Source: Candidatus Uhrbacteria bacterium (GTDB lineage: Bacteria; Patescibacteriota; Patescibacteriia; UBA9934; GWF2-40-263). From it: a stretch of 64,000 nucleotides of DNA. Under the pieces are notes generated by a model. It made no database searches. It was not told where the DNA came from and worked only from the letters and a program-made list of their open reading frames with translations. How positions within the stretch are numbered: position 1 is the first letter of the stretch; each line of letters begins with the position of its first letter. Positions 1-64,000 of this stretch are shown one piece after another. Location: NCBI GenBank assembly GCA_016844925.1, contig JAERTI010000035.1, positions 4,949 to 68,948 on the forward strand, in the 5' to 3' direction. Position numbers and translations under genes: made by a program.

Positions 1-1091
1 GTAATAAACTGATCAATGTCCGGATGCTCAACATCCAAAATAACCATTTTTGCGGCACGACGTGTTTTTCCTCCAGACTTAATCACTCCAGCAAAAGCGT
101 CCAAGCCCTTCATGAACGACACAGGACCTGAGGCTTTTCCGTTTGATCCACCAAGATACTCGTGACTTGAGCGAAGCTTTGACATGTTCGCACCAGCCCC
201 GGAACCTCCCTTAAAGAGCATTCCCTCTGTCACACACAGGTTCAAGATAGAGTGCATGTCATCCTCAACAGAGTTGATGAAACAGGCAGAACACTGCTGT
301 GGTCGGGTTGTTCCCACATTAAACCAGACAGGTGAGTTGAATGCTGCCATCTGGTTTACCAAAATGTGATGCAACTCATCATCAAAGGCCTGAGCGTCTT
401 TTTCTGTCTGGAAGTAGCCGTCTTTACGACCCCAGTTTGAAATCGTCTTAGCCACACGTCCAACAAGCTGACGAACGGAGCTCTCACGATCCTCTTTTCC
501 AACCGTTCCGAAAAAGTATTTTGAAACAACAATGTTGGTAGCCGTCTGTGACCAGGTCTTCGGCATCTCAACACCCTTCTGTTCGAACACCACGTTTCCC
601 TTAGAGTCATTGATGGTGGCATCACGCAGCTCCCATTCAATCGTGTCGAATGGATGCGCTCCTTCCTCTGTGAAGTATCGTGAAACGGAAATACCATTGC
701 CGTATTTCTCCTGCTGGTCATCACCAGCAGTCGTACTGCGGAACGCGCTATAAGACTTAGCGACGTGAATCAAGTTGTTATCGATCAGTGTGAGGTAAAT
801 AAACTCACGAACATCTGTAACAGACGGAACGGTGTGACCATCAAACTGACGTGTCAATCGTGTAAGCACCTGCTCTGCAATCCTCTCTGCCAATCGTTGA
901 TCCTTGTCCATGCCTGAAGCTTCAAGCGCACGACGTATAGACACCAATAACTTTTTCTTATCAAACTCCTGCTCTTCACCACTGCGCTTACGCAGAGCTT
1001 TAACAGATGTCATAAAATCCCAGACTGCCTCTGAGATGGCCTTGGTATCAACGGCCTTATCCTGAGCCTTAACGTTCGTGTGTTCAGACAT
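1..1091 (-). CDS. nrdJ: Adenosylcobalamin-dependent (class II) ribonucleotide reductase NrdJ, N-terminal ~363 aa; the 3' end runs off the window start
   Basis: Manual minus-strand translation from the ATG (rc of cat 1089-1091) gives MSEHTNVKAQDKAV.... It shows an ATP-cone-like KRSGEEQEFDKKKLLVSIRRALEA. The NrdJ-type block is VSRYFTEEGAHPFDTIEWELRDATI...VVFEQKGVEMPKTWSQTATNIVVSKYF. The catalytic-core block is CSACFINSVEDD..GGSGAGANMSKLR..GGKTRRAAKMVILDVEHPDI. It is absent from the ORF track, probably because there is no in-window stop. Confidence 0.75.
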   Translation of the reverse strand, partial: MSEHTNVKAQDKAVDTKAISEAVWDFMTSVKALRKRSGEEQEFDKKKLLVSIRRALEASGMDKDQRLAERIAEQVLTRLTRQFDGHTVPSVTDVREFIYLTLIDNNLIHVAKSYSAFRSTTAGDDQQEKYGNGISVSRYFTEEGAHPFDTIEWELRDATINDSKGNVVFEQKGVEMPKTWSQTATNIVVSKYFFGTVGKEDRESSVRQLVGRVAKTISNWGRKDGYFQTEKDAQAFDDELHHILVNQMAAFNSPVWFNVGTTRPQQCSACFINSVEDDMHSILNLCVTEGMLFKGGSGAGANMSKLRSSHEYLGGSNGKASGPVSFMKGLDAFAGVIKSGGKTRRAAKMVILDVEHPDIDQFI

Positions 1092-1227
1092 AACGAAGGT
1101 AAAGAAATATGTGTTTATTAGGCGAGTTTTTTGAAAGAATTTTGGCGGATAAAAATAAGATCCAACGTTGGGATCATATTTTCTCCTGGAAGAATCACGT
1201 ACGATAGCAAGATCCTCTTCCCCACGG

Positions 1228-1280
1228 CCACTACTACATGTTGTGGTCACTCAGTATTCTAGGCCACTATATATTGTGTG
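1228..1280 (-). promoter_or_regulatory. Putative NrdR operator pair in the nrdJ 5' leader (strong box 1264-1280, weaker box 1228-1246)
   Basis: The rc of 1264-1280 is CACACAATATATAGTGG. Its 16-mer ACACAATATATAGTGG matches the NrdR-box consensus acaCwAtATaTwGtgt at 15 of 16 positions. A second, looser palindrome CCACAACATGTAGTAGTGG lies about 35 bp away. Both are flanked by tgac..ggcc. Confidence 0.4.
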
Positions 1281-1330
1281 TCAAAGGACGGGTTATCCAC
1301 ACGTTTTTAAGACACTAAACACAGCTACAT

Positions 1331-1897
1331 CTAAAAACCCATGCTCAGATTAATCGAAGGAGCCTCTTGTTTTAGGACAAAATCGACTGGAATGGCGCGA
1401 CGCCCACCGAGACGATCCTCATAGGCGAGCGCGTTGTACTTCAAGCCGTACTCGTAGACCCCTTTGGTTACCTTCACATCCTGAATACAGTAATCCTTGA
1501 TCTCCTGAATCTTCCCTTCCTTCCACCACTCTACCGCCTGCAGACCATGTCCGCTTTTGCGGTGTCCGATTGTTGCCGCAGCCACATCATCCAGCTTCAG
1601 ACGGAACCCAAGAGCGGCCTTGATTTCCTCCAGCATGTCGAGCTGAGGAAACTTGTTCAGGTCACCAGGATAGTAGTTGTCCATGATCGGCACATCGAAG
1701 TACCGAGAGTTGTAGCCAATAATACGGTCGGCATGTTCCAGGCGTGGCCAAAGTTCTCCGAACTCACTTTCTTCAAAACAGCGATATTCATCCGTCTCAT
1801 AAAAATAGACCCCAATGACAGAAATTTTCATCTGCTTAAAATCAGGGCCTGCTGCTGTTTGAGTTTCAATGTCGAGAACAACTTCCTTATTTGCCAT
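1331..1897 (-). CDS. DEDD/RNase H-fold 3'-5' exonuclease (DnaQ/PolB-exonuclease-like)
   Basis: The ORF was trimmed to the internal ATG (cat 1895-1897; MANKEVVLDIETQ...). It carries Exo I-like VLDIETQ, IGYNSRYFDVP and a C-terminal YCIQDVKVTKGVYEYG motif. Confidence 0.5.
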   Translation of the reverse strand: MANKEVVLDIETQTAAGPDFKQMKISVIGVYFYETDEYRCFEESEFGELWPRLEHADRIIGYNSRYFDVPIMDNYYPGDLNKFPQLDMLEEIKAALGFRLKLDDVAAATIGHRKSGHGLQAVEWWKEGKIQEIKDYCIQDVKVTKGVYEYGLKYNALAYEDRLGGRRAIPVDFVLKQEAPSINLSMGF

Positions 1898-1920
1898 AGT
1901 GGAACCGATTATAGCACACC

Positions 1921-2922
1921 TTAGTTTTCCACAATGGTCTTCAGAACAAGTCCAATAGAACCGTCTGAAAGGAGCGCAGGCGAGGGGTCGCAAAAAAACT
2001 GTTCTGACTTAAATAATGCCGGTGTATCTAGGATATATTTTCCTCCCGGACCCATCTCATCGGTCACTGTCGTGGCCGGAAGCTCCTCAAAATGAATACC
2101 GTCATTGGACGTTGTCATGACAATTCCCCCATCACATCCATACAACTGAACCTGTCCACCAACAACCATCGCCCCAGGGATTCCCATGATCTCAGGGATC
2201 TTCACAGGATTCTCAAAAACGATGCCGTCACCACTTGTTGCAACCCACATACCCATATCTTCCCCTTCGTGCATAGCAAAGTACATGAACCACTTGCCAT
2301 TAAAAGCAATGACCTCTGGATCCGTCATGAGAGCCTCAGATGACAGTGACGCTCCCTCTATCTCAAAGTGGATCCCATCCTCAGAGATCGCCGAGTAAAA
2401 AACGTGAGTTTTTCCAGCACCCCCACCTCGTGTCGAGGAAAAGTCAAAGAAGTGCATTCGTAGCCTCCCGTCATCAAGCTGAATAACTGAGGGATCAACA
2501 GGAAGGTAGGATTCATCGATCACAGTCACCACTCTCTCAGACCACGTCTCACCATCGTCAAGTGACACAATAAACGAAACTTGCTCGTCGAGACCATCAA
2601 TCACAGGACTGCTATCGACAAAATAACTGAGCAACGCACCCGCAGGTACATCTCCCACCGCTTGGTCTAAGCGTGTTAGATCTGGAACCGACCCATGCTC
2701 TGCAATGGCCACGTCACCCACCTCCCAATCTCCTCCAGCTTCTCCGGTGGCAAAAAATACCTGATGGTAATACAAGTTAGGAATCTCATCATTCTGCACC
2801 TGTCCATGAACAAACGATTCGACTGGGGCAGTTGAAGCACCCGCGGAGTCATCGGAAGCTGGTGAGCAACCAAACCCTACAAGGACAATCAATGACAACA
2901 GCAAAAGGTTACGGAGTCTCAT
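1921..2922 (-). CDS. Secreted lipoprotein with repeated DGxxF/W motifs (beta-propeller glycosidase-like fold, GH43/GH32/GH130-like); function unknown
   Basis: A lipobox-type signal (LLSLIVLVGFGCSP) is present. DG(E/I)xW/F repeats recur (DDGETW, SEDGIHFE, SGDGIVFE, SNDGIHFE). Confidence 0.45.
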   Translation of the reverse strand: MRLRNLLLLSLIVLVGFGCSPASDDSAGASTAPVESFVHGQVQNDEIPNLYYHQVFFATGEAGGDWEVGDVAIAEHGSVPDLTRLDQAVGDVPAGALLSYFVDSSPVIDGLDEQVSFIVSLDDGETWSERVVTVIDESYLPVDPSVIQLDDGRLRMHFFDFSSTRGGGAGKTHVFYSAISEDGIHFEIEGASLSSEALMTDPEVIAFNGKWFMYFAMHEGEDMGMWVATSGDGIVFENPVKIPEIMGIPGAMVVGGQVQLYGCDGGIVMTTSNDGIHFEELPATTVTDEMGPGGKYILDTPALFKSEQFFCDPSPALLSDGSIGLVLKTIVEN

Positions 2923-3451
2923 AAAGATGGATGGTTTCAGATTGAATCGTCTTAGACGTAATATGCTTGAGCCCTGGAAAACTAAATGTCCGCGCTACAA
3001 CACGTGTACCAGATGGATAGTGCTCTAGCAAGATAGGCTCAAGGCGTTCATTCACCTCTTTAAATAAATAGCTCATTACTACGTCTGCCTGAGGGGGCTG
3101 CTCCTTGAACATGTCGCCATGGACAAACTCTGTACGATCTTCGACGCCGTATCGACGAGCAAGGTACCTGGAGAGCCAAACAAGCAGTCGCAGTCGTTCA
3201 ATGCCGTACCCATACGCCCCATGATCCCTGGCCGCTTGAATCACCATAGCCCCGTCTCCGGAGCCAAAGTCAACTACTCTCTCACCAGACTGTAACTCGG
3301 CAAGACGCAGCATTTCATCGGTGAGCGACGCCCGTGTTCGGACCCAGGGCACACCAAACACGCCGTTGAAAAGAAAATACCCTATCGTTATCAATATAAC
3401 GATAAGGCACATCTGAGCAATAAGAATCAATAAGATCAGCAAAGCTTCCAT
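2909..3451 (-). CDS. Membrane-anchored class I SAM-dependent methyltransferase
   Basis: An N-terminal TM helix is followed by motif I VVDFGSGDGAMV and motif II-like DVVMSYL. Confidence 0.6.
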   Translation of the reverse strand: MEALLILLILIAQMCLIVILITIGYFLFNGVFGVPWVRTRASLTDEMLRLAELQSGERVVDFGSGDGAMVIQAARDHGAYGYGIERLRLLVWLSRYLARRYGVEDRTEFVHGDMFKEQPPQADVVMSYLFKEVNERLEPILLEHYPSGTRVVARTFSFPGLKHITSKTIQSETIHLYETP

Positions 3452-3453
3452 AC

Positions 3454-4869
3454 CTACTCGATCTTGGCCGATGCTGCCGCAGCCTTAAGGCCTTCGGAAT
3501 ACGTTGGGAACGCGTGAATCATCTCAGCAAGCTTATCGATCTTTGCGCCGAGATACATGGCCAGTGCCGCCTCATGAATCACCTCACCTGCGCGCTGTCC
3601 AATCATGTGCGCCCCAAGAATTTTTCGTGTTGTCGGGTGGGCGATCAACTTAATCATCCCCACACGACTGTTATCTGTCACGCTACGCCCAAGTGACCCA
3701 ACAAGATACCGTCCAATGAGAAGCTTCTTGTGCTTCGCCCGAGCCTCAGCTTCCGTCACGCCCACAGAAGCCACCTCAGGGTCGATAAACGTCGCTCGTG
3801 GCACCACACGCATATCTCGTTTGCGAGGCGCTGTACGCTTACGTTTTGCCAGCAGGGCAGCATTATAGCCAGCGATCCACCCCTCATGGTGAGCCGTGTG
3901 CGTAAACTGCATCCCTCCATCAACATCACCTGCCGCAAAAATATGCTTCACGTTGGTTCGCTGATCTTTCGTTGTGGTTAGGGCCCCACGCTTATCGAGC
4001 AACACACCAGATTCATCCAAATGAAGTCCATCTATATTTGGTCGTTTCCCCGTGGCAACAACAACCGTCTCGACAGCATGCATCTGCGCCACACCTCCAC
4101 TCTCAACATTTAGCCCTGTCACACCCCCTCGAGCATTCACGATCTCCGTGATCTTTGCATCCGTAATCACCTCAACACCCAAGTGCTGTAGGACACTTTC
4201 TGCAATCTGCGAAATTTCTGCATCCTCTCGATGTAGGACCACTGGATTTGCTTGAAGAAGCAAAACACGTGTTCCAAAGCTCGCGTAGAATGTCGCGATC
4301 TCACACCCAACAGGCCCTCCGCCAATAATCGCCATGCTCTTTGGCTGACGCTTTGCTGTAATAGCCTCTTTCCATCCCCAAAAGGTAATTTCATCGAGCC
4401 CCGGAATCGGTGGAATGAAATCAACTGTTCCTGTAGCGATAATAATCGTCTTGCCATAGACATCCTCTCCGTTCACCTCAACAGTATGCGCATCGACGAA
4501 TGTTGCTTCACCGATTACTCTCTCAACTCCTTTCATTTCGTCGAGAATCTTGATGTAGCGATCCCCATGCTCACCACCGCCAGTAATCGCTTCAACCACT
4601 CCCTGCCGATAGTTCATGACACGTTTAAAGTCGTACGAACGGCTCCCAAGATCAATGCCGTACTCTCGAGCGTGGCCCATGAGCCTGTACGCCTTAGCTG
4701 CCTTCAAAATGGCCTTAGAAGGCACGCAAGCAAAGTTTGGGCACTCTCCCCCAAACCGCTCTTTTTCGATAACGCACACAGAAGCCCCAAGACTTAAGGC
4801 GCCCTCAATAGCTGAGAACCCCGCAGAACCGGTCCCGATGACCACAACGTCGAACGATTTTTTTGCCAT
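3454..4869 (-). CDS. Pyridine nucleotide-disulfide oxidoreductase of the dihydrolipoyl dehydrogenase / mercuric-reductase class
   Basis: The gene was trimmed to MAKKSFDVVVIGTGSAG (FAD GxGxxG). It has the redox-active disulfide GGECPNFACVPSK, an NAD site IIGGGPVGCE and a dimerisation-domain HAFPTYSE. Confidence 0.8.
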   Translation of the reverse strand: MAKKSFDVVVIGTGSAGFSAIEGALSLGASVCVIEKERFGGECPNFACVPSKAILKAAKAYRLMGHAREYGIDLGSRSYDFKRVMNYRQGVVEAITGGGEHGDRYIKILDEMKGVERVIGEATFVDAHTVEVNGEDVYGKTIIIATGTVDFIPPIPGLDEITFWGWKEAITAKRQPKSMAIIGGGPVGCEIATFYASFGTRVLLLQANPVVLHREDAEISQIAESVLQHLGVEVITDAKITEIVNARGGVTGLNVESGGVAQMHAVETVVVATGKRPNIDGLHLDESGVLLDKRGALTTTKDQRTNVKHIFAAGDVDGGMQFTHTAHHEGWIAGYNAALLAKRKRTAPRKRDMRVVPRATFIDPEVASVGVTEAEARAKHKKLLIGRYLVGSLGRSVTDNSRVGMIKLIAHPTTRKILGAHMIGQRAGEVIHEAALAMYLGAKIDKLAEMIHAFPTYSEGLKAAAASAKIE

Positions 4870-4873
4870 ACTA

Positions 4874-5860
4874 TTAGAAAAGATTTTCTGCCGTGTTCCA
4901 AAGTCTGTCATCACCGGCCTGTTTAAGTGCATACCACCACTCAGCTCCCCAGAGATAGACTTCTGAAAGACCTGCAGCGCGGGCGAACGTTATATTTTGT
5001 TCAAACATTTCTTGCGTGAAGGCATCATACCACTGAGTCAGTGGACGAGATTCAATCGGTTCATGAAACCAAGGCTCTGCTTGGAGCTCAGAGACAATTA
5101 CTCGCTCCACATGTCCGTCAATTAACTTCGCACGGAAGTAGTAAAAATCTGGGCTAATCGGATACACAAAATGACCAAAGAAGTCATTGTACGTCTGACG
5201 ATACATGGAGAGACCCAGAACATCCGCGGCCTGAGCAGCATCCATCCACGCCCCCAACTCTCCACTCACCGTTAGCTGCACGGGCCGGTCGTCCAAGTCA
5301 CGCACAAGGTCGACACGCTCCTGCACTTGAGCAACAGTAAACGTTGGACACTCACCGAACGGGAAGAACGGCTCATTATCCACCTGCCAACGCACAACGG
5401 CCTCCAAATCTTTGTACCGATTCACCGCCGCCTCGATAATCCCCAACGTTGCGTGCTGCTGATACGTCTCGTTCAGCTTCTCAGCCCAGTCAGGAATGAA
5501 ACACTCAGGCCAGCGTGGCACCTTTGCCCCAACCACAACCGTGAGATCCACGTCACGCTCTGCTGCTGTTTCGATCAACCAGTCAGGCTTCTCCCAATCA
5601 AACTCTCCTTCTGTGTGCTCAATATCTGACCAATACAATGGCAGACGAACTGACGAGACCTCCAGCTCATCAACAAGTGCTAAAAACGTTTCTTGATAAT
5701 CAAGACCAAGTTGCTCTGCATAAAGCCACGAGTACGTCACTCCGAACTCTGGCTCCACCTCTGGTCTTGCATTCACCCAAAACGAGGCAAAGCTAAACAC
5801 CCCCACCGCAGCGATGAGGGCGAGCACAAGCCATAAATGTAAGTGTTTCTTGTGCCTCAT
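4874..5860 (-). CDS. Membrane-anchored TIM-barrel glycoside hydrolase (GH5/GH113-like)
   Basis: An N-terminal TM helix is present. WQVDNEPFFPFG contains the NEP acid/base motif of clan GH-A. Confidence 0.5.
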   Translation of the reverse strand: MRHKKHLHLWLVLALIAAVGVFSFASFWVNARPEVEPEFGVTYSWLYAEQLGLDYQETFLALVDELEVSSVRLPLYWSDIEHTEGEFDWEKPDWLIETAAERDVDLTVVVGAKVPRWPECFIPDWAEKLNETYQQHATLGIIEAAVNRYKDLEAVVRWQVDNEPFFPFGECPTFTVAQVQERVDLVRDLDDRPVQLTVSGELGAWMDAAQAADVLGLSMYRQTYNDFFGHFVYPISPDFYYFRAKLIDGHVERVIVSELQAEPWFHEPIESRPLTQWYDAFTQEMFEQNITFARAAGLSEVYLWGAEWWYALKQAGDDRLWNTAENLF

Positions 5861-5886
5861 GTCCTCCGTGTTTACCTCCTACCCCC

Positions 5887-7473
5887 TTAGATCTCCTCGC
5901 GTTTCTCACGCAAGAATGCTAACCAACTCTCAACAATGCCAATGGCTGCCTTAAATGGTGCCTCGATAATAAAGTCAAAGAAGAACAAAAAGATATTGAC
6001 CTTTGGTGCTCGCAAGGCCACCCAACGTCCAGCACGAACAATCGGCAAAAACAGGACGTCAGAGAAGCTCCCAAAGAACCCTCGTGACATATCAATCACC
6101 ACCAACTCCCGTCGTGTGTTGCGGATGCGTAGTCCAAAGTAGGCTACAAGGGACAGGAAGAAAATGAAGAAGAAGATAGACAAGACGTTGAAGTGCAGGC
6201 CTGTACGGAGCACCCAAGCAATAGCGGAGATGGTCAGAAGCCACACAGTAAGATAGAGACCGTTGAAAATCCACCAAAGTGCTCCTTTGTTCCATGGTCG
6301 ACGACGCTTGAAAATAAGCGAGAAGTCATCCCCAGAACCAATCAACCCATGAATCTCTTCGAGGACTTTTTCCGTGTTCTTTGTTCTTGGAATGCGTACG
6401 GTAAGCCCCACAACAGCAAGCAACAGCGGCGGGAACAAAATGTTTACCATCAGCGGGAAGTAATCTGTTGCCTGCAAGATAAACACCTCAAATGGATACT
6501 CCACCAAGAATGCCAAGATGGACTTTGTCAGAAGCAAGAAGATGGCCGCACGGACAACCGTTCGCTTCAATCGCTTGCGGAATGTGCCGTAACGTTCCTG
6601 TGCTGCCTTAGAGATGGCTGTATCGATGCTGGCGACATCCCCACTGGTGAGTGCCCCGGCAAAAGCTTCGGGATTATCCTTTGCAATATCAGAAAGTAGG
6701 TGGAAGACAATGCCGTGACGGCGCACAAATCGGAAAACAGCATCTTGTGCTGGGTGTGTAATCTGACCTTCCACAGAATCGATCACCTTCACAAGATTCA
6801 TGGCGATCTCTTTGACCACTGGAGCCTCGGGTGAAGCCTTGCGCCAATCAGGGTAATAAAGCGTCAATATACGGTACCGCAGGGTGGCAAGGTTTGATTT
6901 CAAAACAGCTCGATGGGTCGCAATATACAGCTGCAGGTCTCGATCCCCTTCTGAAATGACGGATGTCTGCCACTCGATACGCTTGTTCAATTCCTGGTAC
7001 GCATAGCTTGCCAGCGCCTCATCGATGCAGGGTGGGCCAAGAACGTACTCAATCTCAACGGACAGAACATCTGAAAGCCATGCATACACCCGTTGTCCTT
7101 CCGCGCTCTCAGGTTCGAGAATGCCAAAGAGAAGTTTGTACTTCTCAAGAATCCCAGAGACCTTAGCGATCATCGCCGTTGGAACTTGCTCGTTAGGAAG
7201 ATACTTTGCCCAGATAAGTTCGCGCAGTAGTTTCGCAGCCATCTCTCCAGAGGGACCCTCTACCATGCGTCGCTTCAAAATCCGACGAATAGCATTGCGA
7301 CGCAAGAGGTGCTCTTCGTCATACTCAAGCGAGTTACGCACGGTCTCATACACTGAAGCAGCCGCGGACACCGTGTCCGAGACCTTAATCACATCTTCAA
7401 CGTTTTTTGCTTCTTCTTCCTCTCGGCTCATCTGCGCGATGGTGGCCAAGAGATGTTCTAGTGCTTTATCCAT
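5887..7473 (-). CDS. Hypothetical protein with a ~300-aa soluble N-terminal domain and a C-terminal multi-TM domain
   Basis: This is a long intact ORF. The C-terminal third is strongly hydrophobic (IFLLLTKSILAFLVEYPF..., LLTISAIAWVL..., IFFFIFFLSLVAYFG). No family was recognised. Confidence 0.45.
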   Translation of the reverse strand: MDKALEHLLATIAQMSREEEEAKNVEDVIKVSDTVSAAASVYETVRNSLEYDEEHLLRRNAIRRILKRRMVEGPSGEMAAKLLRELIWAKYLPNEQVPTAMIAKVSGILEKYKLLFGILEPESAEGQRVYAWLSDVLSVEIEYVLGPPCIDEALASYAYQELNKRIEWQTSVISEGDRDLQLYIATHRAVLKSNLATLRYRILTLYYPDWRKASPEAPVVKEIAMNLVKVIDSVEGQITHPAQDAVFRFVRRHGIVFHLLSDIAKDNPEAFAGALTSGDVASIDTAISKAAQERYGTFRKRLKRTVVRAAIFLLLTKSILAFLVEYPFEVFILQATDYFPLMVNILFPPLLLAVVGLTVRIPRTKNTEKVLEEIHGLIGSGDDFSLIFKRRRPWNKGALWWIFNGLYLTVWLLTISAIAWVLRTGLHFNVLSIFFFIFFLSLVAYFGLRIRNTRRELVVIDMSRGFFGSFSDVLFLPIVRAGRWVALRAPKVNIFLFFFDFIIEAPFKAAIGIVESWLAFLREKREEI

Positions 7474-7479
7474 ACAAGA

Positions 7480-8829
7480 TTACACAATCAACGGCAGTGG
7501 ATGAATTTCGCTTTTTCGGCCCAAAACTAGGTCCTCAATGCGGTACGTGCCGTGTGTTGGAGCCTCAATGTAGCCATTGTAGGCCATGCGCGCAACCCCT
7601 CCGGACTCAATCCAATCTTCGAGCCACTCATCGGTATAACGCGGATCATTCATCGGCACACCTCCCCCAACGTAGTCTAACCAGATACGATTGAATTCCT
7701 CCTGACTCCCAATGGGCGGTGCCATGATCACCGCAATGCCAAGCCCACAATAAAACGACATTTCAGAGGGTTTGGTCCAAAGAATATCCGTCGTCTTAAG
7801 CACCTCGTTAAAGTCACTGAAATAATCTTGACGACTCTCATGCTCAGGAACGTTCACCCATGTCCCAAGCTCCTTCTTCAGCCCAAGGTCTTTCACAGCA
7901 CTGCGGTAATAGCGAATGGCATCTTTTCGATAACCTGCCATCAGGTTCAAACGAACCTCGTGTCGCGCAATCTTCGATTTGAGACTCTTTAAGATCTTTA
8001 CTCCCAAAGCTCGCTGCGCACCAGCACCACCAACAGAGTACGTAATGGTGAGTGGATGCGTTGCCTCACCTTTTTTACAACGCGCTGGACCCAACTTGGC
8101 TCTAAGCACCTGTGCATAGCGATCATGAAAGATCCCATTTGGATCGAGATTGCAAAGACGACCTGAAAGCAGATTTTTCAGAGTGGTCGATGTAGCACCC
8201 CCAATCAACTCCTTAGGCAGAGGGAACCCTGTCGCATAGATATTTTCTGCTGGGACACCATAGAGCTTTAATCGCTCCACCACACGCCCATTGCTCGCCA
8301 GGTACTTAATGCGAGACCGCTTCGGATCGAGCGGCGCCCAGGCTCGAGAAATATCTGCATCTGTTGTGACACACCAAATGTCTCCAGGGTAATCGTAATA
8401 TTCGGCAAAAAAGGCTGGGATAAAAAACGTGGTGACCATCGGGAGCGGGTTCTCTGAAAGCTTCTCGATGAAATGCTTCCCAAGCCCCTTACGAATCATC
8501 CGAAAGATCTGCTTCACCTGCATGTTTGGCTTGGAGAGATCGCGCTTGGGGTAAAACTTCTCGATCTGCTGCCAATGATCCAAGGCTTCAAACAAAAAAT
8601 TCCCAACCACGGGAATGGGTTTCATTCTAGAAATCGCCTCATACACCTCACGACTCTCACGCCAAAGCTTCCGGTCTTCGGCAGGAATCCCTTTATAATC
8701 ATTCGCAGAAAGCACTAGCCCACCAGAGAGATCCCGAAGGGTATGGGCCGCACGAGAGTGGCCATACCCCATATTCACATCAACAACCCAGGCTTGTTGC
8801 TTGGTGCGCTTGTGCGTGTGCTTGGGCAT
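7480..8829 (-). CDS. GT28-family glycosyltransferase (MGDG synthase / UgtP diacylglycerol glycosyltransferase-like)
   Basis: The gene was trimmed to MPKHTHKRTKQQAWVVDVNMGYGHSRAAHTL (the GxGH motif of UgtP/MGD). Later blocks are EYYDYPGDIWCVTTD and ITYSVGGAGAQRA. Confidence 0.6.
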   Translation of the reverse strand: MPKHTHKRTKQQAWVVDVNMGYGHSRAAHTLRDLSGGLVLSANDYKGIPAEDRKLWRESREVYEAISRMKPIPVVGNFLFEALDHWQQIEKFYPKRDLSKPNMQVKQIFRMIRKGLGKHFIEKLSENPLPMVTTFFIPAFFAEYYDYPGDIWCVTTDADISRAWAPLDPKRSRIKYLASNGRVVERLKLYGVPAENIYATGFPLPKELIGGATSTTLKNLLSGRLCNLDPNGIFHDRYAQVLRAKLGPARCKKGEATHPLTITYSVGGAGAQRALGVKILKSLKSKIARHEVRLNLMAGYRKDAIRYYRSAVKDLGLKKELGTWVNVPEHESRQDYFSDFNEVLKTTDILWTKPSEMSFYCGLGIAVIMAPPIGSQEEFNRIWLDYVGGGVPMNDPRYTDEWLEDWIESGGVARMAYNGYIEAPTHGTYRIEDLVLGRKSEIHPLPLIV

Positions 8830-8830
8830 A

Positions 8831-9574
8831 CTAGAAGAATGAACGATCCTTCGACTTTGAAACAATCTTATGAGCCTCTTCTGCTGTATCGACAATCTGA
8901 ATCAAATCAAGGTCCTTCGCTGAGATAGTCTGATGCGCTTCAAGTTGTACAGCACGCACCCATTCAAACAATCCGTCCCAAAATTCTTTTCCAACGCAAA
9001 CGACTGGCGTTCCTGACATCTTTCCTGTTTGGATAAGGGTCACAATCTCAAACAACTCATCGAGTGTTCCGAATCCTCCTGGGAAATAGACGTAAGCCTG
9101 CGCTGAGGCAGCCAACATCACCTTTCGAGTAAAGAAATAGTGGAAACCACGTGAGTGTGTCACATAGGGGTTCACGCGCTGCTCTGTCGGCAGTTGAATA
9201 TTGATTCCAATAGACGGACCTCCAGCTTCAGATGCCCCCTTGTTAGCCGCCTCCATGATTCCAGGGCCACCACCGGTAATGACCGTATAACCACACTCCG
9301 TAAGGAGCTTTCCAAGCTTCTCCGCCTCCTTGTACCACTTCGTCTCTGGAGCTAATCGAGCTGAACCAAGAATGGTCACCTCGTTTCGTGACTGAGCGAG
9401 AAACTGAAATCCTTCTACGAATTCCGACATGATGCGGAAAATGCGCCAGGAAATTTCATAGAGACGTGCTGGCTCATCGGCTTTTTCATTGGCCGCAAGT
9501 GGAAGCCGACAAACGTTCTCTTCAATGTTCTTAACGAGTTTTGGAAGTTGTTTCTTTGAGTTTTTCTTTGACAT
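8831..9574 (-). CDS. LOG-family protein (cytokinin riboside 5'-monophosphate phosphoribohydrolase-like / TIGR00730)
   Basis: GGGPGIMEA and PGGFGTLDELFE motifs are present. Confidence 0.85.
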   Translation of the reverse strand: MSKKNSKKQLPKLVKNIEENVCRLPLAANEKADEPARLYEISWRIFRIMSEFVEGFQFLAQSRNEVTILGSARLAPETKWYKEAEKLGKLLTECGYTVITGGGPGIMEAANKGASEAGGPSIGINIQLPTEQRVNPYVTHSRGFHYFFTRKVMLAASAQAYVYFPGGFGTLDELFEIVTLIQTGKMSGTPVVCVGKEFWDGLFEWVRAVQLEAHQTISAKDLDLIQIVDTAEEAHKIVSKSKDRSFF

Positions 9575-9594
9575 AGTGGGAATAGTTTATCACA

Positions 9595-10128
9595 TCAGAG
9601 CGCATAGCGCCGTAGTTCTTTTCGACAGGCCTTGGCTCCTGGCCAAAGCTGCTCCACAAGCGCCCAAAACGCCTTTGAGTGATTGAAGTGTGTTGTGTGT
9701 GCAAGCTCATGCGCCACAATGTACTGCGCTAGGTGCATCGGAAGAAGAGAAAGTTTGTAGTGAAACCCAAGCGTCATGCCACTACTACAGCTCCCCCACT
9801 GACGCTTCCAGTTTCCGAGTCGAATACGATCAATAGTCACCGGATGTAATCGTCGCATTTCCAGCACGGTTGCCTCGATTAACTTTAACGTCTCACGTTC
9901 TACACGCTCGCGTGGAACACCGCGGTGCGAGAGTGACTGACCGGGTTCAACAGATGCCATGCGTTCCACCTGTTTCTCGATCCACGCACGATGAGTATTT
10001 ACATGTCTCTCAATCATGCGCGGCGTTATCCCCCTCCTCTCAGGCACTACCACCTCCCATCGCCCACCAGGATGAACGACGATCGACATATTCTTGGCAC
10101 GTTTACTTTTTCTCACAGGAATATCCAT
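9595..10128 (-). CDS. YgjP-like zinc metallopeptidase (DUF45 / M48-like)
   Basis: It carries HELAHTTHFNHS (HExxH plus downstream His) and a WGSCSS motif. Confidence 0.7.
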   Translation of the reverse strand: MDIPVRKSKRAKNMSIVVHPGGRWEVVVPERRGITPRMIERHVNTHRAWIEKQVERMASVEPGQSLSHRGVPRERVERETLKLIEATVLEMRRLHPVTIDRIRLGNWKRQWGSCSSGMTLGFHYKLSLLPMHLAQYIVAHELAHTTHFNHSKAFWALVEQLWPGAKACRKELRRYAL

Positions 10129-10196
10129 AGCCCCATCATTCTATCAAAAAACCCGGCACGAACATGTCGTAACCGGGGAGCGTTGCGCTCAGTGCA

Positions 10197-10682
10197 CTAC
10201 GCCGCGAAGGCCAGGGCGGCCATCTGTCGCCCCTGCGTCACCAAGCACTTGGCCAGGAGGTCGCGCAGGGAAGAGCAGGAGACCACCTCGCCCGAGAGCG
10301 GGTTGGTGAGCTGCTGACTCGTCTCCGGGACGCGCTGGGCGGCGTGCACGGAGATGAACGTGATGTACTGATCGAAGGCGGCCGAGGGCCTCTTGCCCTG
10401 ACCATCCCAGTCCTCGTTGAGCTTGCGCATCGGGAAGGACCGACCGATCAGGAAGGCGTAGATCTCCAGGAACAGGTCCCGGGGCGGCTTGTAGCTCTTG
10501 TCACGCACCACGAAGGAGGTGCGCTTGGCGAGCGTCAGCACGGCCTGGAGGGACTCGAGCTGCATGAGCAGCGGATCCGTCTCCTGGGCCATCGCCTCGG
10601 TGGCCGTCTTGAAGTGACCCCTCAACTCCTCGATCAGGACCTGCCGGGGGTTGGGCGCCTTCGACTTCTTGCGTCTGGACAC
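10197..10682 (-). CDS. Hypothetical protein, high-GC foreign-type gene (GTG start with aggaga SD)
   Basis: Manual codon read-out shows GC3 at almost every codon (CTG ATC GAG GAG ... GCC ACC GAG GCG ATG GCC ...). The plus-strand 10344-10862 ORF is its antisense shadow. A minus-strand hairpin plus T6 terminator lies at 10145-10175. Confidence 0.55.
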   Translation of the reverse strand: MSRRKKSKAPNPRQVLIEELRGHFKTATEAMAQETDPLLMQLESLQAVLTLAKRTSFVVRDKSYKPPRDLFLEIYAFLIGRSFPMRKLNEDWDGQGKRPSAAFDQYITFISVHAAQRVPETSQQLTNPLSGEVVSCSSLRDLLAKCLVTQGRQMAALAFAA

Positions 10683-10753
10683 TGGCTCTCCTATCTGTCG
10701 CCGAGTGGAATAATCGTGCGACTACAGGAAATTACGCTCTGCTGGCAGGACTG

Positions 10754-11281
10754 TCAAGGCATCACTGCCCCTGTCTCAACCTCGGCAGATGTCGTCGCTA
10801 AAAACGTCATGAGAACCACGGAATCAACTAAATCAAGGGCATGCGTGTCCTGGTTAGCTTGAAACACTCCATCACCGTTGTCGTGGTAAAGAATGGCGTA
10901 GTAGACCGCCCCATCCTGCAGAGGATCATCGAGAAAGACTGTCAGGTGCTCCCCGCCAGTTTCAAGCAATTCCGAGACACCGATCACCACCCCAGGCACG
11001 CCTCCATCATCATTAAGTATCGCCACATAGCCGGGCTGATTCAGCACGACATACCCCACCTGAACCCCCTTAGCGCCTGCGGCCTGGTTCTCGACATACA
11101 CAGCATTATCCCCCCTTTCCAGCATGCCCTGGAATGTCTGTGCCCGAACCTCCTCCATCTCCTGACTCTGCCCAACCTCTTCCTCCACCTGTGCAGCGGG
11201 TTCGCTAAGGGCTAGCCCAATAAGAAGGGCTACCACGATAAAAAAGAAGAAAATCCAGAGTTTTGGGACTTGATTTGTCAT
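10754..11281 (-). CDS. Hypothetical membrane-anchored/secreted protein
   Basis: The gene was trimmed to the ATG at 11279-11281 (MTNQVPKLWIFFFFIVVALLIGLALSEPAAQ, a signal/anchor). The listed upstream extension is unlikely. Confidence 0.45.
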   Translation of the reverse strand: MTNQVPKLWIFFFFIVVALLIGLALSEPAAQVEEEVGQSQEMEEVRAQTFQGMLERGDNAVYVENQAAGAKGVQVGYVVLNQPGYVAILNDDGGVPGVVIGVSELLETGGEHLTVFLDDPLQDGAVYYAILYHDNGDGVFQANQDTHALDLVDSVVLMTFLATTSAEVETGAVMP

Positions 11282-11305
11282 ATGCCTCCAGTCTAGCACA
11301 AGACC

Positions 11306-11334
11306 TGGACACAAAACCCCCCATCCGCTATACT
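11306..11334 (+). promoter_or_regulatory. Sigma70-like promoter of rpmB (TGGACA-17 nt-TATACT)
   Basis: TGGACA is at 11306-11311 and TATACT at 11329-11334. The -10 box lies 27 nt upstream of the rpmB ATG. Confidence 0.45.
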
Positions 11335-11360
11335 CCCGGACGACAACTAACCACTCGATT

Positions 11361-11603
11361 ATGTCCACTTCTTGTATTGTTACGGGCAAAAAGACGGTGA
11401 CTGGAAACAATGTCTCTCACTCAAACGTGAAGACCAAGCGCAAACTCAAGGCAAACTTGATGAAGAAGCGCCTTAAGAATCCAGCAACCGGACGAGACGT
11501 GACGGTCACAATCTCAGCTCGCGGCCTGCGCACCTTGCGCAAATGGGATCGCGAAGGAAAGACCTACGACCTTGCAGCTCTGAAAAAGAACGCCCAGAAA
11601 TAA
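11361..11603 (+). CDS. rpmB: 50S ribosomal protein L28
   Basis: MSTSCIVTGKKTVTGNNVSHSNVKTKRK...VTISARGLRTL matches the L28 pattern (C-x-VTGK-x-x-GNN-SH). Confidence 0.8.
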   Translation: MSTSCIVTGKKTVTGNNVSHSNVKTKRKLKANLMKKRLKNPATGRDVTVTISARGLRTLRKWDREGKTYDLAALKKNAQK

Positions 11604-11604
11604 A

Positions 11605-11652
11605 ACACCCCCCACTTATTGAGCTTAGCTCGACGTGGGGGTGTTTTTGTTT
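11605..11652. terminator. Bidirectional rho-independent terminator between convergent rpmB and hflX
   Basis: aaaacaccccccac...gtgggggtgtttttg forms a perfect 10-bp GC-rich stem with A-run and T-run flanks. Confidence 0.7.
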
Positions 11653-11658
11653 GCGTCC

Positions 11659-12756
11659 TTAAATCTCAAGGGACGTCTCAACGAGCTCAAGCAACTCACT
11701 AAATCCAGAATGCTCCTGAGCAGAAACAAAGGCCACAGGAAGCTCGTCATACTGCTCACGTAAGGCACATCTATCAAGCCGCTCAACTTGGTCGATCTTA
11801 TTAAATACGAGAATCCGTGTCCGCTCAGAAAGCCCGAGACGCTCCAAAATATCCTCCACAACCCTGATGTGCTTATCACGATCCTTATCGCTCGCGTCGA
11901 CAACATGAATGAGCACATCCGCCTCTACGGCCTCAGATAACGTCGAGGAAAAAGCTGCTAGAAGCTCTGGTGGCAAATCTTTGATAAATCCAATCGTATC
12001 GCTCACCAGCGCCGTCGAATTACTTCCAGGCAAGAACAGTTGCCCCACGCGGGTATCGAGCGTGGCAAACAATTCATCTGCCGCGTATTCTTTTCGGCCA
12101 GTAAGCGCGTTCAGCAATGTCGTCTTCCCCGCATTTGTGTACCCAACAATCGACACCGTCTTAAGCCCACGCCTGCGCCGCCCCTGCCGCACCAGACTTC
12201 TCCCCTTTTGAAACTTCTCGAGCTTCTTCTTGATCCGGCGCTCCTTCTCTTTCAAGTGCCGCTTCATGCGCTCAATGTTGGTCTCACCCAGCCCACGCGT
12301 TCCCGTTCCCCCTCCCTGACGAGAGAGCTCCATACCCATCCCGAAGATTCGCGGCCCCATGTGGCGCACACTAGCAAGTTCGATCTCGAGCTTCGCCTCG
12401 GCCGTCTTGGCGTGCTTGGCGAAGATTTTCAAAATAAGGTCAATTCGATCCCAAACCTTCATCCCATAAGGCCTGAGCGCCTCACCAATATCAAACAGCT
12501 GCCGAGGTTTTAATCGATCATTGATAATAAGCAGGCTCACGCCATTTTCCTTTCCCTCTAGACCAAGCTCCTCCACCTTCCCCGTCCCTAGATACGTCTT
12601 GGGATGCGGCCCCTGGCGCTTCTGCCACTGCTTAATAATAACGATGCCCCCATAGGTATTCACCAGTTCCTCAAGCTCAACCATGCGCTCAAGAGCGTGG
12701 TGCTTATTCATTCTTGGATGAATCAAATCAACAAGTATCGCTTTTTGTTTTTTCAT
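11659..12756 (-). CDS. hflX: GTPase HflX
   Basis: An N-terminal HflX domain is followed by a G-domain with GYTNAGKTTL (G1), DTIGF (G3) and NKID (G4). Confidence 0.8.
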   Translation of the reverse strand: MKKQKAILVDLIHPRMNKHHALERMVELEELVNTYGGIVIIKQWQKRQGPHPKTYLGTGKVEELGLEGKENGVSLLIINDRLKPRQLFDIGEALRPYGMKVWDRIDLILKIFAKHAKTAEAKLEIELASVRHMGPRIFGMGMELSRQGGGTGTRGLGETNIERMKRHLKEKERRIKKKLEKFQKGRSLVRQGRRRRGLKTVSIVGYTNAGKTTLLNALTGRKEYAADELFATLDTRVGQLFLPGSNSTALVSDTIGFIKDLPPELLAAFSSTLSEAVEADVLIHVVDASDKDRDKHIRVVEDILERLGLSERTRILVFNKIDQVERLDRCALREQYDELPVAFVSAQEHSGFSELLELVETSLEI

Positions 12757-12817
12757 GCGGGCCTATCATAACAAAAACTCCGACGTTATGCCGGAGCGGG
12801 AGGGTCTTGCGTAGACC

Positions 12818-13189
12818 CTAGGCGTTCTCGATGAGGAACTGGAGGTCGAGCTTGAGTGCGCAGACCACCTGCTTCATCCCCTCGATCTCCACGGGGAGAT
12901 GTTCGGAGCTCTGAAGCTTTCGATACTCCACCAGCACCCCGTCGAAGCAGTCCACGATCCGCACTGCTGCCTGGTAGTCCTTCTGACGCATCGCGAATCG
13001 GATGGCCATGTACGTCGAGAGGATCTGGAACCGGAGTGCCTTGACCAATTCACCACTCAGACGCACGGCCCCATCCTTGTCCTTCCAGGCCTGCGCGTGC
13101 TGCTCGAGCGTCTCCCGAGGCGTACGAGAGATCACCTCAGTGATCTGCGTGATCGCATCTCTGACATTGGGATCCATTTCTTCTGCCAT
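12818..13189 (-). CDS. Hypothetical protein, high-GC foreign-type gene (aaggag SD 6 nt before the ATG)
   Basis: GC3 is saturated (GAT CCC AAT GTC AGA GAT GCG ATC ACG CAG ...). Plus-strand ORFs 12899-13462 and 13002-13598 are antisense shadows. A terminator hairpin ctccggcataacgtcggag plus T-run follows on the minus strand (12775-12800). Confidence 0.55.
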   Translation of the reverse strand: MAEEMDPNVRDAITQITEVISRTPRETLEQHAQAWKDKDGAVRLSGELVKALRFQILSTYMAIRFAMRQKDYQAAVRIVDCFDGVLVEYRKLQSSEHLPVEIEGMKQVVCALKLDLQFLIENA

Positions 13190-13235
13190 TTCAGCTCCTT
13201 GTCAGACCCCCACCCTGCCACCGAAGAGCCCAACC

Positions 13236-13280
13236 GTCAATCCACCAATCAAAAAACCGCCCCAAAAGGGACGATTTTTT
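13236..13280 (-). repeat. Terminator-promoter junction module, variant A (GTCAATCCaccaatcAAAAAACCG...hairpin...TTTTTT), downstream of hup
   Basis: It shares GTCAATCCA and AAAAACCG with the modules at 20469-20501 and 32332-32365. Read on the minus strand it is an imperfect hairpin plus TTTTTTGATTGGTGGATTGAC, which contains a TTGAC -35-like element. Confidence 0.5.
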
Positions 13281-13292
13281 GTACTAAACCTT

Positions 13293-13580
13293 TTATGCTT
13301 CCAGCAATGCGTCCTTTGCGGACTTTGCTACGCGGAACTTTACGACAGTCTTTGCAGGAATCTGGATGGACTCTCCTGTCATTGGGTTGCGTCCCATGCG
13401 GGCTGCACGCTCCTTCTTTACGAGCTTACCGAGCCCTGGAAGTGGGAACTCTCCGTTTGTGACAACTTCGCGCAATGCGAGTTCTACAAACGCCTCCCAT
13501 TTCTCTGTAGCTTCTTTCTTAGACAAACCGAGGAGCTCGCCGTAGGCAGCCATGAACTGGCTCTTAGTGAGTTTTGCCAT
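13293..13580 (-). CDS. hup: DNA-binding protein HU
   Basis: MAKLTKSQFMAAYGELLGLSKKEA...RMGRNPMTGESIQIPAKTVVKFRVAK is canonical HU/IHF. Confidence 0.9.
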   Translation of the reverse strand: MAKLTKSQFMAAYGELLGLSKKEATEKWEAFVELALREVVTNGEFPLPGLGKLVKKERAARMGRNPMTGESIQIPAKTVVKFRVAKSAKDALLEA

Positions 13581-13702
13581 AATATGTGGAAAACTTAAGT
13601 TTTACGCGGATTAGCTTAACATGGTGTCCATTTTTTGGGAATATCTGAACCTTTTGTCCATCCACAGGTACTTTCTCCTAAAACGCGATCAAAAAAACGC
13701 GG

Positions 13703-14092
13703 CTATACCGCGCTTCCAAGGCTCTCTCGTCCATGCATCCAATCCATCGCCTTGGCAATATCCTGCTGAACAATATCTGTCATTTCCTTTTCTCCTGGAT
13801 AAGGAACCAAATCCCTCATCTTCTGTACCAACTTCACCTTCATCCGCTTTCCATTCAATTCCATCTTTTGTCCAAGCAAATGCACCTCCATTTTTAAGTT
13901 ATATCCTGTACGCCCATCATTTATGCAAATCAATGACCCATAACGCTTCCCATCTACTTCTGCTTCACCAACGTATACTCCAAGTGCAGGAATAATCACC
14001 CCTTGCTCAACAGCAATATTCGCGGTCGGACAACCAAGCCGACGCGCCATTCCTTCCCCTGGGACTACGCGCCCTTGGAATGATAATTGCAT
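13703..14092 (-). CDS. Monofunctional riboflavin kinase (RibF C-terminal-domain type, no FAD-synthetase domain)
   Basis: GMARRLGCPTANI (GRGxxLGxPTAN) is followed by LGVYVGEAEVDGKRYGSL and MEVHLL blocks. It is only 129 aa. Confidence 0.7.
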   Translation of the reverse strand: MQLSFQGRVVPGEGMARRLGCPTANIAVEQGVIIPALGVYVGEAEVDGKRYGSLICINDGRTGYNLKMEVHLLGQKMELNGKRMKVKLVQKMRDLVPYPGEKEMTDIVQQDIAKAMDWMHGRESLGSAV

Positions 14093-14125
14093 ACAAATTT
14101 AGTTAAGCAGAGGACGCCCTGAGGG

Positions 14126-14566
14126 TCAACGCTTCAACCCTCGAACGTGTCCAAGGGCCTTTTTCACGATAGGTACCATGTCGCGATAACTCGACATTTT
14201 CTCCACCCGGCTCATGGGCACCCACTTCGCATCGTAAGCGTGCTGATCTGGATCTGGATAGAGCTTGCTCCCAGGAGGCGCCTCAAACAGATAGTAGTGA
14301 ATATCCTTATTGATCAACTGCCCCTTTTTCTCAAAACGGTCACGGAACCAAATATCAATTGCTCCCAAGTACTCCAAAAGTCGCACTTGTTCCAGCCCAA
14401 GCTCCTCAAGGGTCTCGCGCGCGGCAGCTTCCTCGATGTCCTCTCCCTTTTCAACATGTCCCTTCGGGAAGGTCCACTTTCCATAAGAGTCCTTCATCAT
14501 CGCAAAAGAAACACCGTTACCGGATTGACGATACACAACGCCACCAGCAGACAGCTCTCGCTGCAC
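14126..14566 (-). CDS. Nudix hydrolase
   Basis: The canonical Nudix box is GHVEKGEDIEEAAARETLEELG. The likely true start is the GTG at 14564-14566, preceded by aaggag plus 3 nt. The 33-aa basic N-terminal extension in the ORF track is an out-of-frame read of the ctp acidic tail. Confidence 0.75.
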   Translation of the reverse strand: MQRELSAGGVVYRQSGNGVSFAMMKDSYGKWTFPKGHVEKGEDIEEAAARETLEELGLEQVRLLEYLGAIDIWFRDRFEKKGQLINKDIHYYLFEAPPGSKLYPDPDQHAYDAKWVPMSRVEKMSSYRDMVPIVKKALGHVRGLKR

Positions 14567-14576
14567 CTTCTCCTTT

Positions 14577-15896
14577 CTACTCGGCGGCCTCTTCGCCTTC
14601 GTCTGCTTCTTCGGCCTGCTCGACGCCTTCGACGTCTTCTTCGGTTGTGTCTTCTTCTGGTTCATACGTTCCTAATAATAGAGCTATGGCCGCGTCCAAC
14701 TGAGGATCAATCTCGGCCTGATATTGTTCTAGCGTGTACTCGACAATGAAGTCGGGCTCGATTCCTGTCTCGTTGATGGTTCGACCGTTCGGTGTGTACC
14801 ACTCAGCCGTGGTGATCTTCACAGCCGATCCGTCAAAGATCTCCTGATAGTCCTGAACGGATCCCTTTCCAAACGTCTGTGTTCCAACCAACTGTCCGTA
14901 TCCATAATCTTGCAGAGCTCCTGCAACAATCTCTGAGGCCGATGCACTTCCTCCATTGACCAGCACGATCGTCGGCACATCTTCCAATCGAGGTGCCATA
15001 GCTCCATCAAAGGAAGTTGCTCCTTCTCGTGTTCGCTCAATAACCACGGTGTCATACCCCACCCAGAAGCTTGCAATATCAATCGCGGTTGTGAGAAGTC
15101 CTCCCGGGTTCGATCGTAGGTCAAGGATAATCCCTTCCACGTCCGCCGCAAGTGCCTCTTGAACAGCCTGATTCATGAGCGCGCTCGTATCGTGATTAAA
15201 CGTGGTGATCGAGATTTCCATGATGTTGTTCTCGTCTGTTTCCCACTGAACTGAATCGATCACAATCTTGTCACGCACAAGTGTGACATCTGTCAGTGTA
15301 TCAAGTCCGTTTCGAGAAATAGTGAGCACCACCTCTGTACCTCCTTCACCACGAATTAGACTCACAGCCTCTTCCACCGTCATGTCCATGGTTTCAATAC
15401 CATCAATCATCACAATCCAATCCCCTGGCAAAAGCCCCGCCTCATCTGCAGGCATCCCTGGCAACGGAGCCACGATCTGCAGACGATCTTCTTTAATCCC
15501 AATCTCTGCACCGATCCCCTCAAAACTCCCCTCCAAATCAGCCGTAAATTGTGCTGCATCCTCAGGATCAAAATAGACAGAGTACGGATCATCAAGACCG
15601 GCAACCATCCCCTTCAAGGCCCCATAGTACAAATCTAAATCGCTCACGGGCTGGCGGTAAAAATCCTCTTTGACAAAATTCCAAATCTCCCAAAAGTTCT
15701 CAAAATCTACATCCTCAGACAAATAAGCGGGGACATCTCCTTGTCCTGTGACATGCCCCTCTCCCTCTGGAACGATCTCTAGAGATCTACTCGTCTCCCC
15801 AACAAAAAAACCGATGCTAAATGCGATCGTCGTGGCAAGAATGAATAGGAGAATGGTAAAGGACCGTGGAAATTTCTGTTGCGTCATGGTAGTCAT
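14577..15896 (-). CDS. Carboxyl-terminal processing protease (S41, CtpA/Prc family) with PDZ domain
   Basis: An N-terminal TM anchor is present. The PDZ motif is GLLPGDWIVMIDG. The S41 catalytic region is LRSNPGGLL...GGSASASEIVAGALQD...TFGKGS. Confidence 0.85.
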   Translation of the reverse strand: MTTMTQQKFPRSFTILLFILATTIAFSIGFFVGETSRSLEIVPEGEGHVTGQGDVPAYLSEDVDFENFWEIWNFVKEDFYRQPVSDLDLYYGALKGMVAGLDDPYSVYFDPEDAAQFTADLEGSFEGIGAEIGIKEDRLQIVAPLPGMPADEAGLLPGDWIVMIDGIETMDMTVEEAVSLIRGEGGTEVVLTISRNGLDTLTDVTLVRDKIVIDSVQWETDENNIMEISITTFNHDTSALMNQAVQEALAADVEGIILDLRSNPGGLLTTAIDIASFWVGYDTVVIERTREGATSFDGAMAPRLEDVPTIVLVNGGSASASEIVAGALQDYGYGQLVGTQTFGKGSVQDYQEIFDGSAVKITTAEWYTPNGRTINETGIEPDFIVEYTLEQYQAEIDPQLDAAIALLLGTYEPEEDTTEEDVEGVEQAEEADEGEEAAE

Positions 15897-15944
15897 AGGT
15901 GGCTATAGGATACCCCATCTGAGAATGGTGTAAACTACCCCCAT

Positions 15945-17270
15945 ATGTCGAATCGATTGCGTCTCCTTCTTTTTCTGGCATTTCTGCTCATGTTTTTGAT
16001 TGCAGCACCTCTTTTGGTTCTTTATACGGCTGGCTATAGGTTCGATATGGGATCTGGACACATTGTCCATACGGCCGTCCTGAACATCTCGTCCATTCCG
16101 AGAAATGCCAACGTGTATATCGACGGCCAACCAGAGACAGACCGAACTCCCGCTGTTATAGAAACCGTTCTTCCTGGAGAGCATGAAATTCAATTGCAGA
16201 AAAAAGGATACATCACCTGGACACAAAACCTCTTCTTTAAAAGCCGGGAGGCCACCTTTGCCACCGACACGGTTCTCTTTCTTGATGAGAGCCCTGAACC
16301 CATCCAAGAACTTACCTCCATCCAATCCGCCATTAGTCCGACAGGCGACCTCTTGGTGTATCTCACTCAGGAAAGTTCTTGGTTAGAACTCTGGAGCACA
16401 ACAGGTTTTGAGGACTCGACTCGACTCCTCATGCGCCTGCCTCATGATGCCTCTAGTGAGTATTCAATCTCGTTTTCTTTAAGCGGTGACTACATCCTCC
16501 TTGCTCGAGAGGAAGGTTCCTTCTCTGAACTCACCATCGCCGACACGCAAAATGGCGACCTCGTGAGTCTCCCCATTCCCCTTTCAGATACTCTTGCATA
16601 TTGGTGGGACACACAACGTGATGACTTGCTCTACGTAGCCTTTACTGACACGTCCTACCAAATTGACCTGACAGCGAGTACGGAGACGCTTCTCATGGAC
16701 GACATGGAGCGCATGACTACGTTTGATGATCGAGACGTTCTTCTCACAGAACACAATAGCCGTGCTGTGCTCTCGTTCCTGGAGGATGACACTGCTTCCA
16801 TCATCACCTACCTCCCCCTGGGAACCTACTTCTTTGTCCCCGCACCAGCACCTCTCATCGGACTGTTTGATGCTCAGCACGAGAGACTCGTTCTCATCGA
16901 TTCTGAAAACCGCGATCAACCTATCCTGCTTAATGAAGCTGCCGCGCAATGGGAATGGAATGAGAACGATCAGCAACTTCTCTACTCCAGTGGCTTTGAC
17001 CTGCGTCTCTACGATCGTTATCAACACGAATCTGACACGCTTACTCGTCTAAGCGACCCCATCGAGCACCTGACATGGTACCCACAGGGCTCCGTTGTGC
17101 TCTACCAAGCCGCCGGAACAACGTATGCTTTAGCCGTTCAAGACCCACAACCTGAGCACTTGGCGCTCATCGAAGAAGCTCCGGGGCTCTTCTGGTTCGT
17201 AGACGACGCCCAGAACCTCCTTCTCCTCAGTGACGAAGGTGCTATGTGGAAACGACCTCTGCAAAAATAA
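15945..17270 (+). CDS. PEGA-domain membrane protein (the only large plus-strand gene in the first 27 kb)
   Basis: An N-terminal TM helix is followed by a PEGA-like block NANVYIDGQ...TPAVIETVLPGEHEIQLQKKGYITW. Confidence 0.55.
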   Translation: MSNRLRLLLFLAFLLMFLIAAPLLVLYTAGYRFDMGSGHIVHTAVLNISSIPRNANVYIDGQPETDRTPAVIETVLPGEHEIQLQKKGYITWTQNLFFKSREATFATDTVLFLDESPEPIQELTSIQSAISPTGDLLVYLTQESSWLELWSTTGFEDSTRLLMRLPHDASSEYSISFSLSGDYILLAREEGSFSELTIADTQNGDLVSLPIPLSDTLAYWWDTQRDDLLYVAFTDTSYQIDLTASTETLLMDDMERMTTFDDRDVLLTEHNSRAVLSFLEDDTASIITYLPLGTYFFVPAPAPLIGLFDAQHERLVLIDSENRDQPILLNEAAAQWEWNENDQQLLYSSGFDLRLYDRYQHESDTLTRLSDPIEHLTWYPQGSVVLYQAAGTTYALAVQDPQPEHLALIEEAPGLFWFVDDAQNLLLLSDEGAMWKRPLQK

Positions 17271-17304
17271 ACAGACCCTCATGGGCCTGTTTACCTTCTC
17301 TTGA

Positions 17305-18387
17305 TTACAGCTCGATAAAACTATTATCTCCCACAACCAGCCGATGGCTGGTTTTTGGATGGGAGCGTTTATGATCTACCAACGTCGCATTGACACCAAT
17401 CAGACTATTTACAATCCGTCTCGTTGTGTCGATCGTCGCTCCGTCAAACACGATGGAGTGCTCAACCTCACTATCTTTGATTGTCACATCGTCACCAATG
17501 GCCGTGTACGGTCCAATGAAACTCGATTCGATCGTGCAGTTTTTTCCGATCGCTACCGGCCCTCGAATCAAACAGTCACTCGCGATAGTCGACCCTTCAC
17601 CGATCGACACAAGCCCCTGGATTTGCGCATCAACGTGTGGCTTGCAATCGACACAGAATTCTCCACGCTCCATATCATCCATGATCAGAGCATTCCCCTC
17701 GATCAGCGCATCCGGAGTTCCTGTATCCTTCCACCAACCCGTAATCTCCTCGTGCCCAACCTTTCCATTGCGGATGTACCACGTAATGATGTCGGTGATC
17801 TCGTACTCTCCACGTGCGGAAGGCTCCGCTGTCTTGAACGCTTCAAAAAACTTTTCATCAAATAGATAGATCCCTGTCACAGCAAACGGTGATGGCGGAT
17901 CTTTTGGTTTCTCCACCGTGCGCTTAAGTGTGCCATCAGCATGGAACTCTGCCACACCAAAGCGGTGCGGGTCCTTTACCTCTGAGAGGGCGATCATGCA
18001 GTCAAGATCTTCATTCTGAAACCGGTCGACAAACTTGTTGATCGATCCAAGGATAATGTTGTCCCCTAAGAAGAACAGGAAGCGCTCACCCTTGAGGTGC
18101 TCCTCAGCATTGGCCACAACGTGCGCGAGCCCCTTGGCTCCACCGCGCTGCTCCAAGTACGTAATCTTGGCACCGAACTCTGACCCATCTCCCAGGGCGT
18201 CAGACATATACTTCACCTCGCCTGGATTGACGTTGATGATGATGTCTTTAATCCCTGCATCCGTCACCTTTTTTAGCACATACCAAAGCATGGGCTTATT
18301 GGCCATGGGGATCAAATGTTTGTTTCGTGTCCACGTAATGGGACGAAGGCGCGTCGCGCGGCCTCCAGCAGCAATAAGGGCTTTCAT
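17305..18387 (-). CDS. Sugar-1-phosphate nucleotidyltransferase, long form with C-terminal left-handed beta-helix (glucose-1-phosphate thymidylyltransferase-like)
   Basis: The start is MKALIAAGGRATRLRPIT (GGxGTRL). A GDNI motif and C-terminal hexapeptide repeats are present. It is adjacent to rmlB/rmlD-like genes. Confidence 0.75.
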   Translation of the reverse strand: MKALIAAGGRATRLRPITWTRNKHLIPMANKPMLWYVLKKVTDAGIKDIIINVNPGEVKYMSDALGDGSEFGAKITYLEQRGGAKGLAHVVANAEEHLKGERFLFFLGDNIILGSINKFVDRFQNEDLDCMIALSEVKDPHRFGVAEFHADGTLKRTVEKPKDPPSPFAVTGIYLFDEKFFEAFKTAEPSARGEYEITDIITWYIRNGKVGHEEITGWWKDTGTPDALIEGNALIMDDMERGEFCVDCKPHVDAQIQGLVSIGEGSTIASDCLIRGPVAIGKNCTIESSFIGPYTAIGDDVTIKDSEVEHSIVFDGATIDTTRRIVNSLIGVNATLVDHKRSHPKTSHRLVVGDNSFIEL

Positions 18388-18438
18388 ACGGCGATACTCT
18401 AGCTCGAGTACGAAATGGCGTCAAACACTTTAGATAAG

Positions 18439-18495
18439 AAAAAGCAGCCGTATTTCAGGCTGCACGTAGCTCAATCTGTGTTCCGGAACAGGCGC
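18439..18495 (-). repeat. Conserved ~55-bp multi-hairpin 3' element D1 (terminator plus palindromes) after the high-GC Nudix gene 18531-19391
   Basis: The sequence AAAAAGCAGCCGTATTTCAGGCTGCACGTAGCTCAATCTGTGTTCCGGAACAGGC matches 19473-19530 at about 45 of 52 positions. On the minus strand GCAGCCtgaaatacGGCTGC plus TTTTT is a rho-independent terminator. Further palindromes tgttccggaaca and ggcgcccgtaagcgcc follow. Confidence 0.65.
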
Positions 18496-18530
18496 CCGTA
18501 AGCGCCTCTACTGGATCCTAGATCAAACCG

Positions 18531-19391
18531 TCAGAGCGAGAGGCCACACAGGGCCAGGCCCGCCAGGGTGAGCGCGTCGTCGAAGGCCCCCTGAGCGTTG
18601 GCCTGCTTGAGCTGCTCCATGGTCATCAGCTGCGATCCGCCGATGATCTCCAGGTTCTCCGGGTTGGCCTCGCCGACCGACTCGATCTCAGCTTCCACCA
18701 CCCACTGCGGATGCAGGAAGAAGGTGGGATTGGCGTTCACGGTGCCGCGAAGCTTGGCGTCGACGATCTTGAAGCCACCCTCTTCGCCCGCCTCGATCTT
18801 GGCGGTCTTGAGAACGAACTCCTCGAGGTCCATGTCACCAGGGTCACCCTGGATCAGCCCACGCGGAGCCTCCCACTTCCACTCACCGGCCATGCTCAGG
18901 AGCTTGTCCCAGAGCTGTCCAGCGTCCAACAGCTTCATGTAGTCGTTGCCCGGGGGAATGAGTGCTCCCGCGAGCTCTGACTTCATCTCGAGCCCCTGCT
19001 CGGGAGTCAGAAGCGTCCAGCTGTGCTCGCCGACCTCGGTCATCTCGAGGATGTCCAGTTCTCCTTCTCCGGCATCCCGACGAACGACCGTGGGTCGACG
19101 CATGGTCATGCGGCGCTGCTGCACCACACCGATGCGATCCCCCATCCGGGCGATCACGATGGCACCGGGCTTCTCCACGATCAGCGGCTGGTCGTACAGC
19201 GGAATGACTTCTCCGCTCTCACGCTTCCAGAGCACGCCACGCAGCATCGCCCACCCCATCGGGTTGACGAGGCCACCCACCCCCACGCTCGTGGGCTTCC
19301 AGCCGACCACGGGCTTGTCCCACGGATTCGTCTGGGTGAAGTGTTCCTGGTGCAGGAGGGTGATTCCTCCGGTCAAATCATCTTGTGGCAT
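18531..19391 (-). CDS. Nudix hydrolase, ADP-ribose pyrophosphatase-like, high-GC foreign-type
   Basis: It has the ADPRase-like KPGAIVIARMGDRIGVVQQRR. The Nudix box is GDMDLEEFVLKTAKIEAGEEGGF (G-x5-E-x7-[I]E-x-x-EE-x-GF, with R replaced by I). GC3 is saturated and an aaggag SD precedes the start. Confidence 0.55.
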   Translation of the reverse strand: MPQDDLTGGITLLHQEHFTQTNPWDKPVVGWKPTSVGVGGLVNPMGWAMLRGVLWKRESGEVIPLYDQPLIVEKPGAIVIARMGDRIGVVQQRRMTMRRPTVVRRDAGEGELDILEMTEVGEHSWTLLTPEQGLEMKSELAGALIPPGNDYMKLLDAGQLWDKLLSMAGEWKWEAPRGLIQGDPGDMDLEEFVLKTAKIEAGEEGGFKIVDAKLRGTVNANPTFFLHPQWVVEAEIESVGEANPENLEIIGGSQLMTMEQLKQANAQGAFDDALTLAGLALCGLSL

Positions 19392-19472
19392 TAACCAATC
19401 TCCTTTCGGGTCTGCCCCAATGGCAGATGCGGAAATTAGTCTAAAAAGCCGATGTTGTCAATGGTTTCAATA

Positions 19473-19530
19473 AAAAAGCAGCCGTATTTCAGGCTGCGCG
19501 TAAGACAATCTGCGTTCCGAAATAGACCCG
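19473..19530 (-). repeat. Conserved 3' element D2, a copy of D1, after the high-GC Nudix-fold gene 19566-20420
   Basis: The sequence is AAAAAGCAGCCGTATTTCAGGCTGCGCGTAAGACAATCTGCGTTCCGAAATAGAC. The same terminator hairpin is followed by an atagac...gtctat hairpin. Downstream TTTTGGATCAAAGATC resembles the TGGAT motif of the junction modules. Confidence 0.65.
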
Positions 19531-19565
19531 ATTTCCCCTGTCTATTTTGGATCAAAGATCATCTT

Positions 19566-20402
19566 CTAGTAGACGTACTCGTGGTAGCCGGTGCGACCAA
19601 GCTCCTTGCGAGCCTTCAGAATCTTCTCGAACTTCTGCGCGAGTTCGCGCACGTCACTCTCTCCGACGTGGTAGTTGCACGCATGCAGCGGTCCGCTCCG
19701 ACGATGATCGTCCGTGGACCAGTCGTACGTATGGCCGTACATGAGCCGAAACTCAAAGGTCCATCCCCCCCGCTTGCGACGGCTCTTTCGCTTGAGCCGA
19801 TTGACGATGGGACGCAGGTCCGTCATCAGGACCCCCCTGACCATCGGCGGCATGGAGCACCAGTCCTCCACCGTGTCCGAGACGACGATGTTGCCATCGG
19901 ACATGAGTTGAAGAGAAAGGCTGTGAATGTCCCAGTTGTGCGAGACACTTTCGACAACCGTCTGGGCCGCCAAAGGAATCTCACGGGGCGGTTGGATGTA
20001 GCCGTACACCTGGGCGCGAAGGATCGCTTCTGCATCGGGGTAGCCGCCCAGTTCTCCGTTGAGAACTAGCTTGTAGAAGACATCCACGGTCAGCCATGCA
20101 CCAGCTTGGGTGTCAGGGCGCCGCTCCACATCCGTAAGGATGAAGAAGTGATGCTTCACGTGACCCTGGGTCAAGTAGCAAACCGAAATGGCCCGACTGG
20201 TCTCCATCAGAATCACACCACACTGTTCCTTGGCCACCCTGAGAGCCGTGTTGCCTAGGAGCTCATCGGCCTCAGGCGCTCCAGCCGCCACCCGTGGATG
20301 CGGATTCAGCTTTGTGGAGGCAAGCACGATCTTGCCGTCACGGGTGAGTGGGAGCACGATCGCCATCGGCTCGATGGGGGTTTTCTTGTTGGTATCTGTC
20401 AT
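19566..20402 (-). CDS. Nudix-fold protein with degenerate Nudix box, high-GC foreign-type
   Basis: The ATG is at 20400-20402 (MTDTNKK). The ORF track extends to a GTG at 20420. The block is IVLPLTRDGKIVLASTKLNPHPRVAAGAPEADELLGNTALRVAKEQCGVIL, with box GAPEADELLGNTALRVAKEQCGV. Conserved G, E7, R15, E19 and G22 are kept, but REU is replaced by RVA and EE by EQ. A ~110-aa C-terminal extension has no recognised family. Confidence 0.5.
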   Translation of the reverse strand: MTDTNKKTPIEPMAIVLPLTRDGKIVLASTKLNPHPRVAAGAPEADELLGNTALRVAKEQCGVILMETSRAISVCYLTQGHVKHHFFILTDVERRPDTQAGAWLTVDVFYKLVLNGELGGYPDAEAILRAQVYGYIQPPREIPLAAQTVVESVSHNWDIHSLSLQLMSDGNIVVSDTVEDWCSMPPMVRGVLMTDLRPIVNRLKRKSRRKRGGWTFEFRLMYGHTYDWSTDDHRRSGPLHACNYHVGESDVRELAQKFEKILKARKELGRTGYHEYVY

Positions 20403-20468
20403 CACATCCCTTTCTGGCACGATGTGCGTTTGTTTTTATCGATGCCAGGAGAATAACTTAGTTTTTTT

Positions 20469-20501
20469 CGGTTTGTTCGTCAATCCAAAAACCAGGCGTT
20501 C
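20469..20501 (-). repeat. Terminator-promoter junction module, variant B (GTCAATCCAAAAACCAGGCGTTCGCCTGGTTTT)
   Basis: It matches 32332-32365 at about 29 of 32 positions. On the minus strand it is the hairpin AAAACCAGGCGAACGCCTGGTTTTT followed by GGATTGACG, a TTGACG -35 element. A TAAGTT -10-like element lies 17 nt later, about 40 nt ahead of the high-GC gene's ATG. Confidence 0.6.
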
Positions 20502-20516
20502 GCCTGGTTTTATTGC

Positions 20517-21362
20517 TTATTCTGCGTTCTTTGCTTCAGCGTACTTCTCGAGGGTATCTCTCAGTGCCTCTCCGATAGGCCGCATGGTAATCCCCACCTT
20601 AGCGAGGTTCTCGTTCGCCAAGAAGTTATTTGATCGCCCCTTGGTTGCAAGCCCCTGTGCGACCAACTCTTCATTGCTAATCCACTCATTTGTGTGAGAC
20701 GGATCAACCAGCTCCTCATAGAGCCCGATCAACTCTCGGTGTCGCATGGTTCCCGGGTTGCTCACGTGGAAGATTCCTGCCGCGCGTTTCTCCAGAAGCT
20801 GATGGAACACGTCAATCATGTCCTCAACAATCGTCACGGAGTTCTCCACGTCGATCACCTTTGGATAGCTCGCGAGCTTGTTGATCAAGTTTCCAGGCGC
20901 CGGCTTCCAGTCGATCGGCATGCGGATGCGGGCGATCCCCACATTCGGAAGTGTCGAGAGAACGAGATCCGCAGCCCACTTTGTGCGTGAGTACACCGGT
21001 TGTGGGTTCCCCATGTCATCTTCACGCCACGCCTTGTCTTCATGCGCAGAGTCGCCGTAGAAGATACAACCCGACCCCATGTGCAAGAGGTAGACCCCAC
21101 GCTGCTGACATGCGTCAGCAAGCACGATCGGTTCGAGCGTGTTGCCACGAATCGTCTCGAGCTGATGATCCTCACACCAGTCTACGTTCGGCACACCCTT
21201 AATGCCCGCAGCATTGAATACGACGTCAGGACTATGTGCATCTATCTCAGCAAGCGCCTCATCTACGGTAGAAATAATCTTTTCAGAGAGAACAGCCTCA
21301 TCCCCCCAAGCCTCCTTACAACGCCGACCCATATAGCCAGCTCCGATGATCAAAATCTTCAT
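20517..21362 (-). CDS. NAD(P)-dependent sugar epimerase/reductase, RmlD-like (dTDP-4-dehydrorhamnose reductase family)
   Basis: The gene was trimmed to MKILIIGAGYMGRRC (ATG 21360-21362, 1 nt after the rmlB stop). It has a Rossmann fold and YSRTK (YxxxK). The listed 39-aa N-terminal extension is unlikely. Confidence 0.6.
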   Translation of the reverse strand: MKILIIGAGYMGRRCKEAWGDEAVLSEKIISTVDEALAEIDAHSPDVVFNAAGIKGVPNVDWCEDHQLETIRGNTLEPIVLADACQQRGVYLLHMGSGCIFYGDSAHEDKAWREDDMGNPQPVYSRTKWAADLVLSTLPNVGIARIRMPIDWKPAPGNLINKLASYPKVIDVENSVTIVEDMIDVFHQLLEKRAAGIFHVSNPGTMRHRELIGLYEELVDPSHTNEWISNEELVAQGLATKGRSNNFLANENLAKVGITMRPIGEALRDTLEKYAEAKNAE

Positions 21363-21363
21363 G

Positions 21364-22365
21364 CTATCGATCTTTATATTGCTTATCGTAATACTCCTTG
21401 TACGCACCTGTCCGGCACCCGTCGACCCAGTCCGTGTTGGTCTTGTACCAATCAACAGTCTTGGCGAGCCCTTCCTCAAAACTGGTCAGCGGCTCCCAAC
21501 CACATTCCGTGCGAAGCTTGGTTGAATTGATAGCGTAGCGGCGGTCATGTCCAGGACGATCCTTTACGTACTCAATCGCATCCTCCCCACGGCCCGTGAG
21601 CTCAAGCAACTTTCGCGTCACATCCATGTTTGGCACGCGGTACCCGGTTCCGATGTTGTACGTCTCCCCCAAGCGCCCTTTCTCTGCAATGGCCTCAATG
21701 GCGCGACAGTGGTCCTCGGTGAAGATCCATTCGCGAATCTGCTGGCCATCGCCGTAGACTGGCACGGTCTTTCCCTCAAGGAGGTTCATGGTGAACAGCG
21801 GGATCAACTTCTCTGGGAACTGATACGGACCGTAGAAGTTGCATGAGTGCGTAATAATCACCGGCGTGCCGTAGGTCACTGCATAGGAGTGACAAAGGTG
21901 ATCACCTGCCGCCTTCGATGCGCTGTAGGGTGACCGTGGCTCAAATTTATCTTCCTCAGAACTCTCCCCTTCCATGACGGCTCCGTACACCTCGTCAGTA
22001 GAGATATGCACCATGCGAGGAATCTCGTGCTTGCGCACCGCCTCAAGAAGGTTATAGACACCCTGAATGTTCGTGTCGATAAACGCCTTCGGCTCAAGAA
22101 TCGAACGGTCTACGTGCGTCTCCGCCGCATAGTTGATTATGAGGTCCATACCCTGTACCACCTTATCGACAGCATCGGCATCAGCAATCGATCCTTTCAC
22201 AAACGTGTATCGAGGATCATCCTGAATATCAGACAAACTCGTCAGGTTTCCTGCGTAGGTCAGATTGTCAAAGTTCACAATCTCCACATCCTCACGTGTG
22301 CGAAGCAGATAGTGGATCATATTCGACCCCATGAATCCCGCACCTCCGGTAATCAATATTTTCAT
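21364..22365 (-). CDS. rmlB: dTDP-glucose 4,6-dehydratase
   Basis: MKILITGGAGFMGSNMIHYLL (GxxGxxG) is followed by ISTDEVYG, PYSASKAAGDHL and HVDRSI-type motifs typical of RmlB. Confidence 0.85.
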   Translation of the reverse strand: MKILITGGAGFMGSNMIHYLLRTREDVEIVNFDNLTYAGNLTSLSDIQDDPRYTFVKGSIADADAVDKVVQGMDLIINYAAETHVDRSILEPKAFIDTNIQGVYNLLEAVRKHEIPRMVHISTDEVYGAVMEGESSEEDKFEPRSPYSASKAAGDHLCHSYAVTYGTPVIITHSCNFYGPYQFPEKLIPLFTMNLLEGKTVPVYGDGQQIREWIFTEDHCRAIEAIAEKGRLGETYNIGTGYRVPNMDVTRKLLELTGRGEDAIEYVKDRPGHDRRYAINSTKLRTECGWEPLTSFEEGLAKTVDWYKTNTDWVDGCRTGAYKEYYDKQYKDR

Positions 22366-22925
22366 ACTTGCTTTTCGATATACTCAACGACTTTTTTTCT
22401 TACAAGGCACCAAGCTGAGATACTAAATCCATCCCATATCTCCCCCGATCCAATCGCTTCATCCACCTCTTCGACCGTCATAAGCACCGACTCAAACGAT
22501 TCAAACTCATCTGGATTCGTCTCTCCGGCCACAAGTCCGTGTGCAAGATACACCCTCATATACTCCTCAAACAATCCGTTCGCTGGAGCAACCTCTCGAA
22601 TTTTCTCGATATGCCCTGCGGTATACCCCGTCTCCTCTTGAAGCTCTGCAACCGCAGCCTCCTCATCTGTTTGTTCGAGCTTTATTCCTCCCGACGGAAA
22701 CTCGAGACTCACTCTATCGAACAAGTATCGATACTCTCGATGAAGCACCAGGCGACCATCATCAAGAACCGGCACAATAATAACAGACCCAACAGGAGTC
22801 TTCATGTAGTAGTAGTCCCCCTGCTTCCCATCAGGCGTCTCGAATCGCTTGTGAAGAAATTCTGTCCATGGATTCTTGTGGAGAGATTCTGTCTTCAATG
22901 TCTTCCATGACTTCATAGACTGCAC
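22362..22925 (-). CDS. Nudix hydrolase (ADP-ribose pyrophosphatase-like)
   Basis: The Nudix box is GGIKLEQTDEEAAVAELQEETGY. The ADPRase-like N-terminal strand is GSVIIVPVLDDGRLVLHREYRY. Confidence 0.75.
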   Translation of the reverse strand: MQSMKSWKTLKTESLHKNPWTEFLHKRFETPDGKQGDYYYMKTPVGSVIIVPVLDDGRLVLHREYRYLFDRVSLEFPSGGIKLEQTDEEAAVAELQEETGYTAGHIEKIREVAPANGLFEEYMRVYLAHGLVAGETNPDEFESFESVLMTVEEVDEAIGSGEIWDGFSISAWCLVRKKVVEYIEKQV

Positions 22926-23371
22926 TTGTTCTCTCCGCGCTTACAGCAAGTATTCGATGTTCTCTTGATCTTTCCGCAAAGCTTCTCTGCAAGAGCGGTT
23001 CGCTCTTCGTCTGTCGCTCCGTCATGAGGCCACGCAGCAAGCCCATCACCCTCATAGCGAGGGATGATGTGGAGGTGTGTGTGGAACACAGACTGACCGG
23101 CGGCTGTTCCGATGTTTGATGTCACATTGAACCCATCGGCCTTCACAACAGACTTAATCGTTGGAGCAATCTGCTTCACGACCGTCATCACACGACGCAG
23201 ATCTTTTTCTGATGATTCTGTCAGGTCCGCCCCATGAGCCTTTGGAATAACCAATGTGTGCCCAGCCTTCACGGGATTGATATCCAGGAATGCAAGGACA
23301 TGCTCGTCCTCATAGACCTTTGAAGACGGAATTTCCCCCTCGATGATCTTACAAAAGAGACAGTCTGACAT
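22913..23371 (-). CDS. HIT-family (histidine triad) nucleotide hydrolase
   Basis: CLFCKII is followed by the histidine triad HTHLHIIPR. Confidence 0.85.
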   Translation of the reverse strand: MSDCLFCKIIEGEIPSSKVYEDEHVLAFLDINPVKAGHTLVIPKAHGADLTESSEKDLRRVMTVVKQIAPTIKSVVKADGFNVTSNIGTAAGQSVFHTHLHIIPRYEGDGLAAWPHDGATDEERTALAEKLCGKIKRTSNTCCKRGENKCSL

Positions 23372-23372
23372 A

Positions 23373-23735
23373 TTAGTCTTTGATTAATACGTAGATAATA
23401 GACGGAATGAAGAGCCCCATAAGGGCCAAAAGCAGTCTGTAACCATCGAGTCCATCAGATGTGCTCCAGGTTATCACAGCAAGGATAATCCCTAAAGATA
23501 GGGCCACAAGGGACTCAAGCCATGGCCGCTGCGTGTACTGATCCACGACGGCTGCCCACCAAACACCAAAGACAATCGCTGAGAGCAGGAAGATGTGCAC
23601 GGAGAAGTACCGAGAAACAAACCCTGGCTGGAGAGCATCCAGGAGCCAGAACAAGATGTACGACGTCACGGCAACGAGGAACCCTGTGCGTGTGATGGTC
23701 TCTATGGCAGAAAAAGATTTTGTCTTCCAGATCAT
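23373..23735 (-). CDS. Small 4-TM membrane protein, hypothetical
   Basis: It is hydrophobic throughout and overlaps the upstream gene by 4 nt (operon coupling). Confidence 0.4.
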   Translation of the reverse strand: MIWKTKSFSAIETITRTGFLVAVTSYILFWLLDALQPGFVSRYFSVHIFLLSAIVFGVWWAAVVDQYTQRPWLESLVALSLGIILAVITWSTSDGLDGYRLLLALMGLFIPSIIYVLIKD

Positions 23736-25141
23736 AGATCTATCGCCTCTTTAAAAAACCAAGCATTGATCTTATGAACGAGCCAGGACGTTTCTAGCGC
23801 ATCAATCCCAGGTGTGGAGAAACTAAACTTCCATGTGTGGTCATCGTCGATTATTTCTTCGACAAGGAACCCCACATCGGCCACCAGCCATTCACCCTCT
23901 TGTCGCGGCGACTGATAGTTTGCCAACACGTAATCTACGTCGAGCTGCTCAACTGTCGCGTAGGCACTTAGTGGCGTTGGATCTGGGTCAAAATATTGCG
24001 ATGCAGAGAACGCCATCTTTCCCTCAGTCACTAGTTCCAAATCTCCGGCCGGAATCTCAACAGATTCCACACCCGCCCCCGAGAGCTCAAGCACATACCA
24101 CTGATAAGGCTCTTCTACTTCCACCTCACCACTATCCCCCGTAAGCGTTTGGACACCTTCTGCATGCTTGGTCTGCCCGCGTAGACGCTTTGAACCTGTC
24201 CAGAGTGTTGTGCCTCGTGGCGGCTCGCTGTAGCCCACCTCGTCACCAATAAAGACCGTGTTCAAGAAGACGACCTTTTGCTGTGGCGTCTGAATCGATC
24301 GGAAGAAGACGTCACGTGTCGTCGACATCACCACCTTGTACACTCCCTCGCTAAGCCCTCCTGCGGTCAGCTCCAGATGCATGACCCCGCTTGGCTGTGC
24401 CTCATCGGTACTATCTCCATCGTCCTCAGCCCGCGCCTCAGCAACCGGCTGACCCTGCTCATTGAACACGGTGATACGCACAACATCCTCGCCTTCATCG
24501 CGATTCATGTCCATGTAGTCGAAGGTAAAACGAAGCGTCTCGTCTTTGATGTACGTCTTAAACTCGTGATGCCCACGGAGCGAGACATCGATTCGCTGCT
24601 CAGCATCGGTTGGCTCATAGCCATCCAGGCGATACGGGACGTCGTAGGTGGTTCGATAGGTGGCCACACGGTCACGTGCGGGTGGACTAGCGAAGAAGTC
24701 ATCGATGGATGCGTACTGCTGTTCACGCTGAAGCAGCACAAGCTCTTCACCATTAATACGTGTCCAATCACTCTCATCAATCAGCCGGTTGTGCAGCGGT
24801 AGAAGCGTGTAAACATCTGGATCTTCTCCCGAGAAGGCTCCTAGCTCCACGATCGGCAACGTCTCATTCTGAAACCAAACTTCAAGCTGCACCGCACTAA
24901 AGTCACGATGTGGGTGCACAAAGAAAAATGCTGGATCCGACACAATCGCTTGCATCCCATCGACGGGCACCTCCACGCGCTGACTCGGTCCAATTTCATC
25001 GATGAACGGAGACTCTTCCCCGACAACATGTTCAACAAAAAACACTCCCGACGGCACAAACCACTGCGTCGCAAGCCACCCGAGAATCAGGATCGGGATC
25101 AAAATAAAGACGAACTGTGTAAAGCGTGTAAGGATGATCAT
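23732..25141 (-). CDS. Membrane-anchored extracytoplasmic protein, hypothetical (translationally coupled to the GT-C gene)
   Basis: An N-terminal TM helix precedes a large soluble domain. The start overlaps the stop of 25138-26757 by 4 nt. Confidence 0.45.
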   Translation of the reverse strand: MIILTRFTQFVFILIPILILGWLATQWFVPSGVFFVEHVVGEESPFIDEIGPSQRVEVPVDGMQAIVSDPAFFFVHPHRDFSAVQLEVWFQNETLPIVELGAFSGEDPDVYTLLPLHNRLIDESDWTRINGEELVLLQREQQYASIDDFFASPPARDRVATYRTTYDVPYRLDGYEPTDAEQRIDVSLRGHHEFKTYIKDETLRFTFDYMDMNRDEGEDVVRITVFNEQGQPVAEARAEDDGDSTDEAQPSGVMHLELTAGGLSEGVYKVVMSTTRDVFFRSIQTPQQKVVFLNTVFIGDEVGYSEPPRGTTLWTGSKRLRGQTKHAEGVQTLTGDSGEVEVEEPYQWYVLELSGAGVESVEIPAGDLELVTEGKMAFSASQYFDPDPTPLSAYATVEQLDVDYVLANYQSPRQEGEWLVADVGFLVEEIIDDDHTWKFSFSTPGIDALETSWLVHKINAWFFKEAIDL

Positions 25142-26757
25142 GGGAATATGCGATACAAACTTTCCTCATCGTATGTCTCAACGAGCTCAATACCAAGCCC
25201 CATGCCCCCCAAGCGAGACTCGTTTAGGTAATCGATGTCTTCTTGTGGGAAGGTAATGCCATAGTAGTAGAGCGGTGCGGACTCGAGCACGATCGGCATG
25301 GCTGCATACGTCGCGTCGTCGCGTAGCGGATACATCACCCGCCTGTGTGGAAAAAACAACTTGTCGGCACGATCTACGATCACGACAGCGTCTGCCTCAG
25401 TATGCCCCAAGACCGACGACTGAATCTCTGAGGAACGCTCAAGCTGAGCACGCATGATGAGCAGGCCATCTTGCCCTTGAATGAACACGGCGCTGACATT
25501 CATGCCGATCACCGCGACACACAACGCCGCCGTCAGAAACCCTCTGGCAACAGCTGTACGACCGAAACGAACCACCCAGACAATTCCCGCCGCAATCATC
25601 GGCACGGACATCAAGTACATTGGAAGCCAGTAGCGTACATAGGAGTTCGCCATGGTGATCTGCGTGGGGTCAGGATTGTCATGGATCTCCCAGGAGCCGT
25701 ACATGAATACAAGCCAGGCACTCACGAACGTGCCGAGAATAATCATTGCGCGTACATCTCGACGGTGGCGCTTTTGTGAAAAGAGTACGAATAGCCCCAT
25801 GCCCGCCAAGACACTCAGCCACCAAAACATCTCCACTCCATAGGCACTAAAGTGACGCCAAGCGTTCATTGGATGAAAACCAAACGGCAGAAGCTCGACC
25901 GCATCAAGAGAGTCACCGGCAGCAAGGTCGACAGTCTGTTCTACGGCCCCGACGGTGTACCCCGTTGTCAGTGGATGGCCATAGGTCAGATAGTTCATCC
26001 CGAGAAGCAAGCCGGCTCCAACGAGTAACCCCAGGAATCCAGCCTGCAGGCGACGAATCGAGAGAGACTTGTGCCAAACGATCGCTGCAGCCAGAAGCCC
26101 GCCTACAACCCACGTAATTTCTGAAGTCCGAACAAAGAGCGCGAGCCCCAAAGCGAGACCAGCGAGAACCTCGGCCCAGATCCCAAGACGCTTTGGACGG
26201 CACACCCAAAGCCATGCACTCAGGATAAGTGCGTCTACGAAAAGCATGTTGTGCATAAGGCCACGTGCGCTGTAATACCAGACGGCAGGATGCAAGAGAA
26301 ACAATCCGAAACTCAACGTGGCAATGGATGGTGTCGTGAATCGCTGAACGATTTGCTTAAACCCCAGCGCAGCACCAATAGTCACGAGGGGGGTAAGAAT
26401 CCAAAGCACCCACAAACCCAGAACAATTGCCGCTGTACCGTAGAGAACTGGGAGACCAAGGAAACTCCCTGGAAGAAGCTGTCCGTCGACTGTCACCGTA
26501 CTACGAGGGTGAATGCGGTCCTGGATGGCAGGATCAAGATCATACGCACCGAGATACCCCCCCGCGTCAAACAGCGTCGATGCAACATACGCGTTAGCCG
26601 TCTCGTCTGGTGACACGTAGAGATTTGCTGGATTCACGAGCGCGAGAGAGCCAATAAAAAAGATAATGGCAACCAAAATCATAAACCCCCTCGAGACCCT
26701 CGGGGGGCATTTCACATCCTTTCCCTTTATCGATGTGCGCTTCAAACTAGAGGCCAT
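25138..26757 (-). CDS. GT-C fold membrane glycosyltransferase (PMT/ArnT-like, GT39/GT83-type)
   Basis: About 11 TM segments are present. The first extracytoplasmic loop carries the DE motif (SPDETANAYV). The long hydrophobic core is typical of polyprenyl-phosphate-sugar dependent transferases. Confidence 0.55.
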   Translation of the reverse strand: MASSLKRTSIKGKDVKCPPRVSRGFMILVAIIFFIGSLALVNPANLYVSPDETANAYVASTLFDAGGYLGAYDLDPAIQDRIHPRSTVTVDGQLLPGSFLGLPVLYGTAAIVLGLWVLWILTPLVTIGAALGFKQIVQRFTTPSIATLSFGLFLLHPAVWYYSARGLMHNMLFVDALILSAWLWVCRPKRLGIWAEVLAGLALGLALFVRTSEITWVVGGLLAAAIVWHKSLSIRRLQAGFLGLLVGAGLLLGMNYLTYGHPLTTGYTVGAVEQTVDLAAGDSLDAVELLPFGFHPMNAWRHFSAYGVEMFWWLSVLAGMGLFVLFSQKRHRRDVRAMIILGTFVSAWLVFMYGSWEIHDNPDPTQITMANSYVRYWLPMYLMSVPMIAAGIVWVVRFGRTAVARGFLTAALCVAVIGMNVSAVFIQGQDGLLIMRAQLERSSEIQSSVLGHTEADAVVIVDRADKLFFPHRRVMYPLRDDATYAAMPIVLESAPLYYYGITFPQEDIDYLNESRLGGMGLGIELVETYDEESLYRIFP

Positions 26758-27325
26758 AGGTAAACAGACTGATTATGGCAAACACCACAGCGAGCGAGAG
26801 CGTGCCGACACTGATTGGAATAAACAGGTCGAATCCTGCCCACAGAGCGATGAGCAAAAGTAATACTCCTGTGACCTGGAGAAACATCTTCGTTTTTCCA
26901 AATACATTCGCTGAAACAATTTTCCCGTTGTGCTTACGAATGACTCCTCCTGCGATAAGGAGGGCTTCAACAAGCACAATCAGCAGTCCAAAGAACAAGT
27001 TCACATGCTGCACGACAACCAACAGAACTACAGACCCAATGAGGATCTTATCGGCCAGAGGGTCATAGAAGGTTCCCCACTCGGTAATCTGCTTGCGAAT
27101 CCTTGCGGTCGATCCATCCAAGGCATCCGTAAACGCGACAAATAAAAATAACGGTATGCCTACCGAAAATTGCTGTACATAGAGTAACCAAAGCACCACT
27201 GGTGTCATCACGATCCTGAACATGGTAATCATGTTCGGTGTAACAAATGGGGGCACCAGCGGGACAAATGTGTAGCGCATGATGTGATCGTGTGGAAACA
27301 GCTTTGCCGGATCGCGCTGAGACAT
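26747..27325 (-). CDS. CDP-alcohol phosphatidyltransferase family protein (PgsA-like)
   Basis: The gene was trimmed to the ATG at 27323-27325 (MSQRDPAKL). The family motif is DALDGSTARIRKQITEWGTFYDPLADK (D-G-x2-A-R-x8-G-x3-D-x3-D). Confidence 0.7.
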   Translation of the reverse strand: MSQRDPAKLFPHDHIMRYTFVPLVPPFVTPNMITMFRIVMTPVVLWLLYVQQFSVGIPLFLFVAFTDALDGSTARIRKQITEWGTFYDPLADKILIGSVVLLVVVQHVNLFFGLLIVLVEALLIAGGVIRKHNGKIVSANVFGKTKMFLQVTGVLLLLIALWAGFDLFIPISVGTLSLAVVFAIISLFTYGL

Positions 27326-27344
27326 AGTAAACTTACTGAAGATT

Positions 27345-29477
27345 ATGCTCCGTCGACTCCATGCTACCATCTTTGCAGTGCTGTTCCTAGCGCTTTTTGT
27401 GGCCAACACCTTCCTCATTGGGAGCGTGTTTTTTGGTGGTGTTTTGCTCGCTTTGTACCTAGGAGCGTTTGGCTGGGAGCTTGGCGGCATCATCACAAAG
27501 AGCGAAAAGGCTGTTCTGCGGTGGTGGCTTGGAATCTGGGTGCTCTTGAGTATTCTCCTAACGGTTTTGACTGCCAGCTACTACCTTTGGGCGATTACCG
27601 CCACAATGGTGCATATTGTCATCCTGCTCACACCCCCTATTCTGCTCGTTGCCGCACGTAAAACAGCTCACCGATCGCTCTTTGCCCATGCTCACAATCT
27701 CTGGAAAGAAAAGCGTCACCGTGTTCCTAATACGGTCTGGATCGTGGCCGCGGGGTCACTCCTACTCCTGAGCCTCCTGTTCTCCGTCTTGGGCGCCCAC
27801 CCTGTCACAGATGCGGTCCGCTCCGTCTGGGAACGACTCCCTGAGAGTGTCTTCCTTCTCCTGTTGTTATCGACAGCACTCGTCTTCGCCTTGCTCTGGC
27901 GCGGACGAGAACGCGCACTCTCGCTCGTCTTGCTCTCAGTACTGCTGTTTGCTGCCATCAGCGTCGCGGCGATTGTCTTCCCGCTGGGTTTTGGATTCGA
28001 CTCGTTCATCCACAAAGCAACCGAGGCCCACTTGGCGGAGTTCGGTACCATCACCCCTAAGCCTTTCTACTACATTGGTCAGTACGCTCTGGTCCTGCTC
28101 GCCCATCACGGCTTTTTGATTCCCATCGATCTTGCCGATACATTTCTTGTCCCCGTCCTGACAGCCCTGCTACTCCCCATGGCTTGGTACTTTGCTGCGG
28201 CACACATCGTCCGCAAAAAGTCCGTCGCCATGCTCACGCTCTCAGGCATGTTCCTACTCCCGCTCTCAAGCTTTATCGTGACTACCCCTCAAGGCCTGGC
28301 AAACCTCTGGACGCTCCTGCTCATCCTCGCGTCGATTCCCTACCTGCTTGAACACGAGCACCCACGCCTGCGCGTGCTCGCCCTCGGCGCCATTGCCACG
28401 CTCTTGATCCACCCCATCGCCGGCATTCCAACCCTCCTCTATTTCATGTTCCTGGCGACAGATCCTTCGCGCACAAATCCCCGCACCCCCACAACCAATC
28501 GCATTGTCCGCATTCTGCTCATTAGCTTCGCTTCCATCGTGCTCCCACTGAGCTTTGCCGTGAACGCCTTCATCAGCGGACAGTCGCTCGGTATTGATCT
28601 GGCTGCCCTCAACCCCCTCACCTGGTTTTCTAACCTGAACCTGACCGTCTTTTTCGAGAGTCGATTCGATCCACTCCTAGACATCGTCTACCTCTACGGC
28701 CTCAACGCCATGCTCGTCCTTGTTATCTTGGCGACCTTTGCTTGGTTTGAGTACCGCAAAGAACTCTCACGACGCTTCCGCGCCATCCTCCTGATGGTCA
28801 TGGCACTTGCCATCAACTACTTCATCATGTCAGGTGCGCTCGAGTTCACCTTTCTCATCGATTACGAGCGCGCCAACTACGCAGCACGCCTTCTCCCTCT
28901 CATAGGGCTCTTCCTGACCCCATACGTCATCCTCGGCCTGGGTCACCTGTTCATGAACATCAAAACCCAACCCGTCATCCTCCGCGGCGGAGCACTCGTC
29001 CTCCTCGTCGCGATCGCCACATCCAGCGTCTACATGGCCTATCCCCGACGTGATGCCTATGAGACCAGTCGAGGATTTAACGTGAGCCAAGCAGACATCG
29101 ATGCCGTGCACCTCGTTGAGAGCCTCGCAGGTCCGCAGCCGTACCTCGCTCTGGCGAACCAGTCCGTGAGCGCGGCGGCGATTTCCGAGATTGGCTTCCA
29201 GTATTTCGAGGATCTCTTCTTCTACCCCATCCCTACCGGCGGCGCTCTCTACGAGGTCTTCCTACAAATGAACGAACAACCCTCTCGTGAAACCGCCAAG
29301 CAAGCCCTTAATCTCGTGCCACAGCACGGCGATGTAAACCGACTCTACTTCCTGGTCAACAACTACTGGTGGCAAGCCCCTCGCATCATCGAGACCGCGA
29401 AGACCACAGCCGACGACTGGCGCTCCGTGGGCGAAGAGGGGCAGGTGTACGTGTTTGAGTATCTATTCGACTATTAA
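27345..29477 (+). CDS. Large polytopic membrane protein (~710 aa), paralog of 56059-58125; possible GT-C/YfhO-like transferase
   Basis: It has more than 15 TM segments. Blocks shared with 56059-58125 include GFGFDSFIHKATEAHLAEFG vs GFGFDPFIHRAAETALVHNG, and YYIGQYALVLLAHHGFLIPID vs LYLGQYALIAGLNLLTGIPV. The C-terminal soluble domains also match (YWWQAPRIIETAK..VYVFEY vs DNWPEAGRIRAQ..VVIYEY). Confidence 0.55.
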   Translation: MLRRLHATIFAVLFLALFVANTFLIGSVFFGGVLLALYLGAFGWELGGIITKSEKAVLRWWLGIWVLLSILLTVLTASYYLWAITATMVHIVILLTPPILLVAARKTAHRSLFAHAHNLWKEKRHRVPNTVWIVAAGSLLLLSLLFSVLGAHPVTDAVRSVWERLPESVFLLLLLSTALVFALLWRGRERALSLVLLSVLLFAAISVAAIVFPLGFGFDSFIHKATEAHLAEFGTITPKPFYYIGQYALVLLAHHGFLIPIDLADTFLVPVLTALLLPMAWYFAAAHIVRKKSVAMLTLSGMFLLPLSSFIVTTPQGLANLWTLLLILASIPYLLEHEHPRLRVLALGAIATLLIHPIAGIPTLLYFMFLATDPSRTNPRTPTTNRIVRILLISFASIVLPLSFAVNAFISGQSLGIDLAALNPLTWFSNLNLTVFFESRFDPLLDIVYLYGLNAMLVLVILATFAWFEYRKELSRRFRAILLMVMALAINYFIMSGALEFTFLIDYERANYAARLLPLIGLFLTPYVILGLGHLFMNIKTQPVILRGGALVLLVAIATSSVYMAYPRRDAYETSRGFNVSQADIDAVHLVESLAGPQPYLALANQSVSAAAISEIGFQYFEDLFFYPIPTGGALYEVFLQMNEQPSRETAKQALNLVPQHGDVNRLYFLVNNYWWQAPRIIETAKTTADDWRSVGEEGQVYVFEYLFDY

Positions 29478-29479
29478 CA

Positions 29480-29540
29480 AACGACCTTAAGAGCAAGGTC
29501 GTTTTTTGTATCCAAGAAAAAAGACGCTCGATGAGCGTCA
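29480..29540. terminator. Back-to-back terminators between convergent 27345-29477 (+) and 29573-30346 (-)
   Basis: The plus-strand hairpin acgacctt..aaggtcgt plus T6 is at 29481-29507. The minus-strand hairpin gacgctc-atc-gagcgtc plus T6 is at 29515-29540. Confidence 0.6.
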
Positions 29541-29572
29541 GGGTGTTCACCCTCGTGTTGTTCGTTTGAACT

Positions 29573-30346
29573 TCAGCCAGCCACCAGCGTCGGCTCGATG
29601 CCGCGCCGGGAAAACCACTGCGTCCGCTCGGCGTAGAGCGTGAGCAGGAGGTTCATGGGGCTGATGCCGCCGGTCTCCCAGGCCTGGGTGAAGGCATCAG
29701 ACACCGGGGCGGTCTCTCCGGTCAAGATGGCGTGCGGACGCCCGGCTCCGACGATGGAACCTGTGGTCAAACGCTCACCACCTCGAATCAGATCGATCAG
29801 ACGCTTCTGCCCAACCGGACCACCCTCGTCCCAGTGCCGCAGCAGCGACGTCACCCAGAAGTTGGGGTCCAGAAGGGTCCTGTCGAGCTCCGTCTCATCG
29901 AACTCACAGAGGAAGAACGACGCGCGCACGAGACAGGCTCCGCCCATCCGCGCTCGCGTGAAGTTGCTGCGCTTGATGCGCGCCTTCCACAGCACGGCGG
30001 AGCTGAGATCCGCACCCACGAAGGACACATCTCGATTCACCACCACGCCGGACAGGTTGGCTTCGGATAGATCCGCGCCATCGAAGCGTGCGTCCATCAT
30101 CTGGGCACCTGACAAATCGATCCCCGCGAGATTGGATCCATGCAGGTTCGTTCCCATCAACGACACACCTCGCATCTGCGCCCCGTCGAAGTCGAACCCG
30201 TGCAGGTCCATCTCGTCGAGGTTCACGCCGTCTAGGTTTCCTCGAACCCGAAGCTCCTCAGGCTTCCTTCCCTTTCCGTTGTTCGTACGCCACTCCACCA
30301 AGACCTCAGGCCCAGCCGAAATGGCACTCATAGCACTCAAATGCAT
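29573..30346 (-). CDS. Pentapeptide-repeat protein (MfpA/Qnr-like right-handed quadrilateral beta-helix), high-GC foreign-type
   Basis: The gene was trimmed to the ATG at 30344-30346 (MHLSAMSAIS), with an aaaggaga SD 6 nt upstream. It carries tandem A(D/N)LxG pentapeptides (NLDGVNLDEMDLHGFDFDGAQMRGVSLMGTNLHGSNLAGIDLSGAQMMDARFDGADLSEANLSG). GC3 is saturated. Confidence 0.7.
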   Translation of the reverse strand: MHLSAMSAISAGPEVLVEWRTNNGKGRKPEELRVRGNLDGVNLDEMDLHGFDFDGAQMRGVSLMGTNLHGSNLAGIDLSGAQMMDARFDGADLSEANLSGVVVNRDVSFVGADLSSAVLWKARIKRSNFTRARMGGACLVRASFFLCEFDETELDRTLLDPNFWVTSLLRHWDEGGPVGQKRLIDLIRGGERLTTGSIVGAGRPHAILTGETAPVSDAFTQAWETGGISPMNLLLTLYAERTQWFSRRGIEPTLVAG

Positions 30347-30471
30347 GCGAATGTCTCCTTTACAGACCTTCGCCAAACCAAGTGCGTCCCCACGGCAAGA
30401 CTAGAGAACGGGGGTTAAAAAGTCAAAAGAAAAGAGAGACTCGTGGAGTCTCTCGACCGAGGCAGGCTCGG

Positions 30472-32272
30472 TCAGTCGCGAATGGTGAGCTCGCTTTGCA
30501 GACGCTCGAGCTCGGTGAAGAGCGGACTGCCTACACGTAGTTCGTCACGTGTTCCTTGTGCCACCACACGCCCCTCGTCCATCACCACGATGTGGTCGGC
30601 GCGCTGGATGGTGGAAAACCGGTGAGCAATGACGATCGTCGTGCGCCCCTGACGAAGCTCCTCAAGCGCGGCTTGAATCCGCGCCTCGGAAATGACGTCT
30701 AGGTTGCTGGTTGCCTCATCGAAGATGAGCAGGCGTGGATCCCGCAGGATCGCACGAGCGATGCCGATGCGCTGACGCTCCCCTCCAGAGAGGTCAAGGC
30801 CCTTCTCACCGACAATGGTGTCGTACCCATCAGGCTTGCGCTCGATGAACTCGTGCGCGCCAGCCAGATCGGCGGCAGCGCGGATCTCTGCCTCGCTCGC
30901 ATCCGGACGCCCGTAGGCGATGTTGTCTCGGATGGAGATGGAGAAGAGCTCCACATTCTGCGGCACGATGCCGATCTGACGCCGCCAGTCCTCGAGGTTG
31001 AGAACCCTCAGATCGTCTCCGTCGACCTCAATGGCGCCGCTGTGAACATCGTAACCACGCAGCAAAAGCGTCACGAGGGTGGACTTCCCCGATCCGGAGG
31101 GTCCAACAAGTGCCACCATCTCTCCAGAGTGAGCCGTGAAGCTCACATCCTTCACACCCGTTCCGTTGCCGTCGTAGGAGAACGATACTTGATCGAAGAC
31201 GACATCACCCTCCAACCTATCCATCCTGATCGCTGTGGGGAGCGATACCACCTCGGGCTGCTTGTCCAGCAGGTCCATGAGGTGCATGAGTGCTTCCTGG
31301 TTGCGCCCCAGCTCCATCCACTCTCGTGTCACAGTGCGACACGAACGAATGAGCCGGTCGTTCAGCTGCAGGAGCATCACCATGGTTCCCAGGGTGAGGG
31401 TGTTTGCCTCAAGGCCCCAGAGCCCGATCAAGATCACCAACGCTCCTGAGATGTTGGCCATCCCGTCACGGAGATATCCCCCAAGCATGACGCGTGCCCA
31501 CTGCACCCACTCCACCGATCGAATCTTCGCAAGAATCTCCGAAATGCGGCCACGCTCGTGTTGCTCGCGACCGAACGCTTGGACCGTTGCGATGTTGCCG
31601 AGCGCCTCGTACCCAATGGTGCTTGACCGTTGGTAGAGCTTTTCCATTCTCTGCCGGTAGGCTTTCAGCGACCTGAAGTCGTAGGCAACCCACACGCCGG
31701 TGATCACCCCTAGGACCAAACTCAGCACCCCGACACGCCACTCAAGGATCAGAAGAGCAACTGAGAAGACAGGGATGGTGAGCACCTCAGGAAGAAGCCT
31801 ACCAAACACGCGGTCGGTTAGCTGACTCGCGGCGTTCACACCACGGTCGATCTTGGTGATCTGCTTGCTGGTGTTCTCCTGGACGTGGTGCCCGATGGAG
31901 AGCTTGAGCAAGTGACTCATGGTGAGCACTGGCATGCGCTCGCTCATGAGCAAGTACAGCCGGAGCCAGGTTCGCTGGTTGAGTACTCCCACCGTGCTGG
32001 AGGCGACCTCCACCAACACTTTGGCCAGCAAGATGACACCAGCGAGCCACCACATGGTGTTCGTCTCCGGCATCCATCCGCGAAGAGCCTCGACGGTCTT
32101 GACCTCAGCTCCCATCTGCGGCATGCCCCAGACGTTGATGAGGTCGAAGACCAGCTTGTTGATGTACGGGGCGGCGAGCCCCATCACGGTCACCATAGCC
32201 ATCAGGCCCATGGACCAGATGATGTCACGTTTGAAAGGACGAATGAGCGCCCAGTACCTTCTCCAGAAGTTC
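30472..32272 (-). CDS. ABC transporter, fused permease-ATPase exporter (MsbA/MDR type), high-GC foreign-type
   Basis: The ATG is at 32270-32272, preceded by ggagg. A 6-TM domain is followed by an NBD with Walker A GPSGSGKST, the signature LSGGERQRIGIARA and Walker B LLIFDEATSNLD. GC3 is saturated. Confidence 0.85.
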
Positions 32273-32331
32273 ATGTCGACCTCCAATTTGTTCTAGGCGA
32301 ACGCAGGAAAGTACCTAATTTTGGGGATTTT

Positions 32332-32365
32332 GTCAATCCAAAAACCGAGCGTTCGCTCGGTTTTT
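32332..32365 (-). repeat. Terminator-promoter junction module, variant C (GTCAATCCAAAAACCGAGCGTTCGCTCGGTTTTT)
   Basis: It is a near-copy of 20469-20501. On the minus strand the hairpin AAAAACCGAGCGAACGCTCGGTTTTT is followed by GGATTGACA (-35 TTGACA). After 17 nt comes TACTTT (-10-like), then GGAGG and the ATG of the ABC exporter. Confidence 0.6.
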
Positions 32366-32367
32366 CT

Positions 32368-33570
32368 TTAGATGATCGTTTTAATCTGCTCTTCCAACTG
32401 ATCGACGTAACGCTTGATCGAATATTGCTCAGCCTGAGCACGGATCTTCTGAGTCATTGACCACCAGGCATCGCGTCTATTGTGACAGCGGAGCATGCCA
32501 TCAGCCAATTGCTTTACGTCTCCCGGCTCAACGAGCCATCCTGTCTTTCTGTCTTCGATGAGCTCTGGGATGCCACCAATCTTCGAAGCAATAACAGGCA
32601 CACCTATGAGGAAAGACTCGTAGATGACCGTTGGCGAATTCTCGTAACACGTCGATGGCACAACCACGGCATCACTTGCCCGCAGAAGGTTTACCAAGTG
32701 ATTCAATGAAACGAAACCGTGATGCTTGATGCGACGATCTCGCTCGGCGCGCTGGATAACGTAGTCGCTGAGCGCACCCTCCCCGGCCACATGAAGTTCC
32801 ACGTTCTCTGGAAGCTGCTCGAGAGCATCGAACAGCTCCATAATACCCTTGTGCTTTTCAAGCTGACCGATGTAGAGGAAACGCGTCGGACCATCAACAC
32901 GCTCCCCACGTGGGTTGATCTTCCCTGCCGGAAGCGGGTTGGGTAGAACTTTTACCGGTCCCCCAGTCATCATCCCTCGCTTTTGATAAAACGTCGCAAG
33001 AAACTTCGAGGGAGAAATCACTAAATCTGGACGGCCTATTTGTGATGTGACCGCTCGCTCATACCACGTGCGAAGAAACGATGTGTTGAGCCATGATCCC
33101 TCATGACCGGCAATCAGCAGGCCGCTGGGCACACTTAGCTGAACATCGTGGAGCGTATGCACATGGGGAACTCCTTGTTTTTGGATTTCACTCCCAATTG
33201 ATACACCAATGCCTTTCAAGTTATGTGTGAGAATCACATCCGGCTCCTCATCTTGAATCACGTGACGAATGGCTCGGCGTGCAAAGGGATTGAATAGGTC
33301 AACGAGGTGCCAGAGTGCACGAATAGGAAACGCAATGGCATGATCACTTCGAAGATAATAAAAATTCAATGGAAAAAATCTGTAGACGGCTCCAAGGGTT
33401 CGTTCGCGAATAGCTGGAAACAGTGTGCGTAATCCATCGTAAGGCTGTGTGCTGAGAACAAAAACATCATGTCCACGAATATACAATTCATCCGCGATTC
33501 TCTGAGCCACCAACTCGGCACCTCCACGAGCGTCTGGTGGGTACAAATTTGAAACAATGCCGATCTTCAT
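32368..33570 (-). CDS. Glycosyltransferase family 4 (GT4, GT-B fold)
   Basis: The gene was trimmed to MKIGIVSNLYPP. It has GGAE near the N-terminus and a C-terminal EX7E-type region (ENSPTVIYESFLIGVPVIASKIGGIPELIE). Confidence 0.8.
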   Translation of the reverse strand: MKIGIVSNLYPPDARGGAELVAQRIADELYIRGHDVFVLSTQPYDGLRTLFPAIRERTLGAVYRFFPLNFYYLRSDHAIAFPIRALWHLVDLFNPFARRAIRHVIQDEEPDVILTHNLKGIGVSIGSEIQKQGVPHVHTLHDVQLSVPSGLLIAGHEGSWLNTSFLRTWYERAVTSQIGRPDLVISPSKFLATFYQKRGMMTGGPVKVLPNPLPAGKINPRGERVDGPTRFLYIGQLEKHKGIMELFDALEQLPENVELHVAGEGALSDYVIQRAERDRRIKHHGFVSLNHLVNLLRASDAVVVPSTCYENSPTVIYESFLIGVPVIASKIGGIPELIEDRKTGWLVEPGDVKQLADGMLRCHNRRDAWWSMTQKIRAQAEQYSIKRYVDQLEEQIKTII

Positions 33571-33571
33571 A

Positions 33572-34732
33572 TTAATAGGCGCGTTTGGACTGCTGTCCAA
33601 GCACCGACTCGTACGTTTTCTCTAAACGATCCATAAGCGGACCCCAATCATAGTGTTGCTCTGCATGCGTGCGGGCGGACAACCCAAAGCGACGACGAAC
33701 CTCCGGCTGCTCAAGAAGGGTCAAAATAGCCTTACGTAGCTCGATCACATCACCAGGGGGGACGAGGAGTCCCGTATCTCCATCACGAACCACCGTGCGC
33801 ACACCAGGAAGCTCTGAGGCAATCGAAGGCGTCCCACTAGCTGCGGCCTCAGCAGCTACAAGCCCAAACGCCTCTCCTCTGCCCGTAGAGGGAAACAAGT
33901 GCATATCGGCCAGTCGATAATAACGTGGCAAATCCTCATCCGAGACATTACCAGCAAACACGACACGTGCCGAGAGCCCAAGGCGCTCCGCATTGGCCAT
34001 GTAGGTCTGCTTAAGCGAACCTTCTCCAACAACAATAAGGTGCCAAGACTTGTCCTGAATCTCTGAGAGCGCCTCAAGAAGCTCAACGAGGCCCTTGAAG
34101 TGATGTGCAGGGTCGAGACCACCGACGAAAAGCAAGACAGGCGTCTGAGCGCTCAACCCAAGCTCTTTTCGGAGCTCCACCTCTTTACCGGGCTTGAATC
34201 GGTCGATCTCAATCCCAAACGGATGCTCTTCAATCCGATCGTCTAACCCATGCTCTGCGAGCGCGGAGTGTTTTGCGTAATCCAGTGAGCTCACCAAAAT
34301 ACGATCGACACGGTTAACAAGCCACGGGAACAGGAGTCGTCGGTGCGCAGAAAAAATCGCCCCCTTGAGGCCCGGTGCTACGTTGTCCATGTGATAGGTC
34401 ATCACCAGCCCTTGATCATGACGCAATGCCTTGCGCACAATCACTGGCTCAGCACCACCATAGAACGGGTAGTGCAAATGCACGAGATCGAACCCCTTAA
34501 GACGATGAAACAACGATGGGAGTACCCCAGCGTTACCAATGTGCATGATCGATGGAATGCGATGCACGTACTTGGGATCATCTGTCACTTCTCCATCACG
34601 AATCGTAAATACATGCACGTTATAGCCGCGCTCGCGCAGACGCTCAACGTATTCAAATGCCACGCGACCCATCCCTCCCCTGTAGGGCGGATAGCTACAC
34701 ACGACGTGTGCGATTTTGAGTTGCTTATCCAT
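33572..34732 (-). CDS. Glycosyltransferase family 4 (GT4)
   Basis: The N-terminal block is PYRGGMGRVAFE. The C-terminal blocks are FPSTGRGEAFGLVAAEAAASGTPSIAS and PGVRTVVRDGDTGLLV. Confidence 0.8.
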   Translation of the reverse strand: MDKQLKIAHVVCSYPPYRGGMGRVAFEYVERLRERGYNVHVFTIRDGEVTDDPKYVHRIPSIMHIGNAGVLPSLFHRLKGFDLVHLHYPFYGGAEPVIVRKALRHDQGLVMTYHMDNVAPGLKGAIFSAHRRLLFPWLVNRVDRILVSSLDYAKHSALAEHGLDDRIEEHPFGIEIDRFKPGKEVELRKELGLSAQTPVLLFVGGLDPAHHFKGLVELLEALSEIQDKSWHLIVVGEGSLKQTYMANAERLGLSARVVFAGNVSDEDLPRYYRLADMHLFPSTGRGEAFGLVAAEAAASGTPSIASELPGVRTVVRDGDTGLLVPPGDVIELRKAILTLLEQPEVRRRFGLSARTHAEQHYDWGPLMDRLEKTYESVLGQQSKRAY

Positions 34733-34982
34733 GGAAAAATTTTGATAACCAAACTAAAAGTATAATGCCGACGACAACCAATAACTGAAACAGGACCGCC
34801 ACCCTTGCTTGACGCATGGCCTTTTTGGAATGCTCCGGATGAAGGATACGACGAATCAAATCGATCAAAGGAAAGTGTCGTCCAAAGATATGTTTGTTTA
34901 CGTGTAGCCAAATAAACACCGCACCGACCAAAACGATAATCACGCCAACGAGCTCTTCTAATTGTTGTCCAAACTCAGACAT
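34725..34982 (-). CDS. Small 2-TM membrane protein, hypothetical
   Basis: It is an 85-aa ORF with two hydrophobic helices, embedded between GT genes. Confidence 0.4.
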   Translation of the reverse strand: MSEFGQQLEELVGVIIVLVGAVFIWLHVNKHIFGRHFPLIDLIRRILHPEHSKKAMRQARVAVLFQLLVVVGIILLVWLSKFFHG

Positions 34983-34985
34983 AGA

Positions 34986-36056
34986 TTATAAAAAACGTCG
35001 AAGTAGTGACCACAGAAGCCCCATGACAGGGTTTGCCACCTTATCGACTAACGGGCTGCTCGTTGCCTGATGCTCAATCTTGGCCGTCCAGAGCGAGACG
35101 ATATCTTTATCAGTAACCGAGCGAATCGCACGACTCTCCCGTCGCTTCTTTGCCACATACTTCCAGGACCGAGGCGAGAGAAGCGAAATGTATACGAGAA
35201 ACTTCTCTTTGAACCAACCACCCTTGAGAGCAAACAACAGCAGGCCGAGTTCGGCAAGGGTCATGAGGGGCGCGAGAATAAGGAGCGAACGCCAGCTGAG
35301 GTGAGAAAAATGGACGAGCACGCGGTTGCGCTCCATCCAGTAAAACTTTTGGATGGATCGGGAGAATTCGTAGTCGTGATACGCAATCGATTCAGTCGCG
35401 AGGACATTTTTAAACCCGCTAAGACGTATGCGCCAGCCAAGCTCTAGATCTTCGTGGTAAAGAAAAAGGAACGGATCGAGCAGGCCCACTTTTCGTAACA
35501 CGGAGGCGCGGTAAAGAACGGCGGCCCCTGAGGAGTAGGCAATTTCTTGAGCTGATCCATCGCCGCTCACATGTTCACCATCCACCCAGCGTTGACCGTT
35601 GTCTTTTACAAAGCCAAACCCGAGGAAATGCACCATGCCGCCGGTGGCGTTGATGATCTCTGGCTGGTGCCAGAGCATGATGCGAGATTGAACAGATCCG
35701 ACTGAGGCATCACTTTCAGCAACCTTCACCGCTTCCATGATGGCATCGGGGTGGAGCTTGGCATCGCCGTTGAGGAGGTAGACGTAATCAAACCCACCCA
35801 GCAGCGCATGGTTCATACCAAGATTATTCCCCTCAGCGAATCCTAGATTTGTCTCACTTGGAAAAAACGTGATCCCCTCTTGGGTGCGTAACCACTCTGC
35901 ACTTCCATCTTTTGAATCATTGTCTACGGCAATAATCTCCAACTTCGCTTCTGGATAATTCAACTGACGCAAAGACGAAAATACCTCGTCGAGGTATTTT
36001 TTTCCGTTATAAGAAAGATAAACAATGGCGACGCGAGGGAGCATGTTAGTTGTCAT
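34986..36056 (-). CDS. Glycosyltransferase family 2 (GT2, GT-A fold)
   Basis: AIVYLSYNG is followed by a DxD region (IIAVDNDSKDGS) and a YSSGAAVLYR / HEDLE-like acceptor region. The start is an ATG at 36056 or 36044. It abuts the stop of the upstream DUF2304 gene. Confidence 0.75.
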   Translation of the reverse strand: MTTNMLPRVAIVYLSYNGKKYLDEVFSSLRQLNYPEAKLEIIAVDNDSKDGSAEWLRTQEGITFFPSETNLGFAEGNNLGMNHALLGGFDYVYLLNGDAKLHPDAIMEAVKVAESDASVGSVQSRIMLWHQPEIINATGGMVHFLGFGFVKDNGQRWVDGEHVSGDGSAQEIAYSSGAAVLYRASVLRKVGLLDPFLFLYHEDLELGWRIRLSGFKNVLATESIAYHDYEFSRSIQKFYWMERNRVLVHFSHLSWRSLLILAPLMTLAELGLLLFALKGGWFKEKFLVYISLLSPRSWKYVAKKRRESRAIRSVTDKDIVSLWTAKIEHQATSSPLVDKVANPVMGLLWSLLRRFL

Positions 36057-36378
36057 CAAGTTCATCAAGAGAAAGTTTGCGCACGAGCTTCGTGATCTCA
36101 TGCTCAGTCTTCTCGATTTTTACATACGTGCGGAATACCAGGTAGAACAACGCGAGCAGCGAGAGATAGATGACCGCATCGGCCCCACGCCCCACGCCCA
36201 CAAGTCGTGCAACCGTATCTGTCGTCTGTGGAAGCAAGGCAACCGTACCGGCAGCGAGCCAAAATAGGATCCAAAAAAGGAGCCACGCAATGGTGAGCGC
36301 CCCCTTCTTAAACTGCCAGATCGTGCGTGAGATGGCGAAAAGCGCAAAGACGACAATCAGTATCTGTATGACGGTCAT
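36046..36378 (-). CDS. DUF2304-like small membrane protein (GT2-associated)
   Basis: It is a 110-aa protein with 2 TM segments. Characteristic blocks are TIWQFKKGALT..FWILFWLAAGTVALLPQTT and GVGRGADAVIYLSLLALFYLVFRTYVKIE. Confidence 0.55.
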   Translation of the reverse strand: MTVIQILIVVFALFAISRTIWQFKKGALTIAWLLFWILFWLAAGTVALLPQTTDTVARLVGVGRGADAVIYLSLLALFYLVFRTYVKIEKTEHEITKLVRKLSLDELDDN

Positions 36379-36380
36379 AA

Positions 36381-37046
36381 CTATTGAGTAATGCGACGCA
36401 GTACGAGTTTCACAAGTGTCTTAATGCCAACAAGGAAGCTCTGTCCTTTTGAAAGTGAGTAATCGGTGTAAATCGCCCTGATTGGCACCTCTACGAGATT
36501 CAGCTTATTTCGGCGGGACTCAGCAATGAGCTCAGAGGAGACTTCCATGCGGTTTGTCTTAATCTCAATCTGCCTCAGGGCGTAATCGGTAAACGCACGG
36601 AATCCTGATTGGCTGTCTGTTACCCAAGCGCCAAACAACACAAACGTTACGAGGTTTCCAAGAGCGTTGGCCACCTGCCTGTACCACGGCATGCCTGAAC
36701 GAGTGAGCATCCTGGAACCAATCACTACGTCTGCCCCCTGCTCAACAGCCTCGACAAACTTCGGAATCTCTTCCGCATCATGCTGTCCGTCAGCATCGAG
36801 GGTAATAACCATGTCGGCACCTAACTTCTGTGCGGCAGCAAAACCTGTTCCAATCGCCGCACCTAAACCACGATTAATAACATGTGTCACCACCGTAGCC
36901 CCATGAGCGTTTGCAATCTCAGCGGTTCGATCCGAAGAGCCGTCATTGACAACCAGAACATGATCAACAAAAGGTGCTGTCTTTTTCAATACAGCCGCGA
37001 GTGTTGTTTCTTCATTGTAGGCGGGTATGAGCGCAATCACCTTCAT
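36381..37046 (-). CDS. GT2 polyprenyl-phosphate glycosyltransferase (DPM1/Ppm1/GtrB-like, soluble form)
   Basis: The start is MKVIALIPAYNEE. DxD is present in VVNDGSSDRT and ITLDADGQHD. It is short (221 aa) with no TM tail. Confidence 0.75.
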   Translation of the reverse strand: MKVIALIPAYNEETTLAAVLKKTAPFVDHVLVVNDGSSDRTAEIANAHGATVVTHVINRGLGAAIGTGFAAAQKLGADMVITLDADGQHDAEEIPKFVEAVEQGADVVIGSRMLTRSGMPWYRQVANALGNLVTFVLFGAWVTDSQSGFRAFTDYALRQIEIKTNRMEVSSELIAESRRNKLNLVEVPIRAIYTDYSLSKGQSFLVGIKTLVKLVLRRITQ

Positions 37047-38059
37047 ACATTCGTGAGGAGCAATCTATTGGCTTTCATATATTCAACCGTTCGACGTAAT
37101 CCATCTTCCAGTCGCACGAGCGGGAACCAGCCGAGTTCTTTGGCTCGATCGATGCGTGGCAGAGCGAGTTCTGAAAGAAAGGCGAAGCTTTCTCCTTCAA
37201 CAATCTTCGAGGAGGACTCAGTCATATCGATAATCATCTGCGCAACGTCGACAAGTTTCAGATTCACGTCACTTCCAAGGTTTACCGGCCCTGGATACTC
37301 CGGCGCTCCCATAATACGCGTAATTCCATCGATAACGTCTGTCACAAACGCCAGAGAAGTACTGAAGTCTAGACCACCATTCATCACCAGATCGCTTCCG
37401 TCAAGCGCATTAAGAACAAAATCTGGAATCAGCTGACCATCAAAGAGAGGCATGCGTGGTCCGTACGTTCGAAAGATTCTTGCGATACGAATGTCCAACC
37501 CGTGCACCTGACGATACGTCTCAAACATCGTTTCAGAAAAACGCTTTCCCTCATCGTAACAAGCGCGCGGCGTGAGGTGGTTCACCACCCCCATATCCGT
37601 CTCCTGAACAAGCGCGGTCTTGTCAGCCCGCTCCCCATACACCACAGAACTAGAAGCTAATAAAACTCGCGCACGATACTTCTTGGCAAGCTCCAAAACG
37701 TGATGGTTCCCAAGCGAGTTGGAAAGAAGTGTCTGGATCTTGAACTGATCAAAGTTTTTAATCGATGTAGGGCAGGCCAAATGATAAATCTGCTGAATGC
37801 CCTGGAATGGAAGTTTGAATGCTGCCAGTTCCCCATGACTCTCTAAATCAAAAGGCTGGTTGATGTCCAGCCGAATAAAACGAAAATTTGTGTTTTGCAA
37901 AAGAGCGTTAATGTTACTAGCATCGCCCGTCGAAAGATTATCTACACAGATCACCCTGTGCCCATCTCGAAGCAGCTGCTCACATAAATGTGAGCCGATA
38001 AACCCAGCCCCTCCAGTAACAAGAATGTTTTTGTTTTGGAATTTCAGTTCTTGCGCCAT
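37043..38059 (-). CDS. NAD-dependent epimerase/dehydratase, UDP-glucuronate decarboxylase (UXS)-like
   Basis: ILVTGGAGFIGSHL (GxxGxxG) is followed by YDEGKR (YxxxK) and typical UXS length (~338 aa). Confidence 0.65.
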   Translation of the reverse strand: MAQELKFQNKNILVTGGAGFIGSHLCEQLLRDGHRVICVDNLSTGDASNINALLQNTNFRFIRLDINQPFDLESHGELAAFKLPFQGIQQIYHLACPTSIKNFDQFKIQTLLSNSLGNHHVLELAKKYRARVLLASSSVVYGERADKTALVQETDMGVVNHLTPRACYDEGKRFSETMFETYRQVHGLDIRIARIFRTYGPRMPLFDGQLIPDFVLNALDGSDLVMNGGLDFSTSLAFVTDVIDGITRIMGAPEYPGPVNLGSDVNLKLVDVAQMIIDMTESSSKIVEGESFAFLSELALPRIDRAKELGWFPLVRLEDGLRRTVEYMKANRLLLTNV

Positions 38060-38102
38060 ATAGGTCTATTTTAACACGAAGCCATCAAGGAACCAGAGCA
38101 TC

Positions 38103-40220
38103 TTAGAGCCCCCAAGCGGCAGAGTTAATTCCACCTCGATCATTCTCATCATCTGAGAAAAATGTCCCGATAAGCTCTGAATAGCCGTTATACACACGAA
38201 TGTGTGGACCGCCGCCTGGACCTGCTGCAGTGATAATCGATGCCCCTGGCCACTCAGAGAGATTCCCTACAGAAAGCCGCACGCCTCCACGGAAGGTTGT
38301 GTCGTAGGCGAAAAAGGTCCCAAGCCAGCTCCCCTCCCCGTCAAAAATCTGCACCTGCGGGCCACCACCATTATCTGTACCCGTCACAATCTCATCATCT
38401 CCATCTCCATCTAAATCTCCCGATGCAACAAAGACTCCTTTGTCGTAGGTTTCGGCATAGGCCAAAAACTCGCTGTGGAACTCCCCATCGGCCTCATGGA
38501 CACGAATGATAGGCTCGTGCCCTTCTCCGAGTGTGGTGATGATTTCATTCAATCCGTCGCCATCGACATCCCCCATGGCAATGCGCACGCTGCGGGCGCC
38601 TGAAATATCGTCATAGGGTTCGATGGTGTCCCCCACTTGTTCTCCATCTTTATCAAAAATCTTCACACGCGCACCACCACCTTCATCAGTGCTTACGGCA
38701 ATCTCTTCAATGCCATCACCGTCAACGTCCCCAGTGGCGACAAACAATCCAGAATTCACAAAGGTGTTAAACGCGTAAAACTCACTCTCGACGTTCCCAT
38801 CGAGATCGAAGATGCGCACGTGCGGACCACCAGATCCTGGCACTACCACAATTTCCTCTACGCCATCGCCATCAACGTCCCCCATGGTTAATCGAACACC
38901 ACCCGTGAACGATTCATCATAGGCGTTAAAACTTGTCACAACCTCACTTCCAGAATTGGTAAACACTCGCACGGTTGGTGGCCCACCACTTTCTGGAGCT
39001 ACTGCAATACGGTAGCTTGACCCCACTTCACTGGCAGAGCAAACGCTGCAGCTACTCACCGCATCTGCCTCCTCATCTGCATAGGAAGAAGCGAGTGTGA
39101 GGGCCTTTGAAACATTCAGACGACCTGCTCCCATCTTTCCAGTTGCATCACCAGTTGCCGTCACCGGATCAACAGAGAGTCGCAGCGCGCTCTTAATGTC
39201 ACTTGGGTTTAACGACGAATACTTTGCCTTTAGAAGCGCTGCCGCTCCTGCGACCATCGGTGCGGCCATAGAGGTGCCAGACCATCCCTCTTGGTAGTAC
39301 CCCTCGGAAACTTCCTCCCAATCATCATCTTGATACACCGTACTTAAAATATCTTCTCCTGGTGCCGAAATGTCTGTACACCTAGCACCGTAGTTTGAAA
39401 AATCTGACTTCACATCATTTATGTCCGTAGAGGCCACACCCAGGATCCAATCCTCGTCTGCACGCTCACCATAGCAGGCTGGAAAGATGGGCTTATCGTC
39501 GATATCAATCCCTCCGTTATTCGCGTTCCCCACCGCAGCAACAACAACGACCCCTGCTTCAAAGGCGCGACGAAGTGCCTGGCGGAGAGCCTCGTCGTGA
39601 TCCCACCCTGTAAAACTCAGGTTGATTACGTCCGCTCCATTTTCCACCGCATAATCCACTCCTTGTGTCGCTAGATTTGAATCACCAACACCATTGTTAT
39701 CCAGAATCCTCACGGACATCAGTTCAATATCCCAGTTCACCCCAGCCATCCCCTCTTCATTGTCACCAACAGCACCGATGATGCCGGCAATAATGGTCCC
39801 ATGAGAAACCGCGTCAACATCAAAGCCCCCCTCAGTATCTGGAATGGGTGTGCCATCGTCTCCCACAAAATCATACCCGTTCACATCATCCACAAACCCA
39901 TTCCCGTCATTATCAACGCCATCGTCTGCCACCTCTGCGCTATTCACCCAAATATTCTCCTCAAGGTCTGGATGATCTAAATCAACGCCTGTATCAAGCA
40001 CAGCTACGACCACAGACCCATCCCCCGTCTCTTCATCCCAAGCATCTGGTGCCTGCATAGTCTCCAAGTACCACTGAAGATCATAATGTTCATCATCTGG
40101 TGTGAACGCATGAACGGGCAGGGCCAACAGAATAAGCAAACAAAAAATACCCCCCTGTTTGACTCGTTGGACAAATGTATTACATCGCGATGAATGTTCC
40201 ATAACGATCCTCTTGGTCAA
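38103..40220 (-). CDS. Secreted subtilisin-family (S8) peptidase with C-terminal FG-GAP/VCBS-like repeats
   Basis: The catalytic Asp (VAVLDTGVD), His (SHGTIIAGIIGA) and Ser (GTSMAAPMVAGAAALL) are present. About 7 C-terminal repeats follow (GGPxVRVF..DG.....F.AY...F.GGVR...GDVDGDGxEEI). Confidence 0.85.
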   Translation of the reverse strand: MTKRIVMEHSSRCNTFVQRVKQGGIFCLLILLALPVHAFTPDDEHYDLQWYLETMQAPDAWDEETGDGSVVVAVLDTGVDLDHPDLEENIWVNSAEVADDGVDNDGNGFVDDVNGYDFVGDDGTPIPDTEGGFDVDAVSHGTIIAGIIGAVGDNEEGMAGVNWDIELMSVRILDNNGVGDSNLATQGVDYAVENGADVINLSFTGWDHDEALRQALRRAFEAGVVVVAAVGNANNGGIDIDDKPIFPACYGERADEDWILGVASTDINDVKSDFSNYGARCTDISAPGEDILSTVYQDDDWEEVSEGYYQEGWSGTSMAAPMVAGAAALLKAKYSSLNPSDIKSALRLSVDPVTATGDATGKMGAGRLNVSKALTLASSYADEEADAVSSCSVCSASEVGSSYRIAVAPESGGPPTVRVFTNSGSEVVTSFNAYDESFTGGVRLTMGDVDGDGVEEIVVVPGSGGPHVRIFDLDGNVESEFYAFNTFVNSGLFVATGDVDGDGIEEIAVSTDEGGGARVKIFDKDGEQVGDTIEPYDDISGARSVRIAMGDVDGDGLNEIITTLGEGHEPIIRVHEADGEFHSEFLAYAETYDKGVFVASGDLDGDGDDEIVTGTDNGGGPQVQIFDGEGSWLGTFFAYDTTFRGGVRLSVGNLSEWPGASIITAAGPGGGPHIRVYNGYSELIGTFFSDDENDRGGINSAAWGL

Positions 40221-42240
40221 AGGTGAAAAAGCCTCCTATTAAATCGAATGACTGATCAAAAATACGAACATGGGGGCCACCAGAAGCGAGTGGAGATGTG
40301 TAGATCTCGCTAAGACCATTATTGTCGATATCCCCCACAGCTACGGAGACCCCCCCTGTAAATCGCGTGTGGTAAGCAAAAAATGACTGAGTCAGTGTAC
40401 CTAATTGATTATACACGGAAACCTTCGGACTGTGACCTGACCCTGAAGCGACCACGATCTCAGCCACCCCATCGCCATCAAGGTCCCCAACGGTAGTCGT
40501 TATCGCATCAACGTCACCATCAAACGCCACAAAAGAACGGACATAGGTTCCCGTTCCGTCAAAGATTCGAACAGCACCGTCGGAGCCGTACCGTTTTGTC
40601 ACAATGAGCTCATCCTCCGCATCGGCATCCAAATTACCCGCGCTTATTGCCAGGGGTGTTTCTGTACGACCGAGCGGAAAGAACGATCCTTTCAGGTGTC
40701 CTAGCTTATTAAAAATACGAACCTGCCCTGTGCTATTTTGATCTGCCGTCACGATAATCTCATCGATCCCATCAGCATTTATATCTCCAGTAGCAACATA
40801 GATACCCCCTCGCCCCCCTTCGTCAAAGGCAAAGAACTGATTTTCTGGACGACCATCAAGATCGAAAACGCGTACCTGCGGCCCACCTCCTGGCCCAGCC
40901 CCCGTGACAATCTCTAGTTCACCATCACCATCGACATCCCCTGTAGCCACACGCACACCACCAGTAAAGGCCTCGCTGTAGGCGTGAAAATCTCCCAGAA
41001 CGTTTCCGCGTCCATCATAGCGACGCACGAGCGGTACGGAGCCGTGACCCTGAGCGATCACAAAGCTCTCTGTTTCAATCACGGAACCAGATGAAACCGA
41101 CGTTGCCCCCGTCCCCTGAACCGTCACCTGCGCCACCTCAAGGGCCTTTGCCAAGTTCAAACGACCAGCACCTAAACGCGTACGCGCCTCAAGCGAACTC
41201 TCCCCCACGGGGTCAACCGAAAGCTTGAGCGCGTTTCGCACCTGGTCAGGTGTCATAGACGGATAGGTACTGCGAAGTCGTGCTGCTGCCGCAGCAACAA
41301 TCGGCGCAGCCAGCGAAGTCCCTTCCCACGGAGATGCATAGGCCGTACTAAGAAGCAGCTCACTCGCGTCATGAAAAACGGTGGCAAAAATATCAACACC
41401 AGGAGCAACGAGGTCCACACAGCGCGTGCCGAAGTTTGAAAAGCTTGCTTTGTTATCTGATCGATCACTGGCCGCAACACCAATCACCACATTGTGCCCG
41501 ATCTCCTGGTCATAACAAGCTGGATAGATGGGAGTGCTGTCGGTATCAACATTTCCGTTACCGACGGCCCCAACGATCACGACACCCTGCTCATAGGCCC
41601 ATACGAGGGTTTCCCTTAGACGCTCATCTGAAGTAGAAAACGTGATGCTCAGATTAATAATGTCTGCCCCGTTCTCAACGGCATAACGAACCGCGCGCCG
41701 AACATCGACGGTTGATCCAGCGCCATCACGATTCAACACACGCAGGGGCATAATTTTGGCCTCGGGCGCGATCCCCCTGATACCCAATCCATTATCTTGC
41801 TTAGCCGCGATGATGCCGGCAATCACGGTTCCGTGTGAGACCACAATATCCCTAAGGGGGGCCGTTGTGTCAGGTGAAGGGTCGGGATCGTTATCAACAA
41901 AGTCCCATCCCATGACGTCGTCCTCATAACCATTGGCGTCATTATCTACCTGATCTGCAACTGTCTCATCCACATTCACCCAGTACTGTCCTTCTAAATC
42001 TTCGTGATCCAAATCAAAACCCGCATCGAGCACGGCCACGATGGTCTCAGATCCTGAGCTCACGAACTCCGTCTCAGTGGCCGAGATTTGACTGAGATAC
42101 CAAAGCTCGTCAGCAAAACGATCTGTAGACTGTGCAACGGCCATCGTGCCATTAAAAATAAGCGAGACAATAACGAGACTCGCTATAAGGGCTTGTTTTT
42201 TTAATAACCGGACTTCCGGAAACAACGAAAAATGCCGCAT
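40180..42240 (-). CDS. Secreted subtilisin-family (S8) peptidase with FG-GAP/VCBS-like repeats, tandem paralog of 38103-40220
   Basis: The catalytic residues are Asp (VAVLDAGFD), His (SHGTVIAGIIAA) and Ser (GTSLAAPIVAAAAARL). The same C-terminal repeat family is present. The likely start is the ATG at 42240 (MRHFSLF, signal peptide). Confidence 0.85.
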   Translation of the reverse strand: MRHFSLFPEVRLLKKQALIASLVIVSLIFNGTMAVAQSTDRFADELWYLSQISATETEFVSSGSETIVAVLDAGFDLDHEDLEGQYWVNVDETVADQVDNDANGYEDDVMGWDFVDNDPDPSPDTTAPLRDIVVSHGTVIAGIIAAKQDNGLGIRGIAPEAKIMPLRVLNRDGAGSTVDVRRAVRYAVENGADIINLSITFSTSDERLRETLVWAYEQGVVIVGAVGNGNVDTDSTPIYPACYDQEIGHNVVIGVAASDRSDNKASFSNFGTRCVDLVAPGVDIFATVFHDASELLLSTAYASPWEGTSLAAPIVAAAAARLRSTYPSMTPDQVRNALKLSVDPVGESSLEARTRLGAGRLNLAKALEVAQVTVQGTGATSVSSGSVIETESFVIAQGHGSVPLVRRYDGRGNVLGDFHAYSEAFTGGVRVATGDVDGDGELEIVTGAGPGGGPQVRVFDLDGRPENQFFAFDEGGRGGIYVATGDINADGIDEIIVTADQNSTGQVRIFNKLGHLKGSFFPLGRTETPLAISAGNLDADAEDELIVTKRYGSDGAVRIFDGTGTYVRSFVAFDGDVDAITTTVGDLDGDGVAEIVVASGSGHSPKVSVYNQLGTLTQSFFAYHTRFTGGVSVAVGDIDNNGLSEIYTSPLASGGPHVRIFDQSFDLIGGFFTFDQEDRYGTFIAM

Positions 42241-42268
42241 ATACAGTAGCGGCATTGTATCGATCTTC

Positions 42269-43771
42269 TTAGAAATTGTCATCCAAAGTTGTCACAGCCT
42301 CGGCAGCAAGGTCTGGCACGTAATCTTCTGCTGATTCGATTGGCTCGCCAAAGGTGTAGTTTCCGTAGAATGCATCCGATATATCGTCGATCTGCTGATT
42401 CCAGTCATCGCCATAGAGCTCAGTAGCAATCTCTTCACTCGCGATTGAACGCAGCTCTCCCCCCTTGACCACAGCATACACCGTTGGCACAGAAAGGAAC
42501 TTCACCATACGCGTACCAGGATGATAGGTCACATTGGACCCAAGAGCGATATCAGAAAGAAAATCTGAGCTCACATCCACCACAGAATCGAAGTCATCAA
42601 ACCAGGTGAAAAATACTTTTTCGTTTGGAAACGCATGACGCTTACCGTCGGTAGCATAGTAGTAGACAGAACGGCATGGATCGTTGAGATCCGTTTCACC
42701 AAGACACACGGACTTGATAAGCGTCCCGGGCTCCGCCTCAACAGGCGTAAGCACTTCCTCTTCCTCAACCTCTTCTTCTGTTGCCTCTTCCTCAGTAATC
42801 TCTTCTTCCTCCTCAGCCTCTTCCTCGATCACCTCCTCCTCATAACGCACCATCACCGAGGCAATATCATCTTTTGTTCCAACGGCCCAGATGCCCCCAT
42901 CGGACACATACGCATTTCGGAATGTGTAATTTTCATCTGTGTAATCAGTAACCGTCCATGTAGCGCCACCGTCCTCAGATCTTATGAGAATCTTGTCTCC
43001 TACCACGACCAACTCATCCCCCGACCCACGAATATCATACAGATGTTGATTCGTTACTCCGCTCACAGAGACATCTGCCCACGACACACCAGCATCTGTC
43101 GTCTTTCTAAAAATGCCACTTCGTCCAACAACGTACCCCTCTGTCGCCGACGTAAACCACACGCCGTAGAGATCGTTACTCGCAACCATGCCGAGGTTTG
43201 TCCAATTTTGACCCCCATCAGTCGTAGACAACAACACTCCTTCTGTACCCACGATCCATGCCGTGCCATCACCTATATCCTGCACTCGATACAAAGCGCT
43301 GGTAACCGGCGAGGTGACACTCAACCAAAGTTTCGCGGCCGTTTGATACGCCATGATCCTTCCGCCGGACCCGACAAGATAGGCATAGTCGTCTGATGCA
43401 TCGAGGTCATAAAGATTTTCTGTCACACTAAGAGTGACATTTCCCCACGTTGCTCCACCATCATCGGACTGGCGCATCGTTGCCCCCTCACCTATCGCCC
43501 AAACCGTATCGCCAAACGCTCCCATATCCTGCCAGTAGGCGGTGGCGTTTTGATCAAAGACTTCCCAAGTTTCCCCGTCATCTTGCGATTGAATAATGTT
43601 TCCGCTATTTCCACCTGCAAAAACCGTGTCTCCGACCTGAACCATTCCCTGTAGGCCCTGGATGGTTCCATATTCTTTTTCTTCCCAAGACCCCTCAGCT
43701 AAAACAGGGCTCACCAGAACAGAAAAAATAAGCGCGCTAACAAAAGAGATGCGATGAAATTTCATATGCAC
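42269..43771 (-). CDS. Secreted BNR/Ycf48-like beta-propeller protein with acidic linker and C-terminal domain shared with the N-terminus of 43924-47622
   Basis: A signal peptide is present. DGGxTW-type Asp-box repeats recur (DDGETW, DDGGATW, DGGQNW, DAGVSW, DGGATW). An EE-rich linker follows. The C-terminal ~120 aa (SVYYYATDGKRHAFPNEKVFFTWFDDFDSVVDV...) aligns to TVYYYGSDGQRYSFPNEKTYFSWNADFDGVVEI... of the next gene. Confidence 0.65.
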   Translation of the reverse strand: MHMKFHRISFVSALIFSVLVSPVLAEGSWEEKEYGTIQGLQGMVQVGDTVFAGGNSGNIIQSQDDGETWEVFDQNATAYWQDMGAFGDTVWAIGEGATMRQSDDGGATWGNVTLSVTENLYDLDASDDYAYLVGSGGRIMAYQTAAKLWLSVTSPVTSALYRVQDIGDGTAWIVGTEGVLLSTTDGGQNWTNLGMVASNDLYGVWFTSATEGYVVGRSGIFRKTTDAGVSWADVSVSGVTNQHLYDIRGSGDELVVVGDKILIRSEDGGATWTVTDYTDENYTFRNAYVSDGGIWAVGTKDDIASVMVRYEEEVIEEEAEEEEEITEEEATEEEVEEEEVLTPVEAEPGTLIKSVCLGETDLNDPCRSVYYYATDGKRHAFPNEKVFFTWFDDFDSVVDVSSDFLSDIALGSNVTYHPGTRMVKFLSVPTVYAVVKGGELRSIASEEIATELYGDDWNQQIDDISDAFYGNYTFGEPIESAEDYVPDLAAEAVTTLDDNF

Positions 43772-43923
43772 TCAGTATAACAGAAGACCGTGCCCGAAGG
43801 CACGGTCTTGTCTGTTCCCCAGGATCCCGATCTCGGTGAGCCAAGACGTCTAGCCGAAGCTGTCGGTCGGATGCTCGTGAGATGTATGGATAGATGGAGA
43901 GTTGCTCTTGTTAGAGCGTTTGC

Positions 43924-46900
43924 TTACTTGGTCCACGTCTCAGATCCGAGGTCAAGGTTCTTGACCAAGTATCCGTTGTGCCAGTCACCTGTTGAAGATG
44001 TACCAGCAGTTGAGCTGTGGGAAGCAGCACTGTTATCTGACCAGAGGAGCTCGTGGTTAGTAGCTGAAGAGTTACCAGCAGCTGCTGAGGTAAAGAGCTC
44101 GATAACGGTGGTGGTTGTATCACCAACGTTCAAGAAGAGATCAGTACCGTTTGAAGAGCTGTCCTGAGCCAGGTAGAAGCTTACAGAGTCACCAACAGTG
44201 TCAGAACCAGTCAAGCGGAAGCCTTGTACGGTACCGCGGATGGTGTAAGTCACTGTTTCTCCAGCAGAGATGCTGTCCTCTGTTGACCAGGTTACAACCA
44301 AGTCAGAGTCAGACTCGAGCATTCCGCTTGTGCTCTCGACGGAGTTTCCGTCCTGGTCCTGAATCACAACAGATGAAGTGATGTCAGATCCGTTCTTGTA
44401 GAGCTTAACGGACTCAACCTCGAGAGTGTCAGCTGTACCACCATCGCTCCAAGCTGTTGTCAGCTTGAACTGCTTCATGGCGATTGAACCATTAGCATCA
44501 GCGGTAACAGTGAACTTGTAGAGATCAGTTGCCTGACCGTTCACGAGTGTTGAGTTGGAGAGATCGGTGTGAGTAATGGTTGGAATGGATGCGAACACGA
44601 AGAGGTTGTTACCAATGATCGAGTCGGAAGTCCACTCTGTTCCGTTAGTCTCAGTTGTCTCTGTTCCGTTTGTGTCGCGAATCTTCACAGACTCGAGTGT
44701 GTTCTGCACATCGGTCTGAGAGGTTCCAGCACCTACACCGACAGAAGTCAGCTGGTACTTCACAGTCAAGGTCTTGGAAGCGTTTGCAGCAACCTCGACA
44801 CTCATTCCTGTAAGTGTACCGGAAGTGTTGGTGTCCTCATCAAAGATTGTTGAACCAACGAGGTCTGTTCCGTCGTAGACGTTTACTGCGCTGACCAATC
44901 CAGCAGCAGTTGCGCTAGCAACAGAAGTCTTGAGCTCGGTGATGGTGTAAGTCTCGTTAGCAGCGCTAAAGCGGTACTTAGCAGCCGTAATCTCCTGGTC
45001 AGCAGCTACGATAGCGTCGACTGGGTGATCATCGTTGAACTCAGAGAATGAACCAGCAGCAATCGTGATGGTCTGTCCAGCAACCTCAGTGGTTGAAGGA
45101 GAAGTACCTGAGAGCATGCTTGTTCCGTTAACGTCAGTAACAGCGATTACAGTCTCACCAGTGCTGATGGCTGAGTCGATGTCAGTGTAAACGTTTACGT
45201 AGATTGTCTCACCAGCCTCAAGAGCGTAGTTAATGGACCATGAGTTGGCGGTCTCAGAAACCGTACCCTTAGTGCTTGCAGTAGTCATGTCACCCTCTGG
45301 ACCATACTCGAGGTAGAGGTTGAACAAGTCTGTAGAAGCGGTAGCAGTGTCAGTGTCAAGATCAACGTTGATGTCGGTCAAGTTAACACCTTCGCTTGTT
45401 CCAGCTGTTACGGAGAAAGAACCGATCTTGTAAGCGGTCTTTGGATCTGTAACGGACTGGTTAGCGTATGCACCGTTCTTTGCAACAGTGAGAGATGCAG
45501 CAGTCACAGTCAATGTGTTGGCTGTAACAGTAGATCCGTCTGGAGCATCAACGTAGCTACCAGAAGTCATGCGCTGTACGTTGCTTACACCGTTCATGTC
45601 TGAGATCTCAGCAATGATAGTGTCAGCAGCCTCAATGTTGTCTGTTCCGTCTGAGTCATAAATGTCAGCTCGGAGCTCAACAGTTGCTGGGGAACCAGGA
45701 ACAACGATGAAAGAAGAACCGAAGGTGTAAGACGTGTAGTCTGTACCAGCTCCAGCGTTGGCCTCAAGACCAGCAGTAGAACCAACCTGTGTACCGTCAA
45801 GGTAAACAGCACCGTTTCGGAGAGTTACATCGTCTCCGTCACTTTCTGTGAAAGCGAAGCGGAGGCTTTCAACCTTCATGCTCTCGCCGAAGGCCTTAGC
45901 TGTCCATGAACCGAGAACAACGCCAGAAGCGGTCTCAGTTACGTCTCCAGAGTTGGAGTCAGTTGCTTTGGTGAAGGTGAGAGAACCGCTGTTAACAGTC
46001 TGTGCACCTGCATCCATTGCAGCAAATGTGGAAGAACCAACGGTAGCACGTACTGGCTGTCCGTAGTCCTGATCCATAGCGACGAAGTCGGCGCTATTGC
46101 GGAGTCCAACAGTAACTGTGCGGCCTGAGCCACCAATTACGTCAGCAAGAACCTTCACCTGGTGGTTACCAGTTGAGAGTTCGAGTGGCTCGTCAGAAAG
46201 GTCGAATGTGATGTATCCATCAGCATCCTCGCTAGCAACAGTCTCACCACGCATTACTCCACCAACGTACAGGCTCCAGTTCTCAACATCATCAGCATCG
46301 ATAGATCCGATGTTGCGGAAGCGTGCAGCGTAAAGGTCGAGCTCGTTTGTGTTCACTGCCAAGGTGCGCTCGAAGACGCGGTAGCCCTCCTGTGGGTCGA
46401 TAGAAGAAGCGCTTGGAGTTGTGCTTCCTGTGAAGTCAGCAGCACCGAAGGTGGCTGGGGAAGAAGCAATTGTGTGAACGTCACCTTCCATTGGGAAGGA
46501 TCCTGAAGCGTCACCACCGTTGGTGAAACTCAAGTCATCTGCTGAGTCGATGGAAAGACCAACGGTCTGACCATTGGTGCTAGCAGCGATGTCTGAACGA
46601 ACAGACAATGTTGCCTCTTCACCGGCGCCAAGAGTCCAAATACCAGAAGCGTCGTTGAAAGTTACAGCACCATCAGAGATGGTTGCAGCGTCAGTCAAAC
46701 GTACGTACCCGTCAAAGAGGTAGAGGTTTGCCAAGGTTGTGTCAGAAGACACACCGCTGCGGTTAAGAGTGATCTGAGTCAGATCCACTGAAGAATCTGA
46801 GTTGTTTTCCAAGGTAACGTGCAAGAGGTCTGCAATTCCCTGTCCTGCAATCAGTGTTGAAGCTGATGGAGAACCAGAGATGCTTACAGAAACGTCTGCA

Positions 46901-47622
46901 GACTCGACAACCTCGTCTGTCTCAACCATCTGAGCTGCGTCTGTAAGAGAAGCGAGCTCTGAAGTGATCTCGTCACCTTCAGTCAAGTCAGCTGGGTCGA
47001 AGCCCTCACCAGTAAGCCAGAAGCCATCCTGGTAACCGTTTGCACCGTCGTCTGAAACCATGCGAGCTTCGCCGTCCCAGACAAGGTAGTTGTCAGTTCC
47101 GTCTGTCCAGAGCATTCCTTCGTATCCTTCGGAAGCGTCTGTAAGAGAGTCACCAACAGTGTAGTCGACGAAGAATACGTCTGGAACATCATCGATGTTT
47201 GTGTTCCAAGCGTCTCCAGCAAGACCTACAGCAGTGTCCTCGTCCTCAATCCAGTGGATTGAACCATCACGAGCAACTGCGTATACCTTTTCGTCGGATT
47301 CGATCTTGATCCATCGTGAACCTGGGCGGTACACAATGTTTCCTGCGAGAGTGATGTCAGCGAGCTCCTCATCGGAGATCTCAACAACACCGTCAAAGTC
47401 TGCGTTCCAAGAGAAGTAAGTCTTCTCGTTTGGGAATGAATAGCGCTGACCGTCAGAACCGTAGTAGTAAACGGTTGAGAGGGTCTCACCCTTAATGAGG
47501 TCGCCGTACTCAGCGGCAGAAGCCTGCATAGGGACGAAAGCTGACAAACCTGCTGTTGCGAGAATCGTAGCAGCGGCGACAACCATCGTGAACGCTTTCT
47601 TCAATTGAAGAGAGTTAGTCAT
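43924..47622 (-). CDS. Giant (1232 aa) secreted Ser/Thr/Gly/Asp-rich surface protein (S-layer/adhesin-like) with N-terminal YYYxxDGxRxxFPNEK domain
   Basis: The signal peptide is MTNSLQLKKAFTMVVAAATILATAGLSAFVPMQASA. The protein is an uninterrupted 3.7-kb ORF. More than 900 aa of low-complexity T/S/G/D-rich, Ig-like repetitive sequence are present. No LPXTG motif was found. Confidence 0.7.
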   Translation of the reverse strand: MTNSLQLKKAFTMVVAAATILATAGLSAFVPMQASAAEYGDLIKGETLSTVYYYGSDGQRYSFPNEKTYFSWNADFDGVVEISDEELADITLAGNIVYRPGSRWIKIESDEKVYAVARDGSIHWIEDEDTAVGLAGDAWNTNIDDVPDVFFVDYTVGDSLTDASEGYEGMLWTDGTDNYLVWDGEARMVSDDGANGYQDGFWLTGEGFDPADLTEGDEITSELASLTDAAQMVETDEVVESADVSVSISGSPSASTLIAGQGIADLLHVTLENNSDSSVDLTQITLNRSGVSSDTTLANLYLFDGYVRLTDAATISDGAVTFNDASGIWTLGAGEEATLSVRSDIAASTNGQTVGLSIDSADDLSFTNGGDASGSFPMEGDVHTIASSPATFGAADFTGSTTPSASSIDPQEGYRVFERTLAVNTNELDLYAARFRNIGSIDADDVENWSLYVGGVMRGETVASEDADGYITFDLSDEPLELSTGNHQVKVLADVIGGSGRTVTVGLRNSADFVAMDQDYGQPVRATVGSSTFAAMDAGAQTVNSGSLTFTKATDSNSGDVTETASGVVLGSWTAKAFGESMKVESLRFAFTESDGDDVTLRNGAVYLDGTQVGSTAGLEANAGAGTDYTSYTFGSSFIVVPGSPATVELRADIYDSDGTDNIEAADTIIAEISDMNGVSNVQRMTSGSYVDAPDGSTVTANTLTVTAASLTVAKNGAYANQSVTDPKTAYKIGSFSVTAGTSEGVNLTDINVDLDTDTATASTDLFNLYLEYGPEGDMTTASTKGTVSETANSWSINYALEAGETIYVNVYTDIDSAISTGETVIAVTDVNGTSMLSGTSPSTTEVAGQTITIAAGSFSEFNDDHPVDAIVAADQEITAAKYRFSAANETYTITELKTSVASATAAGLVSAVNVYDGTDLVGSTIFDEDTNTSGTLTGMSVEVAANASKTLTVKYQLTSVGVGAGTSQTDVQNTLESVKIRDTNGTETTETNGTEWTSDSIIGNNLFVFASIPTITHTDLSNSTLVNGQATDLYKFTVTADANGSIAMKQFKLTTAWSDGGTADTLEVESVKLYKNGSDITSSVVIQDQDGNSVESTSGMLESDSDLVVTWSTEDSISAGETVTYTIRGTVQGFRLTGSDTVGDSVSFYLAQDSSSNGTDLFLNVGDTTTTVIELFTSAAAGNSSATNHELLWSDNSAASHSSTAGTSSTGDWHNGYLVKNLDLGSETWTK

Positions 47623-47865
47623 AAGTTGAATATGGGTGCTTTACCCGCCCTCCTGAATAATAGTGTGGGGGCAGGTGAACCTTTTTAGCTCCGGTTCGGA
47701 GCTTTGCTTAATTGACGAGTAGCGACCTCATGGGCCTCGACCTTTTACAGCGACTCGCGAACTAATGAATGAAGCTCATCCAGGTGATCACAAATGGATG
47801 AGCGAGCGAGAGGCCACTCCCTACGTATAAGGAGAGGCACCTGGCCCGTGAACTTCAGGTTCAGT

Positions 47866-48741
47866 TTATTCTTGATTTGTTAATTCAATCTCTTTTAGTA
47901 CTTGGAAGGCTCGGCGATAGGCCCCTTCATCTGCAAGAGCCTGAGCCATATCGAGCGACTCCTGATCTGCACCAGCCTCTGTTGCCAGAATCAGCTCCTT
48001 TTCAAATGCCAGTGCAAGTTCTCGAGCTATCTCTTCATCCTGTTCAGTCTCGTGTGCTGTGATGATCACCTCTACTGCCTGCTCCTTTGCTTCCTCAATG
48101 ATCTCCTCCACCTCTTCAACCACTTCCTCTGAAAGCTCTGCTGCTGTTGAGGTCACGGTTGTTGTGTAGGCTTCGGCGTTGCGACCAACGGCCTTTGCCA
48201 ACTCTTTCGTTCCGGCGTCTGTGCTTGCATCATCGTTTGAAAGCTCCTGCTGAATGGTGGCGACCTCATTCTTGAAACGTTCCACCGCCAGTTGAACTGT
48301 CTGCGGCTCTAGTTCATGCAACTGAGCGGACACTTCAACCATCTCCTCAAGTCGCCGGCTCGTGAACTCCATCTGAAGACTGGCTCGTTGATCGGCTCCG
48401 AATGCCAGAGCGAGCTGTGTCTTTTCAACGGAGAGTTTTACCGGATACAACTTGTCACCTGGCAAAGCGCTCTGTGAGGCATTCGCCATGGAGATCCAAC
48501 CAGTGATGGCAAAAAGAAAAACGGCAACTGCGGCGGCCATTGGCTTGAGCATGGCCTGTGAAAAATTCCACATGTAATACTCAAGGTAGTCGCGCATGCC
48601 GTATCTCTGTGACTCCTTTTCAAGATCTACTCCCGTACTCTCCAAAACCAAATCTCGAACACGTGACTCGTCTACAGCTGGAAACAACTCCGAGCTGTCG
48701 GACAAGCGGTCGAATAGATTTTGGATGTCTCGGTCGTTCAT
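47866..48741 (-). CDS. Putative anti-sigma factor (single-pass membrane protein, coupled to the ECF sigma gene)
   Basis: It overlaps the sigma gene stop by 4 nt. The central TM is AAAVAVFLFAITGWISMA. The extracytoplasmic domain is coiled-coil and acid-rich. Confidence 0.5.
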   Translation of the reverse strand: MNDRDIQNLFDRLSDSSELFPAVDESRVRDLVLESTGVDLEKESQRYGMRDYLEYYMWNFSQAMLKPMAAAVAVFLFAITGWISMANASQSALPGDKLYPVKLSVEKTQLALAFGADQRASLQMEFTSRRLEEMVEVSAQLHELEPQTVQLAVERFKNEVATIQQELSNDDASTDAGTKELAKAVGRNAEAYTTTVTSTAAELSEEVVEEVEEIIEEAKEQAVEVIITAHETEQDEEIARELALAFEKELILATEAGADQESLDMAQALADEGAYRRAFQVLKEIELTNQE

Positions 48742-49292
48742 AGATCTCCAAATTTTTTTCTAATATTTGATCTGAGTTTATGAATGGCTCGATGAAGCTT
48801 TACCGCTGTCGCGTTCTCTGTAATTCCCAACTCCTTCGCAATATCTTTTACCCTCATTTGATGGACATGCCTCATGAGGATCAACTGTGCCTCCTCTTCC
48901 TTTAACTGCGTGATCAGCTCCTTCAGAATATTTGCATCCACTTGATCCACGATAGCCTCGTGCAGAGGCTCACTCAGCTCCGGAGCCTCATCACTTTCTG
49001 GTAGAGCCTGCTCTTGGCGTTTCTCTTTCGTCCGATAGAAGTCTGACACCACACCTCTTGCCATGGTGAAAATAATCCCTGAGAGCGAATCGATCTTTGT
49101 GCTCTGAGCATATCGCCAAAGCCTGATCCAAGTCTCAGCAAGAGCATCCTCGGCATCATGGCCGGATGGAAGCTTGAACGAAAGGAACTTCTTTACTTTT
49201 GCACCGTAGAGATCGACAACCTTGTTAAAGGCATCTTCGTCGCTAAACGCTCGGATGCGGAACAAAAGAAATTTTTCTTTTTCGTTGCTCAC
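48738..49292 (-). CDS. RNA polymerase sigma factor, ECF (sigma-70 group 4) family
   Basis: Region 2 is DAEDALAETWIRLWRY. Region 4 HTH is RVKDIAKELGITENATAVKLHRAIHKLR. The GTG start is assumed. Confidence 0.8.
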   Translation of the reverse strand: MSNEKEKFLLFRIRAFSDEDAFNKVVDLYGAKVKKFLSFKLPSGHDAEDALAETWIRLWRYAQSTKIDSLSGIIFTMARGVVSDFYRTKEKRQEQALPESDEAPELSEPLHEAIVDQVDANILKELITQLKEEEAQLILMRHVHQMRVKDIAKELGITENATAVKLHRAIHKLRSNIRKKFGDL

Positions 49293-49352
49293 AGAAGAAG
49301 CATCGTGAATTAAGAAAGTATTACAACAATAGGAGGAAACTAGCTGAAATAG

Positions 49353-49402
49353 GCCAAAAAATCAAGAGTTCCATTGACAAATCCTTATTTTTTGGCTACA
49401 CT
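49353..49402 (+). promoter_or_regulatory. Promoter (TTGACA-17-TACACT) for the HTH gene, overlapped by a perfect 10-bp inverted repeat (candidate operator)
   Basis: GCCAAAAAAT is at 49353-49362 and ATTTTTTGGC at 49387-49396 (perfect inverted repeat, 24-bp spacer). TTGACA is at 49374-49379 and TACACT at 49397-49402 (17-nt spacing). A second ATTGACAAA lies at 49407-49415. Confidence 0.5.
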
Positions 49403-49435
49403 GGCATTGACAAACAACGTTATCAACAAGCACTT

Positions 49436-49717
49436 ATGAAGTCGATAATCCGCCTGTCTGTTTCTGAGGCTGCAAAGATGTTCGGTGTTAGCCAACGAAC
49501 CATTAGACGGGCCATCAAATCCGATGAAGTCACCTACGTGGTGGTACAAGGTCGATACAAGATCAACTTTGAATCTCTTTTACGTTGGTCACAGAGAACA
49601 ACCACTGTGAAAAACAAACGTGACAAGAAGGGCCTTGGTCAGTACGTCGACCAATGGCGCATTAGCGGAAAGCTCTACTCTCCTAACCCCAAGAGTCTTT
49701 CAGACTCAGAAGGGTAA
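49436..49717 (+). CDS. Helix-turn-helix DNA-binding protein (excisionase/MerR-like HTH_17 family)
   Basis: LSVSEAAKMFGVSQRTIRRAIKSDEV matches the excisionase-family HTH signature. Confidence 0.6.
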   Translation: MKSIIRLSVSEAAKMFGVSQRTIRRAIKSDEVTYVVVQGRYKINFESLLRWSQRTTTVKNKRDKKGLGQYVDQWRISGKLYSPNPKSLSDSEG

Positions 49718-49731
49718 TCTTCAGTGATGCT

Positions 49732-50628
49732 ATGTACGAGAAAAAAATCATCACTCCTCACACAGGACATCGTCTACCGCTGCACTTAGGTGGCATGGGA
49801 GTCCTGGCGATCAATAAGATTCGTTACGCCGTCCGTGGTTACCGCGAACCTCGGCCATTCTCACCCACTGAGGCAAACAAGGCCATCGACTACGACCGAC
49901 GTGTCGTAGATAACTGGTTAGACGCCTATCAGGAATACACAGGAAAGACCGTCGAGGGAGCATCTGTTCTGGAGCTGGGACCCGGCGCTGATCTAGGTCC
50001 TGCCTGTTTTTTATTGGATCGTGGTGCTCGTCAGTATACAACGGTTGACGCCAATCGTCTCATCGATCAAACACCTCGAAAATTCTACGAACAACTTCTT
50101 AAAGAGTTACGTAACTCCGACGAGGTAAGACGTGAATTAGAGAAGACTCTTCTTCGCCAGGACGACCGCATCAAGTACATTGTTGACCCGACATTCACAC
50201 TCTCAAAACTCAAACAAGAAACATTTGATCTCATAGTAAGCCAAGCTGCTTTTGAACACTTCTCCGATATTGAACAGACGTTCCGTGAGCTAACCCCGCT
50301 CATGAAGTCTGGTGGTGTTCTAATCGCGGAGGTTGACCTCATGACCCACACAGGCGCCCTGCGCGGAAGAGACCCACTCAACATTTATCGCTACTCGAAT
50401 CTCTTCTACCGACTCATGAACTTCTCTGGGATCCCAAATAGACTCCGTCCAAACGAGTACAAAGCAAGTCTCGAAAGAAACGGTTGGAAGGATGTCGAAA
50501 TCACTCCACTCCAAACCTTGCCAGAGACCTACACCAACAACATTTCATCCCAACTTGCAAAACCATTTCGATCAGATCTTGCTGACATGCATGTGCTCAC
50601 GTTTTTGCTACGTGCCACAAAGGCCTAA
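49732..50628 (+). CDS. Class I SAM-dependent methyltransferase
   Basis: Motif I is VLELGPGADLGP. The post-I acidic residue is TTVDAN. Motif IV-like is FDLIVSQAAFEHF. Confidence 0.65.
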   Translation: MYEKKIITPHTGHRLPLHLGGMGVLAINKIRYAVRGYREPRPFSPTEANKAIDYDRRVVDNWLDAYQEYTGKTVEGASVLELGPGADLGPACFLLDRGARQYTTVDANRLIDQTPRKFYEQLLKELRNSDEVRRELEKTLLRQDDRIKYIVDPTFTLSKLKQETFDLIVSQAAFEHFSDIEQTFRELTPLMKSGGVLIAEVDLMTHTGALRGRDPLNIYRYSNLFYRLMNFSGIPNRLRPNEYKASLERNGWKDVEITPLQTLPETYTNNISSQLAKPFRSDLADMHVLTFLLRATKA

Positions 50629-50629
50629 T

Positions 50630-52666
50630 ATGCACCGATTGTTTTTTCGGTTAACTTTCATTTTCGTTCTAACCCTACTTACCACAGGACCTTCTTTTAG
50701 TGCGCACGCACAAGCCGCCAGCGGCGACTATATCCGTACGGCAAGTATCTATCTTGAAGGTGGCCCTGTGCTTGATGCACAACTCACGACACTGGCAAGC
50801 TTTGATTTGATTGTTATCCCAGTTGAAGCCCAGCTGTGGAACAAGTCGTTTTTTCCTGACATCCGCGCGTTGAATCCTGACATCATCATCCTTCCCTACA
50901 TCGCTACCGTAAGCTGGAATGACCTCTACTGGGTCGATGAACTACACCAAGAAATGTATACGCACATTCAGTCAGATTGGTGGCTCACGGACGCTGACGG
51001 AAATCAATTATCTGTTTGGCCAAATACTCGAGCGCTCAATCTAAACACCGAGTGGGTTGATTACCTGGCTCTGCATGTCAAAAATGATGTTCTGTCCTCA
51101 GGACTTTGGGACGGCGTCTTTTACGATGAAGTTCAGGACTCTATCAGCTGGCTTGGTTCAACAGACGTTGATAAGAACGGTCTAATGGATACTTCGTCAG
51201 AAGCTGACCGGCTCTGGGAGGAGAACTATGAACGTCTTTTTGAACTTACAAGAAATCTTGTTGGTGACGACCACATCATCATTACAAACGGAAGCTCCAA
51301 CGCTGACTTCTTTCCTTTTGTAAACGGACGCATGTTCGAGACATTCCCTTCCTCACACAACACGCTCGCGCATTGGGAAAACATGACCAATGAATACCTG
51401 ACCGTTGAGCAAGGTGTAGATTACACCCCCATCAACATGATCAACGTTAATACGGATAACACTGGTGGTGCTGGAACGAAGGACGATTACCAATCCGTTA
51501 GGTTTGGCCTAACAACAACCCTGCTTGGCGATGGGTACTTCTCGTATGATGAAAGTACTTATAATCATGCTTCACTTTGGACCTACGATGAGTTTGACGC
51601 GTACCTTGGCCCCCCTAAGAGCACCTTGCAGAGCGCTCTCAACCCTCAAAATTCCGGCATTTCTCAAGACGTGCTTTTCCGAGAATTTGAACAAGGCCAA
51701 GTAATCGTCAACGCGACAAATGAGGAGCAAACCATCAAACTTGATGGAGAATTTGAAAAACTACATGGGACCCAAGACCCTGAAGTAAATGATGGTCGCA
51801 TTGTTTACGACGTTACGTTAGCTGCACAGGATGGAATCATTCTCTTGCGACCGATCGAGGAAATTATCGGTGCCACATATACAAACGGAGCATTCGCACG
51901 GATCTTCTCACCTGATGGCGAAACAAAGCGAACAGGATTCTTTGCCTACGAAAGTACTCATAAGGGTGGTAATCAAATCATTGCATTCGATATCGATGGA
52001 GATGGCGACAACGAAACTGTTGTGGCCGATAATACGCACGTCTACATCTTTGATGCCGATGGCGAGCTCCATGCTCAATTTGCCCCCTACACCGAAACCT
52101 ACGATCAAGGTATCAACATCTCTGTTGGAGATATTGAAGATGATGGTTCCATTGAAATTGTCACAGGAACCGAAAATGGTGGCGGACCACATGTCCGAGT
52201 TTTCAACACGGACGGCAAACTCATTAATCCCGGATTCTTTGCCTATGCTGACAGTTTCCGTGGTGGAGTAAACGTCTCTATTGGTGATCTAAATGGAGAC
52301 GGTATTAAGGAAATCATTTGTGGCGCAGGATACAATGGCGGACCCCACGTACGTGTTTTCCGAAAGGACGGCACCCTTATCAATCCAGGATTCTTTGCTT
52401 ACGATGAATCCTTCCGTGGAGGTGTGAACGTGTCGGTTGGAGACATCGACGGTGACCAGATCGACGATATTGTGACCGGCCCAGGTTATGGAGGCTCCCC
52501 TCTTGCACGAGTCTATGACCGCGATGGAAATCTTAAATCTGAATTCTACGTCTTCGACACATCTCAAACAGATGGACTCGAAGTAGTCGCCGCTGATCTT
52601 GATGGCGATGGTGTTGATGAAATTATTGGCTTAACCACAGACGTCTTTACCCTCAGTCTCTTTTAG
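50630..52666 (+). CDS. Secreted TIM-barrel glycoside hydrolase-like protein (GH114/endo-alpha-1,4-polygalactosaminidase-like) with C-terminal FG-GAP/VCBS-like repeats
   Basis: The start is the ATG at 50630 (MHRLFFRLTFIFVLTLLTTGPSFSAHA, signal peptide), 1 nt after the methyltransferase stop. The listed upstream 46 aa are unlikely. The C-terminus carries the same GGPHVRVF..DG.L..PGFFAY..SFRGGVNVS.GD.DGDG repeats as the two S8 peptidases. Confidence 0.55.
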   Translation: MHRLFFRLTFIFVLTLLTTGPSFSAHAQAASGDYIRTASIYLEGGPVLDAQLTTLASFDLIVIPVEAQLWNKSFFPDIRALNPDIIILPYIATVSWNDLYWVDELHQEMYTHIQSDWWLTDADGNQLSVWPNTRALNLNTEWVDYLALHVKNDVLSSGLWDGVFYDEVQDSISWLGSTDVDKNGLMDTSSEADRLWEENYERLFELTRNLVGDDHIIITNGSSNADFFPFVNGRMFETFPSSHNTLAHWENMTNEYLTVEQGVDYTPINMINVNTDNTGGAGTKDDYQSVRFGLTTTLLGDGYFSYDESTYNHASLWTYDEFDAYLGPPKSTLQSALNPQNSGISQDVLFREFEQGQVIVNATNEEQTIKLDGEFEKLHGTQDPEVNDGRIVYDVTLAAQDGIILLRPIEEIIGATYTNGAFARIFSPDGETKRTGFFAYESTHKGGNQIIAFDIDGDGDNETVVADNTHVYIFDADGELHAQFAPYTETYDQGINISVGDIEDDGSIEIVTGTENGGGPHVRVFNTDGKLINPGFFAYADSFRGGVNVSIGDLNGDGIKEIICGAGYNGGPHVRVFRKDGTLINPGFFAYDESFRGGVNVSVGDIDGDQIDDIVTGPGYGGSPLARVYDRDGNLKSEFYVFDTSQTDGLEVVAADLDGDGVDEIIGLTTDVFTLSLF

Positions 52667-52681
52667 CGCTACGATGAACCT

Positions 52682-54511
52682 ATGTCTCTCAAAGAAGAAA
52701 TAAAACAAGGTGTCGCCTGCGACAGTGTTGGAACACCAGACTCCATCCTTGGACGAACAGTTTGCCTGTCTGTTCACCCAGGCAAGATGCTTCTCTTTCC
52801 CTTTATTAAGTGGTTCGATAAGCGCTACAAGGGTCGTTACAAATTTGCGCGAGTCATGTTTTCTTTTGACCTTCTTCTTTTGGGAATCCTGATGGGCCTC
52901 CTTGTAGCACTCACATTCTCCTGGATAAACGCCCCAACCCCATTTGAAGACGATATCGTATTCGATGCAACGGTTGCCCCTCGTGAGATCATCGCTGGTG
53001 CCCCCTCAACACTTGTCATTCGCTATACCAACAATACGGAAGAGGAGCTGCGTAATGCCCGTCTTCTCATTGGTTTTCCAGATCACTTTCTCTTGCAAGA
53101 ACTTTCCCTTGAGGGCGAAGAAGCGTCGGATGATGCTATCGAGCTTGGTTCGATTCCTATTGGAGGCACTGGCTCCGTACGCGTTCGTGGTGTGATGTTT
53201 GGTGACGTAGGTGGCGAGCAAACGTTCACGAGCTCCCTCCAATTCGTTTACGGAACAGATGAAGATGTCCCCGGACAAAAAACAGACCTCCATACATTCT
53301 CTCCAGTTGCCTCCACTTTGGCGCTAAGTCTCAGTTTGCCAGACCGCCTCGTAGCGTTTCAGGATGTTGAGGGCGTGATCACCTATCACAACACAGGTGA
53401 AATTGACGTTCCGATTGTATCGATTGAACCAGAGTGGCCCGAAGGGTTCTCCTTCTCTTCTAGTGATGTTGCCCTAACAGCAGAAGCGTTTGAAGTCCCA
53501 GCCATTGAAGCTGGTGAGCAAGGGCAGATGACGTTCCGTGGGTACCTTGGTGACGTAGGTGATGAAGTAACCTTTATTTTCCACCCATCATTTACGTTTG
53601 AAACAACTCGCTACAAACAAGAGACTCTTGTACACACCGCACCCGTTGTTCCACCACAAGTAAATGTGGAGCACAGTGTTACAAAGAGTTCTGTACGCCC
53701 TGGTGCAACAGCAACGTTTACCTTGCAATATCAAAATACAGGAGAATTTACTGTTTCAGACATCGTGCTCGGTATCGAATCTGAAAGCCCGTTCTTCTCA
53801 AGTCCCGTATGGGAAAGTGAGTCCATCCCTTCTCTTGAACCTGGTGAGAGCGGTGAGTTGGAACTACACATTCCTCTTCAATCATCCATTGCACAAAGTG
53901 AAACAAGTATCTACGAGGCCCTCGATCTTGAGACTCGAGCCATAGCAAGCTACATCCTCGGCGACGGAACAGGACAGCGAGTAAGCGCAAAGGGCGGCTC
54001 TCTGAGCACTCCTATCACCTCCCCTGTCGTTCTTGAGTCATTTGGACGCTATGCTACAGCCAGCGGAGACCAACTGGGCCGAGGCCCTCTCCCACCGCGC
54101 ACCGGAATTGAAACAAAGTACTGGGTATTCTGGCATGTGGATGGAACAATTAATGAGCTCACGAATCTCTCTATTGAAGGTACCCTTGGTGAAGGGGTTG
54201 AATTTACAGGGCGACAAACATCGTCACAAAACAGCGGTGTTGACTACGACCCAAGCTCCAAATCCATCTCTTGGAGCACGAACAGCCTTTCCCCAACCCT
54301 CTCACCAAGCAGTAAAATTGTCGGTATTGCCTTTGAGCTCGGCCTAACCCCGACAGATGCCATGCTTGGTTCCTCACCTACACTTCTTTCAAATATCACC
54401 CTCACGGGCGTAGATGTGCGCACAGGTGCCATCGTCTCCACGAGCGGATCTCGAGTTACAACATATCTGCCAAACGACCTCATGGCAGCTGGGAAATCTA
54501 TCGTGGAATAG
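52682..54511 (+). CDS. Membrane-anchored protein with repeated DUF11/CARDB-like (conserved repeat) domains, hypothetical
   Basis: The TM anchor is FSFDLLLLGILMGLLVALTF. Repeated beta-rich modules follow, with patterns such as TFTLQYQNTGEFTVSDIVL. Confidence 0.45.
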   Translation: MSLKEEIKQGVACDSVGTPDSILGRTVCLSVHPGKMLLFPFIKWFDKRYKGRYKFARVMFSFDLLLLGILMGLLVALTFSWINAPTPFEDDIVFDATVAPREIIAGAPSTLVIRYTNNTEEELRNARLLIGFPDHFLLQELSLEGEEASDDAIELGSIPIGGTGSVRVRGVMFGDVGGEQTFTSSLQFVYGTDEDVPGQKTDLHTFSPVASTLALSLSLPDRLVAFQDVEGVITYHNTGEIDVPIVSIEPEWPEGFSFSSSDVALTAEAFEVPAIEAGEQGQMTFRGYLGDVGDEVTFIFHPSFTFETTRYKQETLVHTAPVVPPQVNVEHSVTKSSVRPGATATFTLQYQNTGEFTVSDIVLGIESESPFFSSPVWESESIPSLEPGESGELELHIPLQSSIAQSETSIYEALDLETRAIASYILGDGTGQRVSAKGGSLSTPITSPVVLESFGRYATASGDQLGRGPLPPRTGIETKYWVFWHVDGTINELTNLSIEGTLGEGVEFTGRQTSSQNSGVDYDPSSKSISWSTNSLSPTLSPSSKIVGIAFELGLTPTDAMLGSSPTLLSNITLTGVDVRTGAIVSTSGSRVTTYLPNDLMAAGKSIVE

Positions 54512-54583
54512 CCTGAAAAATGGGTGGTTTTGGGGCCTTAGGGTTGACAAAACGCCTATTTTTTGGTAGTATTCAGCGTCAAT

Positions 54584-55741
54584 ATGAAAATTGCAATGAT
54601 TGGGCAAAAAGGAATTCCCGCCCGGTCTGGGGGCATTGAACGACATGTGGAGGAGCTCTCAGCCGAGTTGGCTGCACGCGGACATGAAGTCCTCGTGTTT
54701 TGCCGTTCCTGGTATGTCTGGCCTGTACGTGATCACCGCGGCGTTCGCTGCATAAAGTCACGTTCAATCCCAACAAAACACCTAGACGCCATTACAGCTA
54801 CCTTTACATCCGTTTTGGCTGCTGTACGTGAAAAGGTAGATATCTTCCATTTTCATGGAGTAGGACCTGCTCTCTTGAGTTGGCTACCAAAGCTCCTGCG
54901 TCCAAATGCAAAGGTTGTCGTAACATTCCATTGCATCGACCGTCACCACAAAAAGTGGAACTGGATCGCTCGTACCATGCTCTATATTGGAGAGCGATTC
55001 GCTGTTACCACGCCTGATGCAACCATCGCTGTATCCAAAACACTTGAAACCTACATCCGTCTCTCCTACGGAGCAGACGCCAAGTACATCCCAAACGGTA
55101 CCCAGGTACCAATGACGGATTCAGAACCATCACTCCTCAAGCCATTTGATCTTGAGCCAGGTAAGTACCTCATGATGTGTGCGCGTCTCGTGCGCCATAA
55201 GGGTGCTCACGTACTGATCAAGGCGTTTCAGCAGCTCAAGCAAAAGAATCCAACGCTTGCACGTGACATGAAGCTTGCCATCGTTGGTGGCAGTGCGTTT
55301 ACGGACGATTACGTACATGAGCTCAGAGAGCTCGCTAAGGACGATCCGTCCATTGTACTGACAGGTAATCAGACAGGTAAGACACTTCACTCCTTGTTCG
55401 CAAACTCCTATGCAGCTGTGCACCCTTCAGAATCTGAAGGATTGCCAATCGCTGTCCTGGAAGCTATGAGCTACGGAAAGTGTGTGCTCTCCTCGGACAT
55501 TCCTGAAAATATGGAGCTTACCGAAGATTACGGTCTGACGTTTGAAACAAACAACGTCGAGGACCTGGTCAAAAAGCTTACGCATCTCCTTGAGGAACCG
55601 GATCATGTTGAGAAGATTGGAAAGGAAGCACGTGTCCACATTGCTAAGAACTACGACTGGAAGGACATTGCCGAGACCACGGAATACTTGTACGAGCTCG
55701 TACAGCTCGAACCCGTACTCATGAGTCATCAAGTGAATTAA
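54584..55741 (+). CDS. Glycosyltransferase family 4 (GT4)
   Basis: The start is MKIAMIGQKGIPARSGGIERHVEEL (ALG2/mannosyltransferase-like). The C-terminal block is HPSESEGLPIAVLEAMSYGKCVLSSDIPENMEL. Confidence 0.8.
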   Translation: MKIAMIGQKGIPARSGGIERHVEELSAELAARGHEVLVFCRSWYVWPVRDHRGVRCIKSRSIPTKHLDAITATFTSVLAAVREKVDIFHFHGVGPALLSWLPKLLRPNAKVVVTFHCIDRHHKKWNWIARTMLYIGERFAVTTPDATIAVSKTLETYIRLSYGADAKYIPNGTQVPMTDSEPSLLKPFDLEPGKYLMMCARLVRHKGAHVLIKAFQQLKQKNPTLARDMKLAIVGGSAFTDDYVHELRELAKDDPSIVLTGNQTGKTLHSLFANSYAAVHPSESEGLPIAVLEAMSYGKCVLSSDIPENMELTEDYGLTFETNNVEDLVKKLTHLLEEPDHVEKIGKEARVHIAKNYDWKDIAETTEYLYELVQLEPVLMSHQVN

Positions 55742-55745
55742 ACAA

Positions 55746-55776
55746 ACACCCCGCCAACGCGGGGTGTTTTGTTTTT
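55746..55776. terminator. Bidirectional rho-independent terminator between convergent GT4 (+) and 55798-56055 (-)
   Basis: acaccccgc-caac-gcggggtgt plus ttttgttttt forms a 9-bp perfect stem. Confidence 0.7.
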
Positions 55777-55797
55777 GATAACTGCCAAATCTTTAAT

Positions 55798-56055
55798 CTA
55801 TCTTTTCTCGTCACGCTCGAAGATATTCTTAGGTTCGAAATACTCAAGCGTCCCACTCTTTTCCTTAAAATCGACTTTTGTATATCCAGGAGTTCCGTAA
55901 CCAGGCACCACACCGAACGAGGGTTTAAAAACAACTCCCGCAGCGTTTCCGGCAAGAATGTAAGCAAGCAAACCAGAAGCGGCCACGATACCTACAAACA
56001 ACATGATGTCGACAGCTGTTTCCGTTGAAACAGCTGTTTGAATTGAAGTCTTCAT
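55798..56055 (-). CDS. Small membrane-anchored protein, hypothetical
   Basis: It is an 85-aa protein with one TM (IMLFVGIVAASGLLAYILAG). A 3-nt gap separates it from the upstream gene stop. Confidence 0.4.
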   Translation of the reverse strand: MKTSIQTAVSTETAVDIMLFVGIVAASGLLAYILAGNAAGVVFKPSFGVVPGYGTPGYTKVDFKEKSGTLEYFEPKNIFERDEKR

Positions 56056-56058
56056 AAG

Positions 56059-58125
56059 CTATTGATATTCATAGATTACCACCCTGGTTCCTTGAACGCC
56101 ATAGGAAGCTTGCGCAAAACTTGCGGCCTGTGCACGTATCCTCCCCGCCTCTGGCCAATTATCATAGGTAAAGAAATACAACGTCTCAACCTGCGTTACG
56201 CGCAACACCTCGTCAACTAATTCTTGGTCTGGCCCGCTCGTCGACATATATTGAAACTGTTCATAGAGCCACCCTCCGGTGGGCAGTGGGTACCAGAGCA
56301 TTTCTCCCTGATCCCCTGATACCGTTCGCAAGAATCCAAATTCTTGAAGCGCTGCAGCACTCGTCATTTGATGTGCCAAAGCCACATAGGAGACATCCTC
56401 ACTCTTCCCCTCAATGAACCGCACTGCCTCCACGTCCACCTCACCTACACTTGCCCCCACACCAGTCGTTTTCTCATTTACCTGAGGATAGGACATGTAA
56501 AAGCTCATCGTAATTATCATCAACAAAGGGATAGCAAGATACTGTGCCCACCGAAGAGACAAGGTCTTGTTAAAGCGCTTTAACACAAGGACCAAAAACG
56601 CCAGTAGGAACACAAAGAAAAATAACTGCCTCAACCGAATGGCGTATTCAAGTTGTTCATACGCAATAACTCCGTCGAACCGAAAAAACTGCGCAAGGAG
56701 CAACATGGAACAACCAAGACCGACACCGACACACAGCAGCAATCGCTCTGACGCCTGCTTGACTCCCCCCTTATAAAACGAAAGGGTCAGCAAGACCACC
56801 ATGATCGGCATCCAACGAATCCATGCATACGCATACTCAAGCACCTGAGGTGCTGTGCCTCGTGTCTGAGCGTATGGATCACCAAACAGCTCCAAAAGCG
56901 TGACCCAGAATGACTGACCAAGAACAAGTTTCGTTCCACCTCCTAGTAGCCCATGCAGAAAAAACATGGAGGGTATCAGCAGAGTGACAACACTTACCGC
57001 CATGAATGTAGATACTAGAGATGAGTCTCGTCGCCCTTGCAGAAAAAACTTTGCTGTAAGTAGGGCCACGGCCGCAGCGCCACCAATGGGATGAAAAAGG
57101 AATGCTGTGAGAGAGAGAAGCCAAAGAAAGAGATTATGACTTTTTCCACCCCTCACACCAACTAACAATGTCACAACAATAAATAAAAGCGTCGAAACAT
57201 TAAACGGAACGGTAAAAATAAAGACACTAAATGGAATCCCCAGCAGGGCAAATAAGGCCAACACAGCTGAACGGTGGTTCAATGCGAATCCATGTCGCAA
57301 ACCAAGATACCCCACAGAAGGGATGGCGAACGTTGCCACAAAAGGAACAAACCATCGATCAATAAATAAAACAGGAATGCCCGTTAGCAAATTTAACCCA
57401 GCGATAAGAGCATACTGCCCTAGGTACAAAATTTGTCGTGGCTCAATGAATCCATTGTGAACCAGGGCTGTTTCAGCTGCACGATGGATAAAGGGGTCAA
57501 AGCCAAATCCGAACCCATAGACGATGGCAGCTACAGAAAACGATACGCCGAAAAATGCAAAAACACTCAACCAAGACCAGAAGGAAGACTCCTTTAATAC
57601 AAACCAAAGGCTCACCAAACCCGCCAATCCGTAAACAGCAAAAAATGACGCTGGTAGCATCTGCCAAGGGCTCGACAATGCCTCAAAGGTCTGAGCATGT
57701 CGTAGCGTCGTAAACATCCATGTAAAACAAAACGTTAGGAACGCTATAGACGCGTAGCTCGTCGGCAGTACCACTGAGACTCTGGAAAACGACCATTGAA
57801 ATTGCTTTCTCTCTCCATGCAACTCTATCGCCAGCACTAGCAACAATACTGGCAGCAAACTTGTCCACTGTGTCAAAAAATAAAACCGTGCGAGTAGCAC
57901 CCATGAGATGATGAGGGCGCTACTAACCCCAAACACACCGTAAAGCCATCTAAACGGACGATCCTTCTGAAACCAAAAGCCCACTTCCCAGCCCACAAGT
58001 GAGATCCATCCTAAAAACATCAATGGTCTTATGGATCCAGTAGGATCAAGGAAACTAAAAACAACAAACAACGCTGTTAGCAATAAAACAAGAGCCGTCC
58101 TATTCCCCCTTCGCAACATCTCCAT
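56059..58125 (-). CDS. Large polytopic membrane protein (~688 aa), paralog of 27345-29477 in inverted orientation
   Basis: See the shared blocks listed for 27345-29477. Confidence 0.55.
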   Translation of the reverse strand: MEMLRRGNRTALVLLLTALFVVFSFLDPTGSIRPLMFLGWISLVGWEVGFWFQKDRPFRWLYGVFGVSSALIISWVLLARFYFLTQWTSLLPVLLLVLAIELHGERKQFQWSFSRVSVVLPTSYASIAFLTFCFTWMFTTLRHAQTFEALSSPWQMLPASFFAVYGLAGLVSLWFVLKESSFWSWLSVFAFFGVSFSVAAIVYGFGFGFDPFIHRAAETALVHNGFIEPRQILYLGQYALIAGLNLLTGIPVLFIDRWFVPFVATFAIPSVGYLGLRHGFALNHRSAVLALFALLGIPFSVFIFTVPFNVSTLLFIVVTLLVGVRGGKSHNLFLWLLSLTAFLFHPIGGAAAVALLTAKFFLQGRRDSSLVSTFMAVSVVTLLIPSMFFLHGLLGGGTKLVLGQSFWVTLLELFGDPYAQTRGTAPQVLEYAYAWIRWMPIMVVLLTLSFYKGGVKQASERLLLCVGVGLGCSMLLLAQFFRFDGVIAYEQLEYAIRLRQLFFFVFLLAFLVLVLKRFNKTLSLRWAQYLAIPLLMIITMSFYMSYPQVNEKTTGVGASVGEVDVEAVRFIEGKSEDVSYVALAHQMTSAAALQEFGFLRTVSGDQGEMLWYPLPTGGWLYEQFQYMSTSGPDQELVDEVLRVTQVETLYFFTYDNWPEAGRIRAQAASFAQASYGVQGTRVVIYEYQ

Positions 58126-59038
58126 AGCTCACCCACTGCTCAACAACCTCTTTGACATCCTTTGCACGAACTTGTTTTTTCTTATGAGCTGACACCATGG
58201 CGCAAGTCTCATCAAGTAAATCAATCGCGCTATCTGGCAACTTCCTCTCTTTAAGATGCTTCTTTGAAAGACTTACCATGGACTTCAACGCCTCCTCTTT
58301 AACAGTGACACCATGAAATGATTCATACACCGACTTAAGTCTATGCAAGATGTCCATCGTCTCAGCCTTATCCGCTTCAGATATCACAACTGGCTGTAAT
58401 CTGCGACTAAAGGCAGCATCTTGATGAAGAACGTGTGTGAAATCGTCGTACGTTGTAGCACCTATGACTTGAATGTGACCACGAGCAAGTGTTGGCTTTA
58501 ATACGTCAGCAATATTCAATGACCCTTGTGCAGCCCCGATTTGAGACACCAAATGAATCTCATCAATAAATAAGATGATGTGATCTTTTTGGTCCATCAG
58601 CTCCTTAATCATCCGCTTCAGCCGTTGCTCCAACTCCCCACGAAACTTCGTCTCTGCCACCAAAGCATTTACGTCCAAAGACAAAATCTCTTTCTCTTGC
58701 AACATGTCTGGCACAGAACCATCAACAATCTTCTGCGCAAGGCCTTCAACGATAGCCGTCTTCCCTACCCCCGATTCTCCAATCAAGAGCGGATTGTTTT
58801 TCGTACGTCTCAACAAGATATGCATCATGCGCTCGAGTTCCTCTGCTCTCCCCACAAGAGGATCTAGCTCATTTTGCCGTGCTAATTCGGTTAAATTTAT
58901 TGTCACTTCATCGAGGTGCCCTGTATAGAGACCTCGTTTTGAGCGCTGATACCTTCTGGCAATCAGTAAGTAACTTAAGAGTGCAATGATACCTATCAGG
59001 TACATCACAAGCGGATCCGAAGTAATCGTTGAAAACAT
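58100..59038 (-). CDS. Membrane-anchored AAA+ ATPase consisting only of a ClpA/ClpB-type D1 module
   Basis: An N-terminal TM (LVMYLIGIIALLSYLLIA) replaces the Clp N-domain. ELDPLVGRAEELERMMHILLRRTKNNPLLIGESGVGKTAIVEGLAQKIV is the Clp D1 Walker A region. ILFIDEIH is the Walker B region. A sensor/arginine region GATTYDDF..RRLQPV follows. No middle domain or D2 is present. Confidence 0.7.
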   Translation of the reverse strand: MFSTITSDPLVMYLIGIIALLSYLLIARRYQRSKRGLYTGHLDEVTINLTELARQNELDPLVGRAEELERMMHILLRRTKNNPLLIGESGVGKTAIVEGLAQKIVDGSVPDMLQEKEILSLDVNALVAETKFRGELEQRLKRMIKELMDQKDHIILFIDEIHLVSQIGAAQGSLNIADVLKPTLARGHIQVIGATTYDDFTHVLHQDAAFSRRLQPVVISEADKAETMDILHRLKSVYESFHGVTVKEEALKSMVSLSKKHLKERKLPDSAIDLLDETCAMVSAHKKKQVRAKDVKEVVEQWVSYGDVAKGE

Positions 59039-59054
59039 AGGATTACGTTTCTAG

Positions 59055-60257
59055 CTACGTAAGATTTGAATAAAGAGCCATGATTTGTTGAATATGTCGC
59101 TCGTAGGGGTAAGTATCCTCAATGCGTTTCCGTGCCTGTTCTCCGAACTTTCTTGCTTCACCATGGAAGACACGCAAAATAGACTCCACCCAGCCATCGA
59201 GATTAACCGGGTCCACCAAAAAACCTGTCTGACGATCTTGCACAATTTCTCCAACTCCACCCACATCCGATGCTATGACCGGCTTGCCGTAGCTCATCGC
59301 CTCAAGAGCAGCCAGGGGGAAGTTCTCGTGAACGCGTGACGGGAGCAGTACAGCAACCGCTCCTCGATACAATTCTTCTAATTCTTTCCCGGACTTAAAT
59401 CCTAAAAATTCAATATTCGCATGCCCATGGGCCAACTTGTGTAACCAGGCACTTTGCGGGCCGCGGCCAACGATCTTAAACGGAATATCCTCTAACAGCT
59501 TTGCGGCACGGATAATCGTCTCCACTCCCTTCTCTTCGCTGAGCCTGCCAACAAAAAGCACATATCCATCATGGTCATAGCGCGGCTCAATATGTCGCAC
59601 ATTCATTCCATAAGGAATGACTTCAATCTTTTGCTCTGGGAACCCCCCTATGACCAGCTGACGCTTCATGTAGCGCGACGGGCAAATAAACACGTCGACC
59701 GACTTTTTATAAAGTCCGAGAAGTTTGTGTAACTTAAACGCTGCGGTCTGCACCGTACTGGCAAGCCGAGAATCTTTGTGAAACTTGGTGACACACGCTT
59801 TTACCACTCCCACGTTCCGATAATCTTCACCGCAGCCGGTTGCCCAAATATTGTACTGCGGTGAAATAAGGTGATGGTCATGAACGGTCATCACAATGGG
59901 TACCCCCTGCGACTTCAAGACAGGTAAAAAAGAAGGTGAAAGCTGTGTGTAAATATTGTGCAGATGACAGAGGTCCGGTTTCCTCTGACGGATCAATTGC
60001 TTCATCTTTCTTCTTGATTCAAACGAGTACATCATTCGCCCTACGGTTCGAACCCCCTGCCAACCCATGTGTGCTTCACCGGTATGAACTTGTGAAGGAA
60101 AAAATCTGCGATCGGGAGTTTCAAGATTATCTGGATGGTCCATGGCAAAGGGAATGACCTCATGACCCCGTTCTTTCAATCGAGCAGAAAGGTCGAGCAT
60201 GTAACGCTCTGCTCCACCCTTGAGATAAAAATATTTGTTTGCCTGAATCACCTTCAT
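59055..60257 (-). CDS. Glycosyltransferase family 4 (GT4)
   Basis: The start is MKVIQANKYFYLKGGAERY. The C-terminal block is LPSRVHENFPLAALEAMSYGKPVIASDVGGVGEIV. Confidence 0.8.
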   Translation of the reverse strand: MKVIQANKYFYLKGGAERYMLDLSARLKERGHEVIPFAMDHPDNLETPDRRFFPSQVHTGEAHMGWQGVRTVGRMMYSFESRRKMKQLIRQRKPDLCHLHNIYTQLSPSFLPVLKSQGVPIVMTVHDHHLISPQYNIWATGCGEDYRNVGVVKACVTKFHKDSRLASTVQTAAFKLHKLLGLYKKSVDVFICPSRYMKRQLVIGGFPEQKIEVIPYGMNVRHIEPRYDHDGYVLFVGRLSEEKGVETIIRAAKLLEDIPFKIVGRGPQSAWLHKLAHGHANIEFLGFKSGKELEELYRGAVAVLLPSRVHENFPLAALEAMSYGKPVIASDVGGVGEIVQDRQTGFLVDPVNLDGWVESILRVFHGEARKFGEQARKRIEDTYPYERHIQQIMALYSNLT

Positions 60258-61786
60258 ACAATGGCTCTTTTCCCTCTACTTGCAAGAACGTAAAGCAACC
60301 CCGCATAGAGCCAGAGATAGTAGGCCGAGGTTCGAATCTCAAAAACGGTCGAAGTAAATGCGTTAAATGCCACGCCGAGCATCATGGCGCAAACACCAAG
60401 AGCAAAGGCCTGAGTCATTGGATCTTTATGCTCTCTCGCCACGCGTAGTGCGTACAAAAATATCCCTCCATAGAGCCAGATAAACAATCCAAGGCCTAAC
60501 GTGCCAGCCTCCCCCCAAAGAGAAAACCAATTGTTATCAATAAACCCTTCTGTTCCAAACACACCGTACGGCAACCCAAGATCCTCGTAGACACTTGTGT
60601 TGTGCAAGGCCGCAACAGCCCCTCCGCCAAACTGACCTGGACCAAACCCCAAAATCGGCGAAGCTGTGACAACATCTTTAGGGGTGTGGACATACCAAAA
60701 AACACGCCCTAAACCGTAATACTCCCCTCTCCATCGAGCATAGCTAAAACTTTCGTAGAAACGTTCAGAGAGCGACTGACCAGGCGCCTCGGTGATGAGC
60801 GAAACATTAAGCCCGCTCGCCCCAAGCGCCACAACAAGAAAGACGACGAACGCGGAAATACCTGCCAGGACACGTCGATCTTTCTTTACATACAATCCAA
60901 TGAACAAAAAACCAATAAGGAATGCAAACCATGATGAGCGTGAAAACGTCAAAACAAGCGTTGGAAGAGCTGCAACAAACACAAAAATAAGCCACGAGTA
61001 CTTCTTTTGAACACGTTTTGTAAAGAGCATGCCTGCTGTCAGGAGAAGGAACAAATAAAGGAAGTTCCCAAGGCGATCATAGCGCCCAAGGGTGGAAAAT
61101 ACGCGTGATCCTGGGTCCCAAAACTGCTCTACACCGCCAGTGAGTGTTATCGCTCCTAATGTTTTTGATTCAGATGGCAAGAGAAGGTTATCTAGCGGCT
61201 CACCGATAATAGACTGAGCAATTCCCAGCGTGGCCTGAAAAACAACAACGGCCAGCATGATCCAAGTAAGTTGCAAGATGAACTTCTTTGACGGCGCTAG
61301 CTGTACAACGAGAAAGAAGACGAGAACAAAACGAAGGATCTGACGTAGTCCAAGTATGGCCACCGTAGGCTCAACTAAATTCACGAGTGCACTAGCGAGC
61401 AGCGAAAGAACAAACAATGCTGCGGGAAGATCAAAACGCGTTGATCGCCACGGACGCTTACCCGAGAGCACCCCCCAGAGAACAACAGCAGCCACAAGGT
61501 AAATCAATGTCTCAGGAAAATAGCGCGCAAAAACGTAGACTTCATCTGGGGTGAATTTTAAAATGATTGATTCAAATGGTAGATAGACTGCCAAAACCCC
61601 AAGGGTCCACTCTGGATGCACAATCGTTAGAGCAAGAATCACTAACACAATGACTCCAGCAATCACAAGAGCTGGAGAAAAAATCGACTGCAAAACAATT
61701 AATAACGTCAGCAATCCAAAAAGCGCCACCGCCACGGCTGCCGTGTGCTCCTCAGCGCGCCTATACACCCTCCGTAAGTTGATCAT
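60254..61786 (-). CDS. Wzy_C-domain protein (O-antigen ligase / O-oligosaccharyltransferase family)
   Basis: It has 10-12 TM segments. The large loop carries the conserved arginine context (FSRSSWFAFLIGFLF). The periplasmic-loop architecture is typical of WaaL/PglL. Confidence 0.6.
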   Translation of the reverse strand: MINLRRVYRRAEEHTAAVAVALFGLLTLLIVLQSIFSPALVIAGVIVLVILALTIVHPEWTLGVLAVYLPFESIILKFTPDEVYVFARYFPETLIYLVAAVVLWGVLSGKRPWRSTRFDLPAALFVLSLLASALVNLVEPTVAILGLRQILRFVLVFFLVVQLAPSKKFILQLTWIMLAVVVFQATLGIAQSIIGEPLDNLLLPSESKTLGAITLTGGVEQFWDPGSRVFSTLGRYDRLGNFLYLFLLLTAGMLFTKRVQKKYSWLIFVFVAALPTLVLTFSRSSWFAFLIGFLFIGLYVKKDRRVLAGISAFVVFLVVALGASGLNVSLITEAPGQSLSERFYESFSYARWRGEYYGLGRVFWYVHTPKDVVTASPILGFGPGQFGGGAVAALHNTSVYEDLGLPYGVFGTEGFIDNNWFSLWGEAGTLGLGLFIWLYGGIFLYALRVAREHKDPMTQAFALGVCAMMLGVAFNAFTSTVFEIRTSAYYLWLYAGLLYVLASRGKRAIV

Positions 61787-61831
61787 ACGTACAGTTTATC
61801 ACGGTGAAGCAGCAAGCTCGAACAAAAATGT

Positions 61832-61860
61832 GGGCAAAATAAAAAGCGACTACCACAGGG
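61832..61860 (-). terminator. Rho-independent terminator downstream of the MopE-type repeat gene
   Basis: On the minus strand, gcgactacc-ccctgt-ggtagtcgc plus tttttatttt is found. Confidence 0.6.
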
Positions 61861-61896
61861 GGTAGTCGCATCCAGCGTCATGCTGGATCGTTGCCG

Positions 61897-64000
61897 CTAG
61901 GGGCAGTCGACGATGTCGTCGTTGTCGACGTCACCGTCGCAGTCGTTGTCGATGCCGTCGCTGCAGGCGAGGGACTCGTCACCGGCCGGGCTGGCCAGGG
62001 ACTCGTCGTCGTCGCAGTCGCCATCAAGCGGCGTGTAGGTGTCGCCGTCGTCGTCCGCGACGCAGTCGCTGTCGCCCGCGTCGACATCGTCGATGTCGTT
62101 GTCGCAGTCGTTGTCGATCCCGTCGGTGCAGAGCTCGTAGGAGATCTCGTACATCTCGGGGTTGACGTACTCGTCGGAGTCGTCGCAGTCCCCGCCCGAG
62201 GCCGAGTAGCCCGTGGGCTCCTCGCACTGGATCAGGGTCGCGGCGCTGTCGTCGCCGTAGCCGTCGCCGTCCACGTCGTCGTACCACTCGGTGGCCGTCG
62301 AGGTGTCCAGGTCGCCGTCGTCGTCGTCGATCAGACCGTCGCAGTCGTTGTCGACGCTGTCGCACTCCTCGGTGGCCGAGGTGTTGATGGCGCTGTCGCC
62401 GTCATCGCAGTCGTCGCTGTTGCTGGCGTAGCCGCTGGGCACGCTGCAGTCTTCGGTGCTGGAGGCGGGGTCGCCCTCGCCGTCACCGTCGACGTCCTCG
62501 TAGAAGGTCGTGGTGACCCCCTCGTCGGTGCTGCCGTCGCAGTCGTTGTCGACGCTGTCGCACACCTCGGTGGCCGAGGTGTTGATCGTGCTGTCGGAGT
62601 CGTCGCAGTCCAGGAAGTTGACCACGTAGCCGCTGGGCTGGCTGCACTCGTCGGTGGAGTTCGAGCTGTCGCCCTCGCCGTCACCGTCGGTGTCCGCGTA
62701 GTAGGTGGTCTCGACCCCCTCGTCCACGGTGCCGTCGCAGTCGTTGTCCTGCGTGTCGCAGTACTCGGTGGCGCCCGGGTAGGTGCCGGCGTCGTTGTCG
62801 TCGCAGTCGGTGCTGTCGCTGACGTACCCGCTGGGGGCGCTGCAGGCGTCGTCCGTGCTGCTGGCGTCGCCGTAGCTGTCGCCGTCACCGTCGGCGTAGA
62901 AGGTCGTCTCGACCCCCTCGTCCACGGTGCCGTCGCAGTCGTTGTCGATCTCGTCGCAGGTCTCCGTGGCGCTGGTGTTCACGGCGCTGTCGCCGTCGTC
63001 GCAGTCGCTGGAGTCCGAGACGTAGCCGCTGGGCTGGCTGCAGGACATGGTCGAACTCGAGCTGTCGCCCTCGCCGTCGCCGTCCTGGTCGATGTAGAAC
63101 GTCGAACCCGTGGAGGTGTCCACGGAGGTGTCGTCGTCGTCGATGTCGCCATCGCAGTCGTTGTCGACGCTGTCGCACACCTCGGTGGCCGAGGTGTTGA
63201 TGGCGCTGTCGCCATCGTCGCAGTCGTCGGCGTTGCTGACGTAGCCGCTGGGCTGGCTGCAGGCGTCGTCGGTGGAGCTGCTGTCGCCCTCGCCGTCGCC
63301 GTCGGTGTCCGCGTAGTAGGTGATCTCGACCCCCTCGTCCACGGTGCCGTCGCAGTTGTTGTCGATCAGGTCGCACACCTCGGTCTCACCGGGGTTGGCG
63401 GCCGCCTCGGCGTCGTCGCAGTCGCTGGAGTTCGCCACGTACCCGCTGGGGGCGCTGCAGGCGTCGTCCGTGTTGCTCAGGTCGCCGTAGCCGTCGCCGT
63501 CGCCGTCCGCGTAGTAGGTGGTCTCGACCCCCTCGTCCACGGTGCCGTCGCAGTTGTCGTCGGTCTCGTTGCAGACCTCCGCGGCGCTCGGGTTGACCGA
63601 GGAGTCGGTGTCGTCGCAGTCACCGTCGATGGCCACGTACCCGCTGGGGGCGCTGCAGCTCACGTAGGTGTCCGAGGTCTCACCGTAGCTGTCGCCGTCG
63701 GTGTCGCCGTACCAGGTGGACGCGTCCGAGGACGTGTCCGGGTCGACGGTGCCGTCGCAGTCGTTGTCCGCGCCGTCGCAGACCTCCGTACCACCGGGGT
63801 AGCTGGAGGCGTCCGCGTCGTCGCAGTCGCTGTTGTCGTCCACGTAGCCGCTGGGGGCGTCGCAGGCGGGCACGGCCGTGCCGGAGCTGTCGCCGAAGGT
63901 GTCGCCGTCGCTGTCGACGTACCAGTCGGTGGCGTCCGCGGAGGTCGACGGATCGATGTTGCCATCGCAGTCGTTGTCCACGTCGTCACAGACCTCGGAG
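61897..64000 (-). CDS. Cys/Asp-rich tandem-repeat protein with MopE-type putative metal/calcium-binding motif repeats, high-GC foreign-type; the 5' end probably runs off the window
   Basis: About 12 repeats of ~60-70 aa have the pattern YxDxDGDGxGD....C..PSGYV....DCDDxDxxxNxxATExCDxxDNDCDGxxDEGV. GC3 is saturated. The alternative-frame ORFs 62024-63376 are shadows. The reading frame continues upstream of the M at 63981 to the window end. Confidence 0.7.
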   Translation of the reverse strand, partial: SEVCDDVDNDCDGNIDPSTSADATDWYVDSDGDTFGDSSGTAVPACDAPSGYVDDNSDCDDADASSYPGGTEVCDGADNDCDGTVDPDTSSDASTWYGDTDGDSYGETSDTYVSCSAPSGYVAIDGDCDDTDSSVNPSAAEVCNETDDNCDGTVDEGVETTYYADGDGDGYGDLSNTDDACSAPSGYVANSSDCDDAEAAANPGETEVCDLIDNNCDGTVDEGVEITYYADTDGDGEGDSSSTDDACSQPSGYVSNADDCDDGDSAINTSATEVCDSVDNDCDGDIDDDDTSVDTSTGSTFYIDQDGDGEGDSSSSTMSCSQPSGYVSDSSDCDDGDSAVNTSATETCDEIDNDCDGTVDEGVETTFYADGDGDSYGDASSTDDACSAPSGYVSDSTDCDDNDAGTYPGATEYCDTQDNDCDGTVDEGVETTYYADTDGDGEGDSSNSTDECSQPSGYVVNFLDCDDSDSTINTSATEVCDSVDNDCDGSTDEGVTTTFYEDVDGDGEGDPASSTEDCSVPSGYASNSDDCDDGDSAINTSATEECDSVDNDCDGLIDDDDGDLDTSTATEWYDDVDGDGYGDDSAATLIQCEEPTGYSASGGDCDDSDEYVNPEMYEISYELCTDGIDNDCDNDIDDVDAGDSDCVADDDGDTYTPLDGDCDDDESLASPAGDESLACSDGIDNDCDGDVDNDDIVDCP

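Follow-up and report, generated by a model that had tools for sequence, protein, structure and literature searches.

To our knowledge, all well-studied Clp/Hsp100 machines are soluble and work either with two rings or with a single ring of the D2 type. The grip of AAA+ pore loops on substrate repeats every two residues, the peptides preferred by ClpB are basic and aromatic, and established Clp structures identify the N-terminal face of D1 as the substrate-entry face of Clp/Hsp100 rings. Mitochondrial CLPB/Skd3 (PMC9934407) and the Torsins (PMC5425593) have one ring, derive from a two-ring Clp/Hsp100 ancestor and have acquired N-terminal elements for targeting or anchoring; both keep the D2-type (HCLR clade) module. 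The Torsins, in addition, function in the ER lumen and have no aromatic residues in their pore loops. A Clp/Hsp100 motor can also be coupled to a membrane component for exported and surface proteins, as in the PTEX of Plasmodium, where HSP101, a full two-ring protein, pushes substrate through the EXP2 pore from its D2 end (PMC6550532). Msp1/ATAD1, the AAA extractase of the eukaryotic outer mitochondrial and peroxisomal membranes (PMC7018516, PMC9273213), belongs to the meiotic/classic AAA clade, possesses a single N-terminal transmembrane (TM) anchor, a short linker and one protease-free AAA ring whose pore loops are aromatic, and acts on tail-anchored clients, whose TM segment is C-terminal. 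FtsH (PMC7949044) is tethered to the membrane by its N-terminus, carries one AAA ring beneath the bilayer and handles membrane proteins via their cytoplasmic tails; a periplasmic domain accompanies the two TM helices of its anchor, and the ring is fused to an M41 metalloprotease.

Here, we describe TM-D1, a 312-residue, membrane-anchored, D1-only AAA+ ATPase of the Clp/Hsp100 type, encoded on the minus strand at positions 58100-59038 of the window (the whole stretch of 64,000 nucleotides that was analysed). TM-D1 matches the design described above for Msp1/ATAD1, its ring being predicted, but its best sequence and structure matches are all Clp D1 domains and its candidate clients are N-terminally anchored; the likeness is one of function and architecture, and extraction by TM-D1 is a prediction. 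It resembles FtsH in its N-terminal anchor, its predicted single ring and the proposed handling of cytoplasmic tails, but has neither the two-helix anchor with periplasmic domain nor the protease, and its ATPase is of the Clp D1 type. Whereas Skd3 and the Torsins keep D2, TM-D1 keeps D1. Its D1 is homologous to that of the class I Clp/Hsp100 proteins (ClpA, ClpB/Hsp104, ClpC and ClpE), from which it differs in having a TM anchor instead of the N-domain, M-domain, D2 and ClpP loop. A literature search returned no description of a TM-plus-D1-only Clp family or of a bacterial analogue of Msp1.

The open reading frame, Pfam, NCBIfam, PDB comparisons and an AlphaFold2 model agree on an N-terminal TM helix followed by a complete Clp D1, as the original prediction had held. 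Pfam places AAA at residues 84-197 and the small (lid) subdomain AAA_lid_9 (PF17871) at residues 224-299 (58142-58369, minus strand; E 6.6e-24), with no other domain of the Clp architecture. The motifs of class I D1 domains are present on the same strand: Walker A (GESGVGKT, residues 87-94, 58757-58780), the K-Y/F-R-G loop as pore loop 1 (TKFRG, residues 130-134, 58637-58651), Walker B (ILFIDEIH, residues 155-162, 58553-58576), the double arginine finger (R212 and R213, 58400-58405), and, as read from the sequence, the sensor threonine in sensor-1 ATT (residues 194-196) and the LPDxAIDLxDE motif (LPDSAIDLLDE, residues 267-277), together with the final D1 helix. Sequence matches in the PDB are to D1 only of Hsp104, ClpE, ClpB, ClpC and ClpA (E about 1e-75), with 44-54% identity to class I D1 over about 250 residues and an rmsd of 1.5-2.3 Å to the model. 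This monomer model (pLDDT 90.8) shows a helix at residues 9-34 and then a complete D1 fold, and reaches a TMq of 0.77-0.81 against D1 of ClpB, ClpC1 and ClpA. The NCBIfam models for ClpA, ClpB and ClpV match over the D1 part only (ClpA positions 166-431 of 734), and the scores lie far under the equivalog cut-offs (321 vs 993, 312 vs 1232 and 296 vs 885 bits, respectively).

The modules of larger Clp proteins were sought individually. The Pfam search gave no match to the D2 models PF07724 (AAA_2) and PF10431 (ClpB_D2-small) in TM-D1, and when the whole window was searched by tblastn with a Clp protein that carries D2, the TM-D1 reading frame was the only match. Since the IGF/IGL-type ClpP-docking loop sits in D2, TM-D1 lacks this loop as well. 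There was no match to Clp_N (PF02861), residues 1-40 being the TM helix and a basic linker, and the alignment contains no M-domain, the lid in the model being continuous into the last D1 helix (residues 269-311). These results bear out the four absences that had been claimed from the sequence. Membership in a defence system was considered and rejected, as PADLOC gave weak generic P-loop matches only.

Conservation across the family indicates that this reduced protein is maintained. From the best 120 database matches to TM-D1, 86 were taken as family members; these are 303-391 residues long, have a TM helix at the N-terminus and reach Walker A at about residues 80-90. The architecture is therefore found in at least 86 protein clusters, some of them on contigs of 200-976 kb, and those matches that carry names are all Patescibacteria/CPR. 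A profile search of 1.84 billion representatives, in which about 12 of the top 150 resemble TM-D1, was unfit for a family count because canonical Clp D1 domains score equally. The Walker A lysine, the Walker B Asp-Glu pair, T-K-[Y/F]-R-G, the sensor threonine and both arginine fingers are invariant or nearly so: G90, G92 and K93, T130, R133 and G134, D159 and E160, and R212 and R213 occur in 86/86 members, the fingers also in 24/24 canonical Clp D1 domains, and position 132 is aromatic in 85 of the 86 (Y in 67, F in 18, L in 1). The last lid helix (V290, D294, W302) is likewise conserved, with V290 in 85/86 and W302 in 82/86. Compared with the sister genome, the gene has a dN/dS of 0.07. In a neighbour-joining tree the canonical Clp D1 domains form a clade separate from the TM-D1 family, and the family carries substitutions of its own at positions that do not vary among two-ring Clps (Q166 for G, D178 for N, K205 for E and K260/K261 for R-Y), which point to long independent evolution without D2. 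The protein in the window is a divergent member, having, for example, S270 where 81/86 have lysine. From these sequence comparisons, the gene is shown to encode a functional member of a CPR-restricted family, with all ATPase and pore-loop residues kept. An 875-residue protein near TM-D1 in one relative (L008) was considered as evidence of a canonical full-length Clp in that genome and rejected, as it is TM-anchored and its D1 is degenerate.

The N-terminal helix (residues 9-27, 58958-59014, minus strand; Kyte-Doolittle 2.37 over 19 residues) is predicted to lie N-out/C-in and is followed by RRYQRSKRG. Across the 86 members the net charge is -0.63 before and +3.05 after the TM segment, a positive-inside bias is present in 99%, and the median linker is 20 residues. 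Family members are thus shown to have a short N-terminus on the outside, to cross the membrane once by a TM helix and to continue through a basic linker of about 20 residues into a single complete Clp/Hsp100 D1. Anchor and linker show no sequence conservation across the family. By analogy with Clp rings, the substrate-entry face of a TM-D1 ring would lie against the bilayer, although a linker of 20 residues does not strictly fix the orientation of the ring.

The gene lies in a putative unit transcribed from the minus strand in the order Wzy_C, GT4, TM-D1, 688-residue membrane protein, 85-residue protein. The first gene (60254-61786) encodes a polytopic, O-antigen ligase/polymerase-like protein with about 10 TM-like segments, whose Pfam Wzy_C score of 29.7 bits is just under the cut-off of 31.7. 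It is followed by a GT4-family glycosyltransferase (59055-60257, minus strand; Pfam Glycos_transf_1 and Glyco_transf_4), separated from TM-D1 by 16 nt in an order that is the same in the sister genome. A terminator-like hairpin (61846-61869, minus strand) stands upstream of Wzy_C, between the unit and a MopE-repeat gene, and a bidirectional one with an 11-bp stem (55744-55769) closes the unit. Because TM-D1 is on the minus strand, the polytopic protein at 56059-58125 is downstream and the GT4 and Wzy_C genes are upstream. The original prediction had these relations reversed, placing the polytopic protein upstream and TM-D1 before the other two, although the overlap of 26 nt that it reported is real.

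That overlap joins the TM-D1 stop to the start of the 688-residue protein (minus strand), which has no Pfam or NCBIfam match. Its AlphaFold2 model (pLDDT 85, pTM 0.89) finds its best Foldseek matches in the PDB among STT3, PglB, AftA, ALG12 and AftD, so that we describe it as a GT-C-fold glycosyltransferase-like protein (GT-C); it contains an invariant GFGFDPFIH motif. The label of paralog that it had been given was correct, the second copy being at 27345-29477 on the plus strand. Two reading frames of 700 and 705 residues (38103-42282) were considered as further paralogs and rejected, as they are subtilase and FG-GAP proteins. The trio of ATPase, GT-C and small protein recurs in many distant CPR genomes, and the overlap of TM-D1 stop and GT-C start was seen in the window, in L003, L007 and L093, and in about 10 more genomes. 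In a scan of genome contigs with a GT-C alignment (a single TM-D1 query gave no matches, its peptide patterns being too specific), TM-D1 lay nearby in 16 of 80 GT-C loci, mostly among the 27 closest relatives and concentrated in one GT-C subclade, and was not nearby in the other 64. Conversely, six loci have TM-D1 without GT-C within 6-10 kb (L001, L006, L008, L010, L094 and L095).

The third gene of the conserved trio (55798-56055, minus strand) encodes the 85-residue single-pass protein, with an Ala/Gly-rich TM segment, two PGY repeats and an N-terminal tail that is degenerate, being Thr-rich but not basic (MKTSIQTAVSTETAV). It shares 91.7% identity with its counterpart in the sister genome (dN/dS 0.04) and aligns with small KT-tail/PGY proteins found after GT-C in other loci. 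KT-tail proteins are single-pass and carry what we call the KT-box, a Lys/Thr-rich N-terminal tail of 10-20 residues followed by an Ala-rich TM helix; they comprise one group of small proteins that carry Pro-Gly-Tyr repeats and another of surface proteins that are larger, at 200-760 residues. Their N-termini align across loci, and NCBIfam and Pfam hold no model for this N-terminus or for most of the proteins. Such proteins adjoin nearly every TM-D1 gene (26 loci), in varied orientations, including four where GT-C is absent (L001, L006, L008 and L095); in L010 and L094 the only neighbours are tiny proteins of 50-54 residues with K/T tails. Within 3.5 kb of TM-D1 there are 23 genes with a KT-tail and TM helix (1.75 per 10 kb), against 0 in the 155 kb of these loci that lie farther away and 0.24 per 10 kb in loci without TM-D1 (658 kb). 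The KT-tails could also simply serve co-regulated surface proteins as signal anchors of the positive-inside type.

We propose, with a probability of roughly 0.45, that TM-D1 is a membrane-tethered hexameric threading motor that engages the cytoplasmic tails of KT-tail proteins and acts with the putative GT-C enzyme to make or turn over surface proteins. On the assumption that D1 alone can form a hexamer, TM-D1 would form a ring at the cytoplasmic face of the membrane and use ATP to thread polypeptide through its T-K-Y/F-R-G pore loops. Oligomerization of ClpB and Hsp104 depends heavily on D2, which counts against such a hexamer. The likeliest clients, judging from gene neighbourhood, would be the adjoining single-pass (N-in) KT-tail proteins. 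TM-D1 appears to be translationally coupled to GT-C in the window and in many relatives, and for this reason the motor probably works with GT-C when glycosylated surface proteins are made, remodelled or removed. Its geometry would be like that of Msp1/ATAD1 or of an FtsH AAA ring without its protease, gripping a short cytoplasmic tail at the membrane and pulling, and the shared design with Msp1 predicts this same action on membrane proteins that expose a short segment. With the anchor at the entry face of D1, threading would pull polypeptide from the membrane into the cytoplasm, so that export is not favoured; this placement is opposite to that of HSP101, making export by the HSP101 route unlikely. 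The neighbours do link TM-D1 to surface-protein and glycan genes, in support of that part of the original suggestion. To draw a type II protein back across the membrane poses a physical problem when its outside domain is folded, so the action of TM-D1 may be limited to unassembled or small clients, or may not be extraction.

The conserved motor residues and the membrane tether would be equally expected if TM-D1 were a general quality-control dislocase, FtsH- or Msp1-like but without a protease, acting on many misassembled membrane proteins while its neighbours were co-located rather than specific clients. The unconserved anchor and linker suggest just such a generic tether, and several family members have no GT-C neighbour; however, the association with KT-tails is very consistent across distant genomes and orientations, and the stop/start overlap suggests a dedicated partnership, leaving this reading on the unlikely side. 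That same overlap, present in the window and at least 10 other genomes, and the concentration of the association in one GT-C subclade, would fit a ring that binds cytoplasmic loops of GT-C and so helps the enzyme to fold, activates it or links it with its acceptor, with no threading of KT-tails. Against such a chaperone stand both the TM-D1 loci without GT-C and the majority of GT-C loci without TM-D1, and we consider it rather improbable.

TM-D1 might also have no motor function of its own and serve as an adaptor or membrane anchor, joining a different Clp/Hsp100 of the cell in one assembly and recruiting it to the membrane. Its D1 is 52-54% identical to canonical Clp D1 domains, and the atypical 875-residue Clp of L008, 3 kb from TM-D1, does keep an intact D2. 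Yet the family-specific substitutions argue for independence from D2, no Clp partner is nearby in the window or in most loci, and a two-tier ring would have a gap wherever a subunit consisted of D1 only; we regard this as very doubtful. The original prediction, in calling the gene a fragment or degenerate remnant, had entertained that a full-length clpB, clpC or clpA had been truncated or frameshifted; this draws on a superficial resemblance, the high similarity to D1 of full-length Clps. The check that the original prediction had set, for a longer Clp gene broken by a frameshift, came out negative, as the downstream frames encode GT-C and the window has no D2. The motifs are intact throughout a family of at least 86 clusters, the gene has a low dN/dS against the sister genome, and the N-terminal TM helix is a gain, not a loss. 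A remnant is accordingly refuted, and of the earlier description the membrane-tethered, D1-only Clp-type AAA+ protein stands.

CPR/Patescibacteria spend their lives attached to host cells, and most of their surface proteins lack annotation. The position of TM-D1 beside a putative GT-C enzyme and KT-tail surface proteins suggests an undescribed system for surface-protein handling. More speculatively, and with a good deal less confidence than in a threading motor as such, TM-D1, GT-C and the KT-box proteins may constitute an unrecognised CPR-specific system of surface-protein sorting or turnover, in which the tail would be a dedicated handle threaded by a counterpart of Msp1, controlling which glycosylated surface proteins, PGY-repeat and large adhesin-like ones, stay on the surface of the episymbiont. 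If TM-D1 acts as we propose, the D1 half of a Clp/Hsp100 protein would be able to work as a stand-alone motor, and bacteria would possess their own analogue of eukaryotic Msp1/ATAD1, an AAA+ machine of the membrane that works without a protease. The KT-box would then serve as a simple sequence handle for finding candidate clients, and a motor linked to a glycosyltransferase and tail-tagged surface proteins would offer a testable entry to how CPR cells build or renew their surface.

The 312-residue protein encoded at 58100-59038 on the minus strand (TM-D1) carries a membrane anchor and a single Clp-type ATPase module. Pfam placed an AAA domain at residues 84-197 and a Clp-type lid, AAA_lid_9, at residues 224-299, and detected no Clp_N, AAA_2 or ClpB_D2-small. 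The NCBIfam models for ClpA, ClpB and ClpV matched strongly yet locally, over the first AAA+ module (D1) only (ClpA positions 166-431 of 734), with scores about one-third of the cut-off for each, and all PDB sequence matches (E about 1e-75) were to D1 of Hsp104, ClpE, ClpB, ClpC and ClpA. Walker A (GESGVGKT, residues 87-94), the pore loop (TKFRG, 130-134), Walker B (ILFIDEIH, 155-162), the sensor (ATT, 194-196), the arginine fingers (RR, 212-213) and an LPDSAIDLLDE motif are present. A strongly hydrophobic helix occupies residues 9-27, and the sequence RRYQRSKRG comes next. The AlphaFold2 model, built from 58 homologues (pLDDT 90.8), has a helix at residues 9-34 joined through a short linker to a complete D1, and it matches D1 of ClpB, ClpC1 and ClpA with TM-scores of 0.77-0.81 and rmsd of 1.5-2.3 Å. 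The domain search, the hydrophobic helix and the model thus bear out the original prediction of an N-terminal TM helix joined to a complete D1 without N-domain or D2, and every motif that it quoted is in the sequence.

The further suggestion that the ORF is a degenerate Clp remnant, or a fragment whose second module (D2) lies in adjoining frames, did not hold. When a D2-bearing Clp protein was compared by tblastn with the whole 64 kb, only the TM-D1 ORF was matched; D2 was not found in adjoining frames, and the frame downstream codes for an unrelated polytopic protein. The TM plus D1-only architecture also recurs: of the 120 best matches among 5.8 billion proteins searched, 86 combine a length of 303-391 residues with a TM helix at the N-terminus and Walker A near residues 80-90. 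Every member with a source name comes from the Patescibacteria (CPR), the names being Candidatus Uhrbacteria, Kerfeldbacteria, Parcubacteria or 'Patescibacteria group', and several of the genes sit on contigs of 200-976 kb. All 86 members have K93, D159, E160, R212, R213, T130, R133 and G134, and at the aromatic position of the pore loop 67 have Tyr and 18 have Phe; the alignment contains no M-domain insertion, and the conserved last helix (V290, D294, W302) corresponds to the one that ends the D1 small subdomain. At positions where two-ring Clps do not vary, the family has residues of its own (Q166 for Gly, D178 for Asn, W197, K205/P206 for Glu-Lys and K260/K261 for Arg-Tyr), and a neighbour-joining tree of the D1 core placed all 24 canonical long Clps in one clade without a TM-anchored member. 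The protein studied here departs from consensus at S270 (58229-58231; Lys in 81/86 members and 24/24 canonical Clps), A222 (Pro in 83/86) and Y197 (Trp in 67/86). The sister-genome ATPase, which is 96.8% identical (46 synonymous and 13 non-synonymous differences; dN/dS 0.07), has the same off-consensus states, indicating a lineage that is divergent but constrained. This is a genuine family of modest size: when a profile was run against 1.84 billion representatives at 50% identity, about 12 of the 150 highest-scoring matches looked like members and the remainder were ordinary Clps. The top three proteins in that search (P0151, P0152 and P0153; 550-587 bits) have two matched stretches each and scores exceeding the maximum for any single D1, which suggests a tandem pair of D1-like modules. 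One further gene, beside a GT-C homologue in Uhrbacteria UBA10169 (L012:1745-2630, plus strand), is split, with an ORF of just 190 aa and two tblastn segments (query residues 17-143 and 177-306); pseudogene formation, a deletion or an assembly error could account for this.

TM-D1 is homologous to the D1 module of class I Clp/Hsp100 proteins but lacks the four features that define ClpA, ClpB and ClpC (D2, N-domain, M-domain and an equivalog score), as well as the ClpP loop. Its design, with one N-terminal anchor, one ring and no protease, is that of Msp1/ATAD1 (PMC7018516, PMC9273213) and matches the AAA tier of FtsH (PMC7949044), although its kinship to Msp1 and FtsH is no closer than that of any AAA protein. 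The known single-ring Clp derivatives, Skd3/CLPB and the Torsins, keep D2, the other half from the one retained here. Databases name such proteins just 'AAA family ATPase' or, wrongly, 'ClpC', and we found no description of the family in the searchable literature, a partial coverage that is no proof of novelty. An atypical 875-aa Clp-like protein is encoded 3 kb from TM-D1 in another genome (L008:2720-5347, plus strand). Besides two predicted TM helices at the N-terminus, it contains a Clp_N-like region, a degenerate D1 (Walker A GDPGTGKD, Walker B ILVFENIE) and an intact D2. Its identity to the TM-D1 of that genome is only 30%, and it may belong to a second family of membrane-anchored Clp-like proteins in CPR.

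The orientation of the anchor is predicted from charge. Mean net charge over the 86 members is -0.63 before the TM helix and +3.05 in the 12 residues after it, the latter side being more positive in 99% of them; the positive-inside rule puts the N-terminus outside and the ATPase in the cytoplasm, where it must be to use ATP. TM-D1 is thus an intact D1 motor under selection, tethered to the membrane in the cytoplasm. Neither the TM helix nor the linker (median 20 residues) is conserved in sequence, which fits a simple tether. The tether meets D1 where the N-domain linker does in ClpA and ClpB, and in known Clp/Hsp100 structures that face of D1 is the substrate-entry face. Most likely, therefore, the entry face would lie against the membrane, an arrangement that a 20-residue linker does not strictly enforce.

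TM-D1 is the third of five minus-strand genes, which in transcriptional order are Wzy_C (60254-61786), GT4 (59055-60257), TM-D1, a 688-aa polytopic membrane protein (56059-58125) and an 85-aa protein (55798-56055), bracketed by terminator-like hairpins at 61846-61869 and 55744-55769. The original prediction had this order reversed: on the minus strand the membrane protein is downstream and the glycosyltransferase genes upstream. The 26-nt overlap that it reported is real, between the TM-D1 stop and the start of the membrane protein. The sister genome has the same operon. In both genomes the operon is preceded by a gene for a protein with MopE-type putative metal-binding repeats, here 694 aa, Cys- and Asp-rich, with at least nine repeats (61897-63981, minus strand); this region is 68% G+C, against about 50% elsewhere, and holds many spurious overlapping ORFs.

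Neither Pfam nor NCBIfam matched the 688-aa protein. A word-seeded search gave it only 19 database relatives, the named ones all from CPR (Uhrbacteria, Parcubacteria and 'Patescibacteria group'). Its alignment contains an invariant GFGFDPFIH motif, including D210 and H214. The best PDB matches of its AlphaFold2 model (pLDDT 85, pTM 0.89) were STT3, PglB, AftA, ALG12, AftD, ALG9 and EmbC, all lipid-linked-sugar (GT-C) glycosyltransferases, with marginal scores (E about 1e-3, TM-score 0.35-0.46), so we call it GT-C-fold-like rather than a member of a named family. Scanning GTDB with one genome for each species gave 157 loci with relatives, nearly all meaningful organism labels being Patescibacteria. 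Of these, 80 were kept; most are labelled as Patescibacteria lineages, and the generic title 'uncultured Gammaproteobacteria' on many of the remainder is taken to be a mislabel. TM-D1 adjoins the GT-C gene in 16/80, concentrated in the 27 closest relatives; as a rule it lies just upstream, and its stop overlaps the GT-C start by 4-136 nt. Independently, starting from TM-D1 homologues, the same arrangement was recovered in L003/4/5, L007 and L093, and in L092 the two genes are divergent. The window also has an unlinked GT-C paralog (27345-29477, plus strand; 710 aa, about 16 TM-like segments, 34-36% identity in two segments) with no TM-D1 beside it, and several other genomes carry two copies.

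Next after GT-C comes a gene for a small single-pass protein. In relatives these proteins start with tails such as MIKTKTRSKTKTAITVAVVAGGLLAAAAVAG, and their outside parts are Pro-Gly-Tyr repeats (up to 12 xGY units, 40-66% P+G+Y), which recall elastomeric or low-complexity repeats; the proteins match no family model (55798-56055, minus strand, in the window; L007:8536-8886, L017:5461-5862, L016:6674-6994 and L093:9145-9411). The tail of the 85-aa protein, MKTSIQTAVSTETAV, is Thr-rich and not basic, and by sequence is recognisably homologous but degenerate. The same module, 10-20 residues rich in K/R and T followed by an Ala/Gly-rich TM helix, begins larger proteins of 200-760 aa that directly adjoin TM-D1 upstream, downstream, divergently or convergently (L001, L003, L006, L008, L015/16, L017, L019, L025, L092 and L095), even where no GT-C gene is nearby. 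Almost none gives a Pfam match, and many have homologous outside domains in common. A simple motif scan found 23 KT-tail genes within 3.5 kb of TM-D1 (1.75 per 10 kb), and none in the 155 kb farther out in the same loci; loci without TM-D1 (658 kb) gave 0.24 per 10 kb, mostly doubtful cases. Of 26 non-redundant TM-D1 loci, at least 22 have a neighbour of this kind. These counts are not phylogenetically independent; the ATPases concerned are just 42-53% identical and gene arrangements differ. The exceptions are L038, a truncated contig, and the distant members L010 and L094, with only 50-54-aa K/T-tailed TM proteins beside TM-D1. TM-D1 is thus tightly linked to a GT-C-fold enzyme and to tail-tagged single-pass proteins. 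Elsewhere in the window are tandem paralogous secreted proteins of 705 and 700 aa (38103-42282, minus strand; 40% identical), each with a subtilase domain and FG-GAP repeats, followed by a 500-aa BNR/Ycf48-like protein whose C-terminus resembles that of the KT-tail protein L001_594 (55% over 152 aa). Ribosomal L21/L27, MraY, FtsW, MurG or DivIC genes lie within a few kb of TM-D1 at L003:13297-17584, L008:5375-7286 and L010:5531-9875; a link to the division/cell-wall cluster is possible, and compact CPR genomes may alone explain the proximity.

The Msp1/ATAD1- and FtsH-like design makes pulling or extracting likelier than pushing proteins out; the export role first suggested is not favoured. 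Extraction would equally be the task of a general membrane quality-control factor, a rather unlikely reading beside the concentration of KT-tail genes around TM-D1. That it serves as chaperone for the GT-C enzyme itself would fit their overlapping genes, and is less likely still, given the loci in which TM-D1 has no GT-C gene nearby. An anchor subunit for another Clp is improbable, and a gene remnant scarcely credible.

We tentatively prefer, at a probability of roughly 0.45, a hexameric membrane-tethered threading motor that acts on the cytoplasmic tails of its neighbours. TM-D1 would form a hexameric ring beneath the membrane and thread polypeptide via its T-K-Y/F-R-G pore loops. The most plausible handles would be the short, unstructured, basic cytoplasmic tails of the KT-tail proteins, which are located exactly where the entry face of the ring should be. 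AAA+ pore loops grip substrate every two residues, a spacing that the alternating K/T pattern would suit, and ClpB reportedly favours peptides that are basic and aromatic, in keeping with such tails. Threading may end in the removal or recycling of these proteins, serve quality control while they are glycosylated, or have another outcome.
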